The notes under the pieces were generated by a model, which did not search any database, had not been told where the DNA came from, and saw nothing but the letters and a program-made list of their open reading frames with translations. A DNA stretch of 64,000 bases, from the NCBI GenBank assembly GCA_905233895.1, contig CAJOFL010000019.1, forward strand, positions 1,799 through 65,798, read 5' to 3'. This stretch comes from an uncultured Bacteroidales bacterium (GTDB lineage Bacteria; Bacteroidota; Bacteroidia; Bacteroidales; P3). Every line of letters begins with the position of its first letter. The stretch's first letter is position 1. Shown here one piece after another: positions 1 through 64,000 of the stretch. The position numbers and the translations under genes are program-made.

Positions 1-73
1 TATATTGAAAAAATTTTATTAGGTATCTTTGGAGAGGATGGTGGGGGAGGGCAGGCATTTTTCGGCGAAAAGT

Positions 74-255
74 AGGCGTTGATCAGGCGTTGGTCAGGCG
101 TTGATCAGGCGAAGGTGGGGTAAACGAATTGAGAATTAGGGTGTTATAACGCTGTTTTTAAAAACTCGTTAAGATTTGTTAACAAAAAAGTGTTAAGAAA
201 TCTTAAATTTAAGACACCTTTGAATGGCGGGGCGGCGGATATTTTTTATTGTATA
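74..255 (+). repeat. Modular intergenic repeat, copy 1 (A-type tail). Three tandem 11-mers AGGCGTTGATC / AGGCGTTGGTC / AGGCGTTGATC, then AGGCGAAGGTGGGGT (core 74-121), then a tail of about 135 bp.
   Basis: Read directly from the sequence. The same core recurs at 9600, 31630, 42167 and 51286, always on the + strand. The tail matches copy 2 over about 180 bp with scattered mismatches. Confidence 0.85.
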
Positions 256-305
256 TTGGGTTTCAGCCTGTTGATATTTTTTTTTCGGAAGTGGCGATTT
301 TTTTG

Positions 306-313
306 TAATTTTG
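306..313 (+). promoter_or_regulatory. Candidate Bacteroidota sigma-A -7 box TAATTTTG upstream of dnaB
   Basis: Matches TAnnTTTG, 26 nt before the ATG at 339. The -33 region is only TTTC-like, so support is weaker. Confidence 0.45.
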
Positions 314-338
314 TAGTCGGAAAATCAGTCGAAATACA

Positions 339-1862
339 ATGCCAACTACCGATACAAAGCGCAGAAACAGAATGACATACGTGCAGGCGTTCGACCTCAA
401 CGGCAACACTCCCCCGCAGGCGGTGGCCCTTGAGGAGAGTGTCCTCGGGGCGTTGATGCTCAACCCCGCGGCCCTCATCAACTCCATCGACACGCTGCAT
501 GTGGAATATTTCTACAAAGAAGAGCATCAGGCCGTCTACCGAGCCATCCTGAAGTTGTTCCAGCAAAGCCAGCCGGTCGACCTGCTGACGGTGGTGGAGC
601 GGCTCCGCCTGGACGGCGAACTTGAGGCCGCCGGTGGCGCCTACGCCGTCTCGAAGCTGACGGAGAACGTGGTTTCCGCCGCTCATATAGAGTATCACAT
701 CCGTGTGCTCAGCGAGAAATACATCCAGCGCGAGATGATACGCATCTCGACGGAGACCATCCGCGAGGCCTACGACGAGACCACCGACGTGGTGAACCTC
801 CTCGACCAAACCGAGCAGCGCCTGATGGACATCAACGACAAGAACTTCCGTTCGGACTATCATCCTATGGGTGACTTCGTTACGCTGGCCATGGACAAGA
901 TAGACGAGGCCTCGAAGAAGGACGACGGCCTCAGCGGACTGGAGAGCGGATTCATCGGACTCGACCGTGTGACCGCTGGTTTCCAGCCCGGTACTCTCAT
1001 CATCCTCGCCGCCCGTCCGGCCATGGGTAAGACGGCATGCGCCCTCTCGATGGCCCGTAACATGGCTGTGGACTTCAAGAAACCGGTGGCGTTCTTCTCG
1101 CTCGAGATGACCGGCGACGAGCTTGCCATGCGCCTTATCTCCAGCGAGGCCCGTATCCCTGGCGACGTTCTCAAGAAGGGCCGCCTCACCAACGAACAGA
1201 AAGAGATGCTCAAACGCGGCGCCCAGTCGCTCCAAGGTGCCCCGATATATATCGACGACACTCCGCAGCTTACCATCTTCGAGCTCCGAGCCAAGGCCCG
1301 CCGCCTGAAGCAGCGCTTCGACATACAGATGATATTCATTGACTACCTGCAACTTATGTCGTCCGGTACCGCCGAGAACCGCAACGGTAACCGCGAGCAG
1401 GAAATCTCGATGATTTCGCGACAGCTCAAAGCCCTCTCGAAGGAGTTGAACATACCGGTGTTGGCCATGTCGCAGTTAAGCCGCGCCGTGGAGAACCGAG
1501 TGGGCAACAAGCCGCAGTTGAGCGACTTGCGAGAGTCGGGCGCCATCGAGCAGGATGCTGATATTGTCATGTTTATCTACCGTCCGGAATACTACCATAT
1601 CGACGAGGATGCCAAAGGTTCCACCGCCGGTATGGCCGACATCATCATAGCCAAGCACCGCTCGGGTGCCACCGACGAGGTGCGACTGCGCTTCGTCAAG
1701 GAGTTCGCCCGATTCGACAATCCTGTGATTGAGGGTCTTGGAGGCCTGGCCGCCGGTGGCGGAATGCAGCCCAACAGTGGCTTCGACCAGGGTGGCAACA
1801 TGATTGTCGATTCGAAAATGAACGATGAAAACTTTACGGCCGACCCTGACGAGCCGTTCTAA
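339..1862 (+). CDS. dnaB: Replicative DNA helicase DnaB
   Basis: 507 aa. N-terminal DnaB domain (PPQAVALEESVLGALMLNP), Walker A (ARPAMGKT), and SLEM / DYLQLM / QLSR motifs. Confidence 0.95.
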   Translation: MPTTDTKRRNRMTYVQAFDLNGNTPPQAVALEESVLGALMLNPAALINSIDTLHVEYFYKEEHQAVYRAILKLFQQSQPVDLLTVVERLRLDGELEAAGGAYAVSKLTENVVSAAHIEYHIRVLSEKYIQREMIRISTETIREAYDETTDVVNLLDQTEQRLMDINDKNFRSDYHPMGDFVTLAMDKIDEASKKDDGLSGLESGFIGLDRVTAGFQPGTLIILAARPAMGKTACALSMARNMAVDFKKPVAFFSLEMTGDELAMRLISSEARIPGDVLKKGRLTNEQKEMLKRGAQSLQGAPIYIDDTPQLTIFELRAKARRLKQRFDIQMIFIDYLQLMSSGTAENRNGNREQEISMISRQLKALSKELNIPVLAMSQLSRAVENRVGNKPQLSDLRESGAIEQDADIVMFIYRPEYYHIDEDAKGSTAGMADIIIAKHRSGATDEVRLRFVKEFARFDNPVIEGLGGLAAGGGMQPNSGFDQGGNMIVDSKMNDENFTADPDEPF

Positions 1863-1875
1863 TACCCATCCGCAA

Positions 1876-3177
1876 ATGTTAGCAGAAGAGACCAGAAAAC
1901 AGATTGCCGATATACTTCACCTCGAGGTGGTACCCGCCATGGGCTGTACCGAACCCGGTGCGGTGGCCCTGTGTGTGGCCAAAGCGCGTGAAGTGCTTGG
2001 CAGTGAACCGGATTCCATAGTGCTCAAGCTGAGCAAAAATGTGTTCAAGAACGTCATGGGCGTGGGTATTCCCGGCACAGGTATGATAGGCCTTCCGATT
2101 GCTGTTGCCATGGCTGTGGTCCATGGCCGTACGGAACGCGGGCTGGAAGTGCTGGCCCAGCAGCCGGCCGAGGTTGAGGATGCTAAGCGCTGGCTCGCCA
2201 ACAAGGCAGGCTGTATCGACATCGGAGTGAAAGAAACTGCCGACAAACTCTATATCGAATGCACCGCCAGGGCGGGGGAAGACCGTGCTGTGGCAGTCAT
2301 CTCGCACCGGCATAACAACTTCGTCTTCGTCTGCCGTAACGACCAGGTGCTCCTCGACCGCAAGCAGGGCCTGTTCCAAGTGGTTGAGGAAGACTCCAAT
2401 CCCGACGAGGAGAACCGTCAGCAGTTGGAACTCACCGCGCGGATGGTATACGACTATGCCACTCTCACTCCGCTGGAAGAGCTTGAATTTATGCGTGATA
2501 CTGTCAAGCTGAATGCTGCTGCATCGGAGGCCGGCCTGGCCGGTATGGGGCTCCATACGGGTGAAATTCTTATGGAACAATCGTCGGGCGACACGGTGCA
2601 TACCGTCGTGGCACGTACAGTGGCCGCCAGCGACGCCCGCATGGATGGCTGCACGTTGCCCGTATATTCAAACTCAGGCTCTGGCAACCAGGGTATTGCC
2701 TGCACGTTGCCACCCTACTACTATGGTACGCTCAAAGGATGTGACGACGAGCGGATACTGCGCGCAGTGGTGATGAGCCACCTGATGTCCATCTATATCA
2801 AGCGAGGAATCGGCCGTTTGAGTGCCCTCTGCGGCATTGTGAACGCCACCATGGGTGTGAGTGCCGCCCTCACATACCTGGAGGGTGGCGGTTTCGAACA
2901 GGTCTGCTACGCTATGAAAAACATGATTAACACCATCGCCGGCATGGTCTGCGACGGTGCTAAACCCAGTTGTGCCCTCAAGATGAGCGTCGGTCTCTAC
3001 TCCGCCTTCGTATGCTCGGAACTGGCAGTACACGACAGGGTTGTGGACCGTACCGACGGTCTCAGCGAAAGCGACATCGACTGCTCTATCCGCAACCTCG
3101 GCCGTCTCGGCAAGGAAGGCATGTGCCAGACCGACGACTGCATCCTCGACATCATGACCCACAAGCGCGATGCCTGA
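1876..3177 (+). CDS. UPF0597 / YhaM-type serine-dehydratase-like protein (L-cysteine desulfidase family)
   Basis: Family N-terminus LEVVPAMGCTEPGAVALCVAKARE. The ATG at 1876 is preferred over the track start at 1825, which overlaps the dnaB 3' end. Confidence 0.75.
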   Translation: MLAEETRKQIADILHLEVVPAMGCTEPGAVALCVAKAREVLGSEPDSIVLKLSKNVFKNVMGVGIPGTGMIGLPIAVAMAVVHGRTERGLEVLAQQPAEVEDAKRWLANKAGCIDIGVKETADKLYIECTARAGEDRAVAVISHRHNNFVFVCRNDQVLLDRKQGLFQVVEEDSNPDEENRQQLELTARMVYDYATLTPLEELEFMRDTVKLNAAASEAGLAGMGLHTGEILMEQSSGDTVHTVVARTVAASDARMDGCTLPVYSNSGSGNQGIACTLPPYYYGTLKGCDDERILRAVVMSHLMSIYIKRGIGRLSALCGIVNATMGVSAALTYLEGGGFEQVCYAMKNMINTIAGMVCDGAKPSCALKMSVGLYSAFVCSELAVHDRVVDRTDGLSESDIDCSIRNLGRLGKEGMCQTDDCILDIMTHKRDA

Positions 3178-3243
3178 GGGGTGCTAACCGCAGGTTGTTG
3201 ATAACTTTATTGTTGCATGGCATCCCGATTGAAAAAAAATATA

Positions 3244-3251
3244 TATTTTTG
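3244..3251 (+). promoter_or_regulatory. Candidate -7 box TATTTTTG upstream of the PUR-like gene
   Basis: Matches TAnnTTTG, 33 nt upstream of the ATG at 3284. No clean -33 TTTG. Confidence 0.4.
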
Positions 3252-3283
3252 CAGCCCGAAATAGTAATAAAACAAACAGAGAA

Positions 3284-3622
3284 ATGGATTACCAAGAGCA
3301 AAGAAAAGAAGAACTCTACAGCCAGGTCATTCCTGCCGGCAAACGTAGATATTTCTTCGATGTGAAAGAGACACGCGGTGGTGACAAGTTTATTACCATT
3401 ACCGAAAGTCGCAAGCTTTTCGACAACAAGACCGGAGAGTTCTACATCGACAAAAACAAGATGTTCCTCTACAAGGAAGACTTCGAGAAATTCCGCAAGG
3501 GGCTTGAGAATGCCCTTTCGTTTATTGAAACCGGTGTGGAGCCTGAGCCCGTCGTTCCCGACGACTTTTTCCGTCGCGAAGACACCGATGCCCGCCTCGA
3601 TGAGATAGATTTCAAGTTCTAA
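3284..3622 (+). CDS. PUR-alpha-like nucleic-acid-binding protein (DUF3276 family)
   Basis: 112 aa. The motif AGKRRYFFDVKETRGGDKFITITESRK is typical of the Bacteroidota PUR-like family. Confidence 0.7.
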   Translation: MDYQEQRKEELYSQVIPAGKRRYFFDVKETRGGDKFITITESRKLFDNKTGEFYIDKNKMFLYKEDFEKFRKGLENALSFIETGVEPEPVVPDDFFRREDTDARLDEIDFKF

Positions 3623-3635
3623 CCGCCCGACCGAT

Positions 3636-4406
3636 ATGGGAAAAATAATTGCAATAGCCAACCAGAAAGGCGGCGTGGGCAAGACTACGACAGCCGTCAA
3701 CCTCTCGGCTTCGCTTGCCGTGCTCGAGAAGAAGGTTCTCTTGGTGGATTGTGACCCGCAGGCCAACGCCACCTCCGGTCTCGGCATCGACCCCGACAGC
3801 CTAGAGAAGAGCGTCTACGAATGCATCCTCGGCCAGGCCAATGTCGCCGACATCATTGTCGAGACCGACACGCCCAACCTCGACCTTGTTCCAACCCGCA
3901 TCGACCTTGTCGGTGCCGAGGTGGAACTTATCAACGAGAAGGGTCGCGAAAGTTTCCTTGCTCGAGCCCTTGATACAGTCAAGGATCGCTATGATTTTGT
4001 CATTATAGACTGCTCGCCCTCGCTCGGACTTATAACCATCAACGCCCTTACGGCTGCCGACTCGGTGATTATCCCTATTCAGAGCGAGTACTTCGCCCTC
4101 GAAGGGCTCGGCAAACTGCTCAATACTGTGCGTATTGTGCAGACCCGTCTTAACCCGCGCCTCTCAATAGAGGGCCTGCTCATCACCATGTACGATAACC
4201 GTCTGCGCCTGGCTCGCCAGGTGGTGGAGGATGTGCGTGGCCATTTCAAGGACATGGTGTTCGATACCCTTATCTTCCGCAACACCAAATTGGCCGAGGC
4301 TCCTTCCTATGGCAAGAGTATCATTATGCATGATGTCGCTTCGACTGGTGCTGTCAACTATCTCAACCTTGCCCAGGAAATCCTGCGGCGTAACAAAATG
4401 TTGTAA
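3636..4406 (+). CDS. parA: Chromosome partitioning ATPase ParA/Soj
   Basis: Deviant Walker A NQKGGVGKTTTAVNL, and family-typical sequence along the full length. Confidence 0.95.
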   Translation: MGKIIAIANQKGGVGKTTTAVNLSASLAVLEKKVLLVDCDPQANATSGLGIDPDSLEKSVYECILGQANVADIIVETDTPNLDLVPTRIDLVGAEVELINEKGRESFLARALDTVKDRYDFVIIDCSPSLGLITINALTAADSVIIPIQSEYFALEGLGKLLNTVRIVQTRLNPRLSIEGLLITMYDNRLRLARQVVEDVRGHFKDMVFDTLIFRNTKLAEAPSYGKSIIMHDVASTGAVNYLNLAQEILRRNKML

Positions 4407-4412
4407 AGACCT

Positions 4413-5288
4413 ATGGCAATCAAAAAGACAGGCGGACTGGGCCGCGGACTGGGCTCCATACTTCCCGACATCGACCTCGATGCCGCCAAAGGAGGCACAG
4501 TTGCCGCCGCCATCAGCGAGATACCCCTGGCCAAAATAACGGCCAACCCTTACCAGCCCCGCAAGGAGTTCGATGAGGAAGCCCTTGACGAGTTATCGCA
4601 GAGCATCCGCCAGCAGGGCGTCATAACCCCTATCACTGTGCGCCGTATGCCCGACGGCACCTACCAGATTATAGCCGGTGAGCGGCGTGTACGCGCTTCG
4701 CGTATGGCCGGTCTCAAGGAAATTCCGGCCTATATCCGTGTTGCTACCGACACGCAGATGATGGAGATGGCCCTTATTGAGAATATCCAGCGTTCCGACC
4801 TCAATGCGATGGAGGTGGCGTTGGGATACAAGGCCCTACTTGAGGAGTGCCGTCTCACTCACGACCAGCTTAGCGAAAGGGTGGGGAAGAACCGTTCCAC
4901 CATTACCAACTACCTCCGTCTGCTCAACCTCCCTGCCGAGACTCAGTTGGCTTTGAGCACTGATAAGATTAGCATGGCACATGCGCGTGCGTTGGCTGGC
5001 GTAGAGGATGTTGAGCGGCATCTGGAGATATTGCACCTCGTTATCGACCGTGGTCTCTCGGTCCACCAGACCGAGCAGATGGTGAAAACCGCCAAGCAGC
5101 CTGTGGCCAGGCCGGTGCAGCGACGTGGCGACCTGCCCAAGCAGCATACCGACGCCCGCGACCGTCTCAAGCAGCGCCTGCAGTCGGTGGTGGAAATCAA
5201 GCGTTCGCAGCGCGGCAAAGGCACTCTGACCATCGCCTTCAATTCCGATGCCGACTTCGAGCGCATAATGAAATTGCTGGAGAAGTGA
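4413..5288 (+). CDS. parB: Chromosome partitioning protein ParB/Spo0J
   Basis: ParB box IAGERRVRASRMAGL, an HTH region, and position immediately after parA. Confidence 0.95.
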   Translation: MAIKKTGGLGRGLGSILPDIDLDAAKGGTVAAAISEIPLAKITANPYQPRKEFDEEALDELSQSIRQQGVITPITVRRMPDGTYQIIAGERRVRASRMAGLKEIPAYIRVATDTQMMEMALIENIQRSDLNAMEVALGYKALLEECRLTHDQLSERVGKNRSTITNYLRLLNLPAETQLALSTDKISMAHARALAGVEDVERHLEILHLVIDRGLSVHQTEQMVKTAKQPVARPVQRRGDLPKQHTDARDRLKQRLQSVVEIKRSQRGKGTLTIAFNSDADFERIMKLLEK

Positions 5289-5812
5289 GCAGCCGAAGGG
5301 TCCATATAGGTCTAATAGGTCTTATAATTATATGTCTTATAGGGGCCCACAATCGTGTCTCCGCCCAGGAACATTCGGCCATGAAGGCCATGTGCTGGTC
5401 GTTGATTCCCGGCGGCGGACAGATTTATAACCATCAGGCGTGGAAGATCCCCATCATCTATGGCAGTTTTGCGGCGATGGGCTATTTCATCAACTACAAC
5501 TACCAGAAGATGGCGATGTTCAAGGAGGAATTCCTTTATCGCGAGAACCACAATGACATGCCCGCCCTCGAGGCCTATTCGTCATATCCCACCAGCAACA
5601 TCTACAGCCTCTACAATTCCTATAACCGAGATTTCCAACTTATGGTGATTATCACCGTGGGCATCTACGCGCTTAACCTGGTAGACGCCTATGTGTTCGG
5701 TCACCTGTTTGATTTCAGGGTCGATGACGATTTGAGTCTCAACCTCACCCCCTCGCTCGTGCCCGACCCGTCGGGATTCCACCCCTCGTTGGGGCTCACA
5801 TTCAGTTTCTAG
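5285..5812 (+). CDS. DUF5683 domain membrane protein
   Basis: Motif SLIPGGGQIYNHQAWKIPIIYG. GTG start at 5285 overlaps the parB stop. The N-terminal hydrophobic segment is encoded by a short tandem repeat (5306-5343). Confidence 0.7.
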   Translation: MSSRRVHIGLIGLIIICLIGAHNRVSAQEHSAMKAMCWSLIPGGGQIYNHQAWKIPIIYGSFAAMGYFINYNYQKMAMFKEEFLYRENHNDMPALEAYSSYPTSNIYSLYNSYNRDFQLMVIITVGIYALNLVDAYVFGHLFDFRVDDDLSLNLTPSLVPDPSGFHPSLGLTFSF

Positions 5813-5851
5813 CAAATAACAGAAAAAATAACAAAATAACACATTCAAGCA

Positions 5852-6542
5852 ATGATCAAACATCTTCTTTTCCTGCAGGCCGACCCGGCCACAACCATCG
5901 ACACCCTTGCTGGCGCCGTAACCACCTCGTCGCCCGAGCGCGTCACCCTCTGGGATATGGCCCTCAACGGCGGCTGGATTATGCTTCTGCTGGCCCTGCT
6001 ACTGGTGCTGGCAATCTACATCTTCATCGAGCGCTACCTCACCCTCAACGGTGCCTTGAAGGGCAAGGAGGACAGTGAGTTTATGGAGCGCATCCGCCAG
6101 TATGTCCATGAGGGCAATGTCGATGGTGCGCGCCAGCTGGCCAAAGAGACCGCCACCCCGCTTGGCCGTATGATAAGCAAGGGCTTCTCGCGCCTGGGCC
6201 GTCCGTTGCCCGACATCCAGGCCGCTATAGAGAACGAAGGCCAACTTGAAGTGGCCAACCTCGAGAAGCATGTCTCGCTTGTGGCTACCGTGGCCTCGCT
6301 CGGCCCGATGATTGGTTTCCTCGGTACCGTGGTGGGTATGAGCCTATGCTGGCAACAACATCGACATTCAGATGCTCGCCTCGGGTATCTACACCGCTAT
6401 GGTGACAACCGTGGGTGGCCTTATCGTCGGTATCGTGTGCTACTTCCTCAACAACCTGCTGGTCAACCGTATCAACAAGGTCGTTTTCGAGCTTGAGGTG
6501 CGCGCCAACGAGTTTATGGACCTCCTGCACGAGCCGGCATAA
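5852..6542 (+). pseudogene. exbB: MotA/TolQ/ExbB proton-channel protein, frame-disrupted at about 6341
   Basis: The frame from 5852 is family-like up to LGPMIGFLGTVVGM (6340). It then becomes unrelated sequence ending at 6496. The frame from 6342 gives AYAGNNIDIQMLASGIYTAMVTTVGGLIVGIVCYF...EFMDLLHEPA with a stop at 6540-6542. Total span is 691 nt (3n+1). Confidence 0.8.
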
Positions 6543-6597
6543 TGCCTGATTGCCTTGCCCTAAAAGTCCTTAAAGTCCTTAATGCCTTTAATGTACT

Positions 6598-7014
6598 ATG
6601 ATTAGAAGTCAAAATAAAATAAAGGTAGAGACCAACTCGTCGAGCATGAGCGACCTGGTGTTCCTGTTGCTTATCTTCTTCATGATAACGTCGACGCTCA
6701 TCAGCCCCAACGCCGTCAAACTGCTGCTGCCCGAGAGCAACAGCAAGACGATGGCCCGCGAGACGGTTACGGTCTATATCGACGAGAACCATAATTTCTT
6801 TGTCGACAACGACGTGCCTATAGCGGTCGACGAACTGGAGTCGTTTATTCGCACCAGTATCGGCACCGAGGTTGACGATGCCTGTGTCACCCTGAGGGCC
6901 GACAAGAATGTGCCGGTGCAGGATGTGGTGCAGGTGATTGATGCCGTCAACAGCATCAATGCCTCGACAGGCGCGAAACACAAGGTTATCCTCGCAACAT
7001 CACCCAAGCAATGA
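6598..7014 (+). CDS. exbD: Biopolymer transport protein ExbD/TolR
   Basis: 138 aa. Motif SSMSDLVFLLLIFFMITST plus an ExbD periplasmic domain. Lies between exbB and tonB. Confidence 0.9.
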   Translation: MIRSQNKIKVETNSSSMSDLVFLLLIFFMITSTLISPNAVKLLLPESNSKTMARETVTVYIDENHNFFVDNDVPIAVDELESFIRTSIGTEVDDACVTLRADKNVPVQDVVQVIDAVNSINASTGAKHKVILATSPKQ

Positions 7015-7735
7015 ACAACAAGTTTATATCGGGTATATGCACCGCGGTAATCATGCTTCTGGTTGCCCTGGTGCTCATATCCTTCGGTTATGACCCGCCC
7101 GACCCGCCGATACCCGAAGAGGGTGTCGAGGTGAATATCGGCAACAGCGACTTCGGCAGTGGCGACGACCCTCAGCCGGCCAGTGAGCCGGTGCAGCAGA
7201 CGGCTGCCGCAAGCCCCAATCGTATTGCCACCCAGAACAGCGAGCCCACTCCGTCGCTCGACGCCAGTCAGAACCAGGGCAATACCGTGGCTCCGCAGCC
7301 TGCCGAGCAGCCTGTGGCCATGCCCAAAGAGCCGGAAATCAACCGCAATGCCCTCTTCCCCGGCAGGCGCAACCAATCGAGCGGAAGCGGCAGCCAGGGG
7401 CAGTCGACCGGCAGTGGCGACCAAGGGAAGCCCAATGGTACGCAGACTAGCAACAACTACAACGGCAACGGTGGCGGCAACGGCAACTTCTCGCTTGCCG
7501 GCCGCAGCAGTGTGGCTCTCCCGCGTCCGGAGTATAGCTCGAACAATCAGGGCACCGTGGTGGTGTCGATTTGGGTCGACCGTCAGGGTAAGGTGACGCG
7601 CGCCGAGTACAAAAAATTCTTGGAGATGACATCGTCAGCCAGGCCATAAGCGCAGCCCGCAAGGCCCGCTTCAACGCCGATGCCGCCGCTCCTGAGGAAC
7701 AGAAGGGCACCATCACTTATATCTTCAAGATATGA
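7011..7735 (+). pseudogene. tonB: Energy transducer TonB-family protein, frameshifted at an A6 run (7611-7616)
   Basis: N-terminal TM segment, Pro/Gly/Ser/Asn-rich linker, then the start of the TonB C-domain GTVVVSIWVDRQGKVTRAEY. The in-frame stop is at 7647. After the A run, another frame reads KILGDDIVSQAISAARKARFNADAAAPEEQKGTITYIFKI with a stop at 7733-7735. Span is 725 nt (3n+2). Confidence 0.75.
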
Positions 7736-8103
7736 GGCTCGACAAGTACCTCTGGGCCGTGCGCCTCTACAAGACACGTTCTCTCGCAGCCGAGGCCTGC
7801 CAATGTGGCAAGGTTACCATGACGGCCGACGGACGTGAACTTAAGCCTGCGCACGACGTGAAGGTTGGCGAGCGCTATAGCCTCAATATCGACCAGCTTC
7901 ACAAGGAGGTAGAGGTACTTGCATTGCCGCCCAACCGCGTGGGAGCACCGCTGGTGCAGGGCTTCATGATTGACCGTACCCCCCAGGAGGAATACGAGCG
8001 CATACAGATGGCGCGCCAGTATGCCTTCGAGAAACGCGACCGTGGAGTGGGTCGCCCCACCAAGCGCGACCGCCGCGACATAGAGCGTTTCAAATACGAA
8101 TAA
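7732..8103 (+). CDS. hslR: S4-domain RNA-binding heat-shock protein 15 (HslR-like)
   Basis: MRLDKYLWAVRLYKTRSLA S4 motif, 123 aa. ATGA overlap with the tonB stop in the shifted frame. Confidence 0.85.
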   Translation: MRLDKYLWAVRLYKTRSLAAEACQCGKVTMTADGRELKPAHDVKVGERYSLNIDQLHKEVEVLALPPNRVGAPLVQGFMIDRTPQEEYERIQMARQYAFEKRDRGVGRPTKRDRRDIERFKYE

Positions 8104-8178
8104 AAGGTAATTTTCCGAAAAAATAAATATTTTTCCTGGAAAGATTGCAATAAATCAATTCTTCGCAGTACAAATACA

Positions 8179-8736
8179 TTGAACTCGAGCCGAGTGGAAG
8201 AGAAAGAAATAGTAGAGGCCGTGCTGGCCGGCAAGACCGAGCTTTACGCCGAGATTGTCAAACGCTATCAGCAGATAGTGGCAAACCTGACTTACAAGCT
8301 CTGTGGCAACAAACTGGAAGTGGAGGAAGTGACCCAGCAGGTCTTCGTCGAGCTCTATACCGCCCTGCCGCGATTCCGCTTCGACTCGAAGTTGAGCTCT
8401 TTCATCTACAGCATCACCGTCAACGTCGTCTGCAAGATGATGGGCCGGCAGCGCCGGTTCGTCTCCTCCGACAGACAAGATGACGACGACTACCGCCCCG
8501 AGACGCCCTCGCCCGACCTCAACGTGGAGCAGCAGATTATCCGCCAGGAACAGCTCGCCCAGCTCCGCGCAGCCATCGGACGGCTCAAGAGCGAACAGCG
8601 CACCGCGCTGGTGCTCTACACCTACGAGGACTTCTCCTACCTGCAGATAGCCGAGGTGATGCAGTGCAGTCTGAGCAAAGTGGAAAGCCTGATTTTCCGC
8701 GCAAAGAAGAACTTGGCAAAAGAACTGAAACAATGA
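8179..8736 (+). CDS. RNA polymerase ECF-type sigma-70 factor
   Basis: Region 2 (QQVFVELYTALPRFRFDSKLSSFIYSITVN) and region 4 (ALVLYTYEDFSYLQIAEVMQCSLSKVESLIFRAKKNL). The start is ambiguous: TTG at 8179 or GTG at 8194. Confidence 0.9.
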   Translation: MNSSRVEEKEIVEAVLAGKTELYAEIVKRYQQIVANLTYKLCGNKLEVEEVTQQVFVELYTALPRFRFDSKLSSFIYSITVNVVCKMMGRQRRFVSSDRQDDDDYRPETPSPDLNVEQQIIRQEQLAQLRAAIGRLKSEQRTALVLYTYEDFSYLQIAEVMQCSLSKVESLIFRAKKNLAKELKQ

Positions 8737-9053
8737 CAATAGACGAAGGATTGAACGAGCTGGCTCGCCAGCAGTACCCACATCAGGTGGATGTCGTACA
8801 GGCCGTTATGGCCCAGGTGCGGCAGCATCCTTACCTGCAGCCCGTGCGCCGAGTGCAGACCTGGCAGCGGGTCGTGTCGTCTTCGGTGGCCGCCGTCCTG
8901 CTGGCACTGGTCGTCAGCGTCACGGTGGTGCGCATCCAGGCCTACAACGAGGCCGGCATCGGCTCGATGATAGCGCAGGTGCAGGACTACAACTACTACG
9001 GCTCGGTAGAGGAGGCTGCCATGAACCCCATTGAATACATCTACGAAGAATAA
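8733..9053 (+). CDS. Putative anti-sigma factor (single-pass membrane protein)
   Basis: ATGA overlap with the sigma gene stop. Short cytoplasmic N-terminus followed by a TM segment VAAVLLALVVSVTVV. Function is inferred from context only. Confidence 0.5.
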   Translation: MTIDEGLNELARQQYPHQVDVVQAVMAQVRQHPYLQPVRRVQTWQRVVSSSVAAVLLALVVSVTVVRIQAYNEAGIGSMIAQVQDYNYYGSVEEAAMNPIEYIYEE

Positions 9054-9060
9054 GAACGCT

Positions 9061-9501
9061 ATGAATATCAAGAGTATAATACTTGCCGTCGCCCTGGTCG
9101 CAGTGGCTGTTCCCTGTGCCGCCCAGCGCGATTCCCGTGCGCGGCATGACGAACGCAAGCCCAAGGAGATAACCGAGATGGTGGGCGACCTCAGCCAGTC
9201 GCAGAAGAAACGTCTCGACGATATCACCGACGCCTCGAAGCAGCGCGTCGCCGCCCTTCGTGCCCAGAAGAAGGCTGTGCGCGACAGCATCAACACCTAT
9301 ATGCGGCTCGACGGCGACCAGTCGGCCGTCCTCTTCCCGCTCTTCGACCGCGAAGCACAGCTGCAGCGCGAAATCTCGCGCGAGATGTACACCACCAAGG
9401 TACGGGTCGACGAGGTGCTCACCCCCGAACAGCGCAAACAACTGCGCCAGGCATCGGACGCTAAGCGGAGCGACCCGCCCAAGAAGAAACTCAAAAAGTA
9501 G
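9061..9501 (+). CDS. Periplasmic Spy/CpxP-like (LTXXQ-motif) protein
   Basis: Signal peptide MNIKSIILAVALVAVAVPCAAQ, helical charged body, LTPEQRKQL motif. The internal ATG at 9061 is preferred over 9031. Confidence 0.5.
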   Translation: MNIKSIILAVALVAVAVPCAAQRDSRARHDERKPKEITEMVGDLSQSQKKRLDDITDASKQRVAALRAQKKAVRDSINTYMRLDGDQSAVLFPLFDREAQLQREISREMYTTKVRVDEVLTPEQRKQLRQASDAKRSDPPKKKLKK

Positions 9502-9514
9502 CCAATCCCACATC

Positions 9515-9543
9515 GAAGCCCTCCACGAGGGCTTCTTTTTTTT
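9515..9543 (+). terminator. Rho-independent terminator
   Basis: Perfect 9-bp stem GAAGCCCTC / GAGGGCTTC, loop CAC, followed by a T8 run. Confidence 0.85.
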
Positions 9544-9599
9544 CATTGGGATACCGGTATTTTATTCAAAACGAAAATTTATTTCTGTAGGGGGAAAGT

Positions 9600-9778
9600 A
9601 GGCGTTGATCAGGCGTTGGTCAGGCGTTGATCAGGCGAAGGTAGGGTAAACGTGTTGTGAATTAGGATGTTATAATGCCATTTTTAAAAACTCATTAAGA
9701 TTTGTTAACGAAAAAGTGTTAAGAAATGTTAAATTTAACACTTCCCACAATGGCTGGGCGGCGGATATATTTTATATA
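9600..9778 (+). repeat. Modular intergenic repeat, copy 2 (A-type tail). Core is 9600-9647.
   Basis: Same unit order as copy 1 (GATC, GGTC, GATC), then AGGCGAAGGTAGGGT. The tail is collinear with 122-255. Confidence 0.85.
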
Positions 9779-9836
9779 AATACCGACGGCCGAAAGGCTG
9801 TCCATCGGCGTGAAATTCACAAAAAAAAACATTTTT

Positions 9837-9867
9837 TTTGCCAGTATAAAAAAAGTTCGTATCTTTG
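9837..9867 (+). promoter_or_regulatory. Bacteroidota sigma-A promoter: -33 TTTG (9837-9840) and -7 TATCTTTG (9860-9867)
   Basis: Both consensus boxes are present with a 19-nt spacer, 44 nt upstream of the ATG at 9911. Confidence 0.75.
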
Positions 9868-9910
9868 CACTCAAATTTGGAATAAATAAAATAAAACTAA
9901 AATAACAACA

Positions 9911-10609
9911 ATGAAAGGCAAAACAATCATCCAGATCGTGCTCGGCGTGGTCATTATTGCCCTCGCCATCGTGCTCTACAACAGCATCATGAAACCTGTG
10001 CGTTTCGACAACGAGTACAACAAGCGTCGCGACGCCTGCGCCGAGAAACTCAAAGCCATCCGTACCCTCGAGGAGGCCTACAAGATTACTTACGGTACCT
10101 ATTGCGGCAGTTTCGACACCCTCATTGGCCGCCTCATGACCGAGGATAGCATGAAGACCGTCATCAAGGTCACGAACTACGACAAGATTCCCGCCGACGT
10201 CGACATCAACGAGGTGCCCGAAAAGGAGGCTATCGAGAAGGGTTACATGACCCGTCAGGAGGTCTTCGTGAACCCCATCGCCAAACTGCGTGAGGACGGC
10301 AAGTTGCCCATCATCGACGCCACTGGTCACACGGTGCAGATGACCGACGACCAGATTCGCAACGTCCGCTACGTTCCCTATCCCAAGGGAGAGAACAATG
10401 AGTTTGAACTTCAGGCCGGTATGCTTGAGAAGAGCGGCTTCTTTGTGCCCGTGTTCGAGTGCAAGGTCGACCTCAAGACCCTCCTGAGCGATATGGACCA
10501 CCAGTCTGTCGTCAACAAAATCGCCGAGGTCGAGAAGGTTGCCGGTCGTTATGCCGGTTGGAAAGTGGGTGATATGACCCAGGCTGTCACCGACGGTAAC
10601 TTCGAGTAA
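9911..10609 (+). CDS. Hypothetical N-terminally membrane-anchored protein
   Basis: 232-aa ORF with coding-like composition and an N-terminal TM segment IIQIVLGVVIIALAIVLY. No family recognised. Confidence 0.6.
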   Translation: MKGKTIIQIVLGVVIIALAIVLYNSIMKPVRFDNEYNKRRDACAEKLKAIRTLEEAYKITYGTYCGSFDTLIGRLMTEDSMKTVIKVTNYDKIPADVDINEVPEKEAIEKGYMTRQEVFVNPIAKLREDGKLPIIDATGHTVQMTDDQIRNVRYVPYPKGENNEFELQAGMLEKSGFFVPVFECKVDLKTLLSDMDHQSVVNKIAEVEKVAGRYAGWKVGDMTQAVTDGNFE

Positions 10610-10615
10610 ACCATT

Positions 10616-11425
10616 ATGCCATACATCAAAAAGACTCTGATTACCACCGAGGCTTGCGATGCAGTGCACGACAAAAGACTATCCATCAGCCTCATGGCCG
10701 ATGGATTTTCTTTTTCCGAGCTCTCGGCGCAAGGTGAATTGCTCGCCTTTGGTGAGGCCGTTGGCGGGCACGACCCGTCGATGACCAACGCCACGCGCGA
10801 CATCAAGGCCTTCTTCGCCGAGGTTGGTATCCGTCCGCTGGGCTTCCGCCGTATGGAACTCACGGTGATGAGCGACGACAGCGTGTGGGTTCCAGACGAG
10901 GTTTTCTCGCCCGCAGCCGTACGCCAATACCTGAAAGTGGTTGGTGCTGAAGGGCGTCAGCCTATGACGGCTCCCTGTCGCGACCTTGCGTCGACGGCCG
11001 TTTTCACTGCCGATGAGGGGATTGCGACCGCATTCAAGGTGGCCCTTCCAGGCCTCACGGTTGCCAACCAGCATGTCCGTATGGTAGGATGTGCCTCGCT
11101 TTCAGGCAGCCATCCTGTCCTTTTGAGCCATTGGCGCCAGGGGAGGGTAGACCTCGCCGCATTTGCCGACGGGCGTTATCTCTATGGCAACACCCTTCGT
11201 TTCAACGACGAGAACACGCTGCGTTACCAGCTGCTCGAGGTGGTTCGCACCTTCGGTCTTGAACGGCCCGATACGGAATTGCTCATGTGCGGCGATGTCG
11301 ACCGTGAGCGTTTTGCCAATTATCGCCCCTACTTCCCCAAGACGACCCTCTTCACCGGACGAGCCACTGTCGGACCCGCCTTCCGTATGTTGCACACCTA
11401 CCGTCACGCGTTGATACTGATATGA
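10616..11425 (+). CDS. DUF3822 family protein
   Basis: N-terminal LSISLMADGFSFS pattern and position directly upstream of rsmD, as I remember for Bacteroidota. Confidence 0.6.
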   Translation: MPYIKKTLITTEACDAVHDKRLSISLMADGFSFSELSAQGELLAFGEAVGGHDPSMTNATRDIKAFFAEVGIRPLGFRRMELTVMSDDSVWVPDEVFSPAAVRQYLKVVGAEGRQPMTAPCRDLASTAVFTADEGIATAFKVALPGLTVANQHVRMVGCASLSGSHPVLLSHWRQGRVDLAAFADGRYLYGNTLRFNDENTLRYQLLEVVRTFGLERPDTELLMCGDVDRERFANYRPYFPKTTLFTGRATVGPAFRMLHTYRHALILI

Positions 11426-11967
11426 GGATTATTGCCGGAAATCTCCGTGGCCGCCGCCTCAACCCACCGCAGAACCTGCCTGTCCGTCCAACCACCGATA
11501 TGGCTCGCGAGAGCCTTTTCAATATCCTCAACAACTATGTTGACTATGAGGATTGCTCGGTGATGGACCTCTTCGCCGGTACCGGTGCGGTGTCGATTGA
11601 GTTCGTTTCACGCGGCGTTCGCGAGGTTACTTCGGTTGATATCAATGTGCAGTGCACCGATTTCATCAAGCAGAGCGCCCAGCAGTTCGGTATCAGGAAC
11701 CTGCATGTGGTCCGTGCCGATGTATTCGATTTGCTTAAACGACTGAACCGCAAGTTCGACGTGGTTTTTGCCGACCCGCCCTATGCGCTTGAGAATCTGG
11801 CGTCATTACCCGACCTGGTATTTGAGCGTCAAGCGCTGACCGACGACGGTATCTTCATCCTTGAGCATCCGCGCGAGTTCTCGTTCGAGGTGCATCCCCA
11901 TTTCTGGCAGCACCGCAACTACGGCAAGGTGAACTTCACTTTCTTTGCAAATAAATTAGATGATTGA
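11422..11967 (+). CDS. rsmD: 16S rRNA (guanine966-N2)-methyltransferase RsmD
   Basis: Motifs [40 protein letters not shown] and FADPPY. Confidence 0.9.
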
Positions 11968-12916
11968 TATGAAAGCAGTTGTAAAAACCAACTTCAATTT
12001 CCCGAAACAGAAAAGCCTCTATGTGGGCAAAGTTCGCGATGTGTATAACATCGACGACAAGTATATGGCAATGGTCGTCAGCGACCGTATTTCAGCTTTC
12101 GATGTGGTTCTGCCCAAGGGTATACCCTACAAGGGTCAGGTGCTCAACCAGATTGCCGCCAAGTTCCTCGACGCCACCTCCGACATCCTTCCCAACTGGA
12201 AACTCGCCACTCCCGACCCGATGGTCACCGTCGGCCTCAAGTGCGAAGGTTTCCGTGTGGAAATGATTGTGCGCGGCTACCTGGCCGGCAGTGCCTGGCG
12301 CGAGTACAAGGCTGGCGCCCGTACCCTCTGCGGAGTGCCGCTGCCCGAGGGGATGGTTGAGAACCAGAAGTTCCCCACGCCCATTGTCACCCCCACCACT
12401 AAGGCCGACGAGGGTCACGATGAAAACATCAGCCGCGAGGAGATTATCCGTACCGGTCTCGTAAGCAAAGAGGACTACGACCAGTTGGAACGCTATGCGT
12501 TGCAGCTCTTCGAGCGTGGTACCAAGATTGCCGCCGAGAAGGGCCTTATACTTGTCGACACCAAGTACGAATTCGGTAAGAGAGACGGCAAGATTTACCT
12601 CATCGACGAAATCCACACACCCGACAGCAGCCGCTATTTCTATGCCGAAGGATATGAGGAGCGTCTCGCCCGCGGTGAGCATCAGCGCCAGTTGAGCAAG
12701 GAGTTTGTCCGCGAGTGGTTGATGGCCAATGGTTTCCAGGGTAAGGAAGGCCAGCAGGTGCCCGAAATGACCGATGAGATTGTCGCCAGTATCAGTGACC
12801 GTTATATCGAACTATACGAGCATATCACTGGCGAACGTTTCCAGAAGGCCGACGACTGCGCCGATGTGGCCGCCCGCATCGAACGCAACGTTACCGCCTA
12901 TCTTGCCACCCTCTGA
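11960..12916 (+). CDS. purC: Phosphoribosylaminoimidazole-succinocarboxamide synthase (long form)
   Basis: Motifs [28 protein letters not shown] and HTPDSSRY. The start may be the ATG at 11969. Confidence 0.93.
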
Positions 12917-13383
12917 TGGAGATTGAACGGAAATATCTGGTTGCTTCGTTGCCTGAAGGGTTGGAGGGTTTCCCCCACACCGAAATAGAGCAGAGTTACC
13001 TCTGCACGTCGCCCACTCTGCGTGTCCGCAGGATGGGCGACGACTATATCCTCACCGTCAAGGAGCATCTCAGAGAGGATTCCTCCGCTATACACAATCG
13101 CGAGGAGGAGTTTTCTCTAACCCGTGACTCCTATCTGAAACTGCGTTCCAAGTGCGAGGGTAGGACCGTGCAGAAGACCCGTTACCGCATACCGCTCGCT
13201 GACGGCCTTACTGCCGAGTTGGATATCTTTCACGGCGACCATGAGGGGCTGCTGCTGGTTGAAGTGGAGTTCTCCTCAACCGAGGTGGCTGACCGCTTTG
13301 TGCCGCCCGCTTGGTTCGGAACCGACGTCAGCCTCGATCCCCACTTTCGCAATAGTTTCCTGGCAAGTCCTGTAGTTGGATGA
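12916..13383 (+). CDS. CYTH-domain protein (CyaB-like triphosphatase/adenylyl cyclase fold)
   Basis: [10 protein letters not shown]-terminal signature and LLLVEVEF. 155 aa. Confidence 0.8.
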   Translation: MEIERKYLVASLPEGLEGFPHTEIEQSYLCTSPTLRVRRMGDDYILTVKEHLREDSSAIHNREEEFSLTRDSYLKLRSKCEGRTVQKTRYRIPLADGLTAELDIFHGDHEGLLLVEVEFSSTEVADRFVPPAWFGTDVSLDPHFRNSFLASPVVG

Positions 13384-13477
13384 ATGCTAATACTGCCTGA
13401 TTTACAATCGGTTGGCGGGTTGTGCATACGCTTAACGGCTGTATGTCAGTTGTTTACGACTATTTGTCCGAGATAAG

Positions 13478-13640
13478 TCCGTGTTAGGTCCGTGTTAGGC
13501 CCGTATTGGAACAGGGTGTGCCCGTACCGATGTCGTACCTGACCCTATGTTATCGCCTTGTTGTCCTTTACCGGTATGATTCATTATCCTTGTTTACCGG
13601 TTACCCGTTTACCGGTAACCTGGTAACCGGTAACTCGCAT
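13478..13640. repeat. Repeat-rich convergent intergenic segment: 11-mer GTCCGTGTTAG x2 plus a degenerate third copy, then four ACCGGT-centred sites
   Basis: 13478-13510 is a tandem array. 13566-13636 contains TTTACCGGT x3 and the perfect palindrome TTACCGGTAA. Confidence 0.7.
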
Positions 13641-13653
13641 TGCAATCAAAAAC

Positions 13654-13686
13654 AAATCCCCCCGGGCTTGCGGCCCGAGGGGATTT
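13654..13686. terminator. Bidirectional Rho-independent terminator between convergent genes
   Basis: 13-bp GC-rich stem AAATCCCC(C)CGGGC / GCCCGAGGGGATTT with one bulge. A-rich 5' flank and T-rich 3' flank. Confidence 0.8.
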
Positions 13687-13708
13687 GCTTTATTGGATGA
13701 GGCGCGGA

Positions 13709-16579
13709 CTAGAACCTGACCATGTCTTTGTATTTGATCTCGGTCACCTTGCCGTATTTCTCAAGGGCCTTTAGGTCGAACTTCTTGGCATTGCCGCTGA
13801 TGAAGATAATCATAGGACGGCCCTCGACATATTTGTGGTGGAAGGCCTGTAGGGCATCGTAGGAGAGGTTGGCTATTTCCTTGGTGATTTCCTGACGTTG
13901 GTCGCGGTCGGTCTTTTCCTCTTCGACCAGGTAGCGGTAAGTGCCGGGGAAGGAGCGGAAGGTCATGTAGTTTGAGTTGCGCACGGAGATGAGGTAGTCC
14001 TGTGCGTTGGAGAATTTGTCCTTGCGGTCGGGGAATCGGAGCATCAGTTCGCTCATGGCGTCGATAGCGTCGTTGGTCTTGTCGCACTGGGTACCCACGA
14101 AGCCGTAGTAGCGCGAGGGGGTGCGGTTGAAGCGGTGGTAGGAGAAATTGCCGTAGGTGCTATAGGCCAGAGAGCGCATCTCGCGGATTTCCTGGAAGAA
14201 GATACCGGCCATACTGCCGCTCATGTATTCGTTGAACATGTAGCATGTGGCGCGGTCCTTCTCGTAGTCGAAATTACCGGCGGGGATGTAGAGGTCGATG
14301 TCACTCTTGAGGAATTTCTTGTTCGAAGCGTAGAATACGCCTCCCTCGGTGAATTTGCGGGGCTGGCGATAGCGCTTCTGCATCACGGTCACATTGTCGC
14401 GGACGAGGTCGTTCTTCATCAGGAGGTCGGCCACATGCTTTGGGTCGGCATTGCCGACGTAGGTCACGTAACCGTCGCGGAGGAAGATGTTGTCGATGAG
14501 CTTGACGAGTTCTTCGCCTTTCATCTTCTTTATCTCCTTGATGGTGGCATGGTTGATGTAGTCCGAGCTGTCGCCGTAGAGAACGTACTCGTAGAGGGCC
14601 GAGGTCCAGGTGTCAGAGTTGTTCTTGGCCTCTTTCTTCGAGGCTTCGAGTTGCTCGACTAGGTTGTTGAGCTGCTGTTGGTCGTGACGCGGGTTGCGGA
14701 GCTTGAACATGGCCAGTTCCAGAATCTTCTCCATATTCTCCTCGGGTCCGGTGATGGTGAAGTGGCTGTAGTCGCTGCCACTGCTAAGATAGAAGGAACC
14801 ACCGAGGCAGTCCATCTCGATTCGGTATTGCTCGGGAGTCATGTCGCCTGCACCGATGGAGGAGAAGTAGGTCATTGTCTGGTCGATGTTGTGGTTGTCG
14901 AACGAGCCGTAGTGGTAGTAGATATTGAGGCTGAAAAGGTCGTTCTTGGGGTTCTTCGAGGCGTAGAGATTGCAGTTTTTGCTCACCGGTACAGTCTGTA
15001 CCAGTTCCTTATAGTCGAGAACCTGGGGCTGGATTTCCGCCACCTTGCGTTCGGCGATATGCTTTGCGAAGGGGGTCTTCTCACCCTGGTTCTGTGCTTC
15101 GAGGTGTTCCCAGTCTGGCTTGATGGTCTCGGGTTTGTCGGGGAATCCCATAGAGGAGCGGATGATGGTGCAACGGTTGCGGTCGTAGTATTTGGCGGCA
15201 ATCTGCATGATATCCTCACGGGTGATGTTCATAAGGCGTTCGTTGTCGCGCAGCCACTCCTCGTAGTTCGAGCCGGAGAGTTCGAGGCTCTGGAGCAGTT
15301 CGGCTATTCCGCTGTAACTCTCCAGCTGGCGTTTGCGTGAGATGAGGTTGTTCATCTTTATGCTTTCGAGCAGTTTGTCGCTGAAGCGGCCCTGCTTGAC
15401 ACTGTCGATAGCGGCCCAGATCAGTTCTTCGGCGGCTTCGTGTTTCTGGCCTATGAGTTTTGGAATATAGAGTATTACATTGGTGCCGGCATCCTGAAGG
15501 GAGAAGGGCATGAGGTAGGCGGCCATAAGTTTGCCCTCGGTGGCCAGTTCGTCAAGTCGGCCGTTGCCGCCACTGATGATGCTGCTCATCACGTCGAGTG
15601 GAAGCTGGTCGCGGTCGTTCTCCTTGACACCGGGCAGCACGATGATACCCACCTTGATGGGTGTTTGCTTCACATTCTTCACCACACGGGTGTCGAATGT
15701 AGGCAGGTTGTAGGTAGGCTCCTTCACTTTCTTGCCACAGGGCCAGATGCTGAAATATTTCTCGGCCATTTTCTTGGTTTCTGCGGTGTTGAAGTCTCCC
15801 ACGAGGATGAGGGTCATATTCGAGGCTACGTAGTATTTGTCGTAGAAACGCTTCATGGCCGATGGTTGAGGAGTCTTGAGGTGTTCGTCGAGTCCGATGA
15901 CATCGCGACTGTAGGGGTGCTCACCGAAACTCTCGGTGAAGAGGTTGCGGCTGAAGGCGTACATCTGCTCGTTGGCGTGGATGTTGCGCTCTTCGTAGAC
16001 GGCCTCCAATTCACCCTGGAAGAGGCGGTAGACGGGATTGCGGAAACGCTCAGCATAGACCTCCATCCAGTTGTCAAGTTGGTTGGAGGGGAGGGTATTG
16101 TAGTAGACTGTATAGTCGTATGAGGTGCCGGCGTTGAGTCCGGTACAACCCATCTGCTGCAGAATGGCGTCGGTCTCGTTTGGAATGGCGTACTTTGATG
16201 CGGCAATATTGAGACGGTTCACCTCAAGTTGCATCTGGTGGCGTTTTTCCAGGTCGGAAGTGGCCTGCATCTGGTCGTAGAGGTCGCTGATACTGTCCAG
16301 ATAGGGCTTCTCGGCCGCCCAGTCGGTAGTGCCGATGCGGTCTGTGCCTTTGAACATGATATGCTCGAAGTAGTGGGCCACACCTGTGGCAGCGGGGTCT
16401 TCATTCTTCGCACCTGCGTGCACAACCACAGAACCGTAGATTTTCGGCTGGTCGTGGTTTTCACAGAGGATAACCTTCAATCCGTTGGAGAGGTAGAAGG
16501 TTTCGACCTTCAGCTTCTCTTGCGCTGCTGCAGCAAAGCACAGCGTCAGGGTGAGGAGGAATAGGCTTATTCTTTTCAT
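13709..16579 (-). CDS. Secreted M16-family zinc peptidase (insulinase-like, two M16 halves)
   Basis: Signal peptide, HxxEH zinc motif (HYFEHIMFKGT), 956 aa. Confidence 0.9.
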   Translation of the reverse strand: MKRISLFLLTLTLCFAAAAQEKLKVETFYLSNGLKVILCENHDQPKIYGSVVVHAGAKNEDPAATGVAHYFEHIMFKGTDRIGTTDWAAEKPYLDSISDLYDQMQATSDLEKRHQMQLEVNRLNIAASKYAIPNETDAILQQMGCTGLNAGTSYDYTVYYNTLPSNQLDNWMEVYAERFRNPVYRLFQGELEAVYEERNIHANEQMYAFSRNLFTESFGEHPYSRDVIGLDEHLKTPQPSAMKRFYDKYYVASNMTLILVGDFNTAETKKMAEKYFSIWPCGKKVKEPTYNLPTFDTRVVKNVKQTPIKVGIIVLPGVKENDRDQLPLDVMSSIISGGNGRLDELATEGKLMAAYLMPFSLQDAGTNVILYIPKLIGQKHEAAEELIWAAIDSVKQGRFSDKLLESIKMNNLISRKRQLESYSGIAELLQSLELSGSNYEEWLRDNERLMNITREDIMQIAAKYYDRNRCTIIRSSMGFPDKPETIKPDWEHLEAQNQGEKTPFAKHIAERKVAEIQPQVLDYKELVQTVPVSKNCNLYASKNPKNDLFSLNIYYHYGSFDNHNIDQTMTYFSSIGAGDMTPEQYRIEMDCLGGSFYLSSGSDYSHFTITGPEENMEKILELAMFKLRNPRHDQQQLNNLVEQLEASKKEAKNNSDTWTSALYEYVLYGDSSDYINHATIKEIKKMKGEELVKLIDNIFLRDGYVTYVGNADPKHVADLLMKNDLVRDNVTVMQKRYRQPRKFTEGGVFYASNKKFLKSDIDLYIPAGNFDYEKDRATCYMFNEYMSGSMAGIFFQEIREMRSLAYSTYGNFSYHRFNRTPSRYYGFVGTQCDKTNDAIDAMSELMLRFPDRKDKFSNAQDYLISVRNSNYMTFRSFPGTYRYLVEEEKTDRDQRQEITKEIANLSYDALQAFHHKYVEGRPMIIFISGNAKKFDLKALEKYGKVTEIKYKDMVRF

Positions 16580-18090
16580 ATTTTTGATTTTATATAAGTT
16601 GGCAATTGTTCGATGGAGATGCGTTCCTGCTGCATGGTGTCGCGGTGGCGGACGGTGACTGCATTGTCGGTTAGCGTGTCGTTGTCGACGGTGATGCAGA
16701 AGGGAGTGCCGATTGCATCCTGACGGCGGTAGCGGCGTCCGATGGCGTCCTTCTCGTCGTATTGCACCATCATGTCGGGCATGAGGAGGTGCTGTATCTC
16801 GCGGGCTTTCTCGGGTAGACCGTCTTTCTTCACCAGCGGCAGCACGGCGGCCTTGTAGGGGGCCAGGCGGGCGGGCAGCGAGAGGACGGTGCGGACGGAG
16901 CCGTCGTCGAGGGTCTCGTCCTTCAGCGCGTGACTGAAGACGGCGAGGAAGGTGCGGTCGACACCGATGGAGGTCTCGATGACGTAGGGGGTGTAGCTCT
17001 CGTTCAGCTCGGGGTCGAAGTACTGGAGCTTCTTGCCGCTGAACTCGCTGTGGCGCGAGAGGTCGAAGTCGGTGCGGCTGTGGATGCCTTCCAGCTCCTT
17101 GAAGCCGAAGGGGAAGCGGAACTCGATATCGGTGGCGGCGTTGGCGTAGTGGGCCAGCTTTTCGTGGTCGTGGTAGCGGTAGTTCTCAGCCGGGATGCCG
17201 AGGGCGAGGTGCCACTGGAGGCGTTCTTCCTTCCAGTGCTTGAACCACTCGAGTTCGGTTCCGGGACGCACGAAGAACTGCATCTCCATCTGCTCGAACT
17301 CGCGCATGCGGAAGATGAACTGGCGGGCGACGATCTCGTTGCGGAAAGCCTTTCCCACCTGGGCGATGCCGAAGGGGATCTTCATGCGAGAGGATTTCTG
17401 CACGTTGAGGAAGTTGACGAAGATGCCCTGTGCCGTCTCGGGACGGAGGTAGAGAGTGTCGCTGTCGTCTATTACGGAGCCCATCTTGGTGGCGAACATG
17501 AGGTTGAACTGGCGCACGTCAGTCCAGTTGCGGGTACCGCTGATGGGGCACACAATACCGAGGTCAAGGATGAGCTGCTTCAGCCCGTCGAGGTCGTTAC
17601 GGTTCATGCAGTCGGCATAACGCTCGTGGATCTCGTCGATTTTCTTCTGGTGTTCCAGCACGCGGGCGTTGGTGGTGACGAACTGCTGGCGGTCGAAAGC
17701 ATCGCCCCAGCGCTTGTGGGCCTTCTCGCACTCTTTCTCGATTTTCTCTTCAATCTTGGCGATATGGTCCTCGATAAGCACGTCGGCACGATAGCGTTTC
17801 TTGGAATCTTTGTTGTCTATGAGGGGGTCGTTGAATGCATCCACATGGCCCGAGGCCTTCCATATGCGTGGGTGCATGAAAATGGCACTGTCGAGACCTA
17901 CGATATTCTCGTGCATCTGCACCATTGCTCGCCACCAGTATTGTTTAATGTTATTCTTCAGTTCAACGCCCATGGGGCCGTAGTCGTATACGGCGGCCAG
18001 ACCGTCGTAGATTTCGCTACTGGGGAAGATGAATCCGTATTCTTTGGCGTGGGATACCACTTTCTTGAACATTTCTTCTTGGTTTGCCAT
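16576..18090 (-). CDS. glyQS: Glycine--tRNA ligase (dimeric class II)
   Basis: Family-typical N-terminus FIFPSSEIYDGLAAVYDYGPMGVELKNNIK. 504 aa. Confidence 0.95.
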   Translation of the reverse strand: MANQEEMFKKVVSHAKEYGFIFPSSEIYDGLAAVYDYGPMGVELKNNIKQYWWRAMVQMHENIVGLDSAIFMHPRIWKASGHVDAFNDPLIDNKDSKKRYRADVLIEDHIAKIEEKIEKECEKAHKRWGDAFDRQQFVTTNARVLEHQKKIDEIHERYADCMNRNDLDGLKQLILDLGIVCPISGTRNWTDVRQFNLMFATKMGSVIDDSDTLYLRPETAQGIFVNFLNVQKSSRMKIPFGIAQVGKAFRNEIVARQFIFRMREFEQMEMQFFVRPGTELEWFKHWKEERLQWHLALGIPAENYRYHDHEKLAHYANAATDIEFRFPFGFKELEGIHSRTDFDLSRHSEFSGKKLQYFDPELNESYTPYVIETSIGVDRTFLAVFSHALKDETLDDGSVRTVLSLPARLAPYKAAVLPLVKKDGLPEKAREIQHLLMPDMMVQYDEKDAIGRRYRRQDAIGTPFCITVDNDTLTDNAVTVRHRDTMQQERISIEQLPTYIKSKI

Positions 18091-18115
18091 GATATTTCGT
18101 TTATGGGTTTATACG

Positions 18116-18928
18116 TTAATGTGTTAGGTAAGTTTCTATTTGGTCGAGCTGGAGGGCTTTGTCGATGGTGTATTGCCCCACCTGTTCGCGGCGTAGGGCC
18201 GAAAGGAAGGCTCCGCTCCCAAGTGCCAGTCCGAAATCGCGGGCAATAGAGCGGATGTATGTGCCCTTTCCGCAGCGGATTCGGAAATCAACCTGTGGAA
18301 GGTGCTCCGGAACGGTACCCTGCGGGTTGTCGTAGAGTTTTGTTTTCTGAGTTTTCTGAATATTCGGATTATTCAGATTATTCGGATTATTCGGATTATT
18401 CAGATTATTCAGACCTTCCCTGAAGGCGGTTATCTCGAAGTTGTAGACTTGCACTGCTTTGGGTTGTATGGTCGCCGTAGAATCGTCGCGACGGGCATAT
18501 TCGTAGGCTCGTTGTCCGTCGACCTTCACGGCGCTGTACATCGGTGGTACCTGCATTATCTCACCTTCGAACCTGCGGCGTATCTCATCAATAAGGATAG
18601 GGTTTATATGTTCGTAGGGATAATAACTGTCGATAGCCTGCTCCAAATCATAGCAGGGGGTTGTGGCACCTAGCACCATAGTTCCGGTGTAAACCTTGTC
18701 ACCGTCCTGAAGTGAAGGTATCTCTTTAGTGGCTTTTCCGATGCATACTAGCAGAAGACCGGTCGCCAGTGGATCGAGAGTACCTGCGTGTCCTATCTTG
18801 AACTTCTTCAGACCATAGGCGTTGCGCACTAAAGCCTTTACCTTGTTTACCGCCTGAAAGGAGGTCCATTGGCGAGGCTTGTCGATGGGCAGCACTATGC
18901 CAGCCTGAAGTTGTTCAAGGGTAATCAC
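18116..18928 (-). CDS. truB: tRNA pseudouridine(55) synthase TruB with a low-complexity loop insertion
   Basis: Motifs [14 protein letters not shown] and [13 protein letters not shown]. The Asn/Pro-rich insert is encoded by 9-bp tandem repeats. Confidence 0.95.
18342..18413. repeat. In-frame 9-bp microsatellites inside truB: GTTTTCTGA x2, then ATTATTC(G/A)G x6
   Basis: Read directly from the sequence. On the minus strand it encodes [24 protein letters not shown]. Confidence 0.9.
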
Positions 18929-19731
18929 AGCACGTAGGGGAGGATAATAGTGGCTATACCCACCACTGCGCAGTAAAGTGCGAACCAGATGAGTTTGCCT
19001 TTCTTGACGATGTTAATCATCCACTTGCATGCCAGACAGCCGCATATAAAGGCGGCCAAGAATCCCACTATGAGCGACAGGGTAGGCAGGCCAGCCATTG
19101 CCTCGGACACTCCCATCTCAGCCATATCCTTTACGTCGAGCAGAGCCTCTCCGAGGATAGGCGGTATCACCATAAGGAACGAGAACTGGGCCAAGCGTTC
19201 CTTCTTGTTGCCAAGAAGGAGTCCAGTGGCGATGGTGCTACCCGAGCGCGAGAGGCCTGGAAGAACGGCCAATGCTTGTGCAATACCTATAATGAATGCA
19301 TGGAGTGGCGAAATGTTCTCACGCTGGCGTGGCTTCGCCCAGTAGCTGAAAGCCAACAGGGTCGCCGTAATCAGCAGGCAGATACCCACTACAAGCAGCC
19401 CGCTTCCGAAGATGGCTTCCACCTTGTCTTTGAAGAAGAGGCCCACGATACCGACGGGAATCATGGAGATGAGGATGTTGACGATATACTTAGTGCCTTC
19501 GTTCCATTTGAACTTGAAGAGGTCAGTGAAAAGCCACACGATTTCGCGCCAGAGTATCACTATGGTGCTCAGTACTGTAGCCACGTGGACAGCCACCGTG
19601 AATGTAAGGTTTTCCTCTCCACTTAGTCCGAAAAGGTTGGCCCCGATAGCCAGATGGCCGCTGGAACTGACTGGTAGATACTCGGTCAAACCTTGTATGA
19701 TGCCGAGTAATAATGCTTCAAACCATTCCAT
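18925..19731 (-). CDS. uppP: Undecaprenyl-diphosphate phosphatase
   Basis: Motifs [11 protein letters not shown] and [11 protein letters not shown]. Polytopic membrane protein, 268 aa. Confidence 0.95.
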
Positions 19732-19734
19732 AGA

Positions 19735-19983
19735 TTACTTCTTCTTCCCTTTGTACATGATAGCCACTATTTCGACTGCGAAGCCGAGTACAATAAGTAT
19801 GGGCGCTACGTAGAGGCGGCGAGTGTCGAACATAGCAGGGTTGAACACATTGGGGTCGTCGGAGCCGCCGCCGGCGAGAAGGATATAGCCTAATGCGAGC
19901 AGTATCAGGCCGACGCCCATGATGATATAGTTGACTTTGTTAAAGGCAAACTGGAAGCCTTTCTTTTCTTCGTTGTTTTCCAT
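19735..19983 (-). CDS. DUF3098-like small membrane protein
   Basis: 82 aa starting at the internal ATG (MENNEEKKGFQFAFNKVNY). Two TM segments. Lies next to ftsX, as is usual in Bacteroidota. Confidence 0.55.
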   Translation of the reverse strand: MENNEEKKGFQFAFNKVNYIIMGVGLILLALGYILLAGGGSDDPNVFNPAMFDTRRLYVAPILIVLGFAVEIVAIMYKGKKK

Positions 19984-19993
19984 TGTAGATTTT

Positions 19994-20848
19994 TTATTGT
20001 TTGTTGATATAACGGCGAACAGTGAAGGCTGTGGAGAGCCACGCAATCACTACGCCTGCGATGATTAATGCCGCGCCAATGGCACCGTACCACATCCAAT
20101 GTTCAGAGGCCAGAAGGTCGAGACCGAACTGGTTGGAGAATACCCAGATGGCAATCAGGGTAAGAATCGATGCCAGCAGTCCGCCCAATGCACCATAGGC
20201 CACGCTGCGCCACAGGAATGGACGAGAGATGAAGGCCATGTCGGCTCCAACGAGGCGCATAGTGCGGATGGTCTCACGCTGACCGTAGATGGCAATACGG
20301 ATGAGCGATGCGATGAGCACCACGGTGATGATGAGCAGCAGCACTACGAAAACGATAAGGAACCAAGTGAGTTTGTAGAATACCTCTCGTAGTTCGTTTA
20401 CCACGTTTTCCTGATAGGCTACGCCGGTCACTCCCTCCATTGCGCTCACTTCGCTGCAGAAACGGTCTAGCACTTGGCTGGAGTTATCGGGCAGAAGGGC
20501 TACATTGAAGTTGACCATCAGTGATGGGTAGAGTGGGTTGTACCCAATAAAACCAACGAAGTCCTCGCCGAGGTCTTCGCTGAATATCTCGGCGGCTTTA
20601 TCGCGAGAAATATAGTCCACATGCTTCACGTAGGTCATCTTTTCAACTTGTCCTTTGAGAGCGAGCGCGAGCGAGTCGCTAACGTCGGGCGAGAGGTCAA
20701 CCTTATAGGTGATGCGTTCCTGTGCGTCGTGGGTGAGGCGGTAGGAGTGGTATTCGAGGGTCAGCAACAAGCCCAGCATGAGCAGCACGAGGGTGATGCC
20801 CAGCACGGTGGCGGTGTGAGTGCCCCAGAGGTTTACCTTGTTCTTCAT
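19994..20848 (-). CDS. ftsX: Cell-division permease-like protein FtsX
   Basis: TM1, a large periplasmic loop, and a C-terminal three-TM FtsX domain. 284 aa. Confidence 0.8.
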   Translation of the reverse strand: MKNKVNLWGTHTATVLGITLVLLMLGLLLTLEYHSYRLTHDAQERITYKVDLSPDVSDSLALALKGQVEKMTYVKHVDYISRDKAAEIFSEDLGEDFVGFIGYNPLYPSLMVNFNVALLPDNSSQVLDRFCSEVSAMEGVTGVAYQENVVNELREVFYKLTWFLIVFVVLLLIITVVLIASLIRIAIYGQRETIRTMRLVGADMAFISRPFLWRSVAYGALGGLLASILTLIAIWVFSNQFGLDLLASEHWMWYGAIGAALIIAGVVIAWLSTAFTVRRYINKQ

Positions 20849-20853
20849 TGTAA

Positions 20854-21999
20854 TTAGTTGGCGAGCATTACAGGCATGACGAGCATTAGAATGTCGTCCT
20901 TCTTATTTTCTTCGACTTCTTCGGCATAGGGGAAGATGATGCCGGCGCGAGAGGGATGAGACATCTCAATGAGCACCTGGGCGGTGTCGAGGTTGGAAAT
21001 CATCTCGGTAAGGAACTTGGCGTTGAAGCCGATATCCATAGGTTCGCCCTCATACTGGCAGGGAATGTTCTCGTGGGCTTTGTTGGAGAAATCCAGATCT
21101 TCTGCCGAGATGTCGAGATGGTCGGCCGAGATGGAGAGTCGGACCTGACGGGTGGCTTCGCTGGCGAAGATGCTTACGCGGCGCAGGGTGTTGAGGAACG
21201 AGAGACGGTCGACAATCAGTTTGCGGGGATTGTCCTTGGGGATTGCGGCTTCGTAGTTGGGATAACGGCCGTCGACGAGGCGGCAGACAATATAGAAGTT
21301 GTCGAAGGTGATAAATATGTTGGTGCTGTTGTATTCAATGCGCACTTCGCTTTCTTCCTTGCGCGAAGCGAGGATGTTGCGCACAACGGAGATGGGTTTC
21401 TTGGGCAGGATGAATGAGGCGGGCTGTTCACAATGGACGTCGTTGCGACGATAGCGCACAAGTTTGTGGGCGTCGGTGGCCACAAAGGTGATACCATCGG
21501 GGTTCATGTCGCAGAAAATGCCTGACATCTGGGGGTGCATGTCGTCGTTGCTTGCAGCGAAGATGGTCTTGCCGGTGGCTTCGACGAGGGCTGAACTAGA
21601 GATGGTGATGCTTCCGGTAGCTTCGGCGGCTGGCATGGTGGGGAAGGTGTCTGCGTCGAGACCTGCAAGGCTGTATTCGCCGTCGCCCGACTGGAGGCTG
21701 ATGCTGTGGGTCGAGGGATCGACGTCAAAGGTGATGGGTACGTCGTCGAATGTCTTCATCACGTCGAGGAGCATTTTCGAGGGGATGGCCACCTCTTCGG
21801 CTTGCTCCATACGTCCGGTTTCCACGTCGAGGGTGGCCACGAGGGTGGTCGACAGGTCTGTGGTTTTCACCGTGAGACGGTTTTCCTCAAGATGGAAATG
21901 GTAGCATGCGATGATAGGCATGGTGTTGTTCGACGTGAGTACTCCGCCGAGTGACTGCAGCTGGCGGAGAAGCTGCTGGCTGTTGACGATGAATTTCAT
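20854..21999 (-). CDS. dnaN: DNA polymerase III beta sliding clamp
   Basis: MKFIVNSQQLLRQLQSLGGV N-terminus, three-domain length (381 aa), C-terminal LMLVMPVMLAN. Confidence 0.92.
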   Translation of the reverse strand: MKFIVNSQQLLRQLQSLGGVLTSNNTMPIIACYHFHLEENRLTVKTTDLSTTLVATLDVETGRMEQAEEVAIPSKMLLDVMKTFDDVPITFDVDPSTHSISLQSGDGEYSLAGLDADTFPTMPAAEATGSITISSSALVEATGKTIFAASNDDMHPQMSGIFCDMNPDGITFVATDAHKLVRYRRNDVHCEQPASFILPKKPISVVRNILASRKEESEVRIEYNSTNIFITFDNFYIVCRLVDGRYPNYEAAIPKDNPRKLIVDRLSFLNTLRRVSIFASEATRQVRLSISADHLDISAEDLDFSNKAHENIPCQYEGEPMDIGFNAKFLTEMISNLDTAQVLIEMSHPSRAGIIFPYAEEVEENKKDDILMLVMPVMLAN

Positions 22000-22034
22000 G
22001 TTTTTATCTTTTTATTTTTGTTTTTCTGAGGATG

Positions 22035-22042
22035 CAAAGATA
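22035..22042 (-). promoter_or_regulatory. Candidate -7 box TATCTTTG (minus strand) upstream of dnaN
   Basis: Reverse complement of caaagata, 36 nt upstream of the dnaN ATG. No clear -33 box. Confidence 0.5.
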
Positions 22043-22083
22043 CGAATTTTATTCCGGATAGGAGGCATTTATTTATTAACCGT

Positions 22084-22464
22084 TTAATCAACACTTACCT
22101 TGATGAACACGCCTTCAGGAAGGTCGAAGTCGGTATAGTGGAGCGAGCAGTTGGCTCGTGAGTATTTGTCATCGAGGTAGAAGCTGCCATGAATATGGTT
22201 GTCAATCCGGATTACGCGGTCGGGCTCGTAGAGTACGATGATGCCGTCAGCAGTTCCATCGTCGGTGGTGATGGTACCGCCGATGCTGTCGGGATATTCA
22301 AGCTGTACTACGTAGCCCATGTTATTGTCCAGATAGGAACCGGTGCATTGGCGCACATCAATTACCGTACCGGCGAACTCTATTTCGGGGTGTTTCACAC
22401 ATGAGGCCGCCAGTATTGCCATTATGGCAGTCAGCAGAAGTTTAGAAAAGACGGAGGGCTTCAT
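22084..22464 (-). CDS. Hypothetical lipoprotein
   Basis: Lipobox ILAASC after a signal peptide. 126 aa. No family recognised. Confidence 0.55.
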   Translation of the reverse strand: MKPSVFSKLLLTAIMAILAASCVKHPEIEFAGTVIDVRQCTGSYLDNNMGYVVQLEYPDSIGGTITTDDGTADGIIVLYEPDRVIRIDNHIHGSFYLDDKYSRANCSLHYTDFDLPEGVFIKVSVD

Positions 22465-23239
22465 TGAGCGATGTTTTTAGGTCGGTTGATTCTTTGCGTT
22501 GTCCGATAATGAGAGCACAGGGTACACCATAGTTGCCTGCGGGGAATTGTTTGTTGCGGGTGCCTGGGATTACCACCGAGCGGGGGGGTACGTAGCCTGT
22601 GTGGGTTACGGGCTCGGGGCCGGTCACGTCGATGATATGTGTCGAAGCGGTGAGCACTGTGCCTGCGGCAATCACCGCTTCGCGGCACACACGCACCCCT
22701 TCGACGATGATTGCACGGCTTCCGATGAAGCAGTGGTCCTCGATGATGACAGGTGCAGCCTGGAGAGGTTCGAGTACTCCTCCTATGCCCACGCCTCCGC
22801 TTAGGTGGACATGTTCGCCCACTTGGGCACAGCTACCCACGGTGGCCCATGTGTCGACCATGGTTCCGGCACCCACATGGGCGCCGATGTTCACGTAACT
22901 TGGCATAAGCACCACCGATGGCGCGAGGTAGGCTCCATAGCGCGCCACTGCCGGCGGCACGGCGCGAACGCCCAGTTGCTCGTAGCCACGTTTGAGGGGT
23001 ATCTTGTCGTAGTATTCGATTGGGCCGGCATCGATGGTGGTCATGCCGCGCAGACGGAAATAGAGCAGGATGGCCTGTTTGACCCATTGGTTGACGTTCC
23101 ATCCGCCTTCTTCAGCGGGTTCTGCCACACGGAGGTGACCTTTGTCGAGGGCTTCGACGGCAGCTTCGACGGCTTCGCGGTATTCGGTCTGCTGTAGCAG
23201 TTCCGGGTGACTGTATGCTTCTGTGATATGACGTTCCAT
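22442..23239 (-). CDS. dapD: 2,3,4,5-tetrahydropyridine-2,6-dicarboxylate N-succinyltransferase
   Basis: Hexapeptide-repeat LbH core, N-terminal helical domain, WVKQAILLYFR motif. Confidence 0.9.
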   Translation of the reverse strand: MERHITEAYSHPELLQQTEYREAVEAAVEALDKGHLRVAEPAEEGGWNVNQWVKQAILLYFRLRGMTTIDAGPIEYYDKIPLKRGYEQLGVRAVPPAVARYGAYLAPSVVLMPSYVNIGAHVGAGTMVDTWATVGSCAQVGEHVHLSGGVGIGGVLEPLQAAPVIIEDHCFIGSRAIIVEGVRVCREAVIAAGTVLTASTHIIDVTGPEPVTHTGYVPPRSVVIPGTRNKQFPAGNYGVPCALIIGQRKESTDLKTSLNEALRLF

Positions 23240-23252
23240 GATAGTTGTTATG

Positions 23253-26200
23253 TTATCTGATTAGCAGTATGGTGCCAGTGATGCTTTGTGGCCTGTCTGG
23301 ATGCATGGTGGTGTTGTACTCGGCTTTGTAGACGTAGGCTCCTTGCCGGCAATCGTTGCCGTTGAGGTCGCGACCATCCCATGAACCATCGATTCCCGAG
23401 TAGGTGTATACAAGGTTTCCGTGTCGGTTGTAGATCCAGACGTTGAGATTCTCTACCTGCATTCCTATGAGTTGCCACCGCTCGTTGGTTTCTTGGTTGG
23501 GCGTGAAGGCGTTGGGGGCGAAGAGGGTGGAGCGGTCAATACGGATAATGGTGATTGCGGTGTCGGCGCATTCGTCTTGGCTATAGGCAATGAGCCATGC
23601 TTCGACCGAGTCTTCGGCTTCTGGGTAGGTGAATGAGACGATTTTCTGATGGCTGGTCATGTCACCGACAATCCACATTCGGTCAATGTTGGCACGGCTT
23701 GCATCGCGCAGTTCGACCGTGAGATTCTCAGGAGTAGGTATGAGCGGCACTATCTTGGCGCGAGCCTCAAGGTTGAGGCCGCGCAGGTTGAGGTCTAGAG
23801 TGAGCAAGCTGTCACAGCCGTGGACGGTGGGGTGTCTATGGGTATAAATGCCGGACTGCATGTAGTGTACCCCGTCGAAGTCGATCCCTGACGAGGCGCA
23901 TACGGTATCGGTGAAGAAGGCATGATAGGTGGGCCATACGGTGAGATCGAGATGTACCAGGCTGTCACAGTTGTTGATGGTGGAGAGCAGTGCCGAGTGC
24001 TGGCCGGCGGTGGTGATGCGTTGTCCGCCGAGGACGTAGCTTTGGTTGTCGCATATCTCGGCTGCTATGGAGGTGTCATAGACAGGATATGTGTGCATCT
24101 GTAGCGTGACAACACTGTCGGCTCCGTGGATGCTGGTGAGGTTAAGCACCACGGTATCGGCACCGTTGAATTCCACTCCTTGCCAAGCGATGGGGAAGTG
24201 GTTGGCACATATTCCGGTGTCGACGGTCACATGGTAGTTGTTCCATACATGCAGGCTGTAGTGTACCGTGCTGTCGCAACCGTATTGGTTTGTGTGTAGG
24301 AAGATTGTATCGGTTGGACGGGAGAATACAGCACCGTCGAAAGTAACGGGCAATTGGTTTTGTACTACGGTGTCGGCCACGTCAACATAGTTATCTGGAT
24401 TGACGTGGAGGTTGAGGGTGATGATGCTGTCAGCTCCTTGGATGGTTTGGATGGTGATGATAACGGTGGTGTCGGTGCCGGCAGGCGATATGAGTCGACG
24501 GTGAAAGTTCAGCGGGAGTTCGTGTCGGCAGAGGGTGGTGTCAACCGTCGAGTAGGCGTTGTACCAGATATGAAGTGTGTAGTGTACCGTGCTGTCGCAT
24601 CCTTGGAGGGAGGCTAGGTTGAACACGGTGTCGGCCGGAGCCGTGAAGGTGGCTCCGTTGACGGTGACGGGCAACTGGTTCTCAACCACGGTATCGGCTT
24701 GCTGGACGTTATAGTCGGGGTTGACGTGCAGTTGGATTGTGACAGTGCTGTCGGCCCCGTGGCATTCAGTGAGCACGACGGATGCGGTAGTGTCGTTGGC
24801 GATGGGGTGGAGGCTCAATCCGTTGAAGAGGACAGGCAGTTGGTGTCGGCATACTGTGCTATCGACGGTGGTAGTTACGTTTGGCCATACGTGCAGCCGG
24901 AAGCGCACCGTGCTGTCGCAGCCTTCGCGATTGAGATAGGCAATTGTGGTGTCTTCGGCAGTGCCGAAGAGTTCACTTCCGAAGGCGAAGGGCAACTGGT
25001 TCTCGACGATGGTGTCGGTCAGGGTAAGAGTATCGTCGTCGTTTATGTGGAGCATGAGGGTTATGGCGCTGTCGGCTCCAAGCCATGTGTTGTAATATAT
25101 GGTGGCGGAGAAGTCGTCGGACTGCGGCGCGAGTTCCTGCATCTCGAAGGTGTATGGCAGCGTGTGGCGGCAGACAGTGTCGATTATTGTGTCGAATGTG
25201 TTGAAGCCAACAGTGAGAATCACAGTGATGTTGCTGTCGCATCCCGCAGTGGTGACGGTGTCGAGCATTATTGTGGCCTGTTCAACCTGTGGTGTTATCT
25301 GGTATCCGTTGAAGATGTAAGGGAAGTTGTTTTCGACAACGGTGTCGTGGTAGACGGTGTCGTGGTGATGGTTGACGGTGAAGTTGAGAACTGTGAGGCT
25401 GTCGCAGCCGTACTGCGAGAGGCCCTGGATATGTACCGTGTCGGAGGCAGTGTAGGTGGTGCCGAGGAATGTGAAACTTTCGCACACTGTGTCGTAGTCC
25501 ACACCCATGGCTGGGGTGCGCAGGTTTACATAGATTGTGGTGTCGACCGTATCGCCACATGAGTTGACTATCATCAGCGTGAACTGGACTGTGGTGTCGG
25601 CAGTGAGGTCGTCGGGAACATGGATGGTGAAGGTAGTGTCGTCAATCTGGGTGCTGTAGCCCGAGACAATGATTTTCTCATCAATCGAACAGGGTGAAGG
25701 GATGAGTGAGGGGTCGAGTGCCAGCTCCCATTCGAATACATATCCGTTGTCTTGGCTGAATCCGTCGATGACCTCGATATACCACTCGCCGTTGAGCGGA
25801 CAGCCAATGAGGTTGCTGAAGCTCTGGTCGGGATGGTAGAAATTGGTGTGGGCGGCCACGTTGCTTGAGTCGACAGTGGAGTGGGTGTGGGGTGGCGAAA
25901 AAAAGTGATTGATGCTCGAGATGGCATTTGCCGAGCGGTAGACGATGGCGTCGCCAGGTGCGTATGAATAGCCAGATGTGGTATTGTTGCTCCAGCAGTA
26001 GTTCCAGCCTATACCCGGTTGGTTCAATGAGGCAGTAGAGTCGCATTTGTTGCTTGCGCCATAGTCGTAGGCTTCGCCGAAGAAAGCACCGGTACTCATA
26101 TTGCTGCCGGAAAGCCAACCGTCGGAAGCGGCTGGAATGGGGCACGAGGAGTTGTTAGTGCCGCCGAACCGCATGATGTCGGCTTTCTGCCCGTTGGGGC

Positions 26201-26570
26201 AGGTGATGTTGATATAGATGTCGCCTATGTAGGAATGCTCCATGTTGAGGCGGATGTATTTTATGTCCTGCACCGAGGTGATGGTGGCACCGGTGGCGAA
26301 GTCAGTGAATGTGACCGGTGAACGGTAGGAACATCCTAGGGTGCCGCAAGGCATGCCATCGGGCAGGAAGATGCGGTCGCTGTGGCCGAGGGTGGCATGT
26401 CCGGTGTCAACCACTATGTTGAAGGAACTGTTGTAGCCGAAACTGACCATTGTGTCGGTGCCGGCACAGATATCGGTGGGGAAGTTGATGGACGTGAAGG
26501 ACTGGCTGAAGCCGGCGAGTGGCGTCAGGATGAGGGTCATCATCGTTGCTATGAGCCTGTTCAGTTTCAT
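23253..26570 (-). CDS. T9SS type-B-CTD surface protein (1105 aa): split P-domain-like N-terminus, about 14 G(C/A)DS modules, gliding-motility C-terminal domain
   Basis: Signal peptide. P-domain motifs HSYIGDIYINITCPNGQ and GEWYIEVIDGFSQDNGYVFEWELAL. C-terminus PNAFTPN...WIYNRHGNLVY...WDGRDLNGNDCRQGAYVYK...GTILLIR. Confidence 0.85.
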   Translation of the reverse strand: MKLNRLIATMMTLILTPLAGFSQSFTSINFPTDICAGTDTMVSFGYNSSFNIVVDTGHATLGHSDRIFLPDGMPCGTLGCSYRSPVTFTDFATGATITSVQDIKYIRLNMEHSYIGDIYINITCPNGQKADIMRFGGTNNSSCPIPAASDGWLSGSNMSTGAFFGEAYDYGASNKCDSTASLNQPGIGWNYCWSNNTTSGYSYAPGDAIVYRSANAISSINHFFSPPHTHSTVDSSNVAAHTNFYHPDQSFSNLIGCPLNGEWYIEVIDGFSQDNGYVFEWELALDPSLIPSPCSIDEKIIVSGYSTQIDDTTFTIHVPDDLTADTTVQFTLMIVNSCGDTVDTTIYVNLRTPAMGVDYDTVCESFTFLGTTYTASDTVHIQGLSQYGCDSLTVLNFTVNHHHDTVYHDTVVENNFPYIFNGYQITPQVEQATIMLDTVTTAGCDSNITVILTVGFNTFDTIIDTVCRHTLPYTFEMQELAPQSDDFSATIYYNTWLGADSAITLMLHINDDDTLTLTDTIVENQLPFAFGSELFGTAEDTTIAYLNREGCDSTVRFRLHVWPNVTTTVDSTVCRHQLPVLFNGLSLHPIANDTTASVVLTECHGADSTVTIQLHVNPDYNVQQADTVVENQLPVTVNGATFTAPADTVFNLASLQGCDSTVHYTLHIWYNAYSTVDTTLCRHELPLNFHRRLISPAGTDTTVIITIQTIQGADSIITLNLHVNPDNYVDVADTVVQNQLPVTFDGAVFSRPTDTIFLHTNQYGCDSTVHYSLHVWNNYHVTVDTGICANHFPIAWQGVEFNGADTVVLNLTSIHGADSVVTLQMHTYPVYDTSIAAEICDNQSYVLGGQRITTAGQHSALLSTINNCDSLVHLDLTVWPTYHAFFTDTVCASSGIDFDGVHYMQSGIYTHRHPTVHGCDSLLTLDLNLRGLNLEARAKIVPLIPTPENLTVELRDASRANIDRMWIVGDMTSHQKIVSFTYPEAEDSVEAWLIAYSQDECADTAITIIRIDRSTLFAPNAFTPNQETNERWQLIGMQVENLNVWIYNRHGNLVYTYSGIDGSWDGRDLNGNDCRQGAYVYKAEYNTTMHPDRPQSITGTILLIR

Positions 26571-29302
26571 TGTCCTCTCAGTACTTCGATTGTTCCGTTA
26601 CGTTTGATTGCACCGTAGGGGCTTTTGGCCATAAAGCGGTAGTAATAGGTGCCGTCAGGGCTGGTGGTGGCATCGGGATACCAGAAGTCCTCCTCACGGC
26701 TGATGTCACGCACGTGGTAGACCTGGATGCCCCACTGGTTGAATATCCAGAGTTCGTTGATGGTGTAAATGCCGCACTCGAGGAGGTTGACCACCTTCCA
26801 GTAGTCGTTGTTGCCGTCGCCGTTGGGGGTGACGAGGTTGGGAAACTGGAGGAAGTCGTTGACCAGTGTGACGGTCTGCGAGGTGGTGTCGGTGCAGGTG
26901 ATGAGGGTGTCGTTAATCGAGTGGGTCCAGATGGCGTTGAGTGTGATGTTATAGTCGCCAGCGGCGTTAAGGTCGCCAGGGTTCCACTCGTATGAGGGCG
27001 CGAATTCCGATGTGGTGTCAATGCTGCCACCTGGCTCGCGTTCTATTTCCCAAAGGAAGGCTATGGTGTCGGGGTCGGAGAGGTTGAGGAGTTGGATGAC
27101 GGAGTTATGGATTACCACCAGTTCGGGCTCGAATGAGAAGGCAGCATTGGGCGTGGGCAGCACGGTGAGAATGAGGTTGGTGACGCTGTCGCATCCGTCG
27201 CCCGACATCAGTTGCTGGGAGTAGATGCCGGTCGTGTTGAGGTCCTGCCCGTCGAAGGTATAGACGGTGTCGTCGCAGATGTATCCGATGTATGTTGTGT
27301 CGAATGAAGGCAACACGGTAAGGGTGTGCTCGAGGTCGTAGGAGCATCCGATGGAGTCGTAGGCGGTGACATAGTAGGTGGTGGTGGTGTCGGGCGCCAC
27401 GACCATTGTGTCGGAGAGCCAGGTATAGGTCGAGGCGTTATTCAGGACGAGGGTGTCGGGCAGTGCACCGTGGCAGCGCCAGGTGGGGCCGGTAACAGAG
27501 GGCTGCTCTTGCTGCGAGACTAGGTGGAGCGTCTTCTGCAGGGTGTCGGTGCAGGCGCCGCCTGCGATTGACGACACGAGGGTGACCACGTAGTCGCCCG
27601 GGGCGTTATAGTGGGTGGATGGGTTGAACTCGGTCGAGGTCTGGCCGTTGCCGAAATCCCACCAGGCGGTCTCGCAGCGCTCGCCGGTTCCGACGGGGGT
27701 GACGCCGTCGGCCGAGATGGTGCTGTGGTTGTTGAAGCTGACATCGAATTCACAGTTGGCAACCGTGACGGTACTGTCGAAGAGCGAGAGCGGGTAGCGG
27801 GTGCCGGCGAAGGCGCTCATGGTGAAGTAGCACGAGGGATTGTCGATATAGCTGAGGGTGCAGTAGTAGGTGGTGTTGGCGCTGCTGTTGATTTCGAAGG
27901 TGCGGGCCATGCTTGAGGGGAAGAGGGGAGAGGTGGTATACCATACGTAGTTGAAGCCTTCGGGGGCGGTGAAGGAGATGGTGTCCACGTCGCCGCAGGT
28001 CTCGGTCTCAAGTCTCTTGTTGCCGCATTCGAGAGTAAAGTAGGCATAGCCGTAGTGGCCGCTCTGGGAACAGTCGTAGGTGGTAAGGCGGACGTAGATA
28101 ATTTGGCCGGCGTACGGCGAGAGGTCGATGCCCACAGAGGTCCAGTCTTTCCAGAGTGTGCCGTAGTAGTTGTTCCACCCCAGCGAGCTATTGGCTATGA
28201 AGTCGACAGCACCGCAGGTGGGGTCGATGAGTTGCATCGAGGTGTTGAGCAGTTCGAGGCGGAAGCGTGGCTGCTCGATTGCGTCGTGGTTGGGGTCTTC
28301 GAGCACTGCTGCGTAGCGTAGAAGAAGAAGGTCGTTGAGCGTGGTGTCGACCTCGACGGCATAAAGGAGGGCCTCGGCCTGTGCGCCGGTGTTCCAGTTG
28401 CCGAGCCGCACGGAGGCTGTAGAACCGCTAGGCACGGTGCGCAACAGGTTGCCCGTACGCGGGTCACGCTCGTTGGTGTCGGTGTGGATGGTGTGTCGGC
28501 TGTTGCTGCTGCCGGGTCCGAAGTCGACTACGCCGACACTATGGTATGGGTCGGAGAAGGTGCCGGTGTAAGCTAGCACTGAACCACCGTGGAGGCTGGT
28601 GGGGTCGATGCATCCATGGCCTGCGCCGATGGCAGTGGTGAAGTAGGTGGTGCGGGTGCAGCACACGTCGCCCGAGTCGTAGGGATGGTAAAGGTTCAGC
28701 GTGTAGGTGGTGTTGGTGTCAAGTCCGGTGAGTTGTACGCTTCCGCCGGTGACAGGGATAATGCTGTCGCCGTAGTCGAGCATCAAGGTGTCGGCGTCGG
28801 TGGTCCAGCTGACGAGTGCCGTGGTGGCGGTGACGTTGGTGACGGTTAGCCCGCTGGTGGTGGCCGAGCAGGGCGCGTAGACGTGGTTGGAGGTGACGGT
28901 GAGTAGGAAGCCGTCGCGGTTCACCGAGCCGTCGCTGTGGAACCACACTCGCATCGTGCCGCTGTAGGCGGTCTCGTTGGCGTTGACGGTGCCGTTGCCT
29001 GTGTAGTTGTTCAGCTGGTTCCAGTCGTCGTAGATACGGAGGTAATCCCATCCGCTCTCGAGGTTGTAGGTGCCTGAGATGGTAAGCGTCTCGCCCGGGT
29101 TGACGTGGAGGACCACCCACCCGTCGAAGTAGTTGCTGTAGTTGCCAGTGGTGCCGCCGTCGTCGCAGAAGCTTACGCCGCCGTTGCAGGGCGAGAGGAA
29201 GAGGGTGTCGCCGTTGACCATCGGGATGGGGGTCTGGGCCGTCGCCGTCAGGGTGAATGCCAGAAGTGTCAGGAGTAGTGTATATAGTTTCTTGGGTCTC
29301 AT
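26567..29302 (-). CDS. T9SS type-B-CTD surface protein (911 aa) with FN3-like and PKD-like domains
   Basis: Signal peptide. LTVTNVTATTALVSWT (FN3-like). WWDFGNGQTS...YNAPGDYVVTLV (PKD). C-terminus FPNLVTPNGDGNNDYW...IFNQWGIQVY...GTIEVLR. ATGA overlaps at both ends. Confidence 0.85.
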   Translation of the reverse strand: MRPKKLYTLLLTLLAFTLTATAQTPIPMVNGDTLFLSPCNGGVSFCDDGGTTGNYSNYFDGWVVLHVNPGETLTISGTYNLESGWDYLRIYDDWNQLNNYTGNGTVNANETAYSGTMRVWFHSDGSVNRDGFLLTVTSNHVYAPCSATTSGLTVTNVTATTALVSWTTDADTLMLDYGDSIIPVTGGSVQLTGLDTNTTYTLNLYHPYDSGDVCCTRTTYFTTAIGAGHGCIDPTSLHGGSVLAYTGTFSDPYHSVGVVDFGPGSSNSRHTIHTDTNERDPRTGNLLRTVPSGSTASVRLGNWNTGAQAEALLYAVEVDTTLNDLLLLRYAAVLEDPNHDAIEQPRFRLELLNTSMQLIDPTCGAVDFIANSSLGWNNYYGTLWKDWTSVGIDLSPYAGQIIYVRLTTYDCSQSGHYGYAYFTLECGNKRLETETCGDVDTISFTAPEGFNYVWYTTSPLFPSSMARTFEINSSANTTYYCTLSYIDNPSCYFTMSAFAGTRYPLSLFDSTVTVANCEFDVSFNNHSTISADGVTPVGTGERCETAWWDFGNGQTSTEFNPSTHYNAPGDYVVTLVSSIAGGACTDTLQKTLHLVSQQEQPSVTGPTWRCHGALPDTLVLNNASTYTWLSDTMVVAPDTTTTYYVTAYDSIGCSYDLEHTLTVLPSFDTTYIGYICDDTVYTFDGQDLNTTGIYSQQLMSGDGCDSVTNLILTVLPTPNAAFSFEPELVVIHNSVIQLLNLSDPDTIAFLWEIEREPGGSIDTTSEFAPSYEWNPGDLNAAGDYNITLNAIWTHSINDTLITCTDTTSQTVTLVNDFLQFPNLVTPNGDGNNDYWKVVNLLECGIYTINELWIFNQWGIQVYHVRDISREEDFWYPDATTSPDGTYYYRFMAKSPYGAIKRNGTIEVLRGQ

Positions 29303-31557
29303 TTTGCGTTGATTACTTCAATTGTTCCGTTACGGCGCAGCGAACCGTAGGGGCTATGTGCGGCGAATCGGTAGTAATAGGTGCCGTCGGGGCTGTTGGT
29401 TGTCCGAGGGTTCCAGAAGTCGGCGCGGTCGGTAATATTGCGGGCATGGTATATTTCCATGCCCCAACTGTTGTAAATCCATAGTTCGTTGCGGGCAAAG
29501 AGGCCACTCTCTATCAGGTTCACCACTTCCCATTGGTCGTTCTGTCCGTCGCCGTTTGGGGTGACCATGTTTGGAAATTGGATTTGCACGTCGGCTACGG
29601 TGATTGTTTCCGATGCGGTGTCGATGCAACGGAGGGTGTCTCCACCGGGCAGCGGATGGTACCAGATGGCGGTGAGTGTCACCGGATGGTCGCGTTGGTT
29701 CCTAAATTGGTGTGAACGGTCAGGTTGGTGGTTTGGTTCGGGCAGAGTGGAACTGTCGCCGTCGAAGTTCCATATATATGCAAGCGAGTCGAAGGGCTGG
29801 CTAAAATTGAGCATCTGCATATCGGCTTGAAAGATATTCACGCTGGGAGGATCCCAAGTGAAGGCCGCCGTGGGTACCTGGTAGACGTTCACGGCATCAG
29901 TCAGCACCACTGACGTGTCGATGCAGCCGCGTATGCTCACGGCCTTGAGTGTGAGGGTGAAGCTGCCGACGGTGTCATAGAAATGGGTGATGGGCGCAGG
30001 ATTACGCGAGGTGATTGTTTCGGTAAGGGTGTCGCCGTCGCCGAAGGTCCACTGGCGCCACCGTTCGAGGAGGGTGGTGTCGCGCAACTGGAGGGAGAAT
30101 GGACGGCAGGCGTGGAAAGCTGTGTCGTCGCTCCAAGTGACTCCGTCGTCGCTTATCAGCAACTGTAAGTGGAAGAGGCTGTCGACCATTTCGAGGCGAA
30201 CGCCAACTATACTGTCGCATCCGTACTGGCTGGTGAAGTGACTCACGATGTCGGCCGGTCCGCCGTAGTCTATGCCGTCGTAGATAAATTGCTCGTCGCG
30301 GCAGAAGTATAGGGTGTCCACCGTTCTGTAGGTGGGCATGAAACGGTAGTGCAGTTCGACAATGCTGTCACATCCACCGATGGAGGTGTAGTGTACAGGG
30401 AGGTCAGTGTTGGTTGTGAACCTCATGCCGTCGAATAGGATGGTGTCGCCTTTGCAAAGAGTGTCACGCACTTCATAGCGGTATGTTGGAAAGTAATGGA
30501 TGGAGAAGGAGGTATCCACCATGACTCCGTTGCTGAAATAGGAGGTGACGGTGTAAGTTATTGTTGTGTCGCCTTGGTGACCCTGCGGGAGTGCAATGGC
30601 CGCGGTCGAGTCGTTAATCACCATTCCGCCGGCCACGCGCGCTGAGTCGAGAGTGACTCCGGAGAGAAGCAGTGTGTCGGAGAGGGCAATTTCCCAATCG
30701 AAAATATATCCGTTGTCATCTGCCCATCCGTCAGCCACAATGATGGTCCAGTTGCCGTTAATGGGGCATCCAACCAGGGCGTTAAAATGTTCGTTGGGAT
30801 GATATAACTGGTTCAGGTTTCTGATGTCGGATGAGTCAATCGTGGCGTAAGAATGGTTGTTGAATGGGTTGAGTCGGTCATGGGCGTTGCTTCTGCGATA
30901 GATAAGGCCGTCATCGTTGGCGTAAGTGTACTCCTGACTGGTATTATCGCTCCAGCAATAGTTCCAGCCAATACCGGGGGCGTTGTTTGGGTCGGTAGTG
31001 TCGCATAGAACACCTGAAACACTCTCATCAAATGGAATGCCGAAAGATGCATCGGGCGTGTTTGGGAATGTGCGATCCCAGTGTAAGTGGTTGTCTGGAA
31101 TGTCATTAATCCCACAATCGGGACTAATTGAGTTGTGACCATTCAATGAATTCATAAGTGACACGCGCTGTCCGTTGGGACACATGAGCGCAATGTAGAT
31201 GTCACCGATAAAACTATGCTCTATGTTGAGACGCACGTATTTAATGTCCTGCGCAGAATGGATAAGGGCGCTGTCGTTGAAGCCGGAGAATGTTACCGAT
31301 GTGCGGTAATCGCAGTTGCCGTCGCACTTAGCCCCGTCGGGAAGGAAAGTGCGGCCCGGGTGCGAAAGGGTGCCTTGCGAGTTTAACACTACGATATTGT
31401 TACTGCTCCTGTATCCGACGTTTACATAAACAGTGTCGCCGACGCATACGTTGCTGTCTACACTGACGCTCACCACTAATTGCGCCTCTGCATATGCGGA
31501 CATTGCAATGGTTATTATGGTGTAAATTACCGTTTTATGTATGAGCGACAATCTCAT
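29299..31557 (-). CDS. T9SS type-B-CTD surface protein (about 752 aa), N-terminal paralog of 23253-26570
   Basis: Signal peptide from the ATG at 31557 (MRLSLIHKTVIYTIITIAMSAYA). Motifs HSFIGDIYIALMCPNGQ and GNWTIIVADGWADDNGYIFDWEIAL. PKD-like WTFGDGDT. C-terminus FPNMVTPNGDGQNDQW...GTIEVINAK. Confidence 0.85.
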   Translation of the reverse strand: MRLSLIHKTVIYTIITIAMSAYAEAQLVVSVSVDSNVCVGDTVYVNVGYRSSNNIVVLNSQGTLSHPGRTFLPDGAKCDGNCDYRTSVTFSGFNDSALIHSAQDIKYVRLNIEHSFIGDIYIALMCPNGQRVSLMNSLNGHNSISPDCGINDIPDNHLHWDRTFPNTPDASFGIPFDESVSGVLCDTTDPNNAPGIGWNYCWSDNTSQEYTYANDDGLIYRRSNAHDRLNPFNNHSYATIDSSDIRNLNQLYHPNEHFNALVGCPINGNWTIIVADGWADDNGYIFDWEIALSDTLLLSGVTLDSARVAGGMVINDSTAAIALPQGHQGDTTITYTVTSYFSNGVMVDTSFSIHYFPTYRYEVRDTLCKGDTILFDGMRFTTNTDLPVHYTSIGGCDSIVELHYRFMPTYRTVDTLYFCRDEQFIYDGIDYGGPADIVSHFTSQYGCDSIVGVRLEMVDSLFHLQLLISDDGVTWSDDTAFHACRPFSLQLRDTTLLERWRQWTFGDGDTLTETITSRNPAPITHFYDTVGSFTLTLKAVSIRGCIDTSVVLTDAVNVYQVPTAAFTWDPPSVNIFQADMQMLNFSQPFDSLAYIWNFDGDSSTLPEPNHQPDRSHQFRNQRDHPVTLTAIWYHPLPGGDTLRCIDTASETITVADVQIQFPNMVTPNGDGQNDQWEVVNLIESGLFARNELWIYNSWGMEIYHARNITDRADFWNPRTTNSPDGTYYYRFAAHSPYGSLRRNGTIEVINAK

Positions 31558-31565
31558 TACAAACT

Positions 31566-31597
31566 GCAAATATAGTAAATTAATATTATATAGCAAA
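31566..31597 (-). promoter_or_regulatory. Promoter of the T9SS-cargo operon: -33 TTTG (31594-31597) and -7 TATATTTG (31566-31573), minus strand
   Basis: Both boxes are present on the minus strand with a 20-nt spacer. The -7 box ends only 8 nt before the ATG at 31557, so the leader would be very short. Confidence 0.6.
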
Positions 31598-31629
31598 ATT
31601 TTTTTTCGAAAAGACCTGTGGTATATGGT

Positions 31630-31724
31630 AGGCGTTGATCAGGCGTTGATCAGGCGTTGGTCAGGCGAAGGTGGGGTTAATCGTCTGGCGTTCTTGTAGT
31701 TATGTGAATTTTAGGCTCATATAT
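31630..31724 (+). repeat. Modular intergenic repeat, copy 3 (B-type tail). Core is 31630-31677.
   Basis: Unit order GATC, GATC, GGTC, then AGGCGAAGGTGGGGT. The tail ...CTGGCGTTCTTGTAGTTATGTGAATTTTAGG resembles copies 4 and 5. Confidence 0.85.
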
Positions 31725-31804
31725 TTTTAATTATCAATAGGTTAGGTGTTTTTGGATTTCTCTGTTCTGTTGCGGCGGTTCCTGTGGGCGGTTCAAAAAA
31801 AATA

Positions 31805-31835
31805 TTTGCCGATTCCAAAAAAGAATGTATCTTTG
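31805..31835 (+). promoter_or_regulatory. Bacteroidota sigma-A promoter: -33 TTTG (31805-31808) and -7 TATCTTTG (31828-31835)
   Basis: Consensus boxes with a 19-nt spacer, 24 nt upstream of the ftcD ATG. Confidence 0.75.
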
Positions 31836-31858
31836 CAGAAAACTAAATACTCTGCAAG

Positions 31859-33556
31859 ATGAAGCAACTTATTGAATGTGTGCCCAATATCAGCGAAGGG
31901 CGCAATATGGATATTATCAATCAGGTGACCGCCGAGATTGAAAAGGTCGAGGGTGTCAAACTCCTTGATGTCGACCCCGGTCAGACTACCAACCGCACTG
32001 TCATCACCTTTGTTGGTGAGCCTGAGCCTGTTCTCGAGGCCGCCTACCAGGTTGTCAAGAAGGCATCCGAACTCATCGACATGAGCCAGCACCACGGCGC
32101 CCACCCGCGTCAGGGTGCCACCGATGTATGCCCCCTCATCCCCGTGGCCAATATCACTATGGACGAAGTTGTTGAGTATGCCCACAAACTCGGCAAACGT
32201 CTCGGTGAAGAGTTGCAAATCCCCATCTATTGCTATGAAAATGCTGCCTTTATCCCAGAACGCCGCAACCTTGCCTATTGTCGCACCGGCGAGTATGAGA
32301 GCCTTTCGAGCCGTCTCGGTACCGAGCAGTGGAAGCCCGACTTCGGCCCCAATGCCTGGAATGAGCACACCGCACGTACCGGTGCCACCCAGGTGGGTGC
32401 CCGCGACTTCCTCGTGGCCATCAACTACAATCTAAACACTACCAGCACCCGTCGCGCCAATGCAATCGCCTTCGACGTGCGCGAGAAGGGCCGTCCGATG
32501 CGCGAGGGCGGTGTTCCCAGCGGCAAGCCCATCAAGGACGAGAACGGCAAGACTATCATGATTCCCGGTACCTTGAAGGGTACCAAGGCAATTGGCTGGT
32601 ATATCGAGGACTACGGTATCGCACAGGTGTCGATGAATATTACCTCCATCAAGGTTGCTCCCGTCCACCTTTGCTTCGACGAGGTATGCCGTTGCGCTGC
32701 CAACCGCGGCCTGCGTGTCACCGGATGTGAGATTGTCGGCCTGATTCCTAAGAGCGTACTTATCGATGCCGGCAAGTATTACCTTGCCAAGCAGAAGCGT
32801 TCGCTCGGTGTTAGCGAGGAGGAAATCATGAAGGTTGCCGTCAAGAGTATGGGTCTCGATGACCTCAAGCCCTTCAACCCCAAGGAGAAAGTTATCGAAT
32901 TCCTGATTGAGGACAATTCTAAAAAGAAGTTGGTTGACCTCACTTGTCGCGGTTTCTGCGACGAGACGGCCAGCGAAAGCCCCGCCCCCGGCGGTGGATC
33001 GGTGAGCGCATATATGGGCGCATTGGCCGCTTCTCTGGGCACTATGGTGGCCAACCTCACCGGTGGCAAGGCCGCTTACGACGACCAGTGGGAGAAGTTC
33101 TCCGATGTTGCCGTCAAGGGTCAGGCCCTGAAAGACGAGCTTCTGCACCTTGTCGACGAGGATACCGAGGCTTTCAACCGCATCATGAACGCCTTCGGCC
33201 TGCCCAAGAAAACCGACGAGGAGAAGGCGGCACGTAGCGCTGCCATCCAAGAGGCTACGAAGTATGCCACCGAGGTGCCCTTCCGTACCATGCAGAAGAG
33301 CCTCGAAGCCTTCGAGGTCTGCCGCGCAATGGTGGAGTGGGGTAACCCCAATTCCGTTACCGATGGCGGCGTTGGAAGCCTTGCTGCCCGCTCGGCTGTC
33401 ATGGGTGCCCACCTCAACGTCAAGATTAACGCCAGTTCGCTCAAGGACGAGCCCTTCAAGGCCGACATCCTCGCCCGTGCCCAGCAGATTGAGGATGCTG
33501 CAATAAAGCAGGAGGCTGAGATACTAAAGATTGTAAACGAAAAAATCGGATTGTAA
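31859..33556 (+). CDS. ftcD: Bifunctional glutamate formimidoyltransferase / formimidoyltetrahydrofolate cyclodeaminase
   Basis: N-terminus LIECVPNISEGRN and transferase domains, followed by a C-terminal helical cyclodeaminase domain (ESPAPGGGSVSAYMGALAASL). Confidence 0.9.
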   Translation: MKQLIECVPNISEGRNMDIINQVTAEIEKVEGVKLLDVDPGQTTNRTVITFVGEPEPVLEAAYQVVKKASELIDMSQHHGAHPRQGATDVCPLIPVANITMDEVVEYAHKLGKRLGEELQIPIYCYENAAFIPERRNLAYCRTGEYESLSSRLGTEQWKPDFGPNAWNEHTARTGATQVGARDFLVAINYNLNTTSTRRANAIAFDVREKGRPMREGGVPSGKPIKDENGKTIMIPGTLKGTKAIGWYIEDYGIAQVSMNITSIKVAPVHLCFDEVCRCAANRGLRVTGCEIVGLIPKSVLIDAGKYYLAKQKRSLGVSEEEIMKVAVKSMGLDDLKPFNPKEKVIEFLIEDNSKKKLVDLTCRGFCDETASESPAPGGGSVSAYMGALAASLGTMVANLTGGKAAYDDQWEKFSDVAVKGQALKDELLHLVDEDTEAFNRIMNAFGLPKKTDEEKAARSAAIQEATKYATEVPFRTMQKSLEAFEVCRAMVEWGNPNSVTDGGVGSLAARSAVMGAHLNVKINASSLKDEPFKADILARAQQIEDAAIKQEAEILKIVNEKIGL

Positions 33557-33557
33557 T

Positions 33558-33683
33558 ATGAAAAAGAAAACATTTGCTATCGTCGCTTTGATGCTCCTCG
33601 TGGCCGGAATTGCCGCCAGTTGCACCCACCACACCTGCCCCGCCTACCGTGGTTCGGTGGCAATGGCCGAAGTGGTTGAATAA
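33558..33683 (+). CDS. Possible 41-aa lipoprotein (not in the ORF track, which lists only ORFs of 60 aa or more)
   Basis: MKKKTFAIVALMLLVAGIAASCTHHTCPAYRGSVAMAEVVE. Signal peptide plus lipobox, beginning 1 nt after the ftcD stop. No other support. Confidence 0.4.
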   Translation: MKKKTFAIVALMLLVAGIAASCTHHTCPAYRGSVAMAEVVE

Positions 33684-33718
33684 CGCGAAAAACACCTTCT
33701 CCGGAAGCTGTTTTTGGG

Positions 33719-33750
33719 GCGCGACTCACCGTCGCGCAGTAAAATTTTTT
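33719..33750 (+). terminator. Probable terminator after ftcD and the small ORF
   Basis: Stem GCGCGAC / GTCGCGC with loop TCACC. The T6 run follows after a 7-nt spacer. Confidence 0.5.
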
Positions 33751-33814
33751 GCTCTGCAACGCATTGCAAACCAGCTCTGAACTCAGCGCTCCGGACTCTG
33801 AACTGAAAAAAAAT

Positions 33815-33845
33815 TTTGCCAGTCCAAAAAAAGGTTGTACTTTTG
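33815..33845 (+). promoter_or_regulatory. Promoter of tRNA-Glu: -33 TTTG (33815-33818) and -7 TACTTTTG (33838-33845)
   Basis: Consensus boxes with a 19-nt spacer, 37 nt upstream of the tRNA 5' end. Confidence 0.75.
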
Positions 33846-33881
33846 CACCCGCTTTCGACAGGTGAAAGCACCACAAAAACT

Positions 33882-33955
33882 GCCGCATTCGTCTAGTGGT
33901 CCAGGACATCTGCCTCTCACGCAGAAGATCATCAGTTCGACTCTGATATGCGGTA
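33882..33955 (+). tRNA. tRNA-Glu (anticodon CUC)
   Basis: Folded by hand. 7-bp acceptor stem (one G-U), 4-bp D stem, 5-bp anticodon stem with loop CT-CTC-AC, 5-bp T stem with TTCGACT loop, discriminator A. No encoded CCA. Confidence 0.92.
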
Positions 33956-33960
33956 CAAAA

Positions 33961-33987
33961 CCTCCCGAATACTGGGAGGTTTTTTTC
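33961..33987 (+). terminator. Rho-independent terminator after tRNA-Glu
   Basis: Stem CCTCCC / GGGAGG, 7-nt loop, T-run. Confidence 0.8.
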
Positions 33988-34007
33988 TTTATGTAAAATT
34001 TTTTTAT

Positions 34008-34038
34008 TTTGCGTATATAATTTTTTTTACTATCTTTG
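34008..34038 (+). promoter_or_regulatory. Promoter of serC: -33 TTTG (34008-34011) and -7 TATCTTTG (34031-34038)
   Basis: Consensus boxes with a 19-nt spacer. Confidence 0.7.
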
Positions 34039-34108
34039 TTGCAGTGAATTATGCAATGAAGATTAGTGTAATTAATTTAATATAAACCAATTAAAACAAA
34101 AACAAGCA

Positions 34109-35224
34109 ATGAAGACCGCTTATAATTTCAATGCAGGTCCCTGCGTCCTGCCCAAAGAGGCCATCGAGTCCACCATCGCCGCTATCCGCGACTTTGACAA
34201 CACCGGTATCGGCCTGCTCGAAATCTCTCACCGTACACCCGGTTGGGAGCGTACCATGGAAGAGACCCGCCAGCTCTGGCGCGACCTTCTGAATATCCCC
34301 GCTGAGTATGAAATTCTCTTCCTCGGTGGTGGTGCCAGCACAGGTTTTATGGATGTTCCCGCCAACCTCCTCAACAAGAAGGCTGCCTACCTGCAGACCG
34401 GCGTGTGGGCCAAGAAGGCCGCTAAAGAGGCCAAGAACTTCGGCGAGACCGTGATTGTGGCTTCCAGCGAAGACAAGACCTACAGCTACATCCCGAAGGG
34501 TTGGACCGTTCCCGCTGATGCCGACTATTTCCACATCACCACCAACAACACCATCTACGGTACCGAAATCCGCAAGGACTTTGCCGCCAACGAAATCAAC
34601 AACGTGATGCTCGTCGCCGACATGAGCTCAGACATCATGAGCCGCCCCGTTGACGTGAAGAAGTACGGTCTCATCTATGGTGGTGCCCAGAAGAACGTTG
34701 GCCCCGCTGGTGTTACTTTCTACATCGTCAAGAAGGATATCCTTGGCAAGATTAACGACCGTCAGTACATGAACCCGCTGCCCACTATGGTCGACTTCCG
34801 TACCCATGCTGCTGAAGAGGCCAAGAACATCTCCATGTTCAACACTCCTCCGGTGAGCGCCATTTTCGTAATGCACGAGACCCTGAAGTGGGTTAAGAAT
34901 ACCATCGGCGGCGTTGCCGAGATGGAGAAGATCAACCTCAAGAAGAGTGCCCTGCTCTATGAGGAGATCGACCGTAACAGCATGTTCCGCGGCACCGTCG
35001 AGAAGGAAGACCGTTCCATCATGAACCACTGCTGGATTATGGCCGAGGGTCGAGAGAACCTCGAGGCCGATTTCATGGCCTTCGCCAAGGAGCGCGGCAT
35101 GGTCGGCATCAAGGGTCACCGTTCGGTGGGTGGCTTCCGCGCCAGCCTCTACAACGCCTGCCCCATCGAGGCCGTCGAGGCTCTCGTCCAGTGCATGCAG
35201 GACTTCGAGAAAGCCCACAAATAG
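34109..35224 (+). CDS. serC: 3-phosphoserine aminotransferase
   Basis: N-terminus [16 protein letters not shown] and a [16 protein letters not shown]-lysine region. 371 aa. Confidence 0.93.
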
Positions 35225-35255
35225 TCGAGTGGTTAAGTAATTAAGAAATGGAAAT

Positions 35256-35320
35256 CAGAGACGACGTAAGGGAAGGTTTCGAGAAGAAGCTTCGCAAGGA
35301 ACCTACTTGCGTCTTCTCTG
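35256..35320 (+). other. Long imperfect hairpin in the serC-serA spacer
   Basis: Arms CAGAGACGACGTAAG (35256-35270) and CTTGCGTCTTCTCTG (35306-35320): 13 Watson-Crick pairs, 1 G-U and 1 mismatch out of 15. The loop contains further self-complementarity (GGTTTC...GGAACC, GAAGCTTC). Confidence 0.6.
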
Positions 35321-35343
35321 ATGTAATTAAAATTTACAATAAG

Positions 35344-36264
35344 ATGAAAGTTCTTGTAGCAACTGAAAAACCTTTTGCAAAGGTTGCAGTTGATGGAATT
35401 AAGAAGATTGTCGAGGAAAACGGCTACCAGTTTGCCCTCCTCGAGAAATACACCGACGTGAATGACTTTTACGCCGCCGTTGCCGATGCCGACGCCCTCA
35501 TTGTCCGTAGCGACAAGGTGACCAAAGAGGTTATCGACCACGCCAAAAACCTTAAGATTGTTGTCCGTGCCGGCGCCGGTTTCGACAATCTCGACCTCGA
35601 GGCTTGCACCGCCAAAGGTATCGTCGCCATGAATACCCCCGGTCAGAACAGCAACGCTGTTGCCGAACTGGTGATGGGTATGCTCGTTTACGCTGTCCGT
35701 AACTTCTACAACGGTAAGAGTGGCTCCGAGCTCATGGGCAAGAAACTTGGTATCCTCGCTTTCGGCAATGTGGGTCGCAACGTGGCCCGTATCGCTAAGG
35801 GCTTCGGCATGGAAGTCTACGCCTACGACGCCTTCCTGACCGCCGACCAGATCAACCAGAGCGGTATGGCCACTGCCGTAGCCAACCAGGAAGCCCTGTT
35901 CGAGACCTGCGACGTGGTGTCTCTTCATATCCCCGCCACCGCCGAGACCAAGCAGAGCATCAATTACAATCTCGTTGGCAAGATGCACAAGGGTGGTATC
36001 CTTGTGAACAGTGCCCGTAAGGAAGTCATCGACGAGGCTGGTCTGCTCAAGCTGATGGCCGAGCGCACCGACCTGAAGTATATCACCGACATCATGCCCG
36101 ATGCCGATGCCGACTTCAAGGCATTTGAAGGCCGTTACTTCGCCACTCCCAAGAAGATGGGTGCTCAGACCGAAGAGGCCAACATCAACGCCGGTATCGC
36201 CGCTGCCAACCAGATTGCCGACTTCTTCAAGACCGGCAATAAGAAGTTCCAGGTCAACAAATAA
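35344..36264 (+). CDS. serA: D-3-phosphoglycerate dehydrogenase (short, 306-aa form)
   Basis: MKVLVATEKPF start, NAD-binding GILAFGNVGRNVA, and position after serC. The track start at 35248 is rejected because it would translate the hairpin spacer. Confidence 0.88.
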   Translation: MKVLVATEKPFAKVAVDGIKKIVEENGYQFALLEKYTDVNDFYAAVADADALIVRSDKVTKEVIDHAKNLKIVVRAGAGFDNLDLEACTAKGIVAMNTPGQNSNAVAELVMGMLVYAVRNFYNGKSGSELMGKKLGILAFGNVGRNVARIAKGFGMEVYAYDAFLTADQINQSGMATAVANQEALFETCDVVSLHIPATAETKQSINYNLVGKMHKGGILVNSARKEVIDEAGLLKLMAERTDLKYITDIMPDADADFKAFEGRYFATPKKMGAQTEEANINAGIAAANQIADFFKTGNKKFQVNK

Positions 36265-36325
36265 TTGACAAAGAGTAAGGTAGTAAAGGAGTAAAGTAGA
36301 AATGCTTTGCTCCTTTTTTGGTTCT

Positions 36326-37159
36326 ATGACGCTTTGCATCTTCAATCCGGAACACGACCTCTGTCTGGCGAAGGGCCGGTGGAACTATGTGCCGCCGCTG
36401 TCGGCAGTAGAGTACGCCCGACGTGACGCCAATACCATGCAGGTGCTATATCCGGATGCTTTCTACTGCTCGGTGTATGATTTGACTCGCGAGCGGGCGG
36501 TACAGGCCACCGGGGTGGTGGCATGGGGTTGGGATGCGGTGGTGAGGCATGAACTGCAGAAACGCGGTGTTCCAGTCGATTTGCTGCCTTCGGACGAGGT
36601 GGTTGCCGCCATTCGAGAGTTGCAGCACCGTTCTACCGTCCTTCCGCTTCAGCCCGACTGCCACGCGGTCCGTTCTGTCGCCGAGATGGAGGCGTTGCTG
36701 AAGGAGCGGGAGCATTGGGTAATGAAGGCACCGTGGAGTGGGGCTGGCAGGGGATTGCATTGGGTGCACGGCAGCCTTACAGCTATCGATCGCGACTGGC
36801 TGGTGAAGACGGCTGAGAAGCAACGATGTGTAATTGCCGAGCCTCGACGCGATGTTGCCGCCGATTTGGCGTTGGAGTACATGGATGGCGGCTTTATGGG
36901 ATATTCATATTTCAAGACAGGTGGCGGCGTCTACAAGGAGAACATTCTATGGACCGACGGGCAGATAGAGTCCACCTTCCCGGTATGTGATATACGTGAA
37001 CGTATCGAATCTTGGCTAGCTGCCAACGTGTGGCCGCGCTACCGTGGGCCGCTGGGTGTGGATTTGATGCTCTGCGCCGACGGTAGCATTCATGTCGCCG
37101 AGATTAATTTCCGTCACACTATGGGAATGGTGGCCCATGCTAAAATCAATCAACAATGA
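36326..37159 (+). CDS. Hypothetical ATP-grasp-like protein
   Basis: VMKAPWSGAGRGL and GVDLML...HVAEINFRHT resemble ATP-grasp motifs. The start could be 36302 or 36326. Confidence 0.5.
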   Translation: MTLCIFNPEHDLCLAKGRWNYVPPLSAVEYARRDANTMQVLYPDAFYCSVYDLTRERAVQATGVVAWGWDAVVRHELQKRGVPVDLLPSDEVVAAIRELQHRSTVLPLQPDCHAVRSVAEMEALLKEREHWVMKAPWSGAGRGLHWVHGSLTAIDRDWLVKTAEKQRCVIAEPRRDVAADLALEYMDGGFMGYSYFKTGGGVYKENILWTDGQIESTFPVCDIRERIESWLAANVWPRYRGPLGVDLMLCADGSIHVAEINFRHTMGMVAHAKINQQ

Positions 37160-37722
37160 CATTTATTGAAGCACTGATACTTGCACTGGCACTTTGTGTC
37201 GACACCCTGGTTGTTTCGGCAACCACAGCTTTCCGTAGCAAGATGGCTTATCGCCGTGGGCTGCTTATGGCCTTGATTCTTGGCTTTTGCCAGTTCGCGT
37301 TTCCTTTGGTGGGTGCCATCATTGGCGATGTGGCACGTTCGTTCATCGAAGCTGTCGACCATTGGGTCGCCTTCGGGTTGCTTGCCCTCGTGGGTGGAAA
37401 GATGATTTTCGAGGGAATCCGCAATGAGGAAGAGGACGGCACTTCGAAGTATCAGAAACTCAACGTGGCTACGTTCTTCCTTCTGGGAGTGGCAACAAGT
37501 ATCGACGGTCTGGCGGTTGGCATCGGACTGGGCCTGGACAACCCGATGAGCACAGTGCTGTGGGTTGTCGCCACCATCGGTGTGGTGACGTTTCTGGTAT
37601 CTATGGTGGGCATATATCTTGGCAAGCGAAACATACCCGTACCCGAGCGCGCAGCCACCATCATCGCCGGCTGTGTGCTTGTGGGTTTGGGATTGAAGAT
37701 TCTATTGGAGCACCTGGCTTAG
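37156..37722 (+). CDS. mntP: Manganese efflux pump MntP
   Basis: Two DUF204 halves (LALCVDTLVVS and GVATSIDGLAVG), six TM segments, 188 aa. Confidence 0.88.
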   Translation: MTFIEALILALALCVDTLVVSATTAFRSKMAYRRGLLMALILGFCQFAFPLVGAIIGDVARSFIEAVDHWVAFGLLALVGGKMIFEGIRNEEEDGTSKYQKLNVATFFLLGVATSIDGLAVGIGLGLDNPMSTVLWVVATIGVVTFLVSMVGIYLGKRNIPVPERAATIIAGCVLVGLGLKILLEHLA

Positions 37723-38232
37723 GCTACGGGCGTAGTCGAGCAGGGTAGGGTAGCGGTAGTCTACCAGGAAGGGCTGTGTGGCCCATACGTCGCTGTTGTC
37801 GCCCACCAGCACGGTGGTCATGCCGGCACGGCGACCGAAGAGCATGTCGGTCATGCTGTCGCCCACCATGATGCTTTCTTTTAGCCTTATCTCGGGGTAG
37901 TCGCGTCGGGCCTGCAGTGCCATGCCTATGTTGGGCTTGCGGCGGAAGCTGTGTGCCCGCACCAGTTCGGAACAGTGGTAGATGCGGTCCACGCAGCCCG
38001 GCATGGCGGCGAGCATCTTGTCGTGCACCGCCTGCAGGTCGGCTTCGCTCATCAGCCCTTTGCCGATGCCCTGCTGGTTGGTGACAATGATGATGCGCTC
38101 GAAGTGGCGGCGCAGCAGGCTCATAGCCTCGGACACGCCAGGCAGCAGCACCATCTCATCGGGGCATTTCACGTAATCGTTGGGGCGCAGCACGTTAATC
38201 ACGCCGTCGCGGTCGAGGAACAGGGCTTTCAT
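37702..38232 (-). CDS. gmhB: D-glycero-D-manno-heptose 1,7-bisphosphate phosphatase (HAD-IIIA)
   Basis: FLDRDGVIN motif, VTNQ, GDSMTD. Lies in the heptose operon. Confidence 0.85.
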   Translation of the reverse strand: MKALFLDRDGVINVLRPNDYVKCPDEMVLLPGVSEAMSLLRRHFERIIIVTNQQGIGKGLMSEADLQAVHDKMLAAMPGCVDRIYHCSELVRAHSFRRKPNIGMALQARRDYPEIRLKESIMVGDSMTDMLFGRRAGMTTVLVGDNSDVWATQPFLVDYRYPTLLDYARSLSQVLQ

Positions 38233-38921
38233 ATTGTTGGCAGTTCTGTTTGTGCGCGTGCGTAGTCGTCGGGTACGCCAATGTCGATGAAGTAAGCGTC
38301 AGATGGATAGGCATAGAACGGCTCACGTAGTGGCTGCATTACCTCTTTCTCGAATGAGAATTGAGTGCCAACGGTGTAACCGTCGAGCAACGAGCGGTGC
38401 ATACGGTATATGCCGCCGTTGATATAGCCGCTGCCGAAGGAGGGGTCTTTTTCGCGGAAGGCTGTTATTTGCCCTGCGGCATCGGTCTCCACTGCGCCGT
38501 AGCGTCCGGCATCGTTAACACGTCGTGTCACTATTGTCAGCCTGCCGCCATTGCTATCCGCCATATCGGCGAGCCATCGGTGGTTAATATCGAATAGGGT
38601 GTCGCCGTTGAGCACTGTGATGCACTCTTCTGTGCAGTGTTGCAGTGCGTTGACGATGGCACCGCCGGTGCCGAGGGGTGACATCTCGCGGGCATAGTCT
38701 ATCCTGACACCATTGTATTCGTTGTGGAAATACTCCTCGACTTTTTCGTGCATGTAACCTGTGGCCAGCACGATATGACTGTAACCCTGCAATGCCAGAC
38801 GGTCAATCAACCAGCAGAGGAACGGCCTACCGGCCACTGGTGCCATCGGTTTCGGCACATCGCTCACCACGGTGCGCAGCCGTGTTCCGAATCCCCCGGC
38901 CAATATTATTGCCTCGCTCAT
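38229..38921 (-). CDS. hddC: D-glycero-alpha-D-manno-heptose 1-phosphate guanylyltransferase (sugar nucleotidyltransferase)
   Basis: ILAGGFGTRL motif from the internal ATG at 38921 (MSEAIIL), which overlaps the gmhA stop by 4 nt. Sugar specificity is inferred from operon context. Confidence 0.75.
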   Translation of the reverse strand: MSEAIILAGGFGTRLRTVVSDVPKPMAPVAGRPFLCWLIDRLALQGYSHIVLATGYMHEKVEEYFHNEYNGVRIDYAREMSPLGTGGAIVNALQHCTEECITVLNGDTLFDINHRWLADMADSNGGRLTIVTRRVNDAGRYGAVETDAAGQITAFREKDPSFGSGYINGGIYRMHRSLLDGYTVGTQFSFEKEVMQPLREPFYAYPSDAYFIDIGVPDDYARAQTELPTI

Positions 38922-39493
38922 TTCTTGAACATTGAGCTCTCGACCAGCTCGCAGATGATATGTCCGAGCATGATGTGGCTCTCCTGGATACGTGGCGTGT
39001 CGGTGCTGGGCACGTTGAGCAGCAGGCCGCCGAACTCCTTCATCTTGCCGCCCGTGGCGCCAGTCATCGAGATGATGCTGATGCCCATCTCCTGACACAC
39101 CTTGTAGGCTTCGATGATGTTGCGGCTGTTGCCGCTGGTGCTGATGCCAACCAGCACGTCGCCGCGCTTGGCGGTGCCGCGCAGCAGACGGGCGAAGATA
39201 TACTCGTAGCCGTAGTCGTTGCCCACGGCGGTGAGGTAGCTGGTGTTGCAGTGCAGCGCCTCGGCGTTGAGCGGCGGACGGTCGAAGTAGAAGCGTCCGC
39301 TGAGCTCGGCAGCCAGATGCTGTGCGTCGGCGGCGGACCCGCCGTTGCCGCAGAAGTGTATCTTGCCGCCGTCGCGTAGCGACTGTTCGATGAGATGTGC
39401 CGCCTCGGCTATGGTCTGCATCATCGCCTCGTCAGACAATATGGCCTGCTTCACGGCGACGCTCTGCTCTATTGATTCCTGTATTCTGTTCAT
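38918..39493 (-). CDS. gmhA: Phosphoheptose (sedoheptulose-7-phosphate) isomerase
   Basis: SIS domain with CGNGGSAADAQHLAAEL and GISTSGNS. Confidence 0.92.
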   Translation of the reverse strand: MNRIQESIEQSVAVKQAILSDEAMMQTIAEAAHLIEQSLRDGGKIHFCGNGGSAADAQHLAAELSGRFYFDRPPLNAEALHCNTSYLTAVGNDYGYEYIFARLLRGTAKRGDVLVGISTSGNSRNIIEAYKVCQEMGISIISMTGATGGKMKEFGGLLLNVPSTDTPRIQESHIMLGHIICELVESSMFKK

Positions 39494-39505
39494 GGTATAT
39501 TTGGT

Positions 39506-40525
39506 TTATACTGTCCAGGTCGTGAGACCCTCGGAGGTGAACCCATAACGTTTTGTCTCGCCGCCGAAGGCGGAGAGTGCGCGGCGCACCGCGAAGCGAG
39601 TGAGCCCCGGGCAGTAGAAGAACATGAAGCCGCCGCCGCCGGCGCCGCTGATTTTGCCGCCCGACGCGCCGGCCCCGATGGCAGCCTCGTAGATGGCGTC
39701 GATGCGCTCGTTGCTCACACTCTGGGCCATCTGCTTCTTGTGCTGCCAGCCGAAGTTGAGTATCTCGCCGATGCTCTCCACATGACCTTTGAGCAGGGCC
39801 TCTTTCATCTGCTGGGCCTGCTCCTTGAGGCGGTGCATGCTCTCGATGCTGCTGCTCTTCTTGGCTTTGACGTTTTGCTGCTGCTCCTTGATGATGTCGG
39901 CGCTGACGTGCGAGGTGTCGGTGTAGTATAGCAACAGGTTGTGGTTCAGCTCGTCAATATATTGCTGGCGGACACGCAGCGGGTTGACGATGACGTTGTC
40001 GCCGATGAATTCCATATAGTTGAAGCCGCCGAAGGTGGCTGCATACTGGTCTTGTTTACCACCGGCCAGGCCGAGGTCGATGCGCTCGATTTCGTAGGCC
40101 AGTCGTGCTATGTCGTATTCGCCCAGCGGCAGTTTGAGCCACTCGACGTAGGCGCCGAGTATCGACACCACGAGTGTCGACGAGGTGCCCAGGCCGCTGC
40201 CGGCGGGTGCGTCGACGAACGACGAGATGCGCAGCGAGAGGGGGTGGTGGGTGAACTGGCGCACGATGCGGTTATAGACGCCCTTGTGGAGGATGAAGTA
40301 ACCGTCGGTGTCCACCTCGGTGGCGTTCTCGTACACCTCGCGCAGCCCCTTGTCGGGGGCGAGGAACTCCACGCGGCCGTCGTCGGTGGGTTCGATAGTG
40401 GTGTAGGCATACATGCTGATTGTGGCATTGAGGATTGCGCCGCCGTAAAGGTCGCTGTATGGCGACACATCGGTGCCGCCACCGGCCAGTCCAAGCCGCA
40501 AGGGTGCTTTGCTTCTTATTGTCAC
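39506..40525 (-). CDS. hddA: D-glycero-alpha-D-manno-heptose 7-phosphate kinase (GHMP kinase)
   Basis: APLRLGLAGGGTDV N-terminus, GHMP motif PAGSGLGTSS, C-terminal GGKISGAGGGGF. Confidence 0.82.
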   Translation of the reverse strand: MTIRSKAPLRLGLAGGGTDVSPYSDLYGGAILNATISMYAYTTIEPTDDGRVEFLAPDKGLREVYENATEVDTDGYFILHKGVYNRIVRQFTHHPLSLRISSFVDAPAGSGLGTSSTLVVSILGAYVEWLKLPLGEYDIARLAYEIERIDLGLAGGKQDQYAATFGGFNYMEFIGDNVIVNPLRVRQQYIDELNHNLLLYYTDTSHVSADIIKEQQQNVKAKKSSSIESMHRLKEQAQQMKEALLKGHVESIGEILNFGWQHKKQMAQSVSNERIDAIYEAAIGAGASGGKISGAGGGGFMFFYCPGLTRFAVRRALSAFGGETKRYGFTSEGLTTWTV

Positions 40526-40529
40526 AGTA

Positions 40530-41651
40530 TTATAGTTTTGATATTGCTTCTGTCATGTGTTCCCATTGATACTTCTGTTTTTCCTCGCGTACCCCTTCGG
40601 TGAGGCGGGCAGCCCAGTCCTCGGTGTAGAACCGAACCAGGGCGTCGGCAATCTGTTGCGGGTCGGGCTCGACAACAAATCCCGCCTTCTTGTCGGGCAC
40701 TATCTCGGGCAGGCCGCCGACGTTGGTCACCAGCATGGGCCGCTCGAAGTGGTAGGCAATCTGGCTCACACCGCTCTGGGTGGCCGACTTGTAGGGCTGA
40801 GCCACGATGTCGGCGGCGCAGAAGTAGCGGTTCACCTCGTGGTCGGGGATGAACTCGGTGTGGAGTGCCACGCGTCCGCCGATGTCGAGGCGGTTGACGA
40901 GTTCGTGGTAAGGTTTGGGGTCGCCGTAGAACTCGCCGGCAACGATAAGGCGCACATCCATCCGTTCCAGTCGTTCGTCGGCCATGGCTTTGAGCAGGAG
41001 GTCGAGCCCCTTATATTCACGGATAAATCCGAAGAAGAGTACGAAGCGACCCTCCTCGCGGAGGCCGATTGCGCGGCGGGCCTCGGCGGGGGTGAGCGTG
41101 GCGCCATAGTGGTCGTAGAGAGGGTGGGGGCTGTAGGTTCGCGGGCGGCGGTGCTTCGGGTCGAAACGGTCGATGTCGTCGAGTACCGAGCGGCTGAGGG
41201 TGACGAAGGCGTCGTTGGAGTGTATGAAGTAGGAGGCGAACTGACGGTCGCCTATGCGATGCTCGTGGGGTATGAGGTTGTGGAGTACGGCCACACGGCG
41301 TGTGCCTTTGTGTCGTGCACAGCGCAGGACGGTGCCCAGGCAGGGTGCCATAAAGGGTAGCCAGAAGGCGCTCACGATAAGGTCGGGCTTGCGACGGCGT
41401 ATATAGCGGCCGGTGCTGAGCCAGCTGAAGGGGTTGATGGCGTTCATGCGGCGCGAGATGGGCAGCCCTTCGGGTGCGGGTTCCCCGCTGAACTGAGTCT
41501 TGCCGGGGAAGAGGAACGCCGGGTACTGGAGAGTGAAGGTGATGATTTCCACCTCGTTGCCTTCGGCCTGGTACTGGCGGGCGAGGCGTTCGTTAAAAAC
41601 GGCAATACCGCCGCGGTAAGGCCAGGCGGGCCCCAGGATGACAATTCTCAT
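40530..41651 (-). CDS. Glycosyltransferase, GT4/GT1 (GT-B fold)
   Basis: N-terminus MRIVILGPAWPYRGGIA. C-terminal EX7E-like region with GLPEIV. 373 aa. Confidence 0.8.
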   Translation of the reverse strand: MRIVILGPAWPYRGGIAVFNERLARQYQAEGNEVEIITFTLQYPAFLFPGKTQFSGEPAPEGLPISRRMNAINPFSWLSTGRYIRRRKPDLIVSAFWLPFMAPCLGTVLRCARHKGTRRVAVLHNLIPHEHRIGDRQFASYFIHSNDAFVTLSRSVLDDIDRFDPKHRRPRTYSPHPLYDHYGATLTPAEARRAIGLREEGRFVLFFGFIREYKGLDLLLKAMADERLERMDVRLIVAGEFYGDPKPYHELVNRLDIGGRVALHTEFIPDHEVNRYFCAADIVAQPYKSATQSGVSQIAYHFERPMLVTNVGGLPEIVPDKKAGFVVEPDPQQIADALVRFYTEDWAARLTEGVREEKQKYQWEHMTEAISKL

Positions 41652-41654
41652 TGG

Positions 41655-42068
41655 CTAATTCAGGTTGAAGTTGAGGGGCAGGTTATACTGGGTGCGCACA
41701 CGTTTGCCACGCTGGCGGCCCGGTTTCCACTTGGGCATCTGCTGCACCACGCGCACGGCCTCCTCGCCGCACCCGCCGCCGATGTCGCGGAGCACCTTGA
41801 TGTTAGACACAGAGCCGTCCTTTTCAATCACAAAACTCACAAACACCTTGCCTTGGATTTTATTTTCCTTGGCCTCTTTCGGATACTTGATATTGGTGGC
41901 CAGATAGCGGTAGAGGGCATCCGTGCCGCCGGGGAACTCGGGTTCCTCCTCCACGACTACGAACACATCGTCATCAGCGTCGATACCGGTCTCGACGGCA
42001 TCCACATTCTGTGCCGATAGGGCGGCGCCCGTCAGGGCCAGCAGGATAGTCAGTAAGATTTTTTTCAT
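41655..42068 (-). CDS. Secreted TonB C-terminal-domain protein
   Basis: Signal peptide from the internal ATG (MKKILLTILLALTGAALSAQ). Motifs PEFPGGTDALYRYLATNIKYP and GKVFVSFVIEKDGSVSNIKVLR. Confidence 0.75.
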   Translation of the reverse strand: MKKILLTILLALTGAALSAQNVDAVETGIDADDDVFVVVEEEPEFPGGTDALYRYLATNIKYPKEAKENKIQGKVFVSFVIEKDGSVSNIKVLRDIGGGCGEEAVRVVQQMPKWKPGRQRGKRVRTQYNLPLNFNLN

Positions 42069-42166
42069 AGGCGAAATTTTTTTATAATAACGAGTGGGGG
42101 TGCGATTTATTGTGCCGCGAGTCATTTTTTGCCTTTTTATTAATCGTGCGCGAGGATGTCGAGGGC

Positions 42167-42260
42167 AGGCGTTGATCAGGCGTTGATCAGGCGTTGATCA
42201 GGCGAAGGTGGGGTCAATTTACTGATAATCTAGCGTTTATGTGAATTTTAACATTATATA
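42167..42260 (+). repeat. Modular intergenic repeat, copy 4 (B-type tail). Core is 42167-42214.
   Basis: All three units are AGGCGTTGATC, followed by AGGCGAAGGTGGGGT. The tail contains GTTTATGTGAATTTTAACATTATATA. Confidence 0.85.
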
Positions 42261-42368
42261 ACATTCATTTACAGTAAGTTGGCATTTAAGCAATTTTTTC
42301 TTATGCGTGTGCAATATTATTAATGGGTCGGCGTTATTATATGGAATTGAACTCAACCCCGACGGCCG

Positions 42369-43835
42369 ATGAAACGCTCTCTCACCCTCACCTTCGCTCT
42401 GTTGCTGGCCTCTGTTCTTGCAGCGCAGACTAATGTCCAGATTGTCGGAACTTCGGCCAACGCTGCCGGAAAGACTGTTGAACTCTACTGTTACGACGAT
42501 ATGCTCTCGGGGAGCGAGGTGCTGCTGGACGCCGTCCAGGTTGATTCGGCCGGCTGTTTCCGCCTCGGATGTTATGTCAATTACCCCCGTATGGTGTTTG
42601 TGCAGGTGGAGCAGTACAGCCAGCTTTTCTTTGTCGAGGCCGGCCGCCGCTATGAGGTTTATATCCCCGAGTTTGACTGGGATATTGACGAGCGGCAGAA
42701 TATCCATCTGGCGCCGGTGGCGTTGCCGCTGGAGTTTGTGGGGTTGCCGCATGACGAACTCAATCTCCGCATCGGTCGTTTCGATTCTATTTGTGACAGT
42801 TTCATCGCTGCCAACCGTGTGTGGCTCGATGTGAAGTACCATCCCCAGCGCCGTTATTTCGACTCGCTCGAGGCTGTCCTTACCTCGGCTATGGGGCCGT
42901 TCGACCCCGAGGGCGGTGATTTCTTCGGCCGTTATGCCGCATATACCCTTGCCGAGATGCGTCTTGCGATGCATTTCGACTCGCGCAAGCGGCTTGTGTC
43001 CAAGTTTATCACCGACAAACCAGTACGTTATTACGATGAGCCTTATATGCGGCTCTTCCTCTCGCTCTACGGCGGAACTATCTCGAAGGGCACACGGCGT
43101 GTGCCGCAGGGGCGCCTTGTGAAGTGGGTGGCGGATGGTAACTATGACCGTTACATGGACTCTATTGGCCTCGACCCACTGCTGCGCAACGAGCAGGTCC
43201 GTGAGTTGGCGGTGCTGGAGGCCTTGAAGGAGAGTTATTATGACCGCGAATATGACCGCCAGGGGGTGCGCGATATGGTGCGTACTCTCGGACAGCGCAC
43301 CCGTTTCAAGGAACATCGCGAGATTGCTGACCGCCTGCTGGTCCTCTTCGCTCGAGGCGAGAGCGGTAGCCAGATGCCTGACTTCCGCCTTCCGGATGTG
43401 GATCGGAATCCTGTCTCGCTAGACGATTTCCGTGGCAAATGGGTCTATCTCAGTTTTGTGAGGGTGGGAGACCCACATTCGCAGCGTGAGATTGAGACCC
43501 TCGCTTTTTTCCGCGACAGTATTTATGCCCACAACCCCGATGTGGTTTTCGTCAGCGTCAGTTGTGACCGTGAGTTTCAGAAGATGTACCATTTCCTAAA
43601 GAACAACCGCCGAGGCAAGCGCTACAACTGGACGTGGCTCCATTTCGACGGCAACTACAAACTGCTCGAACACTATGGCGTTGTGAGCTTCCCGACATTC
43701 ATGCTAATTAATCCTGAAGGGCGCCTGCACTACAATGTCACCCCGCCTCCGGCCAGCGGAATTCTCCTGCACGGTCCATGGGAGAAGAAGAAGTCTGTCG
43801 ACGAGGATACCAGCCGCCCGTTTTTCATGAGATGA
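42369..43835 (+). CDS. TlpA/redoxin-like thioredoxin-fold protein lacking the CXXC motif
   Basis: Signal peptide. C-terminal redoxin-like block FRLPDVDRNPVSLDDFRGKWVYLSFVRVGDPHSQ...SFPTFMLINPEG. The position usually holding W-C-x-x-C reads VGDPHS. Confidence 0.65.
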   Translation: MKRSLTLTFALLLASVLAAQTNVQIVGTSANAAGKTVELYCYDDMLSGSEVLLDAVQVDSAGCFRLGCYVNYPRMVFVQVEQYSQLFFVEAGRRYEVYIPEFDWDIDERQNIHLAPVALPLEFVGLPHDELNLRIGRFDSICDSFIAANRVWLDVKYHPQRRYFDSLEAVLTSAMGPFDPEGGDFFGRYAAYTLAEMRLAMHFDSRKRLVSKFITDKPVRYYDEPYMRLFLSLYGGTISKGTRRVPQGRLVKWVADGNYDRYMDSIGLDPLLRNEQVRELAVLEALKESYYDREYDRQGVRDMVRTLGQRTRFKEHREIADRLLVLFARGESGSQMPDFRLPDVDRNPVSLDDFRGKWVYLSFVRVGDPHSQREIETLAFFRDSIYAHNPDVVFVSVSCDREFQKMYHFLKNNRRGKRYNWTWLHFDGNYKLLEHYGVVSFPTFMLINPEGRLHYNVTPPPASGILLHGPWEKKKSVDEDTSRPFFMR

Positions 43836-43863
43836 CCGCAAGCACAAATCGAATAATACGAAG

Positions 43864-46800
43864 ATGAAAAAAAGTTTGATATTCACCATCCTGATTGCCA
43901 CCTGCCTGTGTGCGGTGGCGCAAAGGGAAACGACAGGGAGCCGCCAGCGCGACCTTTACAGGCAGGCGACCGACCTTTATCAGAAGCAGAAGTACGCTGC
44001 CGCACAGCAAATCTACGACCAGATAGTGGCCTCTGCTGCTGGGAATGCCGACCTCACCACTGCCGACGCCTGCTATTATGCCGCCGTCTGTTCTGAGAAG
44101 CTCGACAATGATGACGCCTACTACCGCCTGGAGGAGTTCCTGCGCCTGTATCCCCAGAGCAGCCGCGGCACGATGGCCCGTTTCTACTTGGGCAATTTCT
44201 ACTATTCCCGCGGTGACTACGACCGTGCACTTGAGTACTACCGTACTGTCGATGCCGCCGAGGTGGAGTTTGATCACCGTTCGGAGTATAACTTCAAGAT
44301 TGGCTATTGTTATTTCCAGAATGGCGAGACGGTCAAGGCTGCGCGCTATTTTTCGCAGCAGGTGGGCGGCCGTTCGAAGTATGCCTCCTCGTCGCTTTAC
44401 TACTATGCCCACATCCAGTATCAGAACGGTCAGTATGATTTGGCCCTCAAAAACTTCCAGGAGCTGAAGAAGGATCGTAAGTTTGCCAAGATTGCCCCGG
44501 CCTACATCGCCCGTATCTACTACTATCTTGGTCGCGACGACGAGTTTCTTGAGATGGCGCCGTCGCTGTTGAAGGATCACGATGCACTCAAACGCGACGA
44601 ACTTTACCGCATGATGGGCGAGATTTACTTCAACCGTGGCGAGTACAAGAAAGCCCTTGAGCAATACGAGCAGGTAGCCGCAAGCCAGTCGACTGCCGGC
44701 AATTGTACTCCGCAGGATATTGACTACCAAGTTGGTTACAGTTATTATATGGTTGGTCGCCATGCTGATGCCGCTCGCCATCTGGAGCGCAAAATCTCGT
44801 GCAACGACAGTGTTGCCCAAAGTGCTCTCTATGTACTTGGTGACTGCTATGTGGTTATGGGTCGCAAACGCGACGCCCGAAGCATGATGCTGCAGGCCTC
44901 GAAGATGGATTTCAACCCAGCCATCAAGGAGGACGCCCTCTTCAACTATGCCAAACTCAGTTGCGAACTCAACGAGAATGCCTACAATGAGAGTATCCGC
45001 TCAATGGAGAACTACCTCAAGAAGTATCCTAATTCGGTACATAAGACCGAGGTGCAGGAGATTCTCACGGGGCTTTATTGCTCTACCAACAACTACAAGG
45101 AGGCCATCCGCCTGCTGGAACAGATACCCGACCGCAATACTGAATTGGAGAATGCCTATCAGCGTGCCGTGCTTAACCGTGGTATAGAACTCAGCAACAG
45201 CGGCAAGAAACAGGAGGGTGCCGAGATGTATGCCAAGGCTGTTCAGATCAACGCCCTGCCCAAGGTTACTGCCGATGCCAACTATCTGCTTGGTGAATAC
45301 CAGTATTCTGTTGGCCAATATGACAAGGCAGAGAAGAGTCTTAACAAGATGCTTCTCTCGTCGTATAAGAACAGTTCATCCTATGCCAACAAGGCCCGCT
45401 ACACTTATGGTTACCTTCTTATGCGCGGTGCCCGTTACGACGAGGCCCAGTCGGCCTTCGAGGAGTTGAGCACTCGCTTGAATGGCAGCAAGGACAAGCA
45501 GGATCAGATGATACAGCGCGATGTTTGGAACCGTCTCGGCGACTGCCTCTATGTCCAGAGCAAGTTTGAGGAGGCCATCGGCCAGTACGACAAGGTTATC
45601 GCCGCAAAGGGCAAGGATGCCGACTATGCCACCTACCAGAAGGCCCTCGCCTATGGTGCGCAAGGCAAGAATGCTGATAAGCTTACCTACCTCAACTATA
45701 TCTTCGAGCGGTATGACAACTCGCCGCTTCGCTCCAAGGCTATGCTTGAGATTGCCAACACATATATGATGTGCGACAATAATGAGATGGCCATGACCTA
45801 CTATTCCAACTTCATCAAGCAGTATCCGCAGAGCGTATATGTCAAGACAGCGTTGCTAAATCAGGGCCTTATTTACTATAATACCGACCGTGACGACCAG
45901 GCGTTGAAGACTTTCGACAGGTTGCTCACCGAGTATCCCGGTACCGACGAGGCTCGTGACGCCCTCACTACCGTAAAGAACATCTATATAGCCCAGAACC
46001 GTGTGGATGACTACTTCAGCTACGTGAAGCGCACCACCAAAGTGACAATCTCCACCGTCGAGCAGGACAGCACCACCTTCCTTGCTGTAGAGGGGCGCTA
46101 CCAGGAGGGTGATTACGAGAATGCCGCCGCCGGGCTGGAGGGTTACCTCTCTAAGTTCCCCTCGGGGCTTTTTGCTGTTAAGGCACATTATCTTTTGGCC
46201 GATAGCTATTTCCGTCAGGGTCAGAACGACCGTGCCTTGCCGCATTATATTGCGGTGGCTTCGGCAGGTAAGAACCAGTATAGCGAGCGGTCGCTCTACA
46301 ATGCCGCAAATATAGCCTACAGTCTTGGTGAATTCACCCAGGCCGCCACGCTCTACCAGCGCCTCTGCGAAGGTGCCGAGAGCGACAACAGCCTGCTTCA
46401 GGGTGAAATAGGAGGTCTGCGCTGCGCAGCCGCTCTGCATCGTCACAGTGATGTGATGCAGGCCGGACACCGTCTACTTGACGAGCCCAAGGCTACACCA
46501 GAACTGAAGGATGAGGCCTATCTGGCCATGGCTCGCAGTTTCTTTGACAACGGGATGTCTGATAGCGCATTTGCCTACTACCTGCACTTGACTGGTTCGC
46601 CCAACGGTGAGTACAACGGCGAGGCCCGTTGTCGCCGTGCAGAGATTCTTATACGCCAGAACCGTTCGCAAGAGGCCGAAGCGATGATTGAGCAGATTGT
46701 CAGCGACGCCTCGTCCGACTACTGGCTGGCCTACAGTTTTATCCTTTGGGCCGACATATACTATTCCCGAGGCAATACTCTTCAAGCCAAGCAGACGCTC

Positions 46801-46932
46801 CAGAGCATCATTGAAAACTATGATGGTGAGGAATTGGTAAATGTGGCTCGCAGTAAGTATGAACTCATTGTGAGCGAGGAACAGCGTCAACAGCAGCCTG
46901 AAGAAGAGGAAGAAATAACCATAGAACTATAG
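43864..46932 (+). CDS. Large secreted tetratricopeptide-repeat protein (1022 aa)
   Basis: Signal peptide and many 34-aa TPR-like units (A..Y..A......Y..A...F) along the whole length. Confidence 0.8.
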   Translation: MKKSLIFTILIATCLCAVAQRETTGSRQRDLYRQATDLYQKQKYAAAQQIYDQIVASAAGNADLTTADACYYAAVCSEKLDNDDAYYRLEEFLRLYPQSSRGTMARFYLGNFYYSRGDYDRALEYYRTVDAAEVEFDHRSEYNFKIGYCYFQNGETVKAARYFSQQVGGRSKYASSSLYYYAHIQYQNGQYDLALKNFQELKKDRKFAKIAPAYIARIYYYLGRDDEFLEMAPSLLKDHDALKRDELYRMMGEIYFNRGEYKKALEQYEQVAASQSTAGNCTPQDIDYQVGYSYYMVGRHADAARHLERKISCNDSVAQSALYVLGDCYVVMGRKRDARSMMLQASKMDFNPAIKEDALFNYAKLSCELNENAYNESIRSMENYLKKYPNSVHKTEVQEILTGLYCSTNNYKEAIRLLEQIPDRNTELENAYQRAVLNRGIELSNSGKKQEGAEMYAKAVQINALPKVTADANYLLGEYQYSVGQYDKAEKSLNKMLLSSYKNSSSYANKARYTYGYLLMRGARYDEAQSAFEELSTRLNGSKDKQDQMIQRDVWNRLGDCLYVQSKFEEAIGQYDKVIAAKGKDADYATYQKALAYGAQGKNADKLTYLNYIFERYDNSPLRSKAMLEIANTYMMCDNNEMAMTYYSNFIKQYPQSVYVKTALLNQGLIYYNTDRDDQALKTFDRLLTEYPGTDEARDALTTVKNIYIAQNRVDDYFSYVKRTTKVTISTVEQDSTTFLAVEGRYQEGDYENAAAGLEGYLSKFPSGLFAVKAHYLLADSYFRQGQNDRALPHYIAVASAGKNQYSERSLYNAANIAYSLGEFTQAATLYQRLCEGAESDNSLLQGEIGGLRCAAALHRHSDVMQAGHRLLDEPKATPELKDEAYLAMARSFFDNGMSDSAFAYYLHLTGSPNGEYNGEARCRRAEILIRQNRSQEAEAMIEQIVSDASSDYWLAYSFILWADIYYSRGNTLQAKQTLQSIIENYDGEELVNVARSKYELIVSEEQRQQQPEEEEEITIEL

Positions 46933-46937
46933 CGAAA

Positions 46938-48788
46938 ATGAAAAAAACAAGCATATTCGTCGCCCTCGTGGCTTTTGCACCTTTTACGCTTTTGCAAGCT
47001 CAGAACGAGGGTGGGTATAACGAGAGTGTCGTCGTCAAGGGCTCTTACCGTCCGGTCATCGAACAGCAGACCAAACTAACTTTCCCGGCTGTTATCTCCG
47101 ACAGCCTTGGACAGTTGGAGCATGAGTTTAACTATAGTATTTCGCCGTCACGCATGAAGGCTCTTTACGAACCTTCTCGTATCAAGGCAGCCCGCATCAT
47201 TGGTGAGCCTGCCACCAAACTCTACAACAACTATTTGCGCCTTGGCTTTGGCAACTACTGGACGCCACTGGCCGACCTCTACTGGAGTTCGACGCGTGAC
47301 CGTAAGAAGACCTACGGCTTGCGCATCAATCATCTATCGTCGTGGGACAAGCTGTCTGCTGTCGGTTCCGAAGACATTCACGCCGAGGCCGCACGCAATT
47401 ACGGTGCAAACCACTTCGGCAACACCGGCGTGACATTTTTTGGCAAATACATCGTCGGGTCCAAACTCCAAATATCGTCCGATATCAGCTATGAGCATGA
47501 CCACAACTTATACTACGGTTTCAATGACAGCACGTTGCAGGCCGCTATGGGTTTGACGCGCGACAGTATCAAACTTGCAGACTATCTTGCCTCTTACAAC
47601 GTTGCACAATGGAATATCGGCATTCGCAACATGGAGCTTGACGCCAAAAAACTGGGCTATTCCGCCAATATTCACCTCGGCGACCTTTGGGGCGTGTGGG
47701 GAGAGAACGAATTCAACACCAACATTAACGGTGATATTCACTACGGCTTCAACATTATGAACCAGTACAAAGGTATCGCCTACCTGCACCTGGAGTGGGA
47801 ACACTACAGCAACATTACACCCGACGGCGAGCTGCCATTGGGATACGTCGGCACCGTACCACCGATGCCAATTGTTGCCGACACTGTTAATGGCGACATC
47901 GTCAAAATCAACCCATACGTCGACTTCATCTTCCGTGGCCTCCAGTTCCGCACAGGTCTCCTTGTAGGATGGAACGACTACCCTCACGGCGGAATAGATA
48001 AACGTACATATTTCTTTCCCGACATCACGGTCAGCAAGAAGCTGATGAAAGACAACCTTGTGTTGAGCATTGCCGCCGTGGGTGGCATCGATGCCAACAG
48101 CCTCAACAAGATGCGTCAGATAAACCCATATATCGAGCCAGATGCCTTTGGTGGTTCAACAATCCACTACGACTTCATCGGCCACGCCCGATGGAATATG
48201 AGCAAGAAGCTCGAAGCCAACGCAGAGGTGAGCTACAGCCTGCTGCGCAACGACCTGACCTTCTTCCTCACTCCAATGTACTCCCTCAACAATGTTTACG
48301 CTCCGTTATTCCTCGACGACAACCGCCTGACTGCCGGTGCCGACATCACCTTCGTCAACGACGAGATGATTACACTCCGTGCCGGTGGACATTACTATCT
48401 CTACAGTGTCATTGACAACAACAGTCCTGCATCTATCACAACCCAAATGCCATACCGCCCCAACTGGGACGCTCTTGTCGCAGCCGACCTGAACTACCAC
48501 AACAAGTGGTTCTTCCACCTCGAAGGACAGTTGCTGGGCAGCATGGTGGGTGCCGGTACACAGCTCAGCACCAGTGGTTCAACCATGGTGTTGGAAATCG
48601 TCAACACCGAGACCCTGCCTATGCGCTATGGTATCGCCGCCGAGATTGAGTACCGCCACAACCGCGCCCTCTCCTTCTTCCTGCGGGGCGACAACTTGGC
48701 TTTCCAACGCTACTGGCTTTGGAGCAACTACCCCTCGCAGCGTGGCCTAATCCTCGCTGGCCTCACCTACACGATACCGCATAAATGA
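46938..48788 (+). CDS. Putative outer-membrane beta-barrel protein (putative-porin-like)
   Basis: Signal peptide. Alternating aromatic/Gly beta-strand patterning across 616 aa. Lies after the TPR gene. The family call is from memory only. Confidence 0.5.
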   Translation: MKKTSIFVALVAFAPFTLLQAQNEGGYNESVVVKGSYRPVIEQQTKLTFPAVISDSLGQLEHEFNYSISPSRMKALYEPSRIKAARIIGEPATKLYNNYLRLGFGNYWTPLADLYWSSTRDRKKTYGLRINHLSSWDKLSAVGSEDIHAEAARNYGANHFGNTGVTFFGKYIVGSKLQISSDISYEHDHNLYYGFNDSTLQAAMGLTRDSIKLADYLASYNVAQWNIGIRNMELDAKKLGYSANIHLGDLWGVWGENEFNTNINGDIHYGFNIMNQYKGIAYLHLEWEHYSNITPDGELPLGYVGTVPPMPIVADTVNGDIVKINPYVDFIFRGLQFRTGLLVGWNDYPHGGIDKRTYFFPDITVSKKLMKDNLVLSIAAVGGIDANSLNKMRQINPYIEPDAFGGSTIHYDFIGHARWNMSKKLEANAEVSYSLLRNDLTFFLTPMYSLNNVYAPLFLDDNRLTAGADITFVNDEMITLRAGGHYYLYSVIDNNSPASITTQMPYRPNWDALVAADLNYHNKWFFHLEGQLLGSMVGAGTQLSTSGSTMVLEIVNTETLPMRYGIAAEIEYRHNRALSFFLRGDNLAFQRYWLWSNYPSQRGLILAGLTYTIPHK

Positions 48789-48804
48789 CGGACCAGTCCG
48801 TTTT

Positions 48805-50130
48805 ATGATTATGACCTATCAGGAAACATTGGACTTTATGTTCGCCCAGTTGCCGATGTACCACCGCATCGGCGCTGCGGCATATAAGGCTGATATTCAG
48901 CCTACCATAGACATGATGACCGCCCTTGGTAATCCTGAACGCAAATTCCGTAGCATCCATGTGGCCGGTACCAACGGCAAGGGCTCGGTGTCCCATTTCC
49001 TTGCCTCAATCCTCCAGGAGGCGGGGCTGAAGGTGGGCCTCTACACATCGCCCCATCTGGTCGACTTCCGCGAGCGTATCCGCATCAATGGAGAGATGAT
49101 TCCTGAGGAGGAGGTTACCAGTTTTGTAGCTACCCACTACCAGATGCTTACTACGCACTCGCTCTCTTTTTTCGAGATGACAGTGGGCATGGCTTTCGAC
49201 TTTTTTGCCCGCGAGAAGGTTGATATCGCCGTCATCGAGGTGGGTATGGGCGGAAGGTTGGATAGCACAAATGTTATTAATCCGTTACTTTCAATAATTA
49301 CCAATATTGGTCTGGACCACACGCAGTTCCTTGGCGATACTTTGGAGAAGATTGCTGGCGAGAAGGCCGGCATCATCAAGGATGGTGTTCCGGTGGTGAT
49401 CGGGGAGACTCAACCCGAGACGGCCCCCGTGTTCCTGCGTGTGGCGGAGGAGCACCATGCACCCATCACTTTCGCCGACCAACACTATGTTGTTGACGAC
49501 ATAAGTCGCTATACCACAGAACTTACTGGAGAGTATCAGAAGAAAAATATCGCTACCGTCCTCGAAGCTGTTGAGGTGCTTAAGAGTCTACAAGTCAATG
49601 AGTCAACGAGTCTACAAGTCGGCTCGATTTTCCGAAGTCTTGATGTCTTGTTGACTCCGACGGCTGTACGCCGCGGCCTGGCCTGTGTGGTCAGTAATAC
49701 CCACCTTCACGGGCGCTGGCAAAAGATAGGGGATAGTCCGCTTACTATCTGTGAGACAGCACATAATGAGCCGGGTATCCGTGCTATGCTGCAGGGGGTC
49801 AAAAACACTTCACACAAGGATTTGCACCTTATCTATGGCTGTGTGAACGACAAGGATTTCTGCCATATCCTCCAATTCCTCAACACTCAACTCTCGACCC
49901 TCAACTCCGACCTGAAATGGTATTTCAGTCAACCGTCGGTGCCTCGCGGCCTGCCGGTGACGGAACTTCAGATAGCGGCCAAGGAATTGGGTATCAACGG
50001 TGAATCGTTCCCGAATGTCAATGACGCGATAGCTGCCGCCCGTGCCGCCGCCCATCCGGATGATCTGGTACTGGTTACTGGCAGCATATTTCTCATTGCT
50101 GACGCACTGAACATTAACACAGAACATTAA
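48805..50130 (+). CDS. folC: Bifunctional folylpolyglutamate synthase / dihydrofolate synthase
   Basis: HVAGTNGKGS P-loop, a Mur-ligase middle domain, VTGSIFLIAD near the C-terminus. The start is ATG 48805 or 48811. Confidence 0.92.
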   Translation: MIMTYQETLDFMFAQLPMYHRIGAAAYKADIQPTIDMMTALGNPERKFRSIHVAGTNGKGSVSHFLASILQEAGLKVGLYTSPHLVDFRERIRINGEMIPEEEVTSFVATHYQMLTTHSLSFFEMTVGMAFDFFAREKVDIAVIEVGMGGRLDSTNVINPLLSIITNIGLDHTQFLGDTLEKIAGEKAGIIKDGVPVVIGETQPETAPVFLRVAEEHHAPITFADQHYVVDDISRYTTELTGEYQKKNIATVLEAVEVLKSLQVNESTSLQVGSIFRSLDVLLTPTAVRRGLACVVSNTHLHGRWQKIGDSPLTICETAHNEPGIRAMLQGVKNTSHKDLHLIYGCVNDKDFCHILQFLNTQLSTLNSDLKWYFSQPSVPRGLPVTELQIAAKELGINGESFPNVNDAIAAARAAAHPDDLVLVTGSIFLIADALNINTEH

Positions 50131-50157
50131 CACAGAACATTAAACCACTGAACACTG
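50109..50157. repeat. 13-bp tandem repeat GAACATTAACACA x2 plus degenerate copies, spanning the folC stop
   Basis: Read directly from the sequence. It encodes the folC tail LNINTEH and contains the TAA stop (50128-50130). Confidence 0.85.
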
Positions 50158-50164
50158 GAATAGT

Positions 50165-51193
50165 ATGCAAAAGATAACGCTTGGACGCAGCGGCCTTGTG
50201 GTGCCGCGCAACGGATTCGGCGCTCTCCCCATTCAGCGCATCCCAATGGACGATACCGTTCGCCTCGTCCGTCGTGCTCTTGATGGAGGCATGTATTATT
50301 TCGACACTGCTCGCTTCTATACTGACAGCGAGGAGAAACTCGGCGTGGCCCTCAAGGGTCGTCGCAAAGAGGTGATAATCAGCACTAAGACCGGTGCTAC
50401 CACCGCTGAGGGTTTCTGGCGCGACCTAGAGACCAGCCTCCGGCTGTTGCAAACTGACTATGTCGACCTCTATCAGTTCCATAATCCTGCTTTTTGCCCC
50501 AAGCCGGGTGATGGCAGCGGACTTTATGAGGCTATGCAAGAAGCTGTGTGTCAGGGTAAGGTGTTGCATATTGGTATAACTAACCACCGTCAGTTTGTGG
50601 CTCGGGAGGCTATTGAGAGCGGTTTGTATGAAACCCTTCAATATCCCTTTTCATATCTTGCCACAGATGCTGATATTGAAATAGTTGAGATGGCTCGTCG
50701 TGCAGATATGGGCTTCATTGCCATGAAGGGGCTCAGCGGCGGCCTTATCACCAATAGCGCCGCGGCCTATGCCTGGCTGGCCCAGTATGACCACGTGGCT
50801 CCCATTTGGGGTATCCAACGCGAGAAGGAACTCGACGAGTGGCTTTCGTATCAGGAAAATCCACCTCAACTGACGGATGAACTTCGTGCATTTATCGACC
50901 ACGACCGCAAAGAGTTGAGTGGTGATTTTTGCCGAGGCTGTGGCTACTGCCAGCCCTGTCCGGCGGGCATCCAGATACAGGATTGTAACCGCATGTCGCT
51001 CTTCCTCCGTCGCGCCCCCCATAGCGTTTACTTGACGGAAGAATGGCTCCACGAGATGGAGAAAATCGACGGCTGCCTGCACTGCAACCATTGCGTTGAG
51101 CATTGCCCCTATGGCCTTGATACACCCAATCTGCTTGTGCGTAACTATGAGGACTTCAAGCAGTTCTGGGCTAATAGAAATATTGCTGGCTGA
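50165..51193 (+). CDS. Aldo/keto reductase with a C-terminal Cys-rich Fe-S-type extension
   Basis: AKR N-terminus LGRSGLVVPRNGFGALPIQR and FDTARFYTDSEEKLG. C-terminal CRGCGYCQPCP and CLHCNHCVEHCP motifs. Confidence 0.82.
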   Translation: MQKITLGRSGLVVPRNGFGALPIQRIPMDDTVRLVRRALDGGMYYFDTARFYTDSEEKLGVALKGRRKEVIISTKTGATTAEGFWRDLETSLRLLQTDYVDLYQFHNPAFCPKPGDGSGLYEAMQEAVCQGKVLHIGITNHRQFVAREAIESGLYETLQYPFSYLATDADIEIVEMARRADMGFIAMKGLSGGLITNSAAAYAWLAQYDHVAPIWGIQREKELDEWLSYQENPPQLTDELRAFIDHDRKELSGDFCRGCGYCQPCPAGIQIQDCNRMSLFLRRAPHSVYLTEEWLHEMEKIDGCLHCNHCVEHCPYGLDTPNLLVRNYEDFKQFWANRNIAG

Positions 51194-51285
51194 TTTTGAT
51201 GCCAATTTTTTTCCGGGGGCAAAAAATGAAACTATGCAAACGGCGTTTGCTCCCCTAAAAGGTATTTTTGCCCTTGGTATAGGGT

Positions 51286-51378
51286 AGGCGTTGGTCAGGC
51301 GTTGATCAGGCGTTGATCAGGCGAAGGTGGGTCTAAATGTCTGGAATTCTTGTGGTTATGTTAATTTTAACATTATAA
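51286..51378 (+). repeat. Modular intergenic repeat, copy 5 (B-type tail). Core is 51286-51332.
   Basis: Unit order GGTC, GATC, GATC, then AGGCGAAGGTGGGTC. The tail GTTATGTTAATTTTAACATTATAA ends exactly at the trmO ATG. Confidence 0.85.
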
Positions 51379-52050
51379 ATGTCTGATTTGAAGCAGATTG
51401 CACATATTGAGTCACCCTTCGGTTCGAAGTTTGGTGTTCCTCGTCAGGCGGGTCTTGCTGCTGCTGGTGCTCGAGTGGTTTTCGAACCAGAATATCGCGT
51501 TGAAGAGGCCGTTCGAGGACTGGAAGAGTTTGACTATGTGTGGCTTATATGGCGGTTTCACCAAGCCGAACGTTCCGAGTGGTCTCCTACTGTCCGACCT
51601 CCGCGCTTGGGAGGCAATCAGCGGGTGGGGGTATTCGCCACCCGTAGTCCGTTTCGCCCTAATCCGTTGGGCCTCTCAGCGGTACGGTTGCTGCGCGTTG
51701 AGCATGACTCCCAGTTGGGACCGGTGCTTTACGTCGAAGGCGCAGACCTCGTCGACGGTACTCCGATTTTTGATATTAAGCCATATATCCCATACGCCGA
51801 TGCCCATTCAGATGCACGTTCTGGTTTCGCCCCCGATGCCCCGTGCCCTAAACTATCTGTGGATGACCCTGATGGAGTGACCCTCGAAATGCCGGACAAC
51901 CTACGTAAGGCGCTTTTTTCTGCCCTTGCACTTGACCCGCGCCCCAGTTATCAACATGATCCTCAACGCATTTACACTATGTCGTTCGCTGGCTGTGAAG
52001 TGTCGTTCAAGGTTGTTGGCGAAAGATTAATAATTGTTAAAAAATGTTAA
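51379..52050 (+). CDS. trmO: tRNA (t6A37-N6)-methyltransferase TrmO (TsaA/YaeB family)
   Basis: Motifs ESPFGSKFGVPRQ, RSPFRPNPLGLS and DGTPIFDIKPYIPY. Confidence 0.88.
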   Translation: MSDLKQIAHIESPFGSKFGVPRQAGLAAAGARVVFEPEYRVEEAVRGLEEFDYVWLIWRFHQAERSEWSPTVRPPRLGGNQRVGVFATRSPFRPNPLGLSAVRLLRVEHDSQLGPVLYVEGADLVDGTPIFDIKPYIPYADAHSDARSGFAPDAPCPKLSVDDPDGVTLEMPDNLRKALFSALALDPRPSYQHDPQRIYTMSFAGCEVSFKVVGERLIIVKKC

Positions 52051-52089
52051 CGCTGTAACAATTCGCCTGTTTTTGCGTCAAGTATAAAA

Positions 52090-52608
52090 ATGAGCATGGA
52101 TAATGCACAGATGGTGAAGGGTTGCCGCCGCCGCGACGCCAAAGCCCAGCGGGCTCTCTATGATGCTATGGCTCCGATGGTTACCGGTGTGTGTGTCCGT
52201 TATGCCAAGAGTCATGTAGAGGCCCAGGATATTGTGCAGGACGTGTTTATAAAGGTGTTTGAGCGGATAGCGACGCTCGGCGAAAGCGAGAGTCTCAAGT
52301 CGTGGGTCTACTCGTTGACGGTCAACACCTGTATTGACCACTGCCGAAAGCGGCGCAAGTGGCTGTCGTTCGACGATTTGGGTGCTGATGTACCAGCCGT
52401 GGACACCGACCCTTACGCCATGGATGATATCGTGACGGCCATGCAACAGTTGTCGCCGATGCTGCGTACGGTGTTCAACCTCTGTGACGTAGAGGGATAC
52501 ACACTTGACGAAGCTGCCGCCCGCCTCGAGAGTAACAATCTGGCAATCAGGGTGGCACTCTGTCGTGCTAGAGAAAGAATGAAGGAAATATTGACAAAAG
52601 AGATATGA
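52090..52608 (+). CDS. RNA polymerase ECF-type sigma-70 factor
   Basis: Region 2 (AQDIVQDVFIKVFERI...LKSWVYSLTVNTCIDH) and region 4 (VFNLCDVEGYTLDEAAARLESNNLAIRVALCRARERM). Confidence 0.9.
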   Translation: MSMDNAQMVKGCRRRDAKAQRALYDAMAPMVTGVCVRYAKSHVEAQDIVQDVFIKVFERIATLGESESLKSWVYSLTVNTCIDHCRKRRKWLSFDDLGADVPAVDTDPYAMDDIVTAMQQLSPMLRTVFNLCDVEGYTLDEAAARLESNNLAIRVALCRARERMKEILTKEI

Positions 52609-53411
52609 ACCTCAAAGACTATCAAGAAAAGCCTGCCGATGGGCTGTTTGAGAAAATCCAGCGCCGTATGGCCGTGCGCCGTGCGCTGAGCATGGGCGGT
52701 TTTGCCACAGCCATAGTCGTCGTTGTCGCTGCAACGTTGCTACTTCAGCCTCGCATTGAGGAGAATGAAGTGGCCGTTGGCACTCTGAGTAATGTGGAAC
52801 CCGTTGTTGATGTGCAGGTTGCCCCTGCCGTTGATTTGACATCTCCTGCCGCCGTTACTGTCGGCAATACTGATTCCGCTGTGCTTCAGCCGGTGGGTAC
52901 CGTTATTGCAATGCCAATTGATACCACCGCCGATGACCACGAATACCTCGCCGCCATGTTGCCGCAAGGGCTTCCCGAGGTTGCAAAACTGAACGAGGCT
53001 GCAGCAGAAGAGCAGAGTATGTCTACAAGTGTGTCTATTGGAACGGTCGACTCAGCTCCATCCACTGTGCCTGATGTAATCATACCTTCAACAAAAACAG
53101 ATAAGTCTGGTCAGCCCGTGCCGCATTACGACAATGTCATTTGGGCTCCAAATCTGATTGTTCCCGATGGCGATGTGGATGAAAACCGACGTTTTTCAAT
53201 TAAGGCGACTTCTGATATCTCCAACTTTAAGATACATATTTACAACCGTAACGGTCGTCGTATCTACCTCGCCACCGACCCCTCGTTTGCATGGGATGCC
53301 ACGATGGACGGAGTTCGCGTACCTCAGGGTGCCTACGTATGGGTTGCCACATTCCGTGATTCCGACGGCAATCCGCGTCAGGAACAGGGTACTGTAACAG
53401 TAATAAGATAG
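52605..53411 (+). CDS. Anti-sigma-like single-pass membrane protein ending in a T9SS type-B (gliding-motility) C-terminal domain
   Basis: ATGA overlap with the sigma gene. About 30 aa of cytoplasmic N-terminus, then TM segment FATAIVVVVAATLLL, then a low-complexity linker. C-terminus APNLIVPDGDVDENRRF...IHIYNRNGRRIY...WDATMDGVRVPQGAYVWV...GTVTVIR. Confidence 0.7.
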   Translation: MNLKDYQEKPADGLFEKIQRRMAVRRALSMGGFATAIVVVVAATLLLQPRIEENEVAVGTLSNVEPVVDVQVAPAVDLTSPAAVTVGNTDSAVLQPVGTVIAMPIDTTADDHEYLAAMLPQGLPEVAKLNEAAAEEQSMSTSVSIGTVDSAPSTVPDVIIPSTKTDKSGQPVPHYDNVIWAPNLIVPDGDVDENRRFSIKATSDISNFKIHIYNRNGRRIYLATDPSFAWDATMDGVRVPQGAYVWVATFRDSDGNPRQEQGTVTVIR

Positions 53412-53436
53412 AAATATATCATCCTACGTAAGGTTC

Positions 53437-53486
53437 AAAGGAACAGTGCGTTACTAGACGTGCTGTTCCTTTGTGTTATTTTTTAT
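53437..53486 (+). terminator. Rho-independent terminator
   Basis: 14-bp stem AAAGGAACAGTGCG / CGTGCTGTTCCTTT (two G-U pairs), 8-nt loop, T-rich tail. Confidence 0.75.
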
Positions 53487-53509
53487 ATTTATATATCAAA
53501 AGAAAGTCG

Positions 53510-53517
53510 TATCTTTG
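53510..53517 (+). promoter_or_regulatory. -7 box TATCTTTG upstream of rnpB
   Basis: Consensus -7 box about 12 nt before the predicted RNA 5' end. The -33 box is only TTTA. Confidence 0.6.
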
Positions 53518-53528
53518 CACCCGAAAAA

Positions 53529-53900
53529 GAGAGCGGGGGCCATCCTATCGCCCGGCCGCAAGGCTGGGAGGAAAGTCCGGGCAGCACGAGCCACCATGCT
53601 TCCTAACGGGAAGCGGCTATTCGGGTAATCGGATAGTCAGAGAGAGCGCCACAGAAAAGATACCGCCGACAAAAGGCTTCCTTGGCCTAGTCGGTAAGGG
53701 TGAAAACGCGGGGTAAGAGCCCACGACATGACCGGGAGACTGGCATGATGGCAAGCCTCATGGGCTGAAAGACCATGTAAACCGACAGTTGAGGGCAGGC
53801 TCGCCCGACGTCGGAGGGTAGGTTGATTGAGATTGCTGGTGACAGCAACCCTAGATTGATGATAGGACACGACAGAACCCGGCTTACAGGCTCCGCCCTT
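53529..53900 (+). ncRNA. rnpB: RNase P RNA, bacterial type A
   Basis: Universal P4 strands GGAGGAAAGTCCGGGC (5') and ACAGAACCCGGCTTA (3'). P1 pairing of GCGGGGGCC with GGCTCCGC. T-run after the 3' end. Ends are approximate, within about 5 nt. Confidence 0.92.
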
Positions 53901-53915
53901 TTTTTGATTGAAGTG

Positions 53916-54707
53916 ATGAAAAAGACAATATACATTGCATTTGCGGCCATCTTGTTGGCTGGATGTTCCGGCAGGTACATTGGACAGCCGCGTGAGGCCA
54001 TGCTCCTCTATCAAACTGAGCCAACCTATGGCTCGCTTTATTCATTGGCTTCGGCCTATGCCGATAATATCAATGCTGCCGTTGCAGCCGACACTCTGCA
54101 TCCCGGCATGTATGCCGACTATGGTGTGGCGTTGGCTCTTATGGGCCATAATGAAGAGGCCTGTCACATGATGAATGTTGAGGTAAAAGCCTTCCCGCAG
54201 AGTATTGGTATGATGCGGCGTATTTCGGCCCGAATCCTTCCAGATTGCGATATTGCCGGTGGTGGGCTGTATATGCACGACACTGCCGACCGCACACGCC
54301 TTGCGGCTTGGGCGTACGACTCCATTTCCGCATTACGCTCCCTACCTCCGATTGCCTCGGTTATTGACAGTACCGATAGCGTACGGGTGGCTATGCAGAC
54401 CCCTGTTGATTCTGTCGATCGTCCAGTGCGCCTCACGGCCAATCAGAAACGCATTCTGTTGGAGCAGCAGCAGAACCGTGAAGCCCGTATGGCACAGGCA
54501 TCAAAAGATTCGGTGGCTGCAGCCAAGCAGGCTAAGATAAAGGCTCGTAACCAGGCACAGGCCGACAAGAAGAAGGCCAAGAAGGATAAAGAACGTGCCA
54601 AGAAGGCTGCAGAGAAAGCCAAGAAGCAGGCTGCCAAGGAGAAGAAAAAACAGCAGCAATTGGCTCGTGAAGCCGCCAAGCAATCAAAGAAAGGAGGCTC
54701 GAAGTGA
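53916..54707 (+). CDS. DUF4810-like lipoprotein with a Lys/Ala-rich C-terminal tail
   Basis: Internal ATG at 53916 (MKKTIYIAFAAILLAGCSG, lipobox). The track start at 53823 lies inside rnpB. TPR-like body YADYGVALALMGHNEEA. About 70-aa basic tail. Confidence 0.6.
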   Translation: MKKTIYIAFAAILLAGCSGRYIGQPREAMLLYQTEPTYGSLYSLASAYADNINAAVAADTLHPGMYADYGVALALMGHNEEACHMMNVEVKAFPQSIGMMRRISARILPDCDIAGGGLYMHDTADRTRLAAWAYDSISALRSLPPIASVIDSTDSVRVAMQTPVDSVDRPVRLTANQKRILLEQQQNREARMAQASKDSVAAAKQAKIKARNQAQADKKKAKKDKERAKKAAEKAKKQAAKEKKKQQQLAREAAKQSKKGGSK

Positions 54708-55477
54708 TACGCAGATTAATTATAATTGCCATTGCGACAGTGGCCCTTATGGCATGTAGTGGACAAAAACGCCTTGAGCAGTACAAGGATGTATACACCG
54801 AACGTCCGACAACCATATATGTGGCTCCCGTTGATGATCGTTCCCAACATAAGGCCGTGCGCGAGACAAAGGACTCCGTCTACAATGCTTCCATTTCCAT
54901 TGCCGCCAAGCAACTCTATCTTACCGCAGCAGACCCCTTGACGGATATGGGTTATTATGTGCTTGGTCCACTGGCTTCTGCCCAGATTGCTGCAACTGAG
55001 ACGCGTACAGGTAAGCAACTCCGCAATGAGAATATCAACGATTACAGTACCGAACTCGGTATCGATGCCATACTCTTTATCGACTTGATAAGTTGGAAGC
55101 AGACATCAAATTCATGGACTGCCGAAATAGAGTATACTCTCCGTTCTACGCATACCGGTGCCGAGCTAATGCATGTCTGGGTTAATTCCACCAAATTTCT
55201 GCATACCGATCACAAAGGCAATCCCAAGCCCCTCAGTGACGACTTGCGCTTTGCCGAGCGGTATGGCTGTGACCTTGAGACCGCACAGCGTTGCCGACTG
55301 GTGGAGATAACCAATCAGTATGTCCTTCGCGACCTCCCGAGTGGTGAGCGTGCTCGAGTTTACGATGCCGAGCGTTATGTGCAGTCGCATCCGGAATATT
55401 TCTATCTCCGTATTCAGCGCGATGGTACCGTGGAGCTCTTTCGTACTGACCAGATAGAACTCTCCAATGAGAATTGA
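54704..55477 (+). CDS. GNA1162/DUF799-family lipoprotein
   Basis: Lipobox ALMACSG, then TIYVAPVDDRS and AILFIDLISW blocks. Overlaps the upstream gene by 4 nt. Confidence 0.65.
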   Translation: MIRRLIIIAIATVALMACSGQKRLEQYKDVYTERPTTIYVAPVDDRSQHKAVRETKDSVYNASISIAAKQLYLTAADPLTDMGYYVLGPLASAQIAATETRTGKQLRNENINDYSTELGIDAILFIDLISWKQTSNSWTAEIEYTLRSTHTGAELMHVWVNSTKFLHTDHKGNPKPLSDDLRFAERYGCDLETAQRCRLVEITNQYVLRDLPSGERARVYDAERYVQSHPEYFYLRIQRDGTVELFRTDQIELSNEN

Positions 55478-56192
55478 AGTATCGCTCACCCCGGCGCTCT
55501 ATTCCTTCCGTACCATTACGTCGGGTCATACGACTGTTGCAATTGACGTCCTTCGCGCCACCACCGCCGTATGTGCCGCATTTCAAGCGGGTTGTTGCGA
55601 GGTTGTGCCGCTTGACAGCCTTGAGGCGTTGGACTCCTACCGCACGGAAGGCTACGCTATCGCTGCCGAGAGGGGAGGGAAGAAACTTCAAGGGTCGGAC
55701 TACGGCAACTCGCCTACTGAATATTTGCGCAATGACATGACTGGCATTCGTCTGGCCTACAGTACCACCAACGGCACGGTATGTATCCTCAGAGGTGCTG
55801 ATGCCGATACTACGTTTGTGGGTGCATTCGTCAATCTTACGGCATTGGCTGAACGGCTGCGCAATGCCGGCCGTGATACGGTGCTGCTCTGCAGCGGATG
55901 GCAAAATGACTTCTGCATTGAGGACACGCTGATGGCGGGTGCGCTGTTGGAACGCCTCGCCGATGTTGCTACCCCTTACGGCGACGCGGCCCAGATGGCT
56001 CTCTCCCTCTGGCAGATGGCCAAGGATGATCCATACAAATATTGCCGCCGGTGTAGCCATGTTCATCGCCTCGAAGGGTTTGGTGCAGTGGAGGATATCG
56101 TATTTGCCTTCCGTCAGGACACATGTCCAGTGGTACCGGTACTGATAGATGGAAAATTGACTTGTGCCCCCCGAAGGGGTGGCGAACACTAA
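55467..56192 (+). CDS. comB: 2-phosphosulfolactate phosphatase (ComB) family protein
   Basis: VAIDVLRATTAVCAAFQAGC motif and family-typical length (241 aa). Confidence 0.75.
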   Translation: MRIEVSLTPALYSFRTITSGHTTVAIDVLRATTAVCAAFQAGCCEVVPLDSLEALDSYRTEGYAIAAERGGKKLQGSDYGNSPTEYLRNDMTGIRLAYSTTNGTVCILRGADADTTFVGAFVNLTALAERLRNAGRDTVLLCSGWQNDFCIEDTLMAGALLERLADVATPYGDAAQMALSLWQMAKDDPYKYCRRCSHVHRLEGFGAVEDIVFAFRQDTCPVVPVLIDGKLTCAPRRGGEH

Positions 56193-56911
56193 TGAAATTA
56201 AGCGAAGCGAAATATAATAAAGTGAGCAACATTGAAATTCATAATACTGGTAAAGGGTTACAGCGTGTAGTGGTATACGTTGTGGCTTTCGCTTTTCACT
56301 TTTCGCTTTTCACTTCAGCGTTTGCAGTGGCTCAGACCGACACCACGGCTCTGCGGATTCATAGTTTGCAGCCGATACCCCTTGTGTCTGGTGCTGCTCT
56401 CGGCGGTGCGGGAACGCTGCTCACCTTCCAACCCGAGATAAACCGTCTGGCGGTGAGCCTTCATGACAATGTGGATGCTGCCAACTTTCCTCAAATGTCA
56501 GCCGATGACTATATACAGTATCTCCCGGCGATTGCACCAGTGGCGCTGAATCTCTGCGGACTGCACAGCCGCCATCCTCTTGGTCGGATGATGATGCTCG
56601 AAGGGGGCAGTTACCTCCTCGGAGCAGGGTGGCTCAATGCGTTGAAGTACGGCATCGGAGTCGAGCGGCCCGACAACTCGAGGTTCAACAGTTTCCCGTC
56701 AGGCCACACCTTCGTGGCCTTTACTGGTGCCGAGTTAATACGGCGCGAGTACGGAGAGGAGTACCCATGGGTGGCTGTAGCCGGATATGCTGTAGCCATT
56801 GCGGTGGGAGCCATGCGGATCTACAACGACCGTCACTGGTTGGGCGACGTGCTGGCCGGCGCTGGATTGGGAATCATGAGCGTCACACTGGTATACTGGG
56901 CGCTGGATTAA
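56192..56911 (+). CDS. PAP2-superfamily phosphatase (membrane)
   Basis: Motifs SFPSGHT and MRIYNDRHWLGDVLAG. The start is uncertain: the ATG at 56192 is preferred over 56123, which overlaps comB. Confidence 0.8.
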   Translation: MKLSEAKYNKVSNIEIHNTGKGLQRVVVYVVAFAFHFSLFTSAFAVAQTDTTALRIHSLQPIPLVSGAALGGAGTLLTFQPEINRLAVSLHDNVDAANFPQMSADDYIQYLPAIAPVALNLCGLHSRHPLGRMMMLEGGSYLLGAGWLNALKYGIGVERPDNSRFNSFPSGHTFVAFTGAELIRREYGEEYPWVAVAGYAVAIAVGAMRIYNDRHWLGDVLAGAGLGIMSVTLVYWALD

Positions 56912-56944
56912 AATATGAACTAAGAAATAAGAACTAAGAATAAG

Positions 56945-58645
56945 ATGAAACTTTTTAGCAACATTAAGGGCGATTTGTTCGGCGGCGTGACCGCCGGTAT
57001 CGTAGCGTTGCCGTTGGCACTGGCCTTCGGCATACAGGCCTTCAGCGGCGTGAGCGACCCGCAAGCGGCTTCCATTGGTGCTTACGTGGGCCTCACCGGA
57101 GCTATGCTCCTCGGTTTCTTCGCTGCCCTCTTCGGTGGCACCCACAGCCAGATTTCTGGTCCTACTGGACCGATGACCGTGGTAACTGCCACCCTCGTCA
57201 CTGGTGCGTGGACCGCCTCCAACGGAAGCCTCTCCGAGGTGATGCTCTCCATGGCGCTCGCCGCTATCTTCTGCGGCCTATTCCAGATCCTTTTCGGTCT
57301 CATCAAGTTGGGCAAGTATGTGCGCTACATACCTTATCCAGTCCTCTCGGGATTCATGAGCGGTATCGGCGTCATCATCATCATCCAGCAGCTTTATCCG
57401 CTGGTGGGCGCTAGCAAGGGCGGTCCGATGCTCGGAATGCTGGCGGGTCTGCCCGAAGCCTTTGCCCAAACCAGCCTCACCGCGCTCCTTCTCGGACTCG
57501 GCACGGTGGCCATCGTTTACCTCTTCCCGCTGCTGACCAAGAAGGTTCCCTCCACCCTGGTGGCCCTTATCGTGATGACCGTCGTGTCGCTCTTCATCGA
57601 TATGGACGGTGTGGCCACCATCGGTAAGATTCCGTCGGGCCTCCCGATGCCCTTCTTCGCGAAAGAAGGAGTCACGTTGGCCGGTATCAACTGGGGTACC
57701 GTGCTGGTGGCCGCCCTTATCCCGGGTCTCACTCTCGCCGGTCTGGGTTCTATCGACACGTTGCTCACCTCCGTGGTGGCTGACAATATCACCAAGACCA
57801 AACATAACTCCAACCGCGAGTTGATAGGGCAGGGTATAGGTAACGCCATCGCTGGCCTGTTCTGCGGTCTGCCCGGTGCGGGTGCTACCATGCGCACCGT
57901 GGTCAACGTAAAGAGTGGCGGCCGCACCCAGCTTTCCGGCATGGTCCACGCCCTTCTGCTTCTGGCCATAATGCTCGGCTTGGGTTCGGTGGTGCAGTAT
58001 GTGCCGCTGTCAGTGCTGGCCGGTATCCTTATCACCGTCGGCTGGGGTATCATCGACTTCAAGGGCTTCAAGGACCTGCTCAAGATACCGCGCGCCGACG
58101 CCGTGGTGCTTGTCGTGGTCTTCCTCGTCACCGTCTTCGTCGACCTGCTCACCGCGGTCGGTATTGGTATGGTTATCGCCTGCGTCCTCTTCATGAAGCG
58201 CGCCTCCGACCTCGTCGAGGGCGGCTACAGCAGCCAAGAGATGACCAACTTCGACAAGGAAAGCCCCTGGAGCGACGAGGGTGGAATGCCCGACACCGTG
58301 GCCCACAAGATCTACGTCCAGCGCTTGAACGGCCCCATCTTCTTTGGCACCATCAACAAGTTCAAGGAGGTGATGCAGACCGTTCCCGAGAGTGCACGTA
58401 TAGTCATCATCCGCATGCGTCTGGTGAGCTTTATGGACCAGAGCGGCCTTTACGCTATGGAGGAGGCCATCAAGGACCTCCAGGCGCGTGGCGTCGAGGT
58501 GCTTATGACCATCATCCAACCCCAGCCCATGTACATGCTGACCACCCACAAGGTCATCCCCGGCGTCGTTCCCGAAGACCACACCTTCAAAACCTTCGAA
58601 GAGTGCACTGCATTCCTGAGGAATGAATTGAGAGTTGAGAATTGA
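56945..58645 (+). CDS. SulP-family anion transporter with a C-terminal STAS domain
   Basis: GDLFGGVTAGIVALPLALAFG N-terminus, a polytopic core, and a STAS domain (LNGPIFFG...FMDQSGLYAMEEAIKDLQARGVEV). The last 7 codons lie in the cassette inverted repeat. Confidence 0.93.
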   Translation: MKLFSNIKGDLFGGVTAGIVALPLALAFGIQAFSGVSDPQAASIGAYVGLTGAMLLGFFAALFGGTHSQISGPTGPMTVVTATLVTGAWTASNGSLSEVMLSMALAAIFCGLFQILFGLIKLGKYVRYIPYPVLSGFMSGIGVIIIIQQLYPLVGASKGGPMLGMLAGLPEAFAQTSLTALLLGLGTVAIVYLFPLLTKKVPSTLVALIVMTVVSLFIDMDGVATIGKIPSGLPMPFFAKEGVTLAGINWGTVLVAALIPGLTLAGLGSIDTLLTSVVADNITKTKHNSNRELIGQGIGNAIAGLFCGLPGAGATMRTVVNVKSGGRTQLSGMVHALLLLAIMLGLGSVVQYVPLSVLAGILITVGWGIIDFKGFKDLLKIPRADAVVLVVVFLVTVFVDLLTAVGIGMVIACVLFMKRASDLVEGGYSSQEMTNFDKESPWSDEGGMPDTVAHKIYVQRLNGPIFFGTINKFKEVMQTVPESARIVIIRMRLVSFMDQSGLYAMEEAIKDLQARGVEVLMTIIQPQPMYMLTTHKVIPGVVPEDHTFKTFEECTAFLRNELRVEN

Positions 58646-58652
58646 GAATTAT
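58625..58652. repeat. Left inverted repeat of the four-helix-bundle cassette
   Basis: GAATTGAGAGTTGAGAATTGAGAATTAT. Its reverse complement matches 59031-59060 with one mismatch and one 2-nt indel. Confidence 0.85.
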
Positions 58653-59016
58653 GGACAACGACAAAAATCTCATCGGAGAAAAAAGTATGGATTTCGCAGT
58701 AAGGTGTGTAAATCTTTACAAATATCTTTCTCAGGAAAAGAGCGAATACATCATGAGCAAACAGGTGTGTCGAAGTGGAACCAGTGTGGGTGCCAATATT
58801 AGAGAAAGCCGTAATGCCCAAAGCACATCTGACTTCATCAATAAACTCAATATTGCTCTTAAGGAAGCTGATGAAACTCAGTTCTGGCTGGAGTTGCTGT
58901 ATAGAACACAATATATTGGAGAGAAAGAATTTAATTCAATTAACAATGATATTGACGAGATTATATCAATCTTGACTGCATCAATTAAAACCACTAAGAA
59001 AAAAATAGACAAATAA
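58651..59016 (+). CDS. Four-helix-bundle protein (23S rRNA intervening-sequence protein / Avd-like family)
   Basis: Motifs SKQVCRSGTSVGANIRES, DFINKLNIALKEADETQFWLELL and an EFNSINNDIDEIISIL pattern. Visibly AT-rich compared with the flanking genes. The ATG at 58651 is preferred over the TTG at 58642. Confidence 0.82.
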   Translation: MDNDKNLIGEKSMDFAVRCVNLYKYLSQEKSEYIMSKQVCRSGTSVGANIRESRNAQSTSDFINKLNIALKEADETQFWLELLYRTQYIGEKEFNSINNDIDEIISILTASIKTTKKKIDK

Positions 59017-59030
59017 ATTTAACATGGGTT

Positions 59031-59064
59031 GATAATTCTCAATTTTCAACTCTCAATTTTCAAT
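59031..59064. repeat. Right inverted repeat of the four-helix-bundle cassette
   Basis: ATAATTCTCAATTTTCAACTCTCAATTTTCAATT, 9 nt before the yebC ATG. Confidence 0.85.
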
Positions 59065-59072
59065 TTATAATT

Positions 59073-59783
59073 ATGGGTAGAGCATTTGAATACCGCAAAG
59101 CGAGAAAACTGAAACGTTGGGGTCATATGGCCCGCACCTTTACCAAGATTGGCAAGGAAATCGAGTTGGCTGTGCTGGCCGGAGGTCCAGACCCGTCGAG
59201 CAACCTGCGTCTGCGCCTGCTGATGCAGACCGCCAAGAGCGAGTCAATGCCTAAGGAGAACGTCGAGCGTGCCATCAAGCGCGCCACCGAGAAGGACCGC
59301 TCGGCCTACAAGGAGGTGGTCTACGACGGCAAAGGCCCCCACGGCGTCGCTATCGTGGTGGAGACCGCCACCGACAATCCCACCCGCACCGTCGCCAACC
59401 TGCGCGCCGCCTTCGTACGCGGCAAGGGTGAGTTGGGCACCATGGGCATGAACGACTTCCTCTTCGAGCGCAAGTGCTCGTTCGTCGTCGCCTGGCGTGA
59501 CGATATCGATATGGACGAGTTGGAGCTGGAGCTTATCGACTGCGACATCGACGAGGTGTTCCGCGACGAGGACGAGATTCTTATCTATGCCGACTTCGCC
59601 AACTACGGCCCCATCTCCAAGTTCCTCGAGGACAAGGGTCTGGAGATAAAGAGCTTCAAGTTTGAGCGTATACCGCTCACCACCCGCGAGCTCTCCGAAG
59701 AGGAGCAGGAGGATGTCAATGGTCTCCTCGAGCGCCTCGAGAACGATGATGACGTGGTCAACGTGTTCCATAACATGGCGTAA
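59073..59783 (+). CDS. yebC: YebC/PmpR-family transcriptional regulator
   Basis: MGRAFEYRKARKLKRWGHMARTFTK N-terminus. Full-length family pattern, 236 aa. Confidence 0.93.
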   Translation: MGRAFEYRKARKLKRWGHMARTFTKIGKEIELAVLAGGPDPSSNLRLRLLMQTAKSESMPKENVERAIKRATEKDRSAYKEVVYDGKGPHGVAIVVETATDNPTRTVANLRAAFVRGKGELGTMGMNDFLFERKCSFVVAWRDDIDMDELELELIDCDIDEVFRDEDEILIYADFANYGPISKFLEDKGLEIKSFKFERIPLTTRELSEEEQEDVNGLLERLENDDDVVNVFHNMA

Positions 59784-59916
59784 GCGAGCGCCCGAAAGCT
59801 TGCTTTCGAGGCCGAGCGACAGCCATGAGCACGAAGTGAATATGGGATAGGAGCGATCTGCGGTCAGCAGTTAGCGGTTAGCGGTCGGAAACTTTGTAAA
59901 TAAGTATAATTCAGAT

Positions 59917-60975
59917 ATGTATAAGAAATCATTACTGTTTTTTGCTCTCCTGTTTTCTTTGGCAGGCGTTACACATGCAACCGACTACATCAAGGAAGTG
60001 ATGGTCGTCGGTGGCAGCTCCAGCGAGGTCAACAACCTGAGAATCACCCTTGAGGCACAAGGCTGGACACGTATCAACAAAGATCTCAACGACAGATGTG
60101 GCGCTTCGAGCGACTACATTTATCTTTTCTACCGCGCGGAGAGCAACAACGACGGTGTCAACCGCGGCTATATCACCGACTTCTATATCAGCAACGCCAC
60201 AGGTACCGTCTCCAGCACCGTAACCCACGATGGGCGTACATATCATCTGGTGTCCTGTGACGGCAGCAATTATTTCAGAGGCCGCCAGGGCGACCTTAAC
60301 AGCCACGCAGGTGGCGCCACCATACACCTCTACTACACCACCGACCTCTTCCCCGACAACCGCGCCGTCACCTCCATCTCGTTCAACGACAGCCAGAGCG
60401 GCGCAGTGCCTGCCAACGGCTCTGGCTCGGGCTACGACCTGAATGATGGCTGTGGCTCTGGAACCGACTACATATACATGCATGTAGGCACCTCTACCGC
60501 CGTGCCGCCGACACTCACCGTCGCTGCCAACGACCCTTTGCTGGGCAGCGTGTCGGCAACAGGCTTCATCACTCCCGCCGAAACACTCCTCACGGTCATC
60601 ACCCCAACTGCCTCCTATCCCAATCTACAGTATTCTGAATCCGGCAGGGCTACACTCAACCTCTCCGGATTTCTCAGCATCAACCAAAGCGGAGCATGGT
60701 CCAACTCCAGCGGCTTAGGTGGAATAAATATGCTCGGACATCTTGAGGTTACCGCCAACGAAGGGTATACCGTAACCCGTATCACCTTCAACGTGGGACA
60801 ACCTGCGAACAACTACAGCAACCCCATTGAAATAGCCCAGCCACCTTTCCTTATCGATATTGAAGGCGGTGACTGTTTTCTCAATAACGGTAATCAGTAT
60901 GTCGGCTACCATGGCGTCACCTCGATCAACGTCTATGGTTACCTCACCCCAGTCGACCAAGGGAATGTCACCTAG
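59917..60975 (+). CDS. N-terminal segment of a giant secreted repeat protein, ended by an in-frame TAG (60973-60975)
   Basis: Signal peptide MYKKSLLFFALLFSLAGVTHA. Three DLN-x-(A/C)G(G/S)-x-x-(Y)I(Y/H)(L/M) repeats, then the first copy of a module of about 204 aa. The same frame stays open from 60976 to 64000. Confidence 0.7.
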   Translation: MYKKSLLFFALLFSLAGVTHATDYIKEVMVVGGSSSEVNNLRITLEAQGWTRINKDLNDRCGASSDYIYLFYRAESNNDGVNRGYITDFYISNATGTVSSTVTHDGRTYHLVSCDGSNYFRGRQGDLNSHAGGATIHLYYTTDLFPDNRAVTSISFNDSQSGAVPANGSGSGYDLNDGCGSGTDYIYMHVGTSTAVPPTLTVAANDPLLGSVSATGFITPAETLLTVITPTASYPNLQYSESGRATLNLSGFLSINQSGAWSNSSGLGGINMLGHLEVTANEGYTVTRITFNVGQPANNYSNPIEIAQPPFLIDIEGGDCFLNNGNQYVGYHGVTSINVYGYLTPVDQGNVT

Positions 60976-61700
60976 GGCACCGTTTCCAACCTCTCGGCCA
61001 TGCCTGCCGCCAACTGCCACTTCATCGCATGGCGCGAGGCCGACACCATCTACAGCCGCTCGGCCGACACCGTTGCCACCATAACAGGCAACCGTTCATT
61101 CACAGCCATCTTCGCCATCGACACTTACTCTCTCGACCTCGCCGCCAGCGACCCCTCGCTGGGCAACGTGTCGTCAACATTCAACGCTCCCGAAGAAACA
61201 CTCCTCACGGTCATTACCCAAAATCCCAACTTATATTATCCAAGTCCTCAGTATTCCGAACCCGGCAGGGCTACACTCAGCTTCTCCGAATCTGTCGGCT
61301 TCACAAATGGAGCATGGAAAACATACTGCACTCTCAATTATACGTCGTACGGATATCTTGAGGTTACCGCCAACGAAGGGTATACCGTAACCCGTATCAC
61401 CTTCAACGTGGTAATACCTTCACACGGCAACCCCATTGAAATAGCCCAGCCACCTTTCAAGGTCAATTTTGTATGTGATGACTGTTATATCAATAACGGC
61501 AGTCAGGGTGTCGGCTACAATGGCGTCACCTCCATCAACGTCTATGGCTACCGCAACCCGGTCGACCACGGCACCGTCAACCACGGCACCGTCGCCAACC
61601 TCTCGGCCACGCCTGCCGCCAACTGCCACTTCGACGGCTGGCGCGAGGCCGACACCATCTACAGCCGCTCGGCCGACACCGTCGCCACCATTTCAAGCAA
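60740..61700 (+). repeat. Intragenic tandem duplication, period about 609-615 bp
   Basis: A 57-nt perfect repeat ATCTTGAGGTTACCGCCAACGAAGGGTATACCGTAACCCGTATCACCTTCAACGTGG occurs at 60740 and 61355. A near-identical block of about 90 nt starts at 60991 and 61600. A third, more diverged unit follows near 61940. Confidence 0.85.
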
Positions 61701-64000
61701 CCGCTCGTTCACAGCCCTCTTCGCCCTCGACACCCATACCGTCAGCGTTGCCGCCAACGACACCACGATGGGTGGCGCGGCTGTGACTGGCGTCGTCGAT
61801 ACACTCTCCGAGCGCCTCCTTACAGTCATCACTCCCGGCGGTTACACCGTCGCCGGTCGTGCCATACTCACCGCCAACCAAGACATATATGTTGCTGACG
61901 GCGGTTGGGAAGCTTATGGTGGCCCATTAAGATGTGGTGTACTGGAAGTGAACGCTGCCGAAGGCTACACCGTCACCCGCATCACATTCACCCTCACCGA
62001 GCCCTATGATGGCGTGGTATGCGAAATTGTCGACAACGCCCCCATACTCTCCAAAGCCGCCATTCCCTATGTATGGGCAGGTCTCAGCGGCCAATACGGC
62101 ACCGGCAAGGTCACCTCCATCAGCGTCTACGGCTACCGCAACCCAGCAATTGACCCGAGCGGCAGCATCTGCACCGCCGACCATGGCACCACCATAAACC
62201 TTACGGCCACGCCCAAGCCGGGCTACCACTTCGTGGAATGGCACGAGAACGACACCATCTATAGTAGCACGGCCGACACGACGGCCACCATCAATGGCGA
62301 CCGCTTCCTTGTCGCATTCTTTGCACCCGACACGCATGATGTCTTTGTCATCTGCAACGACACCTCTATGGGTGATGCAGGTGTTCTGGTTGTTACGCCG
62401 GGGGCGCCGGCTGCTACAATTGAGCCTTTCGCCGAGGTTGGACACGGTGTCACCATATCGATAACGGCTGTACCCAAGCCGGGCTATCGCTTCGTCGAAT
62501 GGCACGAGGACGACACCCTCTACAGCAGCGCGGCCGACACGGTGGTCACCGTCCTCGCCGACCGTTTCCTTGTTGCTATCTTCGCGCTGGACACCCACGA
62601 ATGGGTGGACATGGGCTTCGGCCTGCTGTGGGCCACCTGCAATGTCGGCGCCGACAACCCGTGGGACTACGGCGACTACTTCGCCTGGGGCGAGACGCAG
62701 CCGAAGAGCTCCTACAGCTGGGAGACATACATCTGGGGCGATAGCATCACATTCACGCGCTATACGCATACCAACGACATGCTACTTCCCGAAGACGATG
62801 CCGCCACCGCCAACTGGGGCGGCGACTGGCGCATGCCGACACGTTCGGAGTGGTACACACTTGTCACATCCAGCCTGTATACACGAACCTATGTTCCCAA
62901 CTATCAAGGCTCGGGAAGGAGCGGTATTGTTGTAACCTGTAGATATGGCCGATGCGAAGGTAACTCAATATTTCTTCCCTTTGCAGGACAAAAGCTATAT
63001 TCCTCCAGACAAGAAATAAACAAGGGTCACTACTTGTCTGGCATTCTTCAGACCGAACGTTTCGCTTACGGTGTAAAACTGGATGCCTCTACCTCTACCG
63101 TAATGTTTATCGAAGGGATAAACCGTCGTATTGGAGCCTCGGTTCGTGCAGTGCGTCAATATCCGACGTATACCGTCACATCCGTTAGCGGCAACGATAC
63201 TATGGGTAGTGTCACAGGCGATGGATTCTTCGTCCACGGTGAAACGGACTCACTGACGGCAACCCCTAACGCAGGCTATCATTTCGTCTGCTGGATGGAG
63301 GCGGACACGGTGTACAGCCGTACGGCGGACACCGTTGTTACCGTCACCGGCGACAGGAGCTTCACAGCCGTGTTCGCACCTGACATGGCCGATCTGGTTC
63401 TTACCAATGTCTCCTACACACGTTTCTCCCAGAATAAACTGCGAGTCGAATACCAATTCGTCAACCAGGGCGAAGTCGACTACACCGAAACCATTGGCTT
63501 CACGGTGTACCGCAATCACTACCGCGGTGAGGTTCTTGGCGGAGGTCCTCGGATGATTATTGATGAAGACATGCTTGCCTCGTCGGGCAACGTGGCCACA
63601 AGAAGTTACATTTTTTACAAGGCGCCAATCTGCAGCCTTGATCCTGAAGACAGCCTGGTTATTGCAATCAACGACATGGGTTTCGGAGTGGGCCATCATG
63701 CGGGTGCACAGCCCGAGAGGGATACGCTGAACAATATAGCCGTGCTGCACATCAACGACGTCTACCCCTATCGCCACGCATACAGCGTCGACGTGCAGGC
63801 GGCCTGCGACAGCCTCACCTGGATAGACGACAGCACCTACCGTGCCTCTACTGACACGGCCTTCATTACCGTTGTGCAGAACTACAACAGTACCCCATGC
63901 GACTCGATAGTCCGCCTCGACCTCACCATAAACCACAGTACAGCCGGCGACACCACCGCTGTGGTGTGCGACAGCCTCGCTTGGTACGGGGAGACATATA
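61000..64000 (+). CDS. Continuation (3'-partial) of the giant repeat protein: Listeria-Bacteroides (InlB B-type) repeats, a FISUMP/DUF1566-like domain, CDS-type modules
   Basis: The frame is open to the window end. It is absent from the track because it has no stop. Repeats ATP(K/A)(P/A)GYHF.(E/G)W...DT.YS..ADT..T...R.F.A.FA x5. WATCNVGADNPWDYGDYFAWGE...GGDWRMPTRSEW. CDSLTWIDDSTY...TPCDSIVRLDLTIN. The first in-frame ATG is at 61000, but the domain boundary argues for continuity with 59917-60972. Confidence 0.72.
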   Translation, partial: MPAANCHFIAWREADTIYSRSADTVATITGNRSFTAIFAIDTYSLDLAASDPSLGNVSSTFNAPEETLLTVITQNPNLYYPSPQYSEPGRATLSFSESVGFTNGAWKTYCTLNYTSYGYLEVTANEGYTVTRITFNVVIPSHGNPIEIAQPPFKVNFVCDDCYINNGSQGVGYNGVTSINVYGYRNPVDHGTVNHGTVANLSATPAANCHFDGWREADTIYSRSADTVATISSNRSFTALFALDTHTVSVAANDTTMGGAAVTGVVDTLSERLLTVITPGGYTVAGRAILTANQDIYVADGGWEAYGGPLRCGVLEVNAAEGYTVTRITFTLTEPYDGVVCEIVDNAPILSKAAIPYVWAGLSGQYGTGKVTSISVYGYRNPAIDPSGSICTADHGTTINLTATPKPGYHFVEWHENDTIYSSTADTTATINGDRFLVAFFAPDTHDVFVICNDTSMGDAGVLVVTPGAPAATIEPFAEVGHGVTISITAVPKPGYRFVEWHEDDTLYSSAADTVVTVLADRFLVAIFALDTHEWVDMGFGLLWATCNVGADNPWDYGDYFAWGETQPKSSYSWETYIWGDSITFTRYTHTNDMLLPEDDAATANWGGDWRMPTRSEWYTLVTSSLYTRTYVPNYQGSGRSGIVVTCRYGRCEGNSIFLPFAGQKLYSSRQEINKGHYLSGILQTERFAYGVKLDASTSTVMFIEGINRRIGASVRAVRQYPTYTVTSVSGNDTMGSVTGDGFFVHGETDSLTATPNAGYHFVCWMEADTVYSRTADTVVTVTGDRSFTAVFAPDMADLVLTNVSYTRFSQNKLRVEYQFVNQGEVDYTETIGFTVYRNHYRGEVLGGGPRMIIDEDMLASSGNVATRSYIFYKAPICSLDPEDSLVIAINDMGFGVGHHAGAQPERDTLNNIAVLHINDVYPYRHAYSVDVQAACDSLTWIDDSTYRASTDTAFITVVQNYNSTPCDSIVRLDLTINHSTAGDTTAVVCDSLAWYGETY

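Follow-up and report, generated by a model that had tools for sequence, protein, structure and literature searches.

The BOX element of Streptococcus pneumoniae is composed of boxA, a repeated boxB and boxC; it is dispersed in intergenic DNA, is non-coding and has no known transposase. Its boxB unit is 45 nt long and variable in number, and the element forms a stable secondary structure. Within the Bacteroidales, the BrickBuilt MITE/minisatellite of Porphyromonas gingivalis begins with a leader, continues with 23-nt bricks that are repeated in tandem in variable number, and closes with a tail; it is always intergenic and has small inverted-repeat ends and measured promoter activity (PMC4596501). 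Direct repeats are also characteristic of OmpR/PhoB-family sites such as those of ArcA, in which two to five of them are set at an 11-bp centre-to-centre spacing (PMC3798270). Finally, intergenic heptamer direct repeats of the TAACTGA type are found in Beggiatoaceae, Cyanobacteria and Bacteroidetes; their 7-nt units usually abut the start codon and are not part of a longer shared element (PMC4679880).

The window analysed here, a stretch of 64,000 nt (64 kb), contains five copies of a repeat of 105-190 nt. CHU_C domains (T9SS) among the encoded proteins and promoter -7 boxes of the form TAnnTTTG point to an uncultured Bacteroidales organism; a red-deer MAG (L001) is among the related contigs, and the GLEN20-2 and WILK20-1 assembly prefixes found on such contigs are taken by us to denote ruminant-gut sets. 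A sequence-only reading of the window had suggested, among other roles, a BOX-like modular repeat. The leader, tandem units, tail and strictly intergenic position agree with that comparison, but the unit number does not vary, being fixed at three perfect copies. The repeat is, like BOX, a modular dispersed intergenic repeat with no coding capacity, although the two belong to different phyla and share no sequence similarity, and BOX folds stably. BrickBuilt is the closest precedent for such a modular build in a Bacteroidales host. With it the element shares a Bacteroidales host, small size, lack of coding capacity, intergenic location, multiple copies, a narrow host range and modularity (PMC4596501), but its units are 11 nt long, its three perfect copies are fixed, and it has neither inverted ends that we could find nor a canonical internal -7 box.

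We searched both strands for the 48-mer core (AGGCGTTG[A/G]TC)x3 + AGGCGAAGGTGGGGT, allowing up to three mismatches. The five occurrences originally described were recovered, starting at 74, 9600, 31630, 42167 and 51286, all on the + strand and with no reverse-complement copy in the window; shuffled sequence gave 0.00 matches. TRF reported a period of 11 and 3.5 copies at each of the five sites. The pattern of GATC and GGTC units proved to be exactly as first given, with GGTC as the second, second, third, no and first unit of copies 1-5, respectively. The three units are part of a longer phased array, since alignment in register reveals about five: a degenerate unit, three perfect units and AGGCGAAGGTG. 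The head of copy 1 (63-121, + strand, as are all those that follow) thus comprises the degenerate unit CGGCGAAAAGT, three units AGGCGTTG[A/G]TC (GATC, GGTC and GATC) and AGGCGAAGGTG-GGGT. The head of copy 2 (9589-9647) has GATC, GGTC and GATC and the last unit GGTAGGGT; that of copy 3 (31619-31677) has GATC, GATC and GGTC; that of copy 4 (42156-42214) has three GATC units; and that of copy 5 (51275-51333) has GGTC, GATC and GATC and ends in GGGTC. Each head unit consists of a heptamer, GGnGTTG, and a 4-nt spacer, and there are three perfect units at all seven loci and on all strain contigs.

The head is far better conserved than what follows it. Cores of paralogs differ at 0-5 of 48 positions, and the next 57 nt are only 51-86% identical, a contrast that is significant (Fisher p < 0.05) for 19 of the 20 pairs of paralogs. 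All substitutions within the three perfect units are exchanges of A and G at unit position 9. They represent at least four independent events, one of which separates L001 from L031 at a single orthologous locus, and position 9 is a purine (R) in every unit type of the wider family.

Beyond the head, the division into two tail subfamilies was confirmed, A comprising copies 1 and 2 and B comprising copies 3, 4 and 5, with tails of 60-130 nt common to the members of each. The subfamily A elements extend over 64-249 and 9590-9775 (186 nt, 88% identity). The tail of copy 1 (122-249, + strand) is AT-rich, contains the inverted repeat TTAAGATTT...AAATCTTAA and ends in GGCGGCGGATATTTTTTAT; that of copy 2 occupies 9648-9775 (+), the whole of this copy being 88% identical to copy 1. 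Subfamily B elements span 31619-31745, 42156-42289 and 51275-51378. Their + strand tails lie at 31678-31745 (copy 3, containing ..CTGGCGTTCTTGTAGTTATGTGAATTTTA..), at 42215-42289 (copy 4, where native upstream sequence conserved in relatives starts at about 42292) and at 51334-51378 (copy 5, adjoining the trmO ATG at 51379). Terminal inverted repeats were not found: the left end (..GGT AGGCGTTGATC..) shows no complementarity to the right ends of the A or B copies. No shared or duplicated sequence is visible in the flanks; the empty sites of relatives are too diverged to give base-exact boundaries.

A 13-mer, GAATTGAGAATTA, is common to the copy 1 tail and the left arm of a different structure at 58626-59058, in which 27-nt inverted repeats enclose a small gene whose product is a four-helix protein of family PF05635 ('23S rRNA intervening-sequence'). 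The two arms (58626-58652 and 59032-59058) are built of heptamers and are 96% complementary. This structure is missing from the syntenic sulfate-transporter/yebC junction of L015 and L019 and therefore looks like an inserted cassette. Close to it, at 59917-61786, the window has several shorter ORFs where L011 has one 2346-aa giant T9SS surface-protein gene (18411-20549+); the region contains internal 600-nt repeats (60735-62600).

All five copies are non-coding and intergenic, as stated in the sequence-only reading, and none of them is overlapped by a gene called on same-species contigs. Three lie in divergent promoter regions: copy 1 between groES and dnaB, copy 3 between a T9SS cargo gene (-) and ftcD (+), and copy 4 between a TonB_C-domain gene (-) and a thioredoxin-like gene (+). 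Copies 2 and 5 are flanked by co-directional genes, with a 232-aa gene downstream of the former and the latter placed between an aldo-keto reductase gene and trmO. The + strand genes downstream of every copy are as first described, but for copies 1, 3 and 4 this says little, the regions being divergent. The groES and dnaB genes are adjacent in the window species and in L027; in L028 they are separated by an insertion of two genes at 6400-9235, one of 474 aa and one of 468 aa, the latter with a Por_Secre_tail domain. In the 104-kb contig L021 of the window species, alaS is represented by two genes (394 and 455 aa; 6562-9203), and in the sister species L027 by a single 865-aa gene (6745-9342); the two-gene form may result from a frameshift or from an assembly error, or the gene may really be split.

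The native promoters lie outside the elements. A -7 box for dnaB (TAatTTTG, 306-313, + strand) is part of a block that is conserved in relatives without the element; that of the 232-aa gene (TAtcTTTG, 9860-9867, +) is 213 nt downstream of the copy 2 head, and that of ftcD (31828-31835, +) is 151 nt downstream of the copy 3 head. Copies 1-3 precede the perfect -7 box of the downstream gene by 150-215 nt, and copy 4 is followed after about 100 nt by a conserved block of native upstream sequence. The spacing between element and downstream -7 box is variable, ranging from about 100 nt to 213 nt. No copy contains a perfect TAnnTTTG box on either strand, and an internal promoter of the canonical Bacteroidetes type was dropped from consideration. 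Two similar motifs precede elements on the + strand: TAtcTTTG at 24-31, 43 nt upstream of the copy 1 core and pointing into the element, and TAttTTTG at 51263-51270, 16 nt upstream of the copy 5 core. Given the latter motif and the fact that the reductase gene and trmO abut without a spacer in the relative L019, copy 5 would lie within a transcript, as a leader or intercistronic segment, and is almost certainly transcribed in the sense direction. Elsewhere in the window, the RNase P RNA (class A, 232 bits; 53531-53902) and a tRNA-Glu(CTC) (33882-33956) share with protein genes the promoter consensus AAAAAGxxxGTAxxTTTGCAC, located upstream of each.

The common orientation of the copies carries little weight. 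Five of five on one strand corresponds to p = 0.06 (two-sided), and a fixed orientation, as implied by the sequence-only reading, was not borne out in relatives, where the L033 array is inverted at the PFK/nuclease locus and the L015 copy is antisense to both of its neighbours. An explanation based on replication strand was set aside too, as GC skew within the window merely tracks gene strand.

Contigs of the same species (98.6-100% identity, from at least four other samples) keep copies 1, 2, 4 and 5 in place with the A/G pattern unchanged. We then compared four of the five sites, those of copies 1, 2, 4 and 5, with sister species of conserved gene order: L027 (DnaB 94% identical), L028-L030 (DnaB 92%), L015-L018 (TrmO 78%) and L019-L020 (TrmO 80%). 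Pattern search and nhmmer --max found the element missing at all four sites in these species, in which the native promoter blocks downstream of the element sites are nevertheless conserved. Absence from syntenic intergenic regions had itself been named as the outcome that would speak against a functional, position-specific element, and a regulatory role upstream of promoters is left unsupported by orthologous promoters without the element and by variable spacing and orientation. Absence at the syntenic sites indicates lineage-specific gain, and the non-repetitive tails common to unlinked loci require copying. Judging from these comparisons, the element behaves like a lineage-specific mobile or fast-evolving repeat and not like a conserved gene switch; its copies would have been gained after the split from the sister species and fixed before the strains diverged.

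The family extends beyond the window. A sixth locus, of B type, lies between the genes for PFK and a secreted nuclease in L001 and L031. The latter contig belongs to the assembly that also includes the 104-kb contig holding the window and, in view of shared samples and matching GC content, is probably from the same organism. More diverged arrays were detected only by relaxed periodic patterns or a head HMM and were aligned in register. These are an inverted array in the PFK/nuclease region of L033 (9794-9851, minus strand, unit CGGCGTTGGTA x4.4, E = 8e-12), an array in the groES-side divergent region of L028 (5978-6032, unit AGGAGTTGAGT x3.6, E = 3e-5) and a copy in L015 that is homologous to the L028 copy (18424-18595, minus strand, E = 1e-43) and lies between yebC and a giant gene; no further match was found by these means in ~230 kb. 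The sister-species arrays have 3.6-4.4 units and keep GGnGTTG at 11-nt spacing, and the 4-nt spacer varies between unit types (ATCA, GTAC, AGTA). In a third species, L034, another 11-mer array with the unit AGCGAAGAACG is located upstream of the nuclease gene. Altogether, 11-mer arrays occupy the PFK/nuclease intergenic region of three species, among which they differ in unit or orientation, and the groES-side region of two. Of eight related arrays whose position is resolved, six are in divergent promoter regions. That arrays recur in these two divergent regions from one species to another may reflect either hot spots or selection.

The element also behaves as a multi-copy sequence in assemblies, with contigs L012, L014, L026, L030 and L032 ending within elements. 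All 13 contigs with the nuclease (P0253) begin just upstream of the nuclease gene, and two of the three nuclease contigs shown (L034 and L035) start inside the 11-mer array. An exact-pattern scan of GTDB genomes returned one true relative (L001) and three chance high-GC matches, a JGI metagenome scan nothing but chance high-GC matches, and neither a viral contig scan nor blastn against plasmids and phages gave a match. The unit sequence was not found in the literature. On the six or seven loci that these contigs (~230 kb) provide, the family is a genuine modular intergenic repeat, more than chance, and previously undescribed.

Several known classes were considered and rejected. As the sequence-only reading had noted, the element is neither a CRISPR array, which has 24-48 nt repeats and unique spacers where the 11-nt units are contiguous, nor a stable hairpin, RNA folding of both strands giving z-scores of -1.3 to -3.0 and inconsistent structures. 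REP/BIME sequences, which are GC-rich palindromes of 20-40 nt, do not fit direct repeats with weak folds; a G-quadruplex does not fit GG runs 9 nt apart; DnaA or parS sites were dropped because the units do not resemble their consensus; and integrase arm-site scars do not fit five copies in 64 kb, none at tRNA genes. The element has the small size, non-coding nature and multiple copies of a MITE, and four syntenic sites are empty in sister species, but for a classical MITE the terminal inverted repeats are missing.

With moderate confidence, we read the five copies as a small, non-coding, non-autonomous modular dispersed repeat confined to one uncultured ruminant-gut Bacteroidales lineage, with a head that is probably a protein-binding array. 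Each copy combines an almost constant head, made up of some five 11-nt units, with an AT-rich, rapidly diverging tail of which there are at least two kinds, and copies would accumulate in permissive intergenic DNA, especially in divergent promoter regions upstream of native promoters. With the head constant and the tails in decay, the functional part seems to be the head, and we propose that protein binding to the head keeps it constant. By analogy with known operator arrays, the head is probably a protein-binding array, with 11-nt units that would set the heptamers on roughly one helix face for a putative protein bound head to tail; candidates for this protein are a DNA-binding protein of the host and the enzyme responsible for copying the element. 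Some observations weigh against the dispersed repeat. Terminal inverted repeats and a target-site duplication were not found on the copies, nor were a transposase or integrase and an autonomous parent in the ~230 kb examined; the genome-collection scan added one related locus, for six or seven in all; the recurrent arrays at PFK/nuclease (three species) and on the groES side (two) could mean in-situ evolution, or selection for arrays there, in place of insertion; and gene conversion could also produce the conservation of the head.

An unlikely alternative is that the heads form a host cis-regulatory operator array controlling the adjacent, often divergent promoters, the repeat being the vehicle that distributes the sites. 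The element has the spacing of OmpR/PhoB-type sites, namely GGnGTTG plus 4 nt in four to five phased units of three unit types, and shares with such operators the 11-bp direct repeats, a conserved part of 6-7 bp and a variable spacer (PMC3798270). The resemblance to ArcA, PhoB and OmpR sites in the phased heptamer and spacer (three to five units), the retention of GGnGTTG in three unit types with different spacers, the preference for divergent promoter regions and the strong conservation of the head would all be expected of operators. However, OmpR/PhoB sites are degenerate, locus-specific, fixed relative to promoters and conserved with the regulon, whereas the arrays of the element are near-identical between loci, reside on a dispersed repeat and are missing from orthologous promoters. 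In fact, four orthologous promoters in sister species lack the array, which moreover lies at no constant distance from the -7 box (about 100-213 nt) and in no fixed orientation. In addition, the neighbours (dnaB/groES, ftcD, the thioredoxin-like and TonB_C-domain genes, trmO, PFK/nuclease) have no obvious common theme, and a cognate regulator was not identified.

A more elaborate version of this idea, which we regard as distinctly unlikely, makes the heads putative phased operator arrays for a dedicated protein binding DNA head to tail. Their carrier would be an element without terminal inverted repeats, spreading from one of its ends in a manner not described before and seeding divergent promoter regions by preference. 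It would be a mobile regulatory or architectural module rewiring or insulating promoters in rumen Bacteroidales, with the units GGCGTTGATC, GGCGTTGGTA and GGAGTTGAGT co-evolving with their binder by species.

Alternatively, the arrays might be hypervariable structural tandem repeats made in place by slippage or unequal exchange, and homogenised there, with an 11-nt period that would persist through its match to the helical repeat, by which it would give curvature or accommodate supercoiling in divergent promoter regions. Short tandem arrays with periods of 5-15 nt abound between the genes of the window and of its relatives, the PFK/nuclease region has three different 11-mer units in three species, and a separate 11-mer array is found at 13466-13504. 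But production in place cannot explain five loci with the same 48-nt head and a homologous non-repetitive tail of 45-130 nt, and the presence of three units in all copies and strains gives no sign of slippage, which makes this origin improbable. The separate array, GTCCGTGTTAG x3.5, is unrelated to the element and shares a convergent intergenic region with a 15-mer array, GTTTACCGGTAACCC x2.9 (13592-13634); it shows that arrays of 11-nt period are not unique to the element family.

The short intergenic tandem repeats of the window have periods of 5-14 nt and 2-6 copies, and many end a few bases from a start codon (50105-50143, 56911-56945, 59034-59066, 59860-59885, 36273-36296, 18361-18410 and 9884-9905). 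Similar repeats occur in relatives, at L028 18984-19014 (TAAGGAGT x3.9), L033 9683-9716 (CCGGTATA x4.2) and L033 612-647. Those of the window resemble the heptamer repeats of Beggiatoaceae, Cyanobacteria and Bacteroidetes (PMC4679880). The element itself is like the TAACTGA-type repeats in having short intergenic tandem units, mostly forward relative to the downstream gene, and in its patchy phylogeny, with relatives that have shorter, repeat-free spacers (PMC4679880). It differs from them in its period of 11 nt and its shared tails of 45-130 nt, and only copy 5 abuts a start codon.

A function at the RNA level, as a leader or small RNA, appears quite improbable. According to this explanation, the G/U-rich + strand would fold by G-U pairs or bind an RNA-binding protein and affect the downstream mRNA. 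The position of copy 5, between a -7-box-like motif and the trmO start codon at what is an operon junction in relatives, would suit such a role, and GGCGUU and UGAUCA are self-complementary on the + strand only, with A-to-G changes that keep wobble pairing. On the other hand, copies 1-4 lie upstream of native promoters, the fold z-scores are weak (-1.4 to -2.0), and the L015 copy is antisense to both neighbouring genes. Rfam gave no match over the elements at the gathering threshold, and scans by E-value gave only noise (E > 1). Folding revealed no common structure. A riboswitch or small RNA was dropped.

The remaining issue is the GATC sites, on which the sequence-only reading had centred the element. 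The window is strongly depleted in GATC (56 observed versus 223 expected, O/E 0.25), yet 11 of the 56 sites fall in the five cores. Values of 0.19-0.50 were obtained across the clade (L015, L019, L021, L027 and L028, of which L021 is the same-species locus), which suggests a long-standing restriction pressure on GATC; in the stretches examined, no GATC-specific restriction-modification genes were seen. CTAG is likewise scarce in the window and these five contigs (O/E 0.08-0.37), and L031 encodes an EcoRI-type methylase with a GmrSD/HNH gene at 2441-4799. The view of the element as built on GATC was not sustained. GATC is specific to the window species and absent from the L033, L028 and L015 arrays, where GTAC or no 4-bp palindrome stands in its place and GGnGTTG persists at 11-nt spacing. 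Since unit position 9 is a purine in all unit types, GGTC is a tolerated variant and no evidence on methylation. The GATC sites are best explained as incidental to the window species' version of the unit, and the GATC richness of the cores fits a unit in which GATC merely chances to be present and whose constancy has a different cause. Epigenetic switches of the pap and agn43 type provide a precedent for methylation-dependent reading of GATC. A switch of this kind, with three phased GATC sites read by a methylation-dependent binder, would suit both the concentration of GATC in the cores and the fact that every substitution in the three perfect units hits the A of GATC, but it is highly improbable given the GATC-free sister arrays, the purine at that position in all unit types, by which GGTC is not the loss of a needed site, and a region examined in which no Dam-like methyltransferase was seen.

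Short-read contigs of these organisms break at the element, so that genome bins are fragmented precisely at promoter regions and too few copies are counted. That GATC sites are concentrated in the elements of a GATC-depleted genome poses a small puzzle about restriction avoidance. In other respects, the family is a further addition to the many bacterial interspersed repeats. If protein does bind to the head as an array, the family would offer a clean natural example of a single operator-like module that has been copied to many promoters of an uncultured gut lineage, and its species-specific unit variants could be used to find the binding protein by co-variation.

Follow-up and report, generated by a model that had tools for sequence, protein, structure and literature searches.

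A Bacteroidales ECF sigma factor gene is paired with a gene for a putative membrane-anchored anti-sigma factor ending in a type-B T9SS sorting domain

The DNA analysed here is a 64-kb stretch (64,000 nucleotides, hereafter the window) from an uncultured rumen Bacteroidales bacterium. It contains an ECF sigma factor gene (52090-52608, plus strand) encoding 172 aa, followed by a gene (52605-53411, plus strand) encoding a protein of 268 aa, referred to here as the partner. Both ORFs and the ATGA overlap between them, reported in the initial annotation, were verified in the sequence, with the partner ATG at 52605-52607 and the sigma stop codon TGA at 52606-52608. An ECF-type promoter-like element, TGTAACA-N15-GCGTCAA (52054-52081, plus strand), ends about 9 nt 5′ of the sigma start codon. 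This element fits the AAC...CGT-type promoter expected upstream of an ECF sigma factor's own gene, and it is likely to be the autoregulated promoter of the sigma gene. Nearly every orthologous locus has an equivalent promoter-like element at the same position 5′ of the sigma gene; in these elements the -35-like box is GTAACA, ACAACA or GAAATTT and the -10-like box, [CT]GTCTAT, starts 13-17 nt before the sigma ATG. Across the 64-kb window, GTAAC-N15-18-CGTC occurs five times against 1.8 matches expected; a single match is intergenic, namely the presumed autoregulatory site, and no second intergenic copy was found in the window. At the opposite end, a strong intrinsic terminator consisting of a 17-bp stem followed by a T-run (53436-53483, plus strand) lies 25 nt past the partner stop codon. 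Judged from the sequence, the promoter, sigma gene, partner gene and terminator are best explained as a putative self-contained ECF sigma/anti-sigma operon.

The product of 52090-52608 is an ECF (group IV) sigma factor by both Pfam and NCBIfam profiles. It matches Sigma70_r2 (E 1.6e-16) and Sigma70_r4_2 (E 2e-9) in Pfam, as well as TIGR02937 at 71.1 bits (cutoff 42.9), and at 172 aa it has the composition that defines ECF members, which contain only the sigma-2 and sigma-4 domains in about 170-200 aa. Among named NCBIfam models, NF058625 (sigma_PG0214/GFO_1088 family) comes closest, its score of 89.6 bits lying below the cutoff of 130. The window encodes one other ECF sigma factor, and the two share just 22% identity over 83 aa.

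The partner begins with a conserved cytoplasmic segment, MxLKDYxxxPDEGLFEKIxRRLRVRR (aa 1-27; 52605-52685, plus strand), delimited by homologue alignment and presumed to be a sigma-binding helix. Among 34 diverse homologues, P10, R25 and R26 are invariant, and conservation is 90% or higher at K4, G13, F15, I18, R21 and R29. The segment is followed by a single TM helix (aa 28-46; 52686-52742, plus strand), a signal anchor with the N-terminus in the cytoplasm that was assigned by hydrophobicity. This is the most hydrophobic 19-residue window of the protein (family median Kyte-Doolittle 2.46), with an Arg-rich flank on its N-terminal side and W-P often directly after it, and AlphaFold2 predicts one continuous helix over residues 14-46. 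Met22 was considered as the true start, in which case the protein would open with a plain signal peptide, and was ruled out. The annotated start is real and a mis-called signal peptide is excluded, since conservation covers residues 1-21 but not Met22, in place of which most homologues have Leu. A word-index homologue search with the N-terminal 48 aa returned three fragments, with hydrophobic TM words dominating the candidates.

Classical anti-sigma domains (class I; ASD, zf-HC2 or RskA) are cytoplasmic and helical, comprise roughly 80-90 residues, and are detectable by profiles. The initial annotation had described the partner as having the usual anti-sigma layout. The stretch of about 30 cytoplasmic residues and the single TM helix hold, but the cytoplasmic part, at 27-30 residues, is far too short for a classical domain, and when anti-sigma N-terminal profiles were searched for, as that annotation had suggested, neither Pfam nor NCBIfam gave a match to an anti-sigma family at E≤1.

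Beyond the TM helix, the partner continues as a variable, low-complexity periplasmic linker of about 133 aa (aa 47-179; 52743-53141, plus strand), defined by pLDDT and alignment and presumed to act as a tether. The linker is predicted to be disordered, with AlphaFold2 pLDDT below 50 at residues 53-65, 67-112 and 137-166. Its sequence, in which A, V, P, E, T and S are abundant, is unconserved; its length is constrained, with a median of 141 aa and an interquartile range of 136-147 among 181 proteins. A fixed length of this kind would fit a tether spanning a set distance.

The remainder of the protein (aa 180-268 plus the stop codon; 53142-53411, plus strand) is a type-B T9SS C-terminal domain (CTD) with the CHU_C beta-sandwich fold, as supported by Pfam, AlphaFold2 and Foldseek. 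The initial annotation had assigned this domain from the sequence and proposed profile searches with CHU_C and TIGR04131. In these searches, residues 181-265 match Pfam CHU_C (PF13585) well above the gathering score of 27, at 44.1 bits (E 2.3e-11), and the match to TIGR04131 is marginal, at 33.6 bits against a cutoff of 35. The latter score, together with the low complexity of the middle of the protein, could be taken to mean that chance or an annotation artefact accounts for the CTD match or even for the ORF. The probability of this is negligible, and the reading is refuted by the homologue and profile evidence: besides the CHU_C score, the domain is modelled with pLDDT above 90, hundreds of full-length homologues have the same layout, and identity to bona fide cargo CTDs is 33-39%. 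Foldseek matches of the CTD include those of PorZ, PorU and NucA, the last in a T9SS complex. The motifs PN..P.GD..N..F, IYNR.G, WD, PQGAYVW and GTVTVIR are common to the partner CTD and genuine cargo CTDs, at 24-39% identity overall, and the five conserved blocks that the partner CTD has in common with canonical cargo CTDs, both from the window and from other members of the phylum, are invariant in the partner family. In the type-B CTD of SprB, mutating any single one of five conserved motifs (A to E) blocked secretion (PMC12618676); the five partner blocks may correspond one to one to these motifs.

The window also contains three tandem genes for type-B CTD cargo (23253-31596, minus strand), with CHU_C scores of 47.9, 49.7 and 57.6 bits and matches to P_proprotein and PKD. 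All three carry CHU_C, and so the claim that the partner CTD is of the same type as those of the neighbouring cargo proteins is upheld; their presence also indicates that this genome uses type-B T9SS sorting. These three proteins have ordinary signal-peptide-like N-termini and P-domain and PKD passengers. Similarly, type-B cargo that works with PorP/SprF shuttles, as in SprB-SprF and PG1035-PorP-PorE (PMC9143113, PMC12618676), has the same CTD family and motifs as the partner, but is made with a cleavable Sec signal peptide and passenger domains and is usually encoded next to a PorP/SprF gene. The partner instead has a cytoplasmic segment of 27-30 aa before its helix, which serves as a signal anchor, and no AxA signal-peptidase site past the helix is conserved across the family. 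It also has no passenger in the Bacteroidales family (family 1) and no adjacent shuttle gene. Indeed, tblastn with a PorP/SprF-like protein found no PorP/SprF-like gene in the window or in 34 orthologous loci. By analogy with Fjoh_1677 of F. johnsoniae, an orphan PorP/SprF-like shuttle may be encoded elsewhere in the genome.

The Bacteroidales partner family comprises 255 clusters at 50% identity (E≤1e-30), nearly all of 260-320 aa and of the same layout. It has so far been found only in uncultured Bacteroidales and is large in rumen Bacteroidales. Within the 34 Bacteroidales loci, the sigma gene adjoins the partner gene in all 31 of 31 cases. The entire 10-kb neighbourhood of these loci is syntenic (AKR, TrmO, sigma, partner, RNase P RNA, lipoproteins, SulP), and this adjacency therefore does not count as independent support for linking sigma factor and partner functionally.

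Independent support for the link comes from a second family (family 2) in aquatic Flavobacteriales, whose members are annotated as Crocinitomicaceae. These proteins begin with an N-terminal motif and a TM helix and end in a type-B CTD, and most of them carry PKD domains. The family 2 gene is located directly 3′ of an ECF sigma gene in seven of seven loci, overlapping it by 8-14 nt in several and otherwise separated by at most 17 nt, and the pairs occur in at least two different genomic contexts. The sigma factors of these pairs are 31-35% identical to the one at 52090-52608 (E 1e-24 to 1e-34). Alignment of the N-termini of the two families with hhalign gave a probability of 31%, which makes N-terminal homology between them only suggestive. 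In three of the loci (L043, L044 and L045), SprB/PKD/CHU_C proteins of 1785-5122 aa are encoded 37-80 nt downstream of the family 2 gene, with no terminator evident between the two genes in these loci. The position of the pair upstream of giant type-B cargo points to a probable functional tie with type-B secretion.

These two families bear on whether the partner is an anti-sigma factor at all. It could instead be a small surface protein of the type-B T9SS kind whose unusual signal anchor is left uncleaved or is cleaved late, simply co-transcribed with the sigma factor and perhaps one of its targets. Such a reading would agree with the public annotation of partner-type proteins, which are named only as gliding-motility or PKD CTD proteins, with the absence of anti-sigma model matches, and with the fact that the Bacteroidales adjacency lies inside a fully syntenic block. 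However, a cytoplasmic segment of 27-30 aa with invariant residues is unlike the n-region of a signal peptide, and the pairing of sigma and partner genes, often overlapping, recurs in all seven loci of the distant family. Moreover, family 1 has nothing to display, since it carries only a disordered linker and no passenger domain. A comparably short N-terminus is also a proven sigma-binding module in Dma1, of which residues 1-40 suffice for binding its ECF sigma factor (PMC10927553). The surface-protein reading is thus considered quite improbable, and the initial reading of the two genes as a sigma factor and its partner is strengthened by the family-wide conservation of the N-terminus and by family 2.

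A different question is what the CTD does. In the PorA-PorXY-SigP system of P. gingivalis (PMC7712824, PMC12152298), a regulatory T9SS CTD informs an ECF sigma factor on the secretion system, and it acts from the periplasmic side even when PorA is held at the inner membrane by a tether (PMC12152298). PorA differs in being secreted cargo in its own right, made with a signal peptide, and its signal passes through the histidine kinase PorY and the response regulator PorX to SigP, whereas here the presumed anti-sigma factor carries the CTD as a direct fusion. The partner may be an anti-sigma factor whose beta-sandwich, though descended from a type-B CTD, makes no contact with the T9SS translocon or its shuttles and only senses or binds some ligand or protein of the periplasm, much as the PorA CTD binds PorY. 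Its fold is of a generic Ig-like type, for which Foldseek also returns PKD, CopC and Fn3-like domains. In addition, a tethered protein is not fully translocatable, no PorP/SprF gene is located nearby, and the conserved region of the partner CTD covers only about 95 aa, compared with the 150-235 aa of the type-B signals tested in F. johnsoniae (PMC12618676). Nevertheless, cargo-type motifs have been kept at positions that are invariant across the family, the linker has the constrained length of a tether reaching a fixed, distant target, and three Flavobacteriales loci have the pair immediately upstream of giant type-B cargo. A pure sensor role is regarded as unlikely.

We favor, at roughly even chances, the view that the partner acts as a minimal anti-sigma factor that spans the envelope in the manner of Dma and has a type-B T9SS signal at its distal end, coupling sigma release to engagement of the T9SS, as the initial annotation suggested, or of PorP/SprF. 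The Dma family, described in 2024, is restricted to Bacteroidota, and its genes follow ECF sigma genes. Dma proteins combine a very short cytoplasmic N-terminus, one TM helix and a long intrinsically disordered periplasmic region, by way of which they cross both membranes (PMC10927553), with a C-terminal module destined for the outer membrane, and proteolytic release of the sigma factor is the mechanism proposed for them. The partner matches this architecture in its short N-terminus, TM helix, disordered region and ECF sigma neighbour, the likeness being one of architecture. The C-terminus of Dma, however, is an 8-stranded outer-membrane beta-barrel (OMP_b-brl_2), whereas that of the partner is a soluble CHU_C beta-sandwich; without a barrel, any attachment to the outer membrane would be non-covalent, through T9SS components. 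The sigma factors of Dma belong to group ECF21; the nearest NCBIfam model for the sigma factor described here is NF058625, at a sub-cutoff score.

In the proposed Dma-like mechanism, the sigma factor would be kept at the inner membrane by a cytoplasmic helix made up of the first 27-30 residues of the partner. The TM helix would anchor the protein, and the disordered linker of about 140 residues and fixed length would cross the periplasm, allowing the type-B CTD to dock on the secretion machinery of the outer membrane, where its contact would be a PorP/SprF-type shuttle or else the SprA translocon. Type-B CTDs stay uncleaved and bound to PorP-like outer-membrane barrels (PMC9143113). Because it stays anchored in the inner membrane, the partner cannot be fully secreted, and since this tether blocks T9SS transit and only the short region noted above is conserved, its CTD may bind the machinery without translocation. 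Engagement of the CTD, or its loss, would then alter tether tension or exposure to a protease, and regulated proteolysis would release the sigma factor, so that the state of type-B secretion is reported to transcription. We infer each of these elements, from sigma binding by the N-terminus and contact between the CTD and the T9SS to proteolytic release, its direction and the regulon.

An analogy can be drawn with flagellar type III export. There, the anti-sigma factor FlgM carries an export signal, and the activity of sigma-28 thus reports secretion competence and times the expression of late substrates. FlgM is soluble and fully exported and belongs to an unrelated protein family and secretion system, whereas the partner is membrane-anchored. 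A tentative, FlgM-like version, less likely than not, would make the partner a tethered decoy substrate at a T9SS checkpoint: the CTD would be captured and pulled by a working translocon or PorP/SprF shuttle, the anti-sigma factor cleaved, and the freed sigma factor would activate type-B cargo. [quoted passage not shown] A further parallel is FecA-FecR-FecI, in which a single-pass anti-sigma factor contacts an outer-membrane protein with its periplasmic end and relays the signal to an ECF sigma factor. FecR differs in that its cytoplasmic domain is sizeable and its periplasmic domain is of the FecR/STN-interacting kind, and it has no secretion signal.

The initial annotation knew of no described example of such a protein, and the literature searched here likewise contained no described anti-sigma factor with a T9SS CTD. 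Close precedents do exist in Dma (2024) and in the signaling of the PorA CTD to PorXY-SigP (2020, 2025), the nearest systems already known. Apart from PorA-PorXY-SigP of P. gingivalis, little is understood of the way in which Bacteroidota adjust the expression of T9SS cargo and adhesins to their capacity for secretion. If the proposed reading is true, no wire from the secretion machine to RNA polymerase could be shorter than an anti-sigma factor fused directly to a type-B sorting domain, and the Dma principle of envelope-spanning anti-sigma factors would extend to a second kind of distal module. Hundreds of proteins whose sole annotation at present is 'gliding motility-associated C-terminal domain' or 'PKD domain' would then be probable regulators. 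Should culturable Flavobacteriales carry family 2, the hypothesis would be directly testable by standard genetics.

With regard to the regulon, a promoter-motif search of the 64-kb window and of L043-L046, the four matching family 2 loci, identified no regulon member. In each of these four loci, GGCAAC-N15-18-CGTC occurs in one copy, located upstream of the sigma gene. The element found upstream of family 2 sigma genes is GGCAACC-N15/16-CGTC, and ECF-type promoter-like elements precede the sigma genes in both families.

The ECF sigma factor gene (52090-52608, + strand) encodes a 172-aa protein with Sigma70_r2 (E 1.6e-16) and Sigma70_r4_2 (E 2e-9) domains in Pfam and a TIGR02937 score of 71.1 bits (cutoff 42.9). 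Its nearest named NCBIfam model, NF058625 (sigma_PG0214/GFO_1088 family), reaches 89.6 bits, below the cutoff of 130. Located where the initial annotation placed them, this gene and that of its 268-aa partner (52605-53411) both lie on the + strand and overlap by ATGA, the partner ATG (52605-52607) running into the sigma stop TGA (52606-52608) when read in the sequence. An ECF-type promoter-like element, TGTAACA-N15-GCGTCAA (52054-52081, + strand), stands directly before the sigma start codon, and a terminator with a 17-bp stem and T-run (53436-53483, + strand) begins 25 nt past the partner stop codon. These elements bracket sigma and partner, which therefore constitute a two-gene operon. No second copy of the promoter motif was found within the 64-kb window. 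Directly 3′ of the terminator is a bacterial RNase P class A RNA (53531-53902, + strand; 232.5 bits), and the ORFs called across it are partly spurious, as is the case for the start of 53823-54707.

The T9SS type-B C-terminal sorting domain (CTD) initially assigned to the partner is borne out by Pfam, where CHU_C matches residues 181-265 with 44.1 bits against a gathering score of 27; the TIGR04131 score, 33.6 bits, falls slightly under the cutoff of 35. A homologue search with the partner returned >120 proteins, each 260-310 aa long and containing CHU_C, and an exhaustive profile search gave 255 clusters (50% identity, E≤1e-30), with nearly all of the best 150 being full length. The sigma-partner feature is real, conserved, and widespread, and this homologue evidence refutes its interpretation as an artefact, which has practically no probability left. 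Conservation in this Bacteroidales family (family 1) was read from an alignment of 34 diverse members. The N-terminal ~30 residues are strongly conserved (MxLKDYxxxPDEGLFEKIxRRLRVRR, with P10, R25, and R26 invariant) and are followed by a hydrophobic helix, an unalignable middle, and the highly conserved last ~90 residues. Translation from Met22, which would yield a plain signal peptide, was ruled out: most homologues have Leu at this position, which shows that the long N-terminus is real and under selection. AlphaFold2 predicts a single helix across residues 14-46 and, with confidence, a beta-sandwich spanning residues ~180 to 268 (pLDDT >90); confidence is very low (pLDDT <50) in residues 53-65, 67-112, and 137-166. 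Foldseek groups the sandwich with Ig-like domains, among them the PorZ and PorU CTDs and the CTD of NucA in a T9SS substrate complex. Family 1 proteins lack a passenger domain. The linkers of 181 members abound in A, V, P, E, T, and S and vary little in length (median 141 aa, interquartile range 136-147); a tether that bridges a set distance would be expected to combine free sequence with fixed length in this way. Mid-linker (window 52920-52970, partner aa ~106-122) there is a semi-conserved short motif, hydrophobic-x-x-hydrophobic-[LV]-P-[QSKRD], exemplified by YLAAMLPQ, SSLLPQ, and ANILPR. It coincides with a four-residue helix (114-117) in the AlphaFold2 model and could be a docking or protease site.

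A genome scan with family 1 conserved peptides also found canonical giant type-B cargo of 856-2082 aa, most with signal peptides and some adjoined by genes resembling PorP/SprF, the outer-membrane shuttle of such cargo. The CTDs of these proteins are 33-39% identical to that of the partner and have PQGAYVWV in common with it. Upon alignment with the giant-cargo and window-cargo CTDs, every conserved block is present in the partner: PN..P.GD..N..F, IYNR.G, WD, PQGAYVW, and GTVTVIR. In a study on the SprB type-B CTD, mutation of any one of five conserved motifs blocked secretion, and the partner blocks would correspond to the motifs A-E described there (PMC12618676). The retained motifs, together with the constraint on linker length and the association with cargo genes, speak against a CTD-derived sandwich that acts only as a periplasmic sensor and never touches the T9SS; such a sensor is unlikely, even though secretion of a tethered chain is impossible, the conserved part is only ~95 aa, and PorA sets a precedent. 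The window cargo genes, three in tandem at 23253-31596 (− strand), encode CHU_C proteins whose passengers are P-domains and PKD domains and whose signal peptides are ordinary, and Pfam detects CHU_C in all three and in the partner, in agreement with the earlier claim of a common CTD type. The cargo gene ends overlap by 4 nt at 26567-26570 and 29299-29302, which suggests translational coupling. Proprotein-convertase P-domains occur in two of the three proteins, both with no recognised protease domain. The TTG start listed at 31596 is probably wrong, and the ATG at 31557 leads to a normal signal peptide. T9SS core genes are presumed present in this genome, solely from its type-B cargo; a search of the window and the orthologous Bacteroidales loci revealed no PorP/SprF-like gene. 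A 1022-aa TPR protein with YbgF/BamD-like repeats (43864-46932, + strand) weakly matches the model for the T9SS lipoprotein PorW/SprE (74 bits against a cutoff of 250), probably through TPR similarity only.

The 34 orthologous loci all come from MAGs of uncultured Bacteroidales or Bacteroidetes, in most cases sampled from the ruminant gut. In 31/31 loci with enough DNA, the partner gene directly follows the sigma gene, mostly with -8 to +79 nt between the sigma stop and the earliest possible partner start. The syntenic order is aldo-keto reductase, TrmO, sigma, partner, DUF4810 lipoprotein, GNA1162-like lipoprotein, ComB-like protein, PAP2, and SulP. Since the entire neighbourhood is syntenic, adjacency within Bacteroidales is not independent evidence of a functional link. 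The promoter-like element upstream of the sigma gene is positionally conserved in these loci with variable boxes (-35-like GTAACA, ACAACA, or GAAATTT; -10-like [CT]GTCTAT), a pattern consistent with autoregulation of the sigma gene. The ~10-kb block (window 50165-59783), which also includes the RNase P RNA and one further gene, keeps its gene order in 25-34 MAG loci, with proteins merely 34-58% identical between loci; a ComB-like phosphatase and a SulP transporter are among its products. The DUF4810-like lipoprotein (28.7 bits, below the Pfam cutoff) adjoins the weakly GNA1162-like protein at window 53823-55477 (+ strand) with overlapping ends, and this pair is kept downstream of the operon in 32-34 loci.

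Recurrence of the pairing extends to a second family. In locus L043, from a Flavobacteriales MAG, an ECF sigma gene overlaps by 14 nt the gene of a 433-aa protein with a short N-terminus, a TM helix, two PKD domains, and CHU_C, followed by a gene for a 1785-aa type-B cargo protein. A search with the 433-aa protein returned ~30-35 clusters of 404-468 aa (family 2), some annotated as Crocinitomicaceae, which have in common the N-terminal motif FE..iK..L....yd...W.aiEk.Lp, a TM helix, and a type-B CTD, with PKD domains in most. An ECF sigma gene is immediately upstream in 7/7 contexts (L043-L049), including two divergent members whose CTD was detected by a local HMM only; several of these gene pairs overlap, three of them by 8 nt. 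GGCAACC-N15/16-CGTC precedes the sigma gene in L043-L046. Directly after the pair, L043 (6338-11695), L044 (9358-17320, on a 4.38-Mb contig), and L045 (9768-17329) encode giant SprB-repeat/PKD/CHU_C proteins (1785 to 5122 aa), 37-80 nt away with no evident terminator; L046 and L047 instead show hairpins resembling terminators. Just upstream, L045 encodes another CHU_C protein (167 aa) and a 1833-aa DUF7151 protein. The window sigma factor is 31-35% identical to all seven family 2 sigma factors (E 1e-24 to 1e-34), but only 22% identical, over just 83 aa, to the other window ECF sigma factor (8179-8736); the module therefore appears to share ancestry across the two orders. Profile-profile comparison aligned KDY..PdeGlFekIqrRL of family 1 with e..yd...W.aiEkrL of family 2 at only 31% probability, which is no more than suggestive of N-terminal homology. 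This repeated pairing in a distant family, the conserved cytoplasmic motif, and the lack of a passenger domain make it quite improbable that the partner is an ordinary T9SS surface protein whose signal anchor is unusual and whose gene is simply co-transcribed with sigma.

The pair is best filed as an envelope-spanning ECF anti-sigma variant similar to Dma, a Bacteroidota family of anti-sigma factors that span both membranes, with a T9SS type-B sorting domain as its distal module. In Dma proteins, a very short N-terminus leads into a TM helix, followed by a long disordered periplasmic stretch and, at the C-terminus, an outer-membrane beta-barrel; residues 1-40 of Dma1 pull down the sigma factor, and sigma release by proteolysis has been proposed (PMC10927553). 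Envelope-spanning anti-sigma factors thus exist, and in Bacteroidota ≤40 cytoplasmic residues can make up a working anti-sigma module. The partner has no beta-barrel and is not a member of Dma as defined. Nor is it canonical T9SS cargo, as it lacks the cleavable signal peptide that T9SS reviews ascribe to all substrates. Type-B CTDs are uncleaved and stay on PorP/SprF-like 14-stranded outer-membrane barrels (PMC9143113). We give an even chance to the partner being a minimal Dma-like anti-sigma factor whose CTD docks on the T9SS and whose tether is proteolysed to free sigma. The N-terminal helix would sequester sigma at the inner membrane, the disordered linker of fixed length would cross the periplasm, and the CTD would dock on outer-membrane T9SS components, either a PorP/SprF-type shuttle or the SprA translocon. 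Transit could not finish because the chain is anchored; capture or pulling of the CTD, or conversely lost docking, may then open the tether to proteolysis. That three Flavobacteriales loci have giant type-B adhesin genes immediately downstream of the pair favours a checkpoint logic, in which cargo would be expressed when secretion works, analogous to FlgM and sigma-28. PorA-PorXY-SigP signalling is conceptually adjacent. No description of an anti-sigma factor with a T9SS CTD emerged from literature searches, and public annotation describes partner-type proteins only as CTD or PKD proteins. The fusion of a presumed anti-sigma factor with a T9SS CTD would surprise specialists and offers a directly testable handle on sensing of T9SS state.

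Downstream of the other ECF sigma gene in the window (8179-8736, + strand; TIGR02937 87.8 bits), ORF 8664-9053 contains a small protein with a single hydrophobic helix, and next comes a 156-aa protein (9031-9501) with a signal-peptide-like N-terminus and abundant charged helical repeats. Together, 8179-9501 (+ strand) looks like a separate sigma/anti-sigma/periplasmic-protein trio.

Follow-up and report, generated by a model that had tools for sequence, protein, structure and literature searches.

A probable private nonsense allele in a giant T9SS surface-protein gene of an uncultured rumen Bacteroidales

Introduction

At the end of the window analyzed here (the whole stretch of 64,000 nt, positions 1799-65798 of contig C19 of the metagenome-assembled genome G000), a long reading frame for a repeat protein is interrupted by one TAG. 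Is this stop a mutation, an error, the boundary between two genes, or a codon that is read through? The best explanation, to which we give a probability of roughly 0.85, is that there is one surface-protein gene of about 2,350 residues, and that this uncultured rumen Bacteroidales carries a private nonsense allele of it, probably a young null.

Results

The Reading Frame and Its Repeats

The frame starts at the ATG at position 59917 (+ strand, frame 1), and its single in-frame TAG is codon 353 (Table 1). The initial annotation had described the frame as open to the window end except for this TAG, and neither the translation nor the sequence contains a second stop; the peptide strings it quoted are also exact. 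On the full contig, 1,134 stop-free codons follow the TAG, beyond the window end and up to C19:66178. Given the stop-triplet frequency of the window (0.032), the chance of an open run of this length is about 1.6e-16. Public gene calling places the start of an ORF of 1,126 aa (P0001) at the ATG at 61000.

Table 1. Coordinates of the interrupted gene and its parts in the window
Feature	Position	Strand	Description
5′ gene fragment, 352 codons + TAG	59917..60975	+	Signal-peptide-like N-terminus, β-prism-like module, unit 1 to first third of B-repeat
Putative Sec signal peptide	59917..59979	+	MYKKSLLFFALLFSLAGVTHA; predicted by eye, without lipobox Cys, conserved in P0053
N-terminal module, ~180 aa, residues 22-200	59980..60516	+	AF2, Foldseek, homologues
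Repeat unit copy 1, residues 196-404	60502..61128	+	β-rich segment + InlB-type B-repeat; holds the TAG
In-frame TAG, codon 353	60973..60975	+	TAT (Tyr) in X2, X3, X4, X5, X9, X10, X11; His in copies 2 and 3
Rest of frame in window	60976..64000	+	More Flg_new_2/Flg_new B-repeats, DUF1566-like segment, start of ~50-aa Cys-containing tandem repeats
ATG 8 codons 3′ of the stop	61000..61002	+	Thr codon ACG in every other run; copies 2 and 3 also have Thr
Repeat unit copy 2, residues 405-613	61129..61755	+	81% DNA identity to copy 1 (79% by BLAST)
Repeat unit copy 3, residues 614-830	61756..62406	+	More diverged

The stop lies within a repeat. The frame matches the B-repeat families PF18998 (136 bits, in four stretches) and PF09479 (42 bits), both above the gathering score, individual copies scoring 28 to 44 bits, and the earlier description of a duplicated unit agrees with the DNA identity of its first two copies. 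Opposite the TAG, a His codon had been noticed in the next copy; the alignment of the copies places His in both the second and the third. The stop had further been said to fall in the middle of a domain, and codon 353 is indeed inside a Pfam Flg_new_2 match of the read-through copy (ORF residues 340-401, profile positions 10-71 of 73; 28.4 bits for a cut-off of 23.6). The Pfam profile coordinates are used here because the AF2 model of the 352-aa product, with pLDDT above 90 for residues 21-190 and below 50 for residues 219-352, is unable to place the domain boundary.

The Allele in Other Metagenomes

A recent nonsense mutation was the first explanation listed in the initial annotation, which also proposed a comparison of strains. 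The comparison gives a sense codon in seven other runs: position 60975 is T (codon TAT, Tyr) in all of them, and they are mostly from bovine gut or rumen and stem from at least five studies. Sampled words containing the TAG are present only in X1, the probable source run of the MAG. A 240-nt Logan contig of X1 (60820-61059) is identical to the window, TAG included, and is unbroken and without a bubble at the site, with a depth of 10.6 compared with 10.9 and 8.3 for its neighbors. As assembled contigs, these data are independent of the assembler and not of the sequencing, and a minority TAT allele may be present alongside the TAG in the X1 sample. The nonsense mutation is thus the explanation favored by the normal, unbroken coverage of the TAG in X1 and by the seven runs with TAT.

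The close alleles occur solely as short Logan contigs. In that of X2, 10 of 303 bases are different and the codons on either side of the site are the same (QGNVT-Y-GTVS). In that of X10, a single contig of 1,470 nt carries the frame without a stop from upstream of the ATG as far as 61094. Like the TAG, the ATG at 61000 is private to the lineage of the MAG. The metatranscriptome X15 has no usable coverage of the locus, only short pieces from other organisms.

An organism that truly has TAT, with the G at 60975 being a sequencing or consensus error carried into the MAG, is an improbable alternative, if the best of those that we weighed. The MAG was assembled from short metagenome reads into 68 contigs, the TAG is found in one run only, and further downstream in the same gene, at C19:66156/66157, the contig has a doubtful deletion of 16 nt that the X1 contigs do not support, so that it is not free of errors. 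At the TAG, however, a second assembler (Logan) recovers the same base at the depth of the flanks and without an alternative branch. A random error is not expected to recur in nearly every one of some 10 reads, and the site is neither in a homopolymer nor at a repeat junction. The sequencing error considered in the initial annotation is therefore made unlikely by the X1 contig, and survives at the level of the raw reads.

One Gene or Two

If the stop separated two genuine genes, one would expect relatives to be split at the same place. The intact protein P0053 (2,671 aa), drawn from a library of representatives at 50% identity, instead aligns straight across the site, with 58% identity over the first 853 residues and a Pro opposite the TAG, and in X10 one contig carries the frame uninterrupted from the start codon to beyond the site. 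Both refute the two-gene reading. P0053 has the same module order as the window protein, with the Cys-repeat array, the YDG-like region, and the T9SS tail, and differs in being uninterrupted and in having more copies of the Cys-repeat. Its C-terminus matches Por_Secre_tail with 25.1 bits, just below the cut-off of 27.

No close full-length orthologue was found: the best protein homologue besides the window's own ORF has 42% identity, in the 60 related GTDB genomes the shared sequence is limited to generic B-repeats and one N-terminal module at 43% identity, and searches of genome and metagenome contigs return the N-terminal module only, at 51-63% identity.

The 3′ part of the gene is probably on another contig. 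The end of C41 encodes 295 aa that resume P0053-like sequence about five residues after the end of C19, and this collinearity with P0053, with no overlapping sequence, suggests that the two contig ends join. The continuation matches Por_Secre_tail (PF18962) with 31.7 bits (cut-off 27). The translocon protein SprA is also encoded in the genome, as an open frame of 2,378 aa on C4 (SprA_N, 538 bits).

Further candidates were considered and rejected. The genome G026, of the same genus, has a first ORF of 351 aa with the same N-terminal module, which could have been taken for a conserved split; it is no evidence for one because its frame changes within tandem LRR repeats, in a different architecture. 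By eye, the region upstream of the ATG at 61000 is GC-rich and has no TAnnTTTG-like motif that would suggest an internal promoter for the downstream ORF, and the N-terminus of this ORF is not hydrophobic, as a signal peptide would be.

A functional split could nevertheless have arisen in this lineage alone: translation would stop at the TAG and re-initiate at the ATG at 61000, 24 nt on, giving an exported module of 352 aa and a protein of at least 1,126 aa. We regard this as quite unlikely, slightly more so than an error at the site. Stop and ATG are each private to the lineage and lie 26 nt apart, of the 90 single substitutions that the 10 codons following the stop allow only 1 produces an in-frame ATG, the expected number of ATG-creating events is about 0.01 at 3.3% divergence, and public gene calling begins P0001 at this very codon. 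Yet the coincidence was noticed post hoc, and Met/Thr at this position is a conservative polymorphism. The upstream product would end one third into a B-repeat domain, and the downstream one, which would start MPAANCHFIAWREAD, would be without a signal peptide, leaving its sorting domain useless; no intact relative has such a split. That the stop and the ATG are a selected pair, forming a two-cistron adhesin gene, or that loss of the surface protein was itself selected, seems to us just as much of a long shot. In the former case the β-prism module would be freed as a periplasmic or secreted binding protein, and in the latter the loss might, for example, provide escape from a phage or a predatory protozoan for which the surface protein is a receptor.

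Decoding of TAG in This Genome

This genome uses TAG as a normal stop, and there is no change of the genetic code. The initial annotation had not favored code reassignment, since TAG is an ordinary stop elsewhere in the window (at 5810, 9499, 35222, and, on the minus strand, 13709), and all four of these end open frames, of 158 to 1,158 codons. Genome-wide, TAG terminates 270 of the 1,386 long open frames (19%). The gene of RF1 (prfA) is present (508 bits, above the cut-off) and has no internal stop, and none of the 45 tRNAs in this 97.8% complete genome has a CUA anticodon.

Basal near-cognate read-through of UAG occurs in all bacteria, and some 2,000 codons of intact frame follow the stop; but production of the full-length protein by read-through or recoding (suppressor tRNA, pyrrolysine, or context-dependent) is very improbable, the least favored of the alternatives, as no CUA tRNA is found, RF1 is intact, TAG is a common terminator, and the Tyr codon of the relatives means that the stop lacks the conservation that programmed recoding would require. 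An in-frame UAG is all that the locus shares with UAG reassignment and pyrrolysine systems, which differ from this genome with its retained RF1, frequent TAG stops, absence of a CUA tRNA, and relatives with a sense codon. Pairs of long open frames with a single stop between them number 59 for TAG, 108 for TAA, and 53 for TGA genome-wide; as a test of recoding these counts were dropped, being non-discriminating because neighboring genes often share a frame.

Discussion

The reading that we prefer is a private nonsense mutation in a single gene. The product would have the order of a T9SS cargo protein. Its N-terminal Sec signal peptide would be followed by a β-prism-like module and by three units of about 210 aa, each with an InlB-type B-repeat at its end; after these would come more B-repeats and an extended array of Cys-containing repeats, and the T9SS sorting domain would stand at the C-terminus. 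A single G-for-T transversion in the lineage of the MAG would have changed the Tyr codon TAT to TAG. RF1 would then end translation at codon 353, and the resulting fragment of 352 residues, stopping inside a B-repeat, would keep the signal peptide and lose the sorting domain. The remaining codons, about 2,000, would encode a sorting domain lacking a signal peptide, even given a restart at the ATG at 61000. The data show the stop and its absence from relatives, the ordinary decoding of TAG, the layout as one gene, and the sorting domain; the loss of surface display and the recency are inferred.

The requirements of T9SS export are the basis of the predicted functional consequence. Because the signal peptide is parted from the sorting domain, neither piece should reach the surface by the T9SS route, and surface display is most likely abolished, making a null allele the most likely outcome. 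The C-terminal domain is needed for translocation across the outer membrane by the T9SS (PMC8545088, PMC5445135). As the gene has no other confirmed lesion, the mutation is probably recent and the allele a young pseudogene.

For annotation, the called ORFs of 352 aa and 1,126 aa are pieces of a single T9SS cargo gene with about 2,350 codons and should not be taken for separate proteins. The gene is broken in three ways: by the private nonsense mutation, by the doubtful 16-nt deletion, and by the contig break. The locus would then illustrate cleanly how a strain of a rumen commensal can lose a giant surface protein. Losses of this kind are common, and are to be expected in adhesin-like genes that evolve rapidly; the knockout is an ordinary, strain-specific one, and it tells nothing new on decoding.

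A close parallel is provided by the premature-stop-codon (PMSC) alleles of inlA in Listeria monocytogenes, where the stop parts the export signal from the anchor and display is lost (PMC5131979, PMC12427964). Both cases are natural, strain-specific nonsense alleles of large repeat surface proteins with internalin-type B-repeats, and in both the N-terminal export signal is severed from the C-terminal anchoring signal. The two differ in phylum, in the anchor (LPXTG sortase in Listeria, a T9SS C-terminal sorting domain here), in the LRR domains that inlA has and the window protein lacks, and in distribution, since inlA PMSCs recur in many lineages whereas the window allele is found in one sample only. 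With type A cargo of the T9SS, such as gingipains and SprB-like giant adhesins, the window protein shares a signal peptide (here predicted), a C-terminal Por_Secre_tail, a very large and repetitive layout, and a genome that encodes T9SS machinery. In contrast to this cargo, its β-prism-like module and its units of about 210 aa have no Pfam model, and in the MAG its gene is interrupted and lies on two contigs.

The N-terminal module is widespread in its own right. No Pfam or NCBIfam model was found for it, and an NCBIfam search with both fragments gave 0 matches. Foldseek matches it to Mpf2Ba1 and Plu-MACPF, both MACPF proteins. It has 495 homologues and stands at the N-terminus of large proteins, hundreds of them, from rumen and gut metagenomes.

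A Single Stop in a Giant Reading Frame

The gene for a giant T9SS surface protein at the window end carries what we regard as a real, lineage-private nonsense mutation (probability about 0.85). It lies on contig C19 (the window being C19:1799-65798) of the MAG G000, which has 2.34 Mb, 68 contigs, and 53% G+C. As the initial annotation had claimed, frame 1 contains only one stop between its ATG and the window end. On the full contig, this stop is followed by 1,134 stop-free codons, a run with a chance probability of ~1.6e-16 given the window stop-triplet frequency of 0.032.

The TAG falls within the first of three tandem units of ~210 aa. The duplication proposed for this region, with His in place of the stop in the second copy, is borne out: copies 1 and 2 share 81% DNA identity, and His is aligned to the TAG both in copy 2 and in copy 3. 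The stop was also rightly placed mid-domain, because the read-through translation matches Flg_new_2 (InlB B-repeat) over ORF residues 340-401 (profile positions 10-71 of 73; 28.4 bits versus a cut-off of 23.6) and the TAG is residue 353.

Coordinates of the interrupted gene and of related features (window positions unless another sequence is named)
Feature	Position	Remark
Short repeat AATTCTCAATTTTCAACTCTCAATTTTCAATT	59032-59066	downstream of small AT-rich four-helix-bundle gene
X10 contig	59893 to 61094	1,470 nt; begins upstream of start codon
ATG of giant gene	59917	frame 1
N-terminal module	59980-60516	residues 22-200, ~180 aa
X1 contig with TAG	60820-61059	240 nt
In-frame TAG	60973-60975	codon 353
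Private ATG	61000-61002	26 nt after the stop; start of publicly called 1,126-aa ORF P0001
16-nt deletion	C19:66156/66157 (L015:857-858)	~358 nt beyond window end
Undeleted sequence	L015:962-1079	
End of open frame	C19:66178	
C-terminal continuation	G000:C41:30488-31372	reverse strand, 295 aa
G026 ORF	G026:C13 (L014:3569-4624)	351 aa
G026 continuation	L014:4668-9092	another frame, >1,475 aa
Stops of C27 giant frames	G000:C27, 9460 and 23695	+ strand; 2,006 and 1,511 codons

Gene Architecture

The N-terminus looks, by eye, like a Sec signal peptide. The module that follows it matches no model in Pfam or NCBIfam; the representative library contains 495 homologues, most of which lie N-terminally in proteins of 1,000 to 3,000 aa. 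Its predicted fold is confident (pLDDT >90), and Foldseek matches it to parts of the MACPF proteins Mpf2Ba1 (8b6v, 8b6u) and Plu-MACPF (2qp2) with probabilities of 0.99 to 1.00; the matched part may be the beta-prism (MABP-like) accessory domain of these proteins. The module could merit a domain family entry of its own. Giant proteins headed by it are found in metagenomes from rumen and gut, and some of the MAGs concerned are labelled Prevotellaceae or Kiritimatiellae. In the same-genus genome G026, a homologous module sits on an ORF whose likeness in length to the 352-aa fragment preceding the TAG is coincidental: it ends by a frame change within BspA-type LRR repeats that are near-identical, beyond which the protein goes on in another frame. 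This is probably either a repeat misassembly or a real frameshift.

Beyond the module, the gene encodes B-repeats of the Flg_new_2 and Flg_new types, a DUF1566-like segment, and ~50-aa repeats that contain Cys and form an array. The best homologue, the intact P0053 (2,671 aa), shows 58% identity across the first 853 residues, and its alignment runs unbroken through the site of the TAG, with Pro in place of the stop. Its C-terminal end matches the T9SS Por_Secre_tail with 25.1 bits, slightly below the 27-bit cut-off. The window gene extends off the end of C19 and continues at the end of contig C41, ~5 residues further on by collinearity with P0053, in a stretch that ends in a Por_Secre_tail T9SS sorting domain scoring above the Pfam cut-off (31.7 bits). 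The two contigs should be scaffolded together. Because P0053 spans the TAG, C41 holds the Por_Secre_tail end, and the genome encodes the T9SS translocon protein SprA, the locus is, as judged from sequence, one T9SS cargo gene of ~2,350 codons.

Origin of the Stop

The metagenome run X1, from 2019, contains 82% of the region's sampled words, and its Logan contigs show zero differences from the window; it is probably the source sample. One X1 contig carries the TAG at a word depth of 10.6 (flanking contigs, 10.9 and 8.3). Since this contig passes through the site unbroken, any second allele was too scarce to form a branch; the sole other X1 contig placed there is repeat copy 2. These data argue against an assembler or consensus error, X1 being seen as assembled contigs, in which a rare alternative allele is possible.

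Words containing the TAG occur in X1 only. The comparison with strains that the initial annotation had suggested finds T at 60975, and thus TAT (Tyr) and not TAG, in seven other runs (X2, X3, X9, X4, X10, X5, and X11), which span at least five studies and for the most part bear the label bovine gut or bovine metagenome. Between the X2 allele and the window only 10/303 bases differ, and the X2 peptide at the site (QGNVT-Y-GTVS) is the same save for the stop. The X10 allele lies on one contig and is open through the site and across its entire reconstructable part. Because TAT is found in all seven runs, with X2 near-identical and X10 open, the change is, on these alleles, one transversion, TAT to TAG, that is confined to this lineage. 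In a further run, X12, one contig ends at 60974 and another starts at 60979; the two bracket the TAG's third base exactly, and the site could be polymorphic in that sample.

The stop and the ATG following it might instead represent a functional split into two products. This ATG is itself lineage-private, each of the seven other runs having ACG (Thr) instead, with Thr also in repeat copies 2 and 3, and by a rough count only ~0.01 ATG-creating events are expected by chance. However, the coincidence was spotted post hoc and the product from this ATG would still be without a signal peptide, and we consider such a split very improbable. TAG itself functions as a stop in this genome (the four examples initially given are all correct): it terminates 270 of 1,386 open frames of at least 300 codons, prfA (RF1) scores 508 bits, exceeding the curated cut-off, without internal stop, and none of the 45 tRNAs found by ARAGORN, alongside a tmRNA, has a CUA anticodon.

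Probable Consequences of the Nonsense Mutation

The open frame ends downstream because of a 16-nt deletion relative to the next tandem repeat copy, past which the same protein resumes in a different frame that runs up to the end of the contig. This frameshift is probably an artefact of the MAG assembly, because its junction is uncovered by X1 contigs (Logan contigs gap near other repeats too) and the undeleted sequence forms one unbroken X1 contig at double depth (27.8, close to the summed feeding contigs, 12.2 + 14). The true genome probably carries the undeleted form twice. Since no further confirmed lesion is found in the ~2,000 codons downstream of the TAG, the nonsense mutation is probably recent.

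T9SS cargo requires an N-terminal signal peptide and a C-terminal sorting domain (PMC8545088, PMC5445135). The 352-aa fragment would keep the signal peptide and terminate one third into the B-repeat, and the sorting domain would be left on a downstream part without signal peptide. Because the stop parts these two elements, the allele is most likely null. The closest known parallel is provided by the premature-stop alleles of Listeria inlA (PMC5131979, PMC12427964). Such a nonsense allele is ordinary biology of an already known kind, and its relevance is mainly for annotation.

Other Loci

Contig C27 of the same genome has two giant open frames, each followed, after a single TAA, by a same-frame stretch whose repeats resemble those before it (identity of 56% in one case and 30% in the other). 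Each pair may represent either neighbouring paralogues or another giant gene that has been interrupted. In each of the four metagenomes examined, the sequence AATTCTCAATTTTCAACTCTCAATTTTCAATT has a word depth of ~4,000 to 10,000 and is bordered on either side by many different sequences; it is an extremely abundant short repeat of rumen and gut communities.
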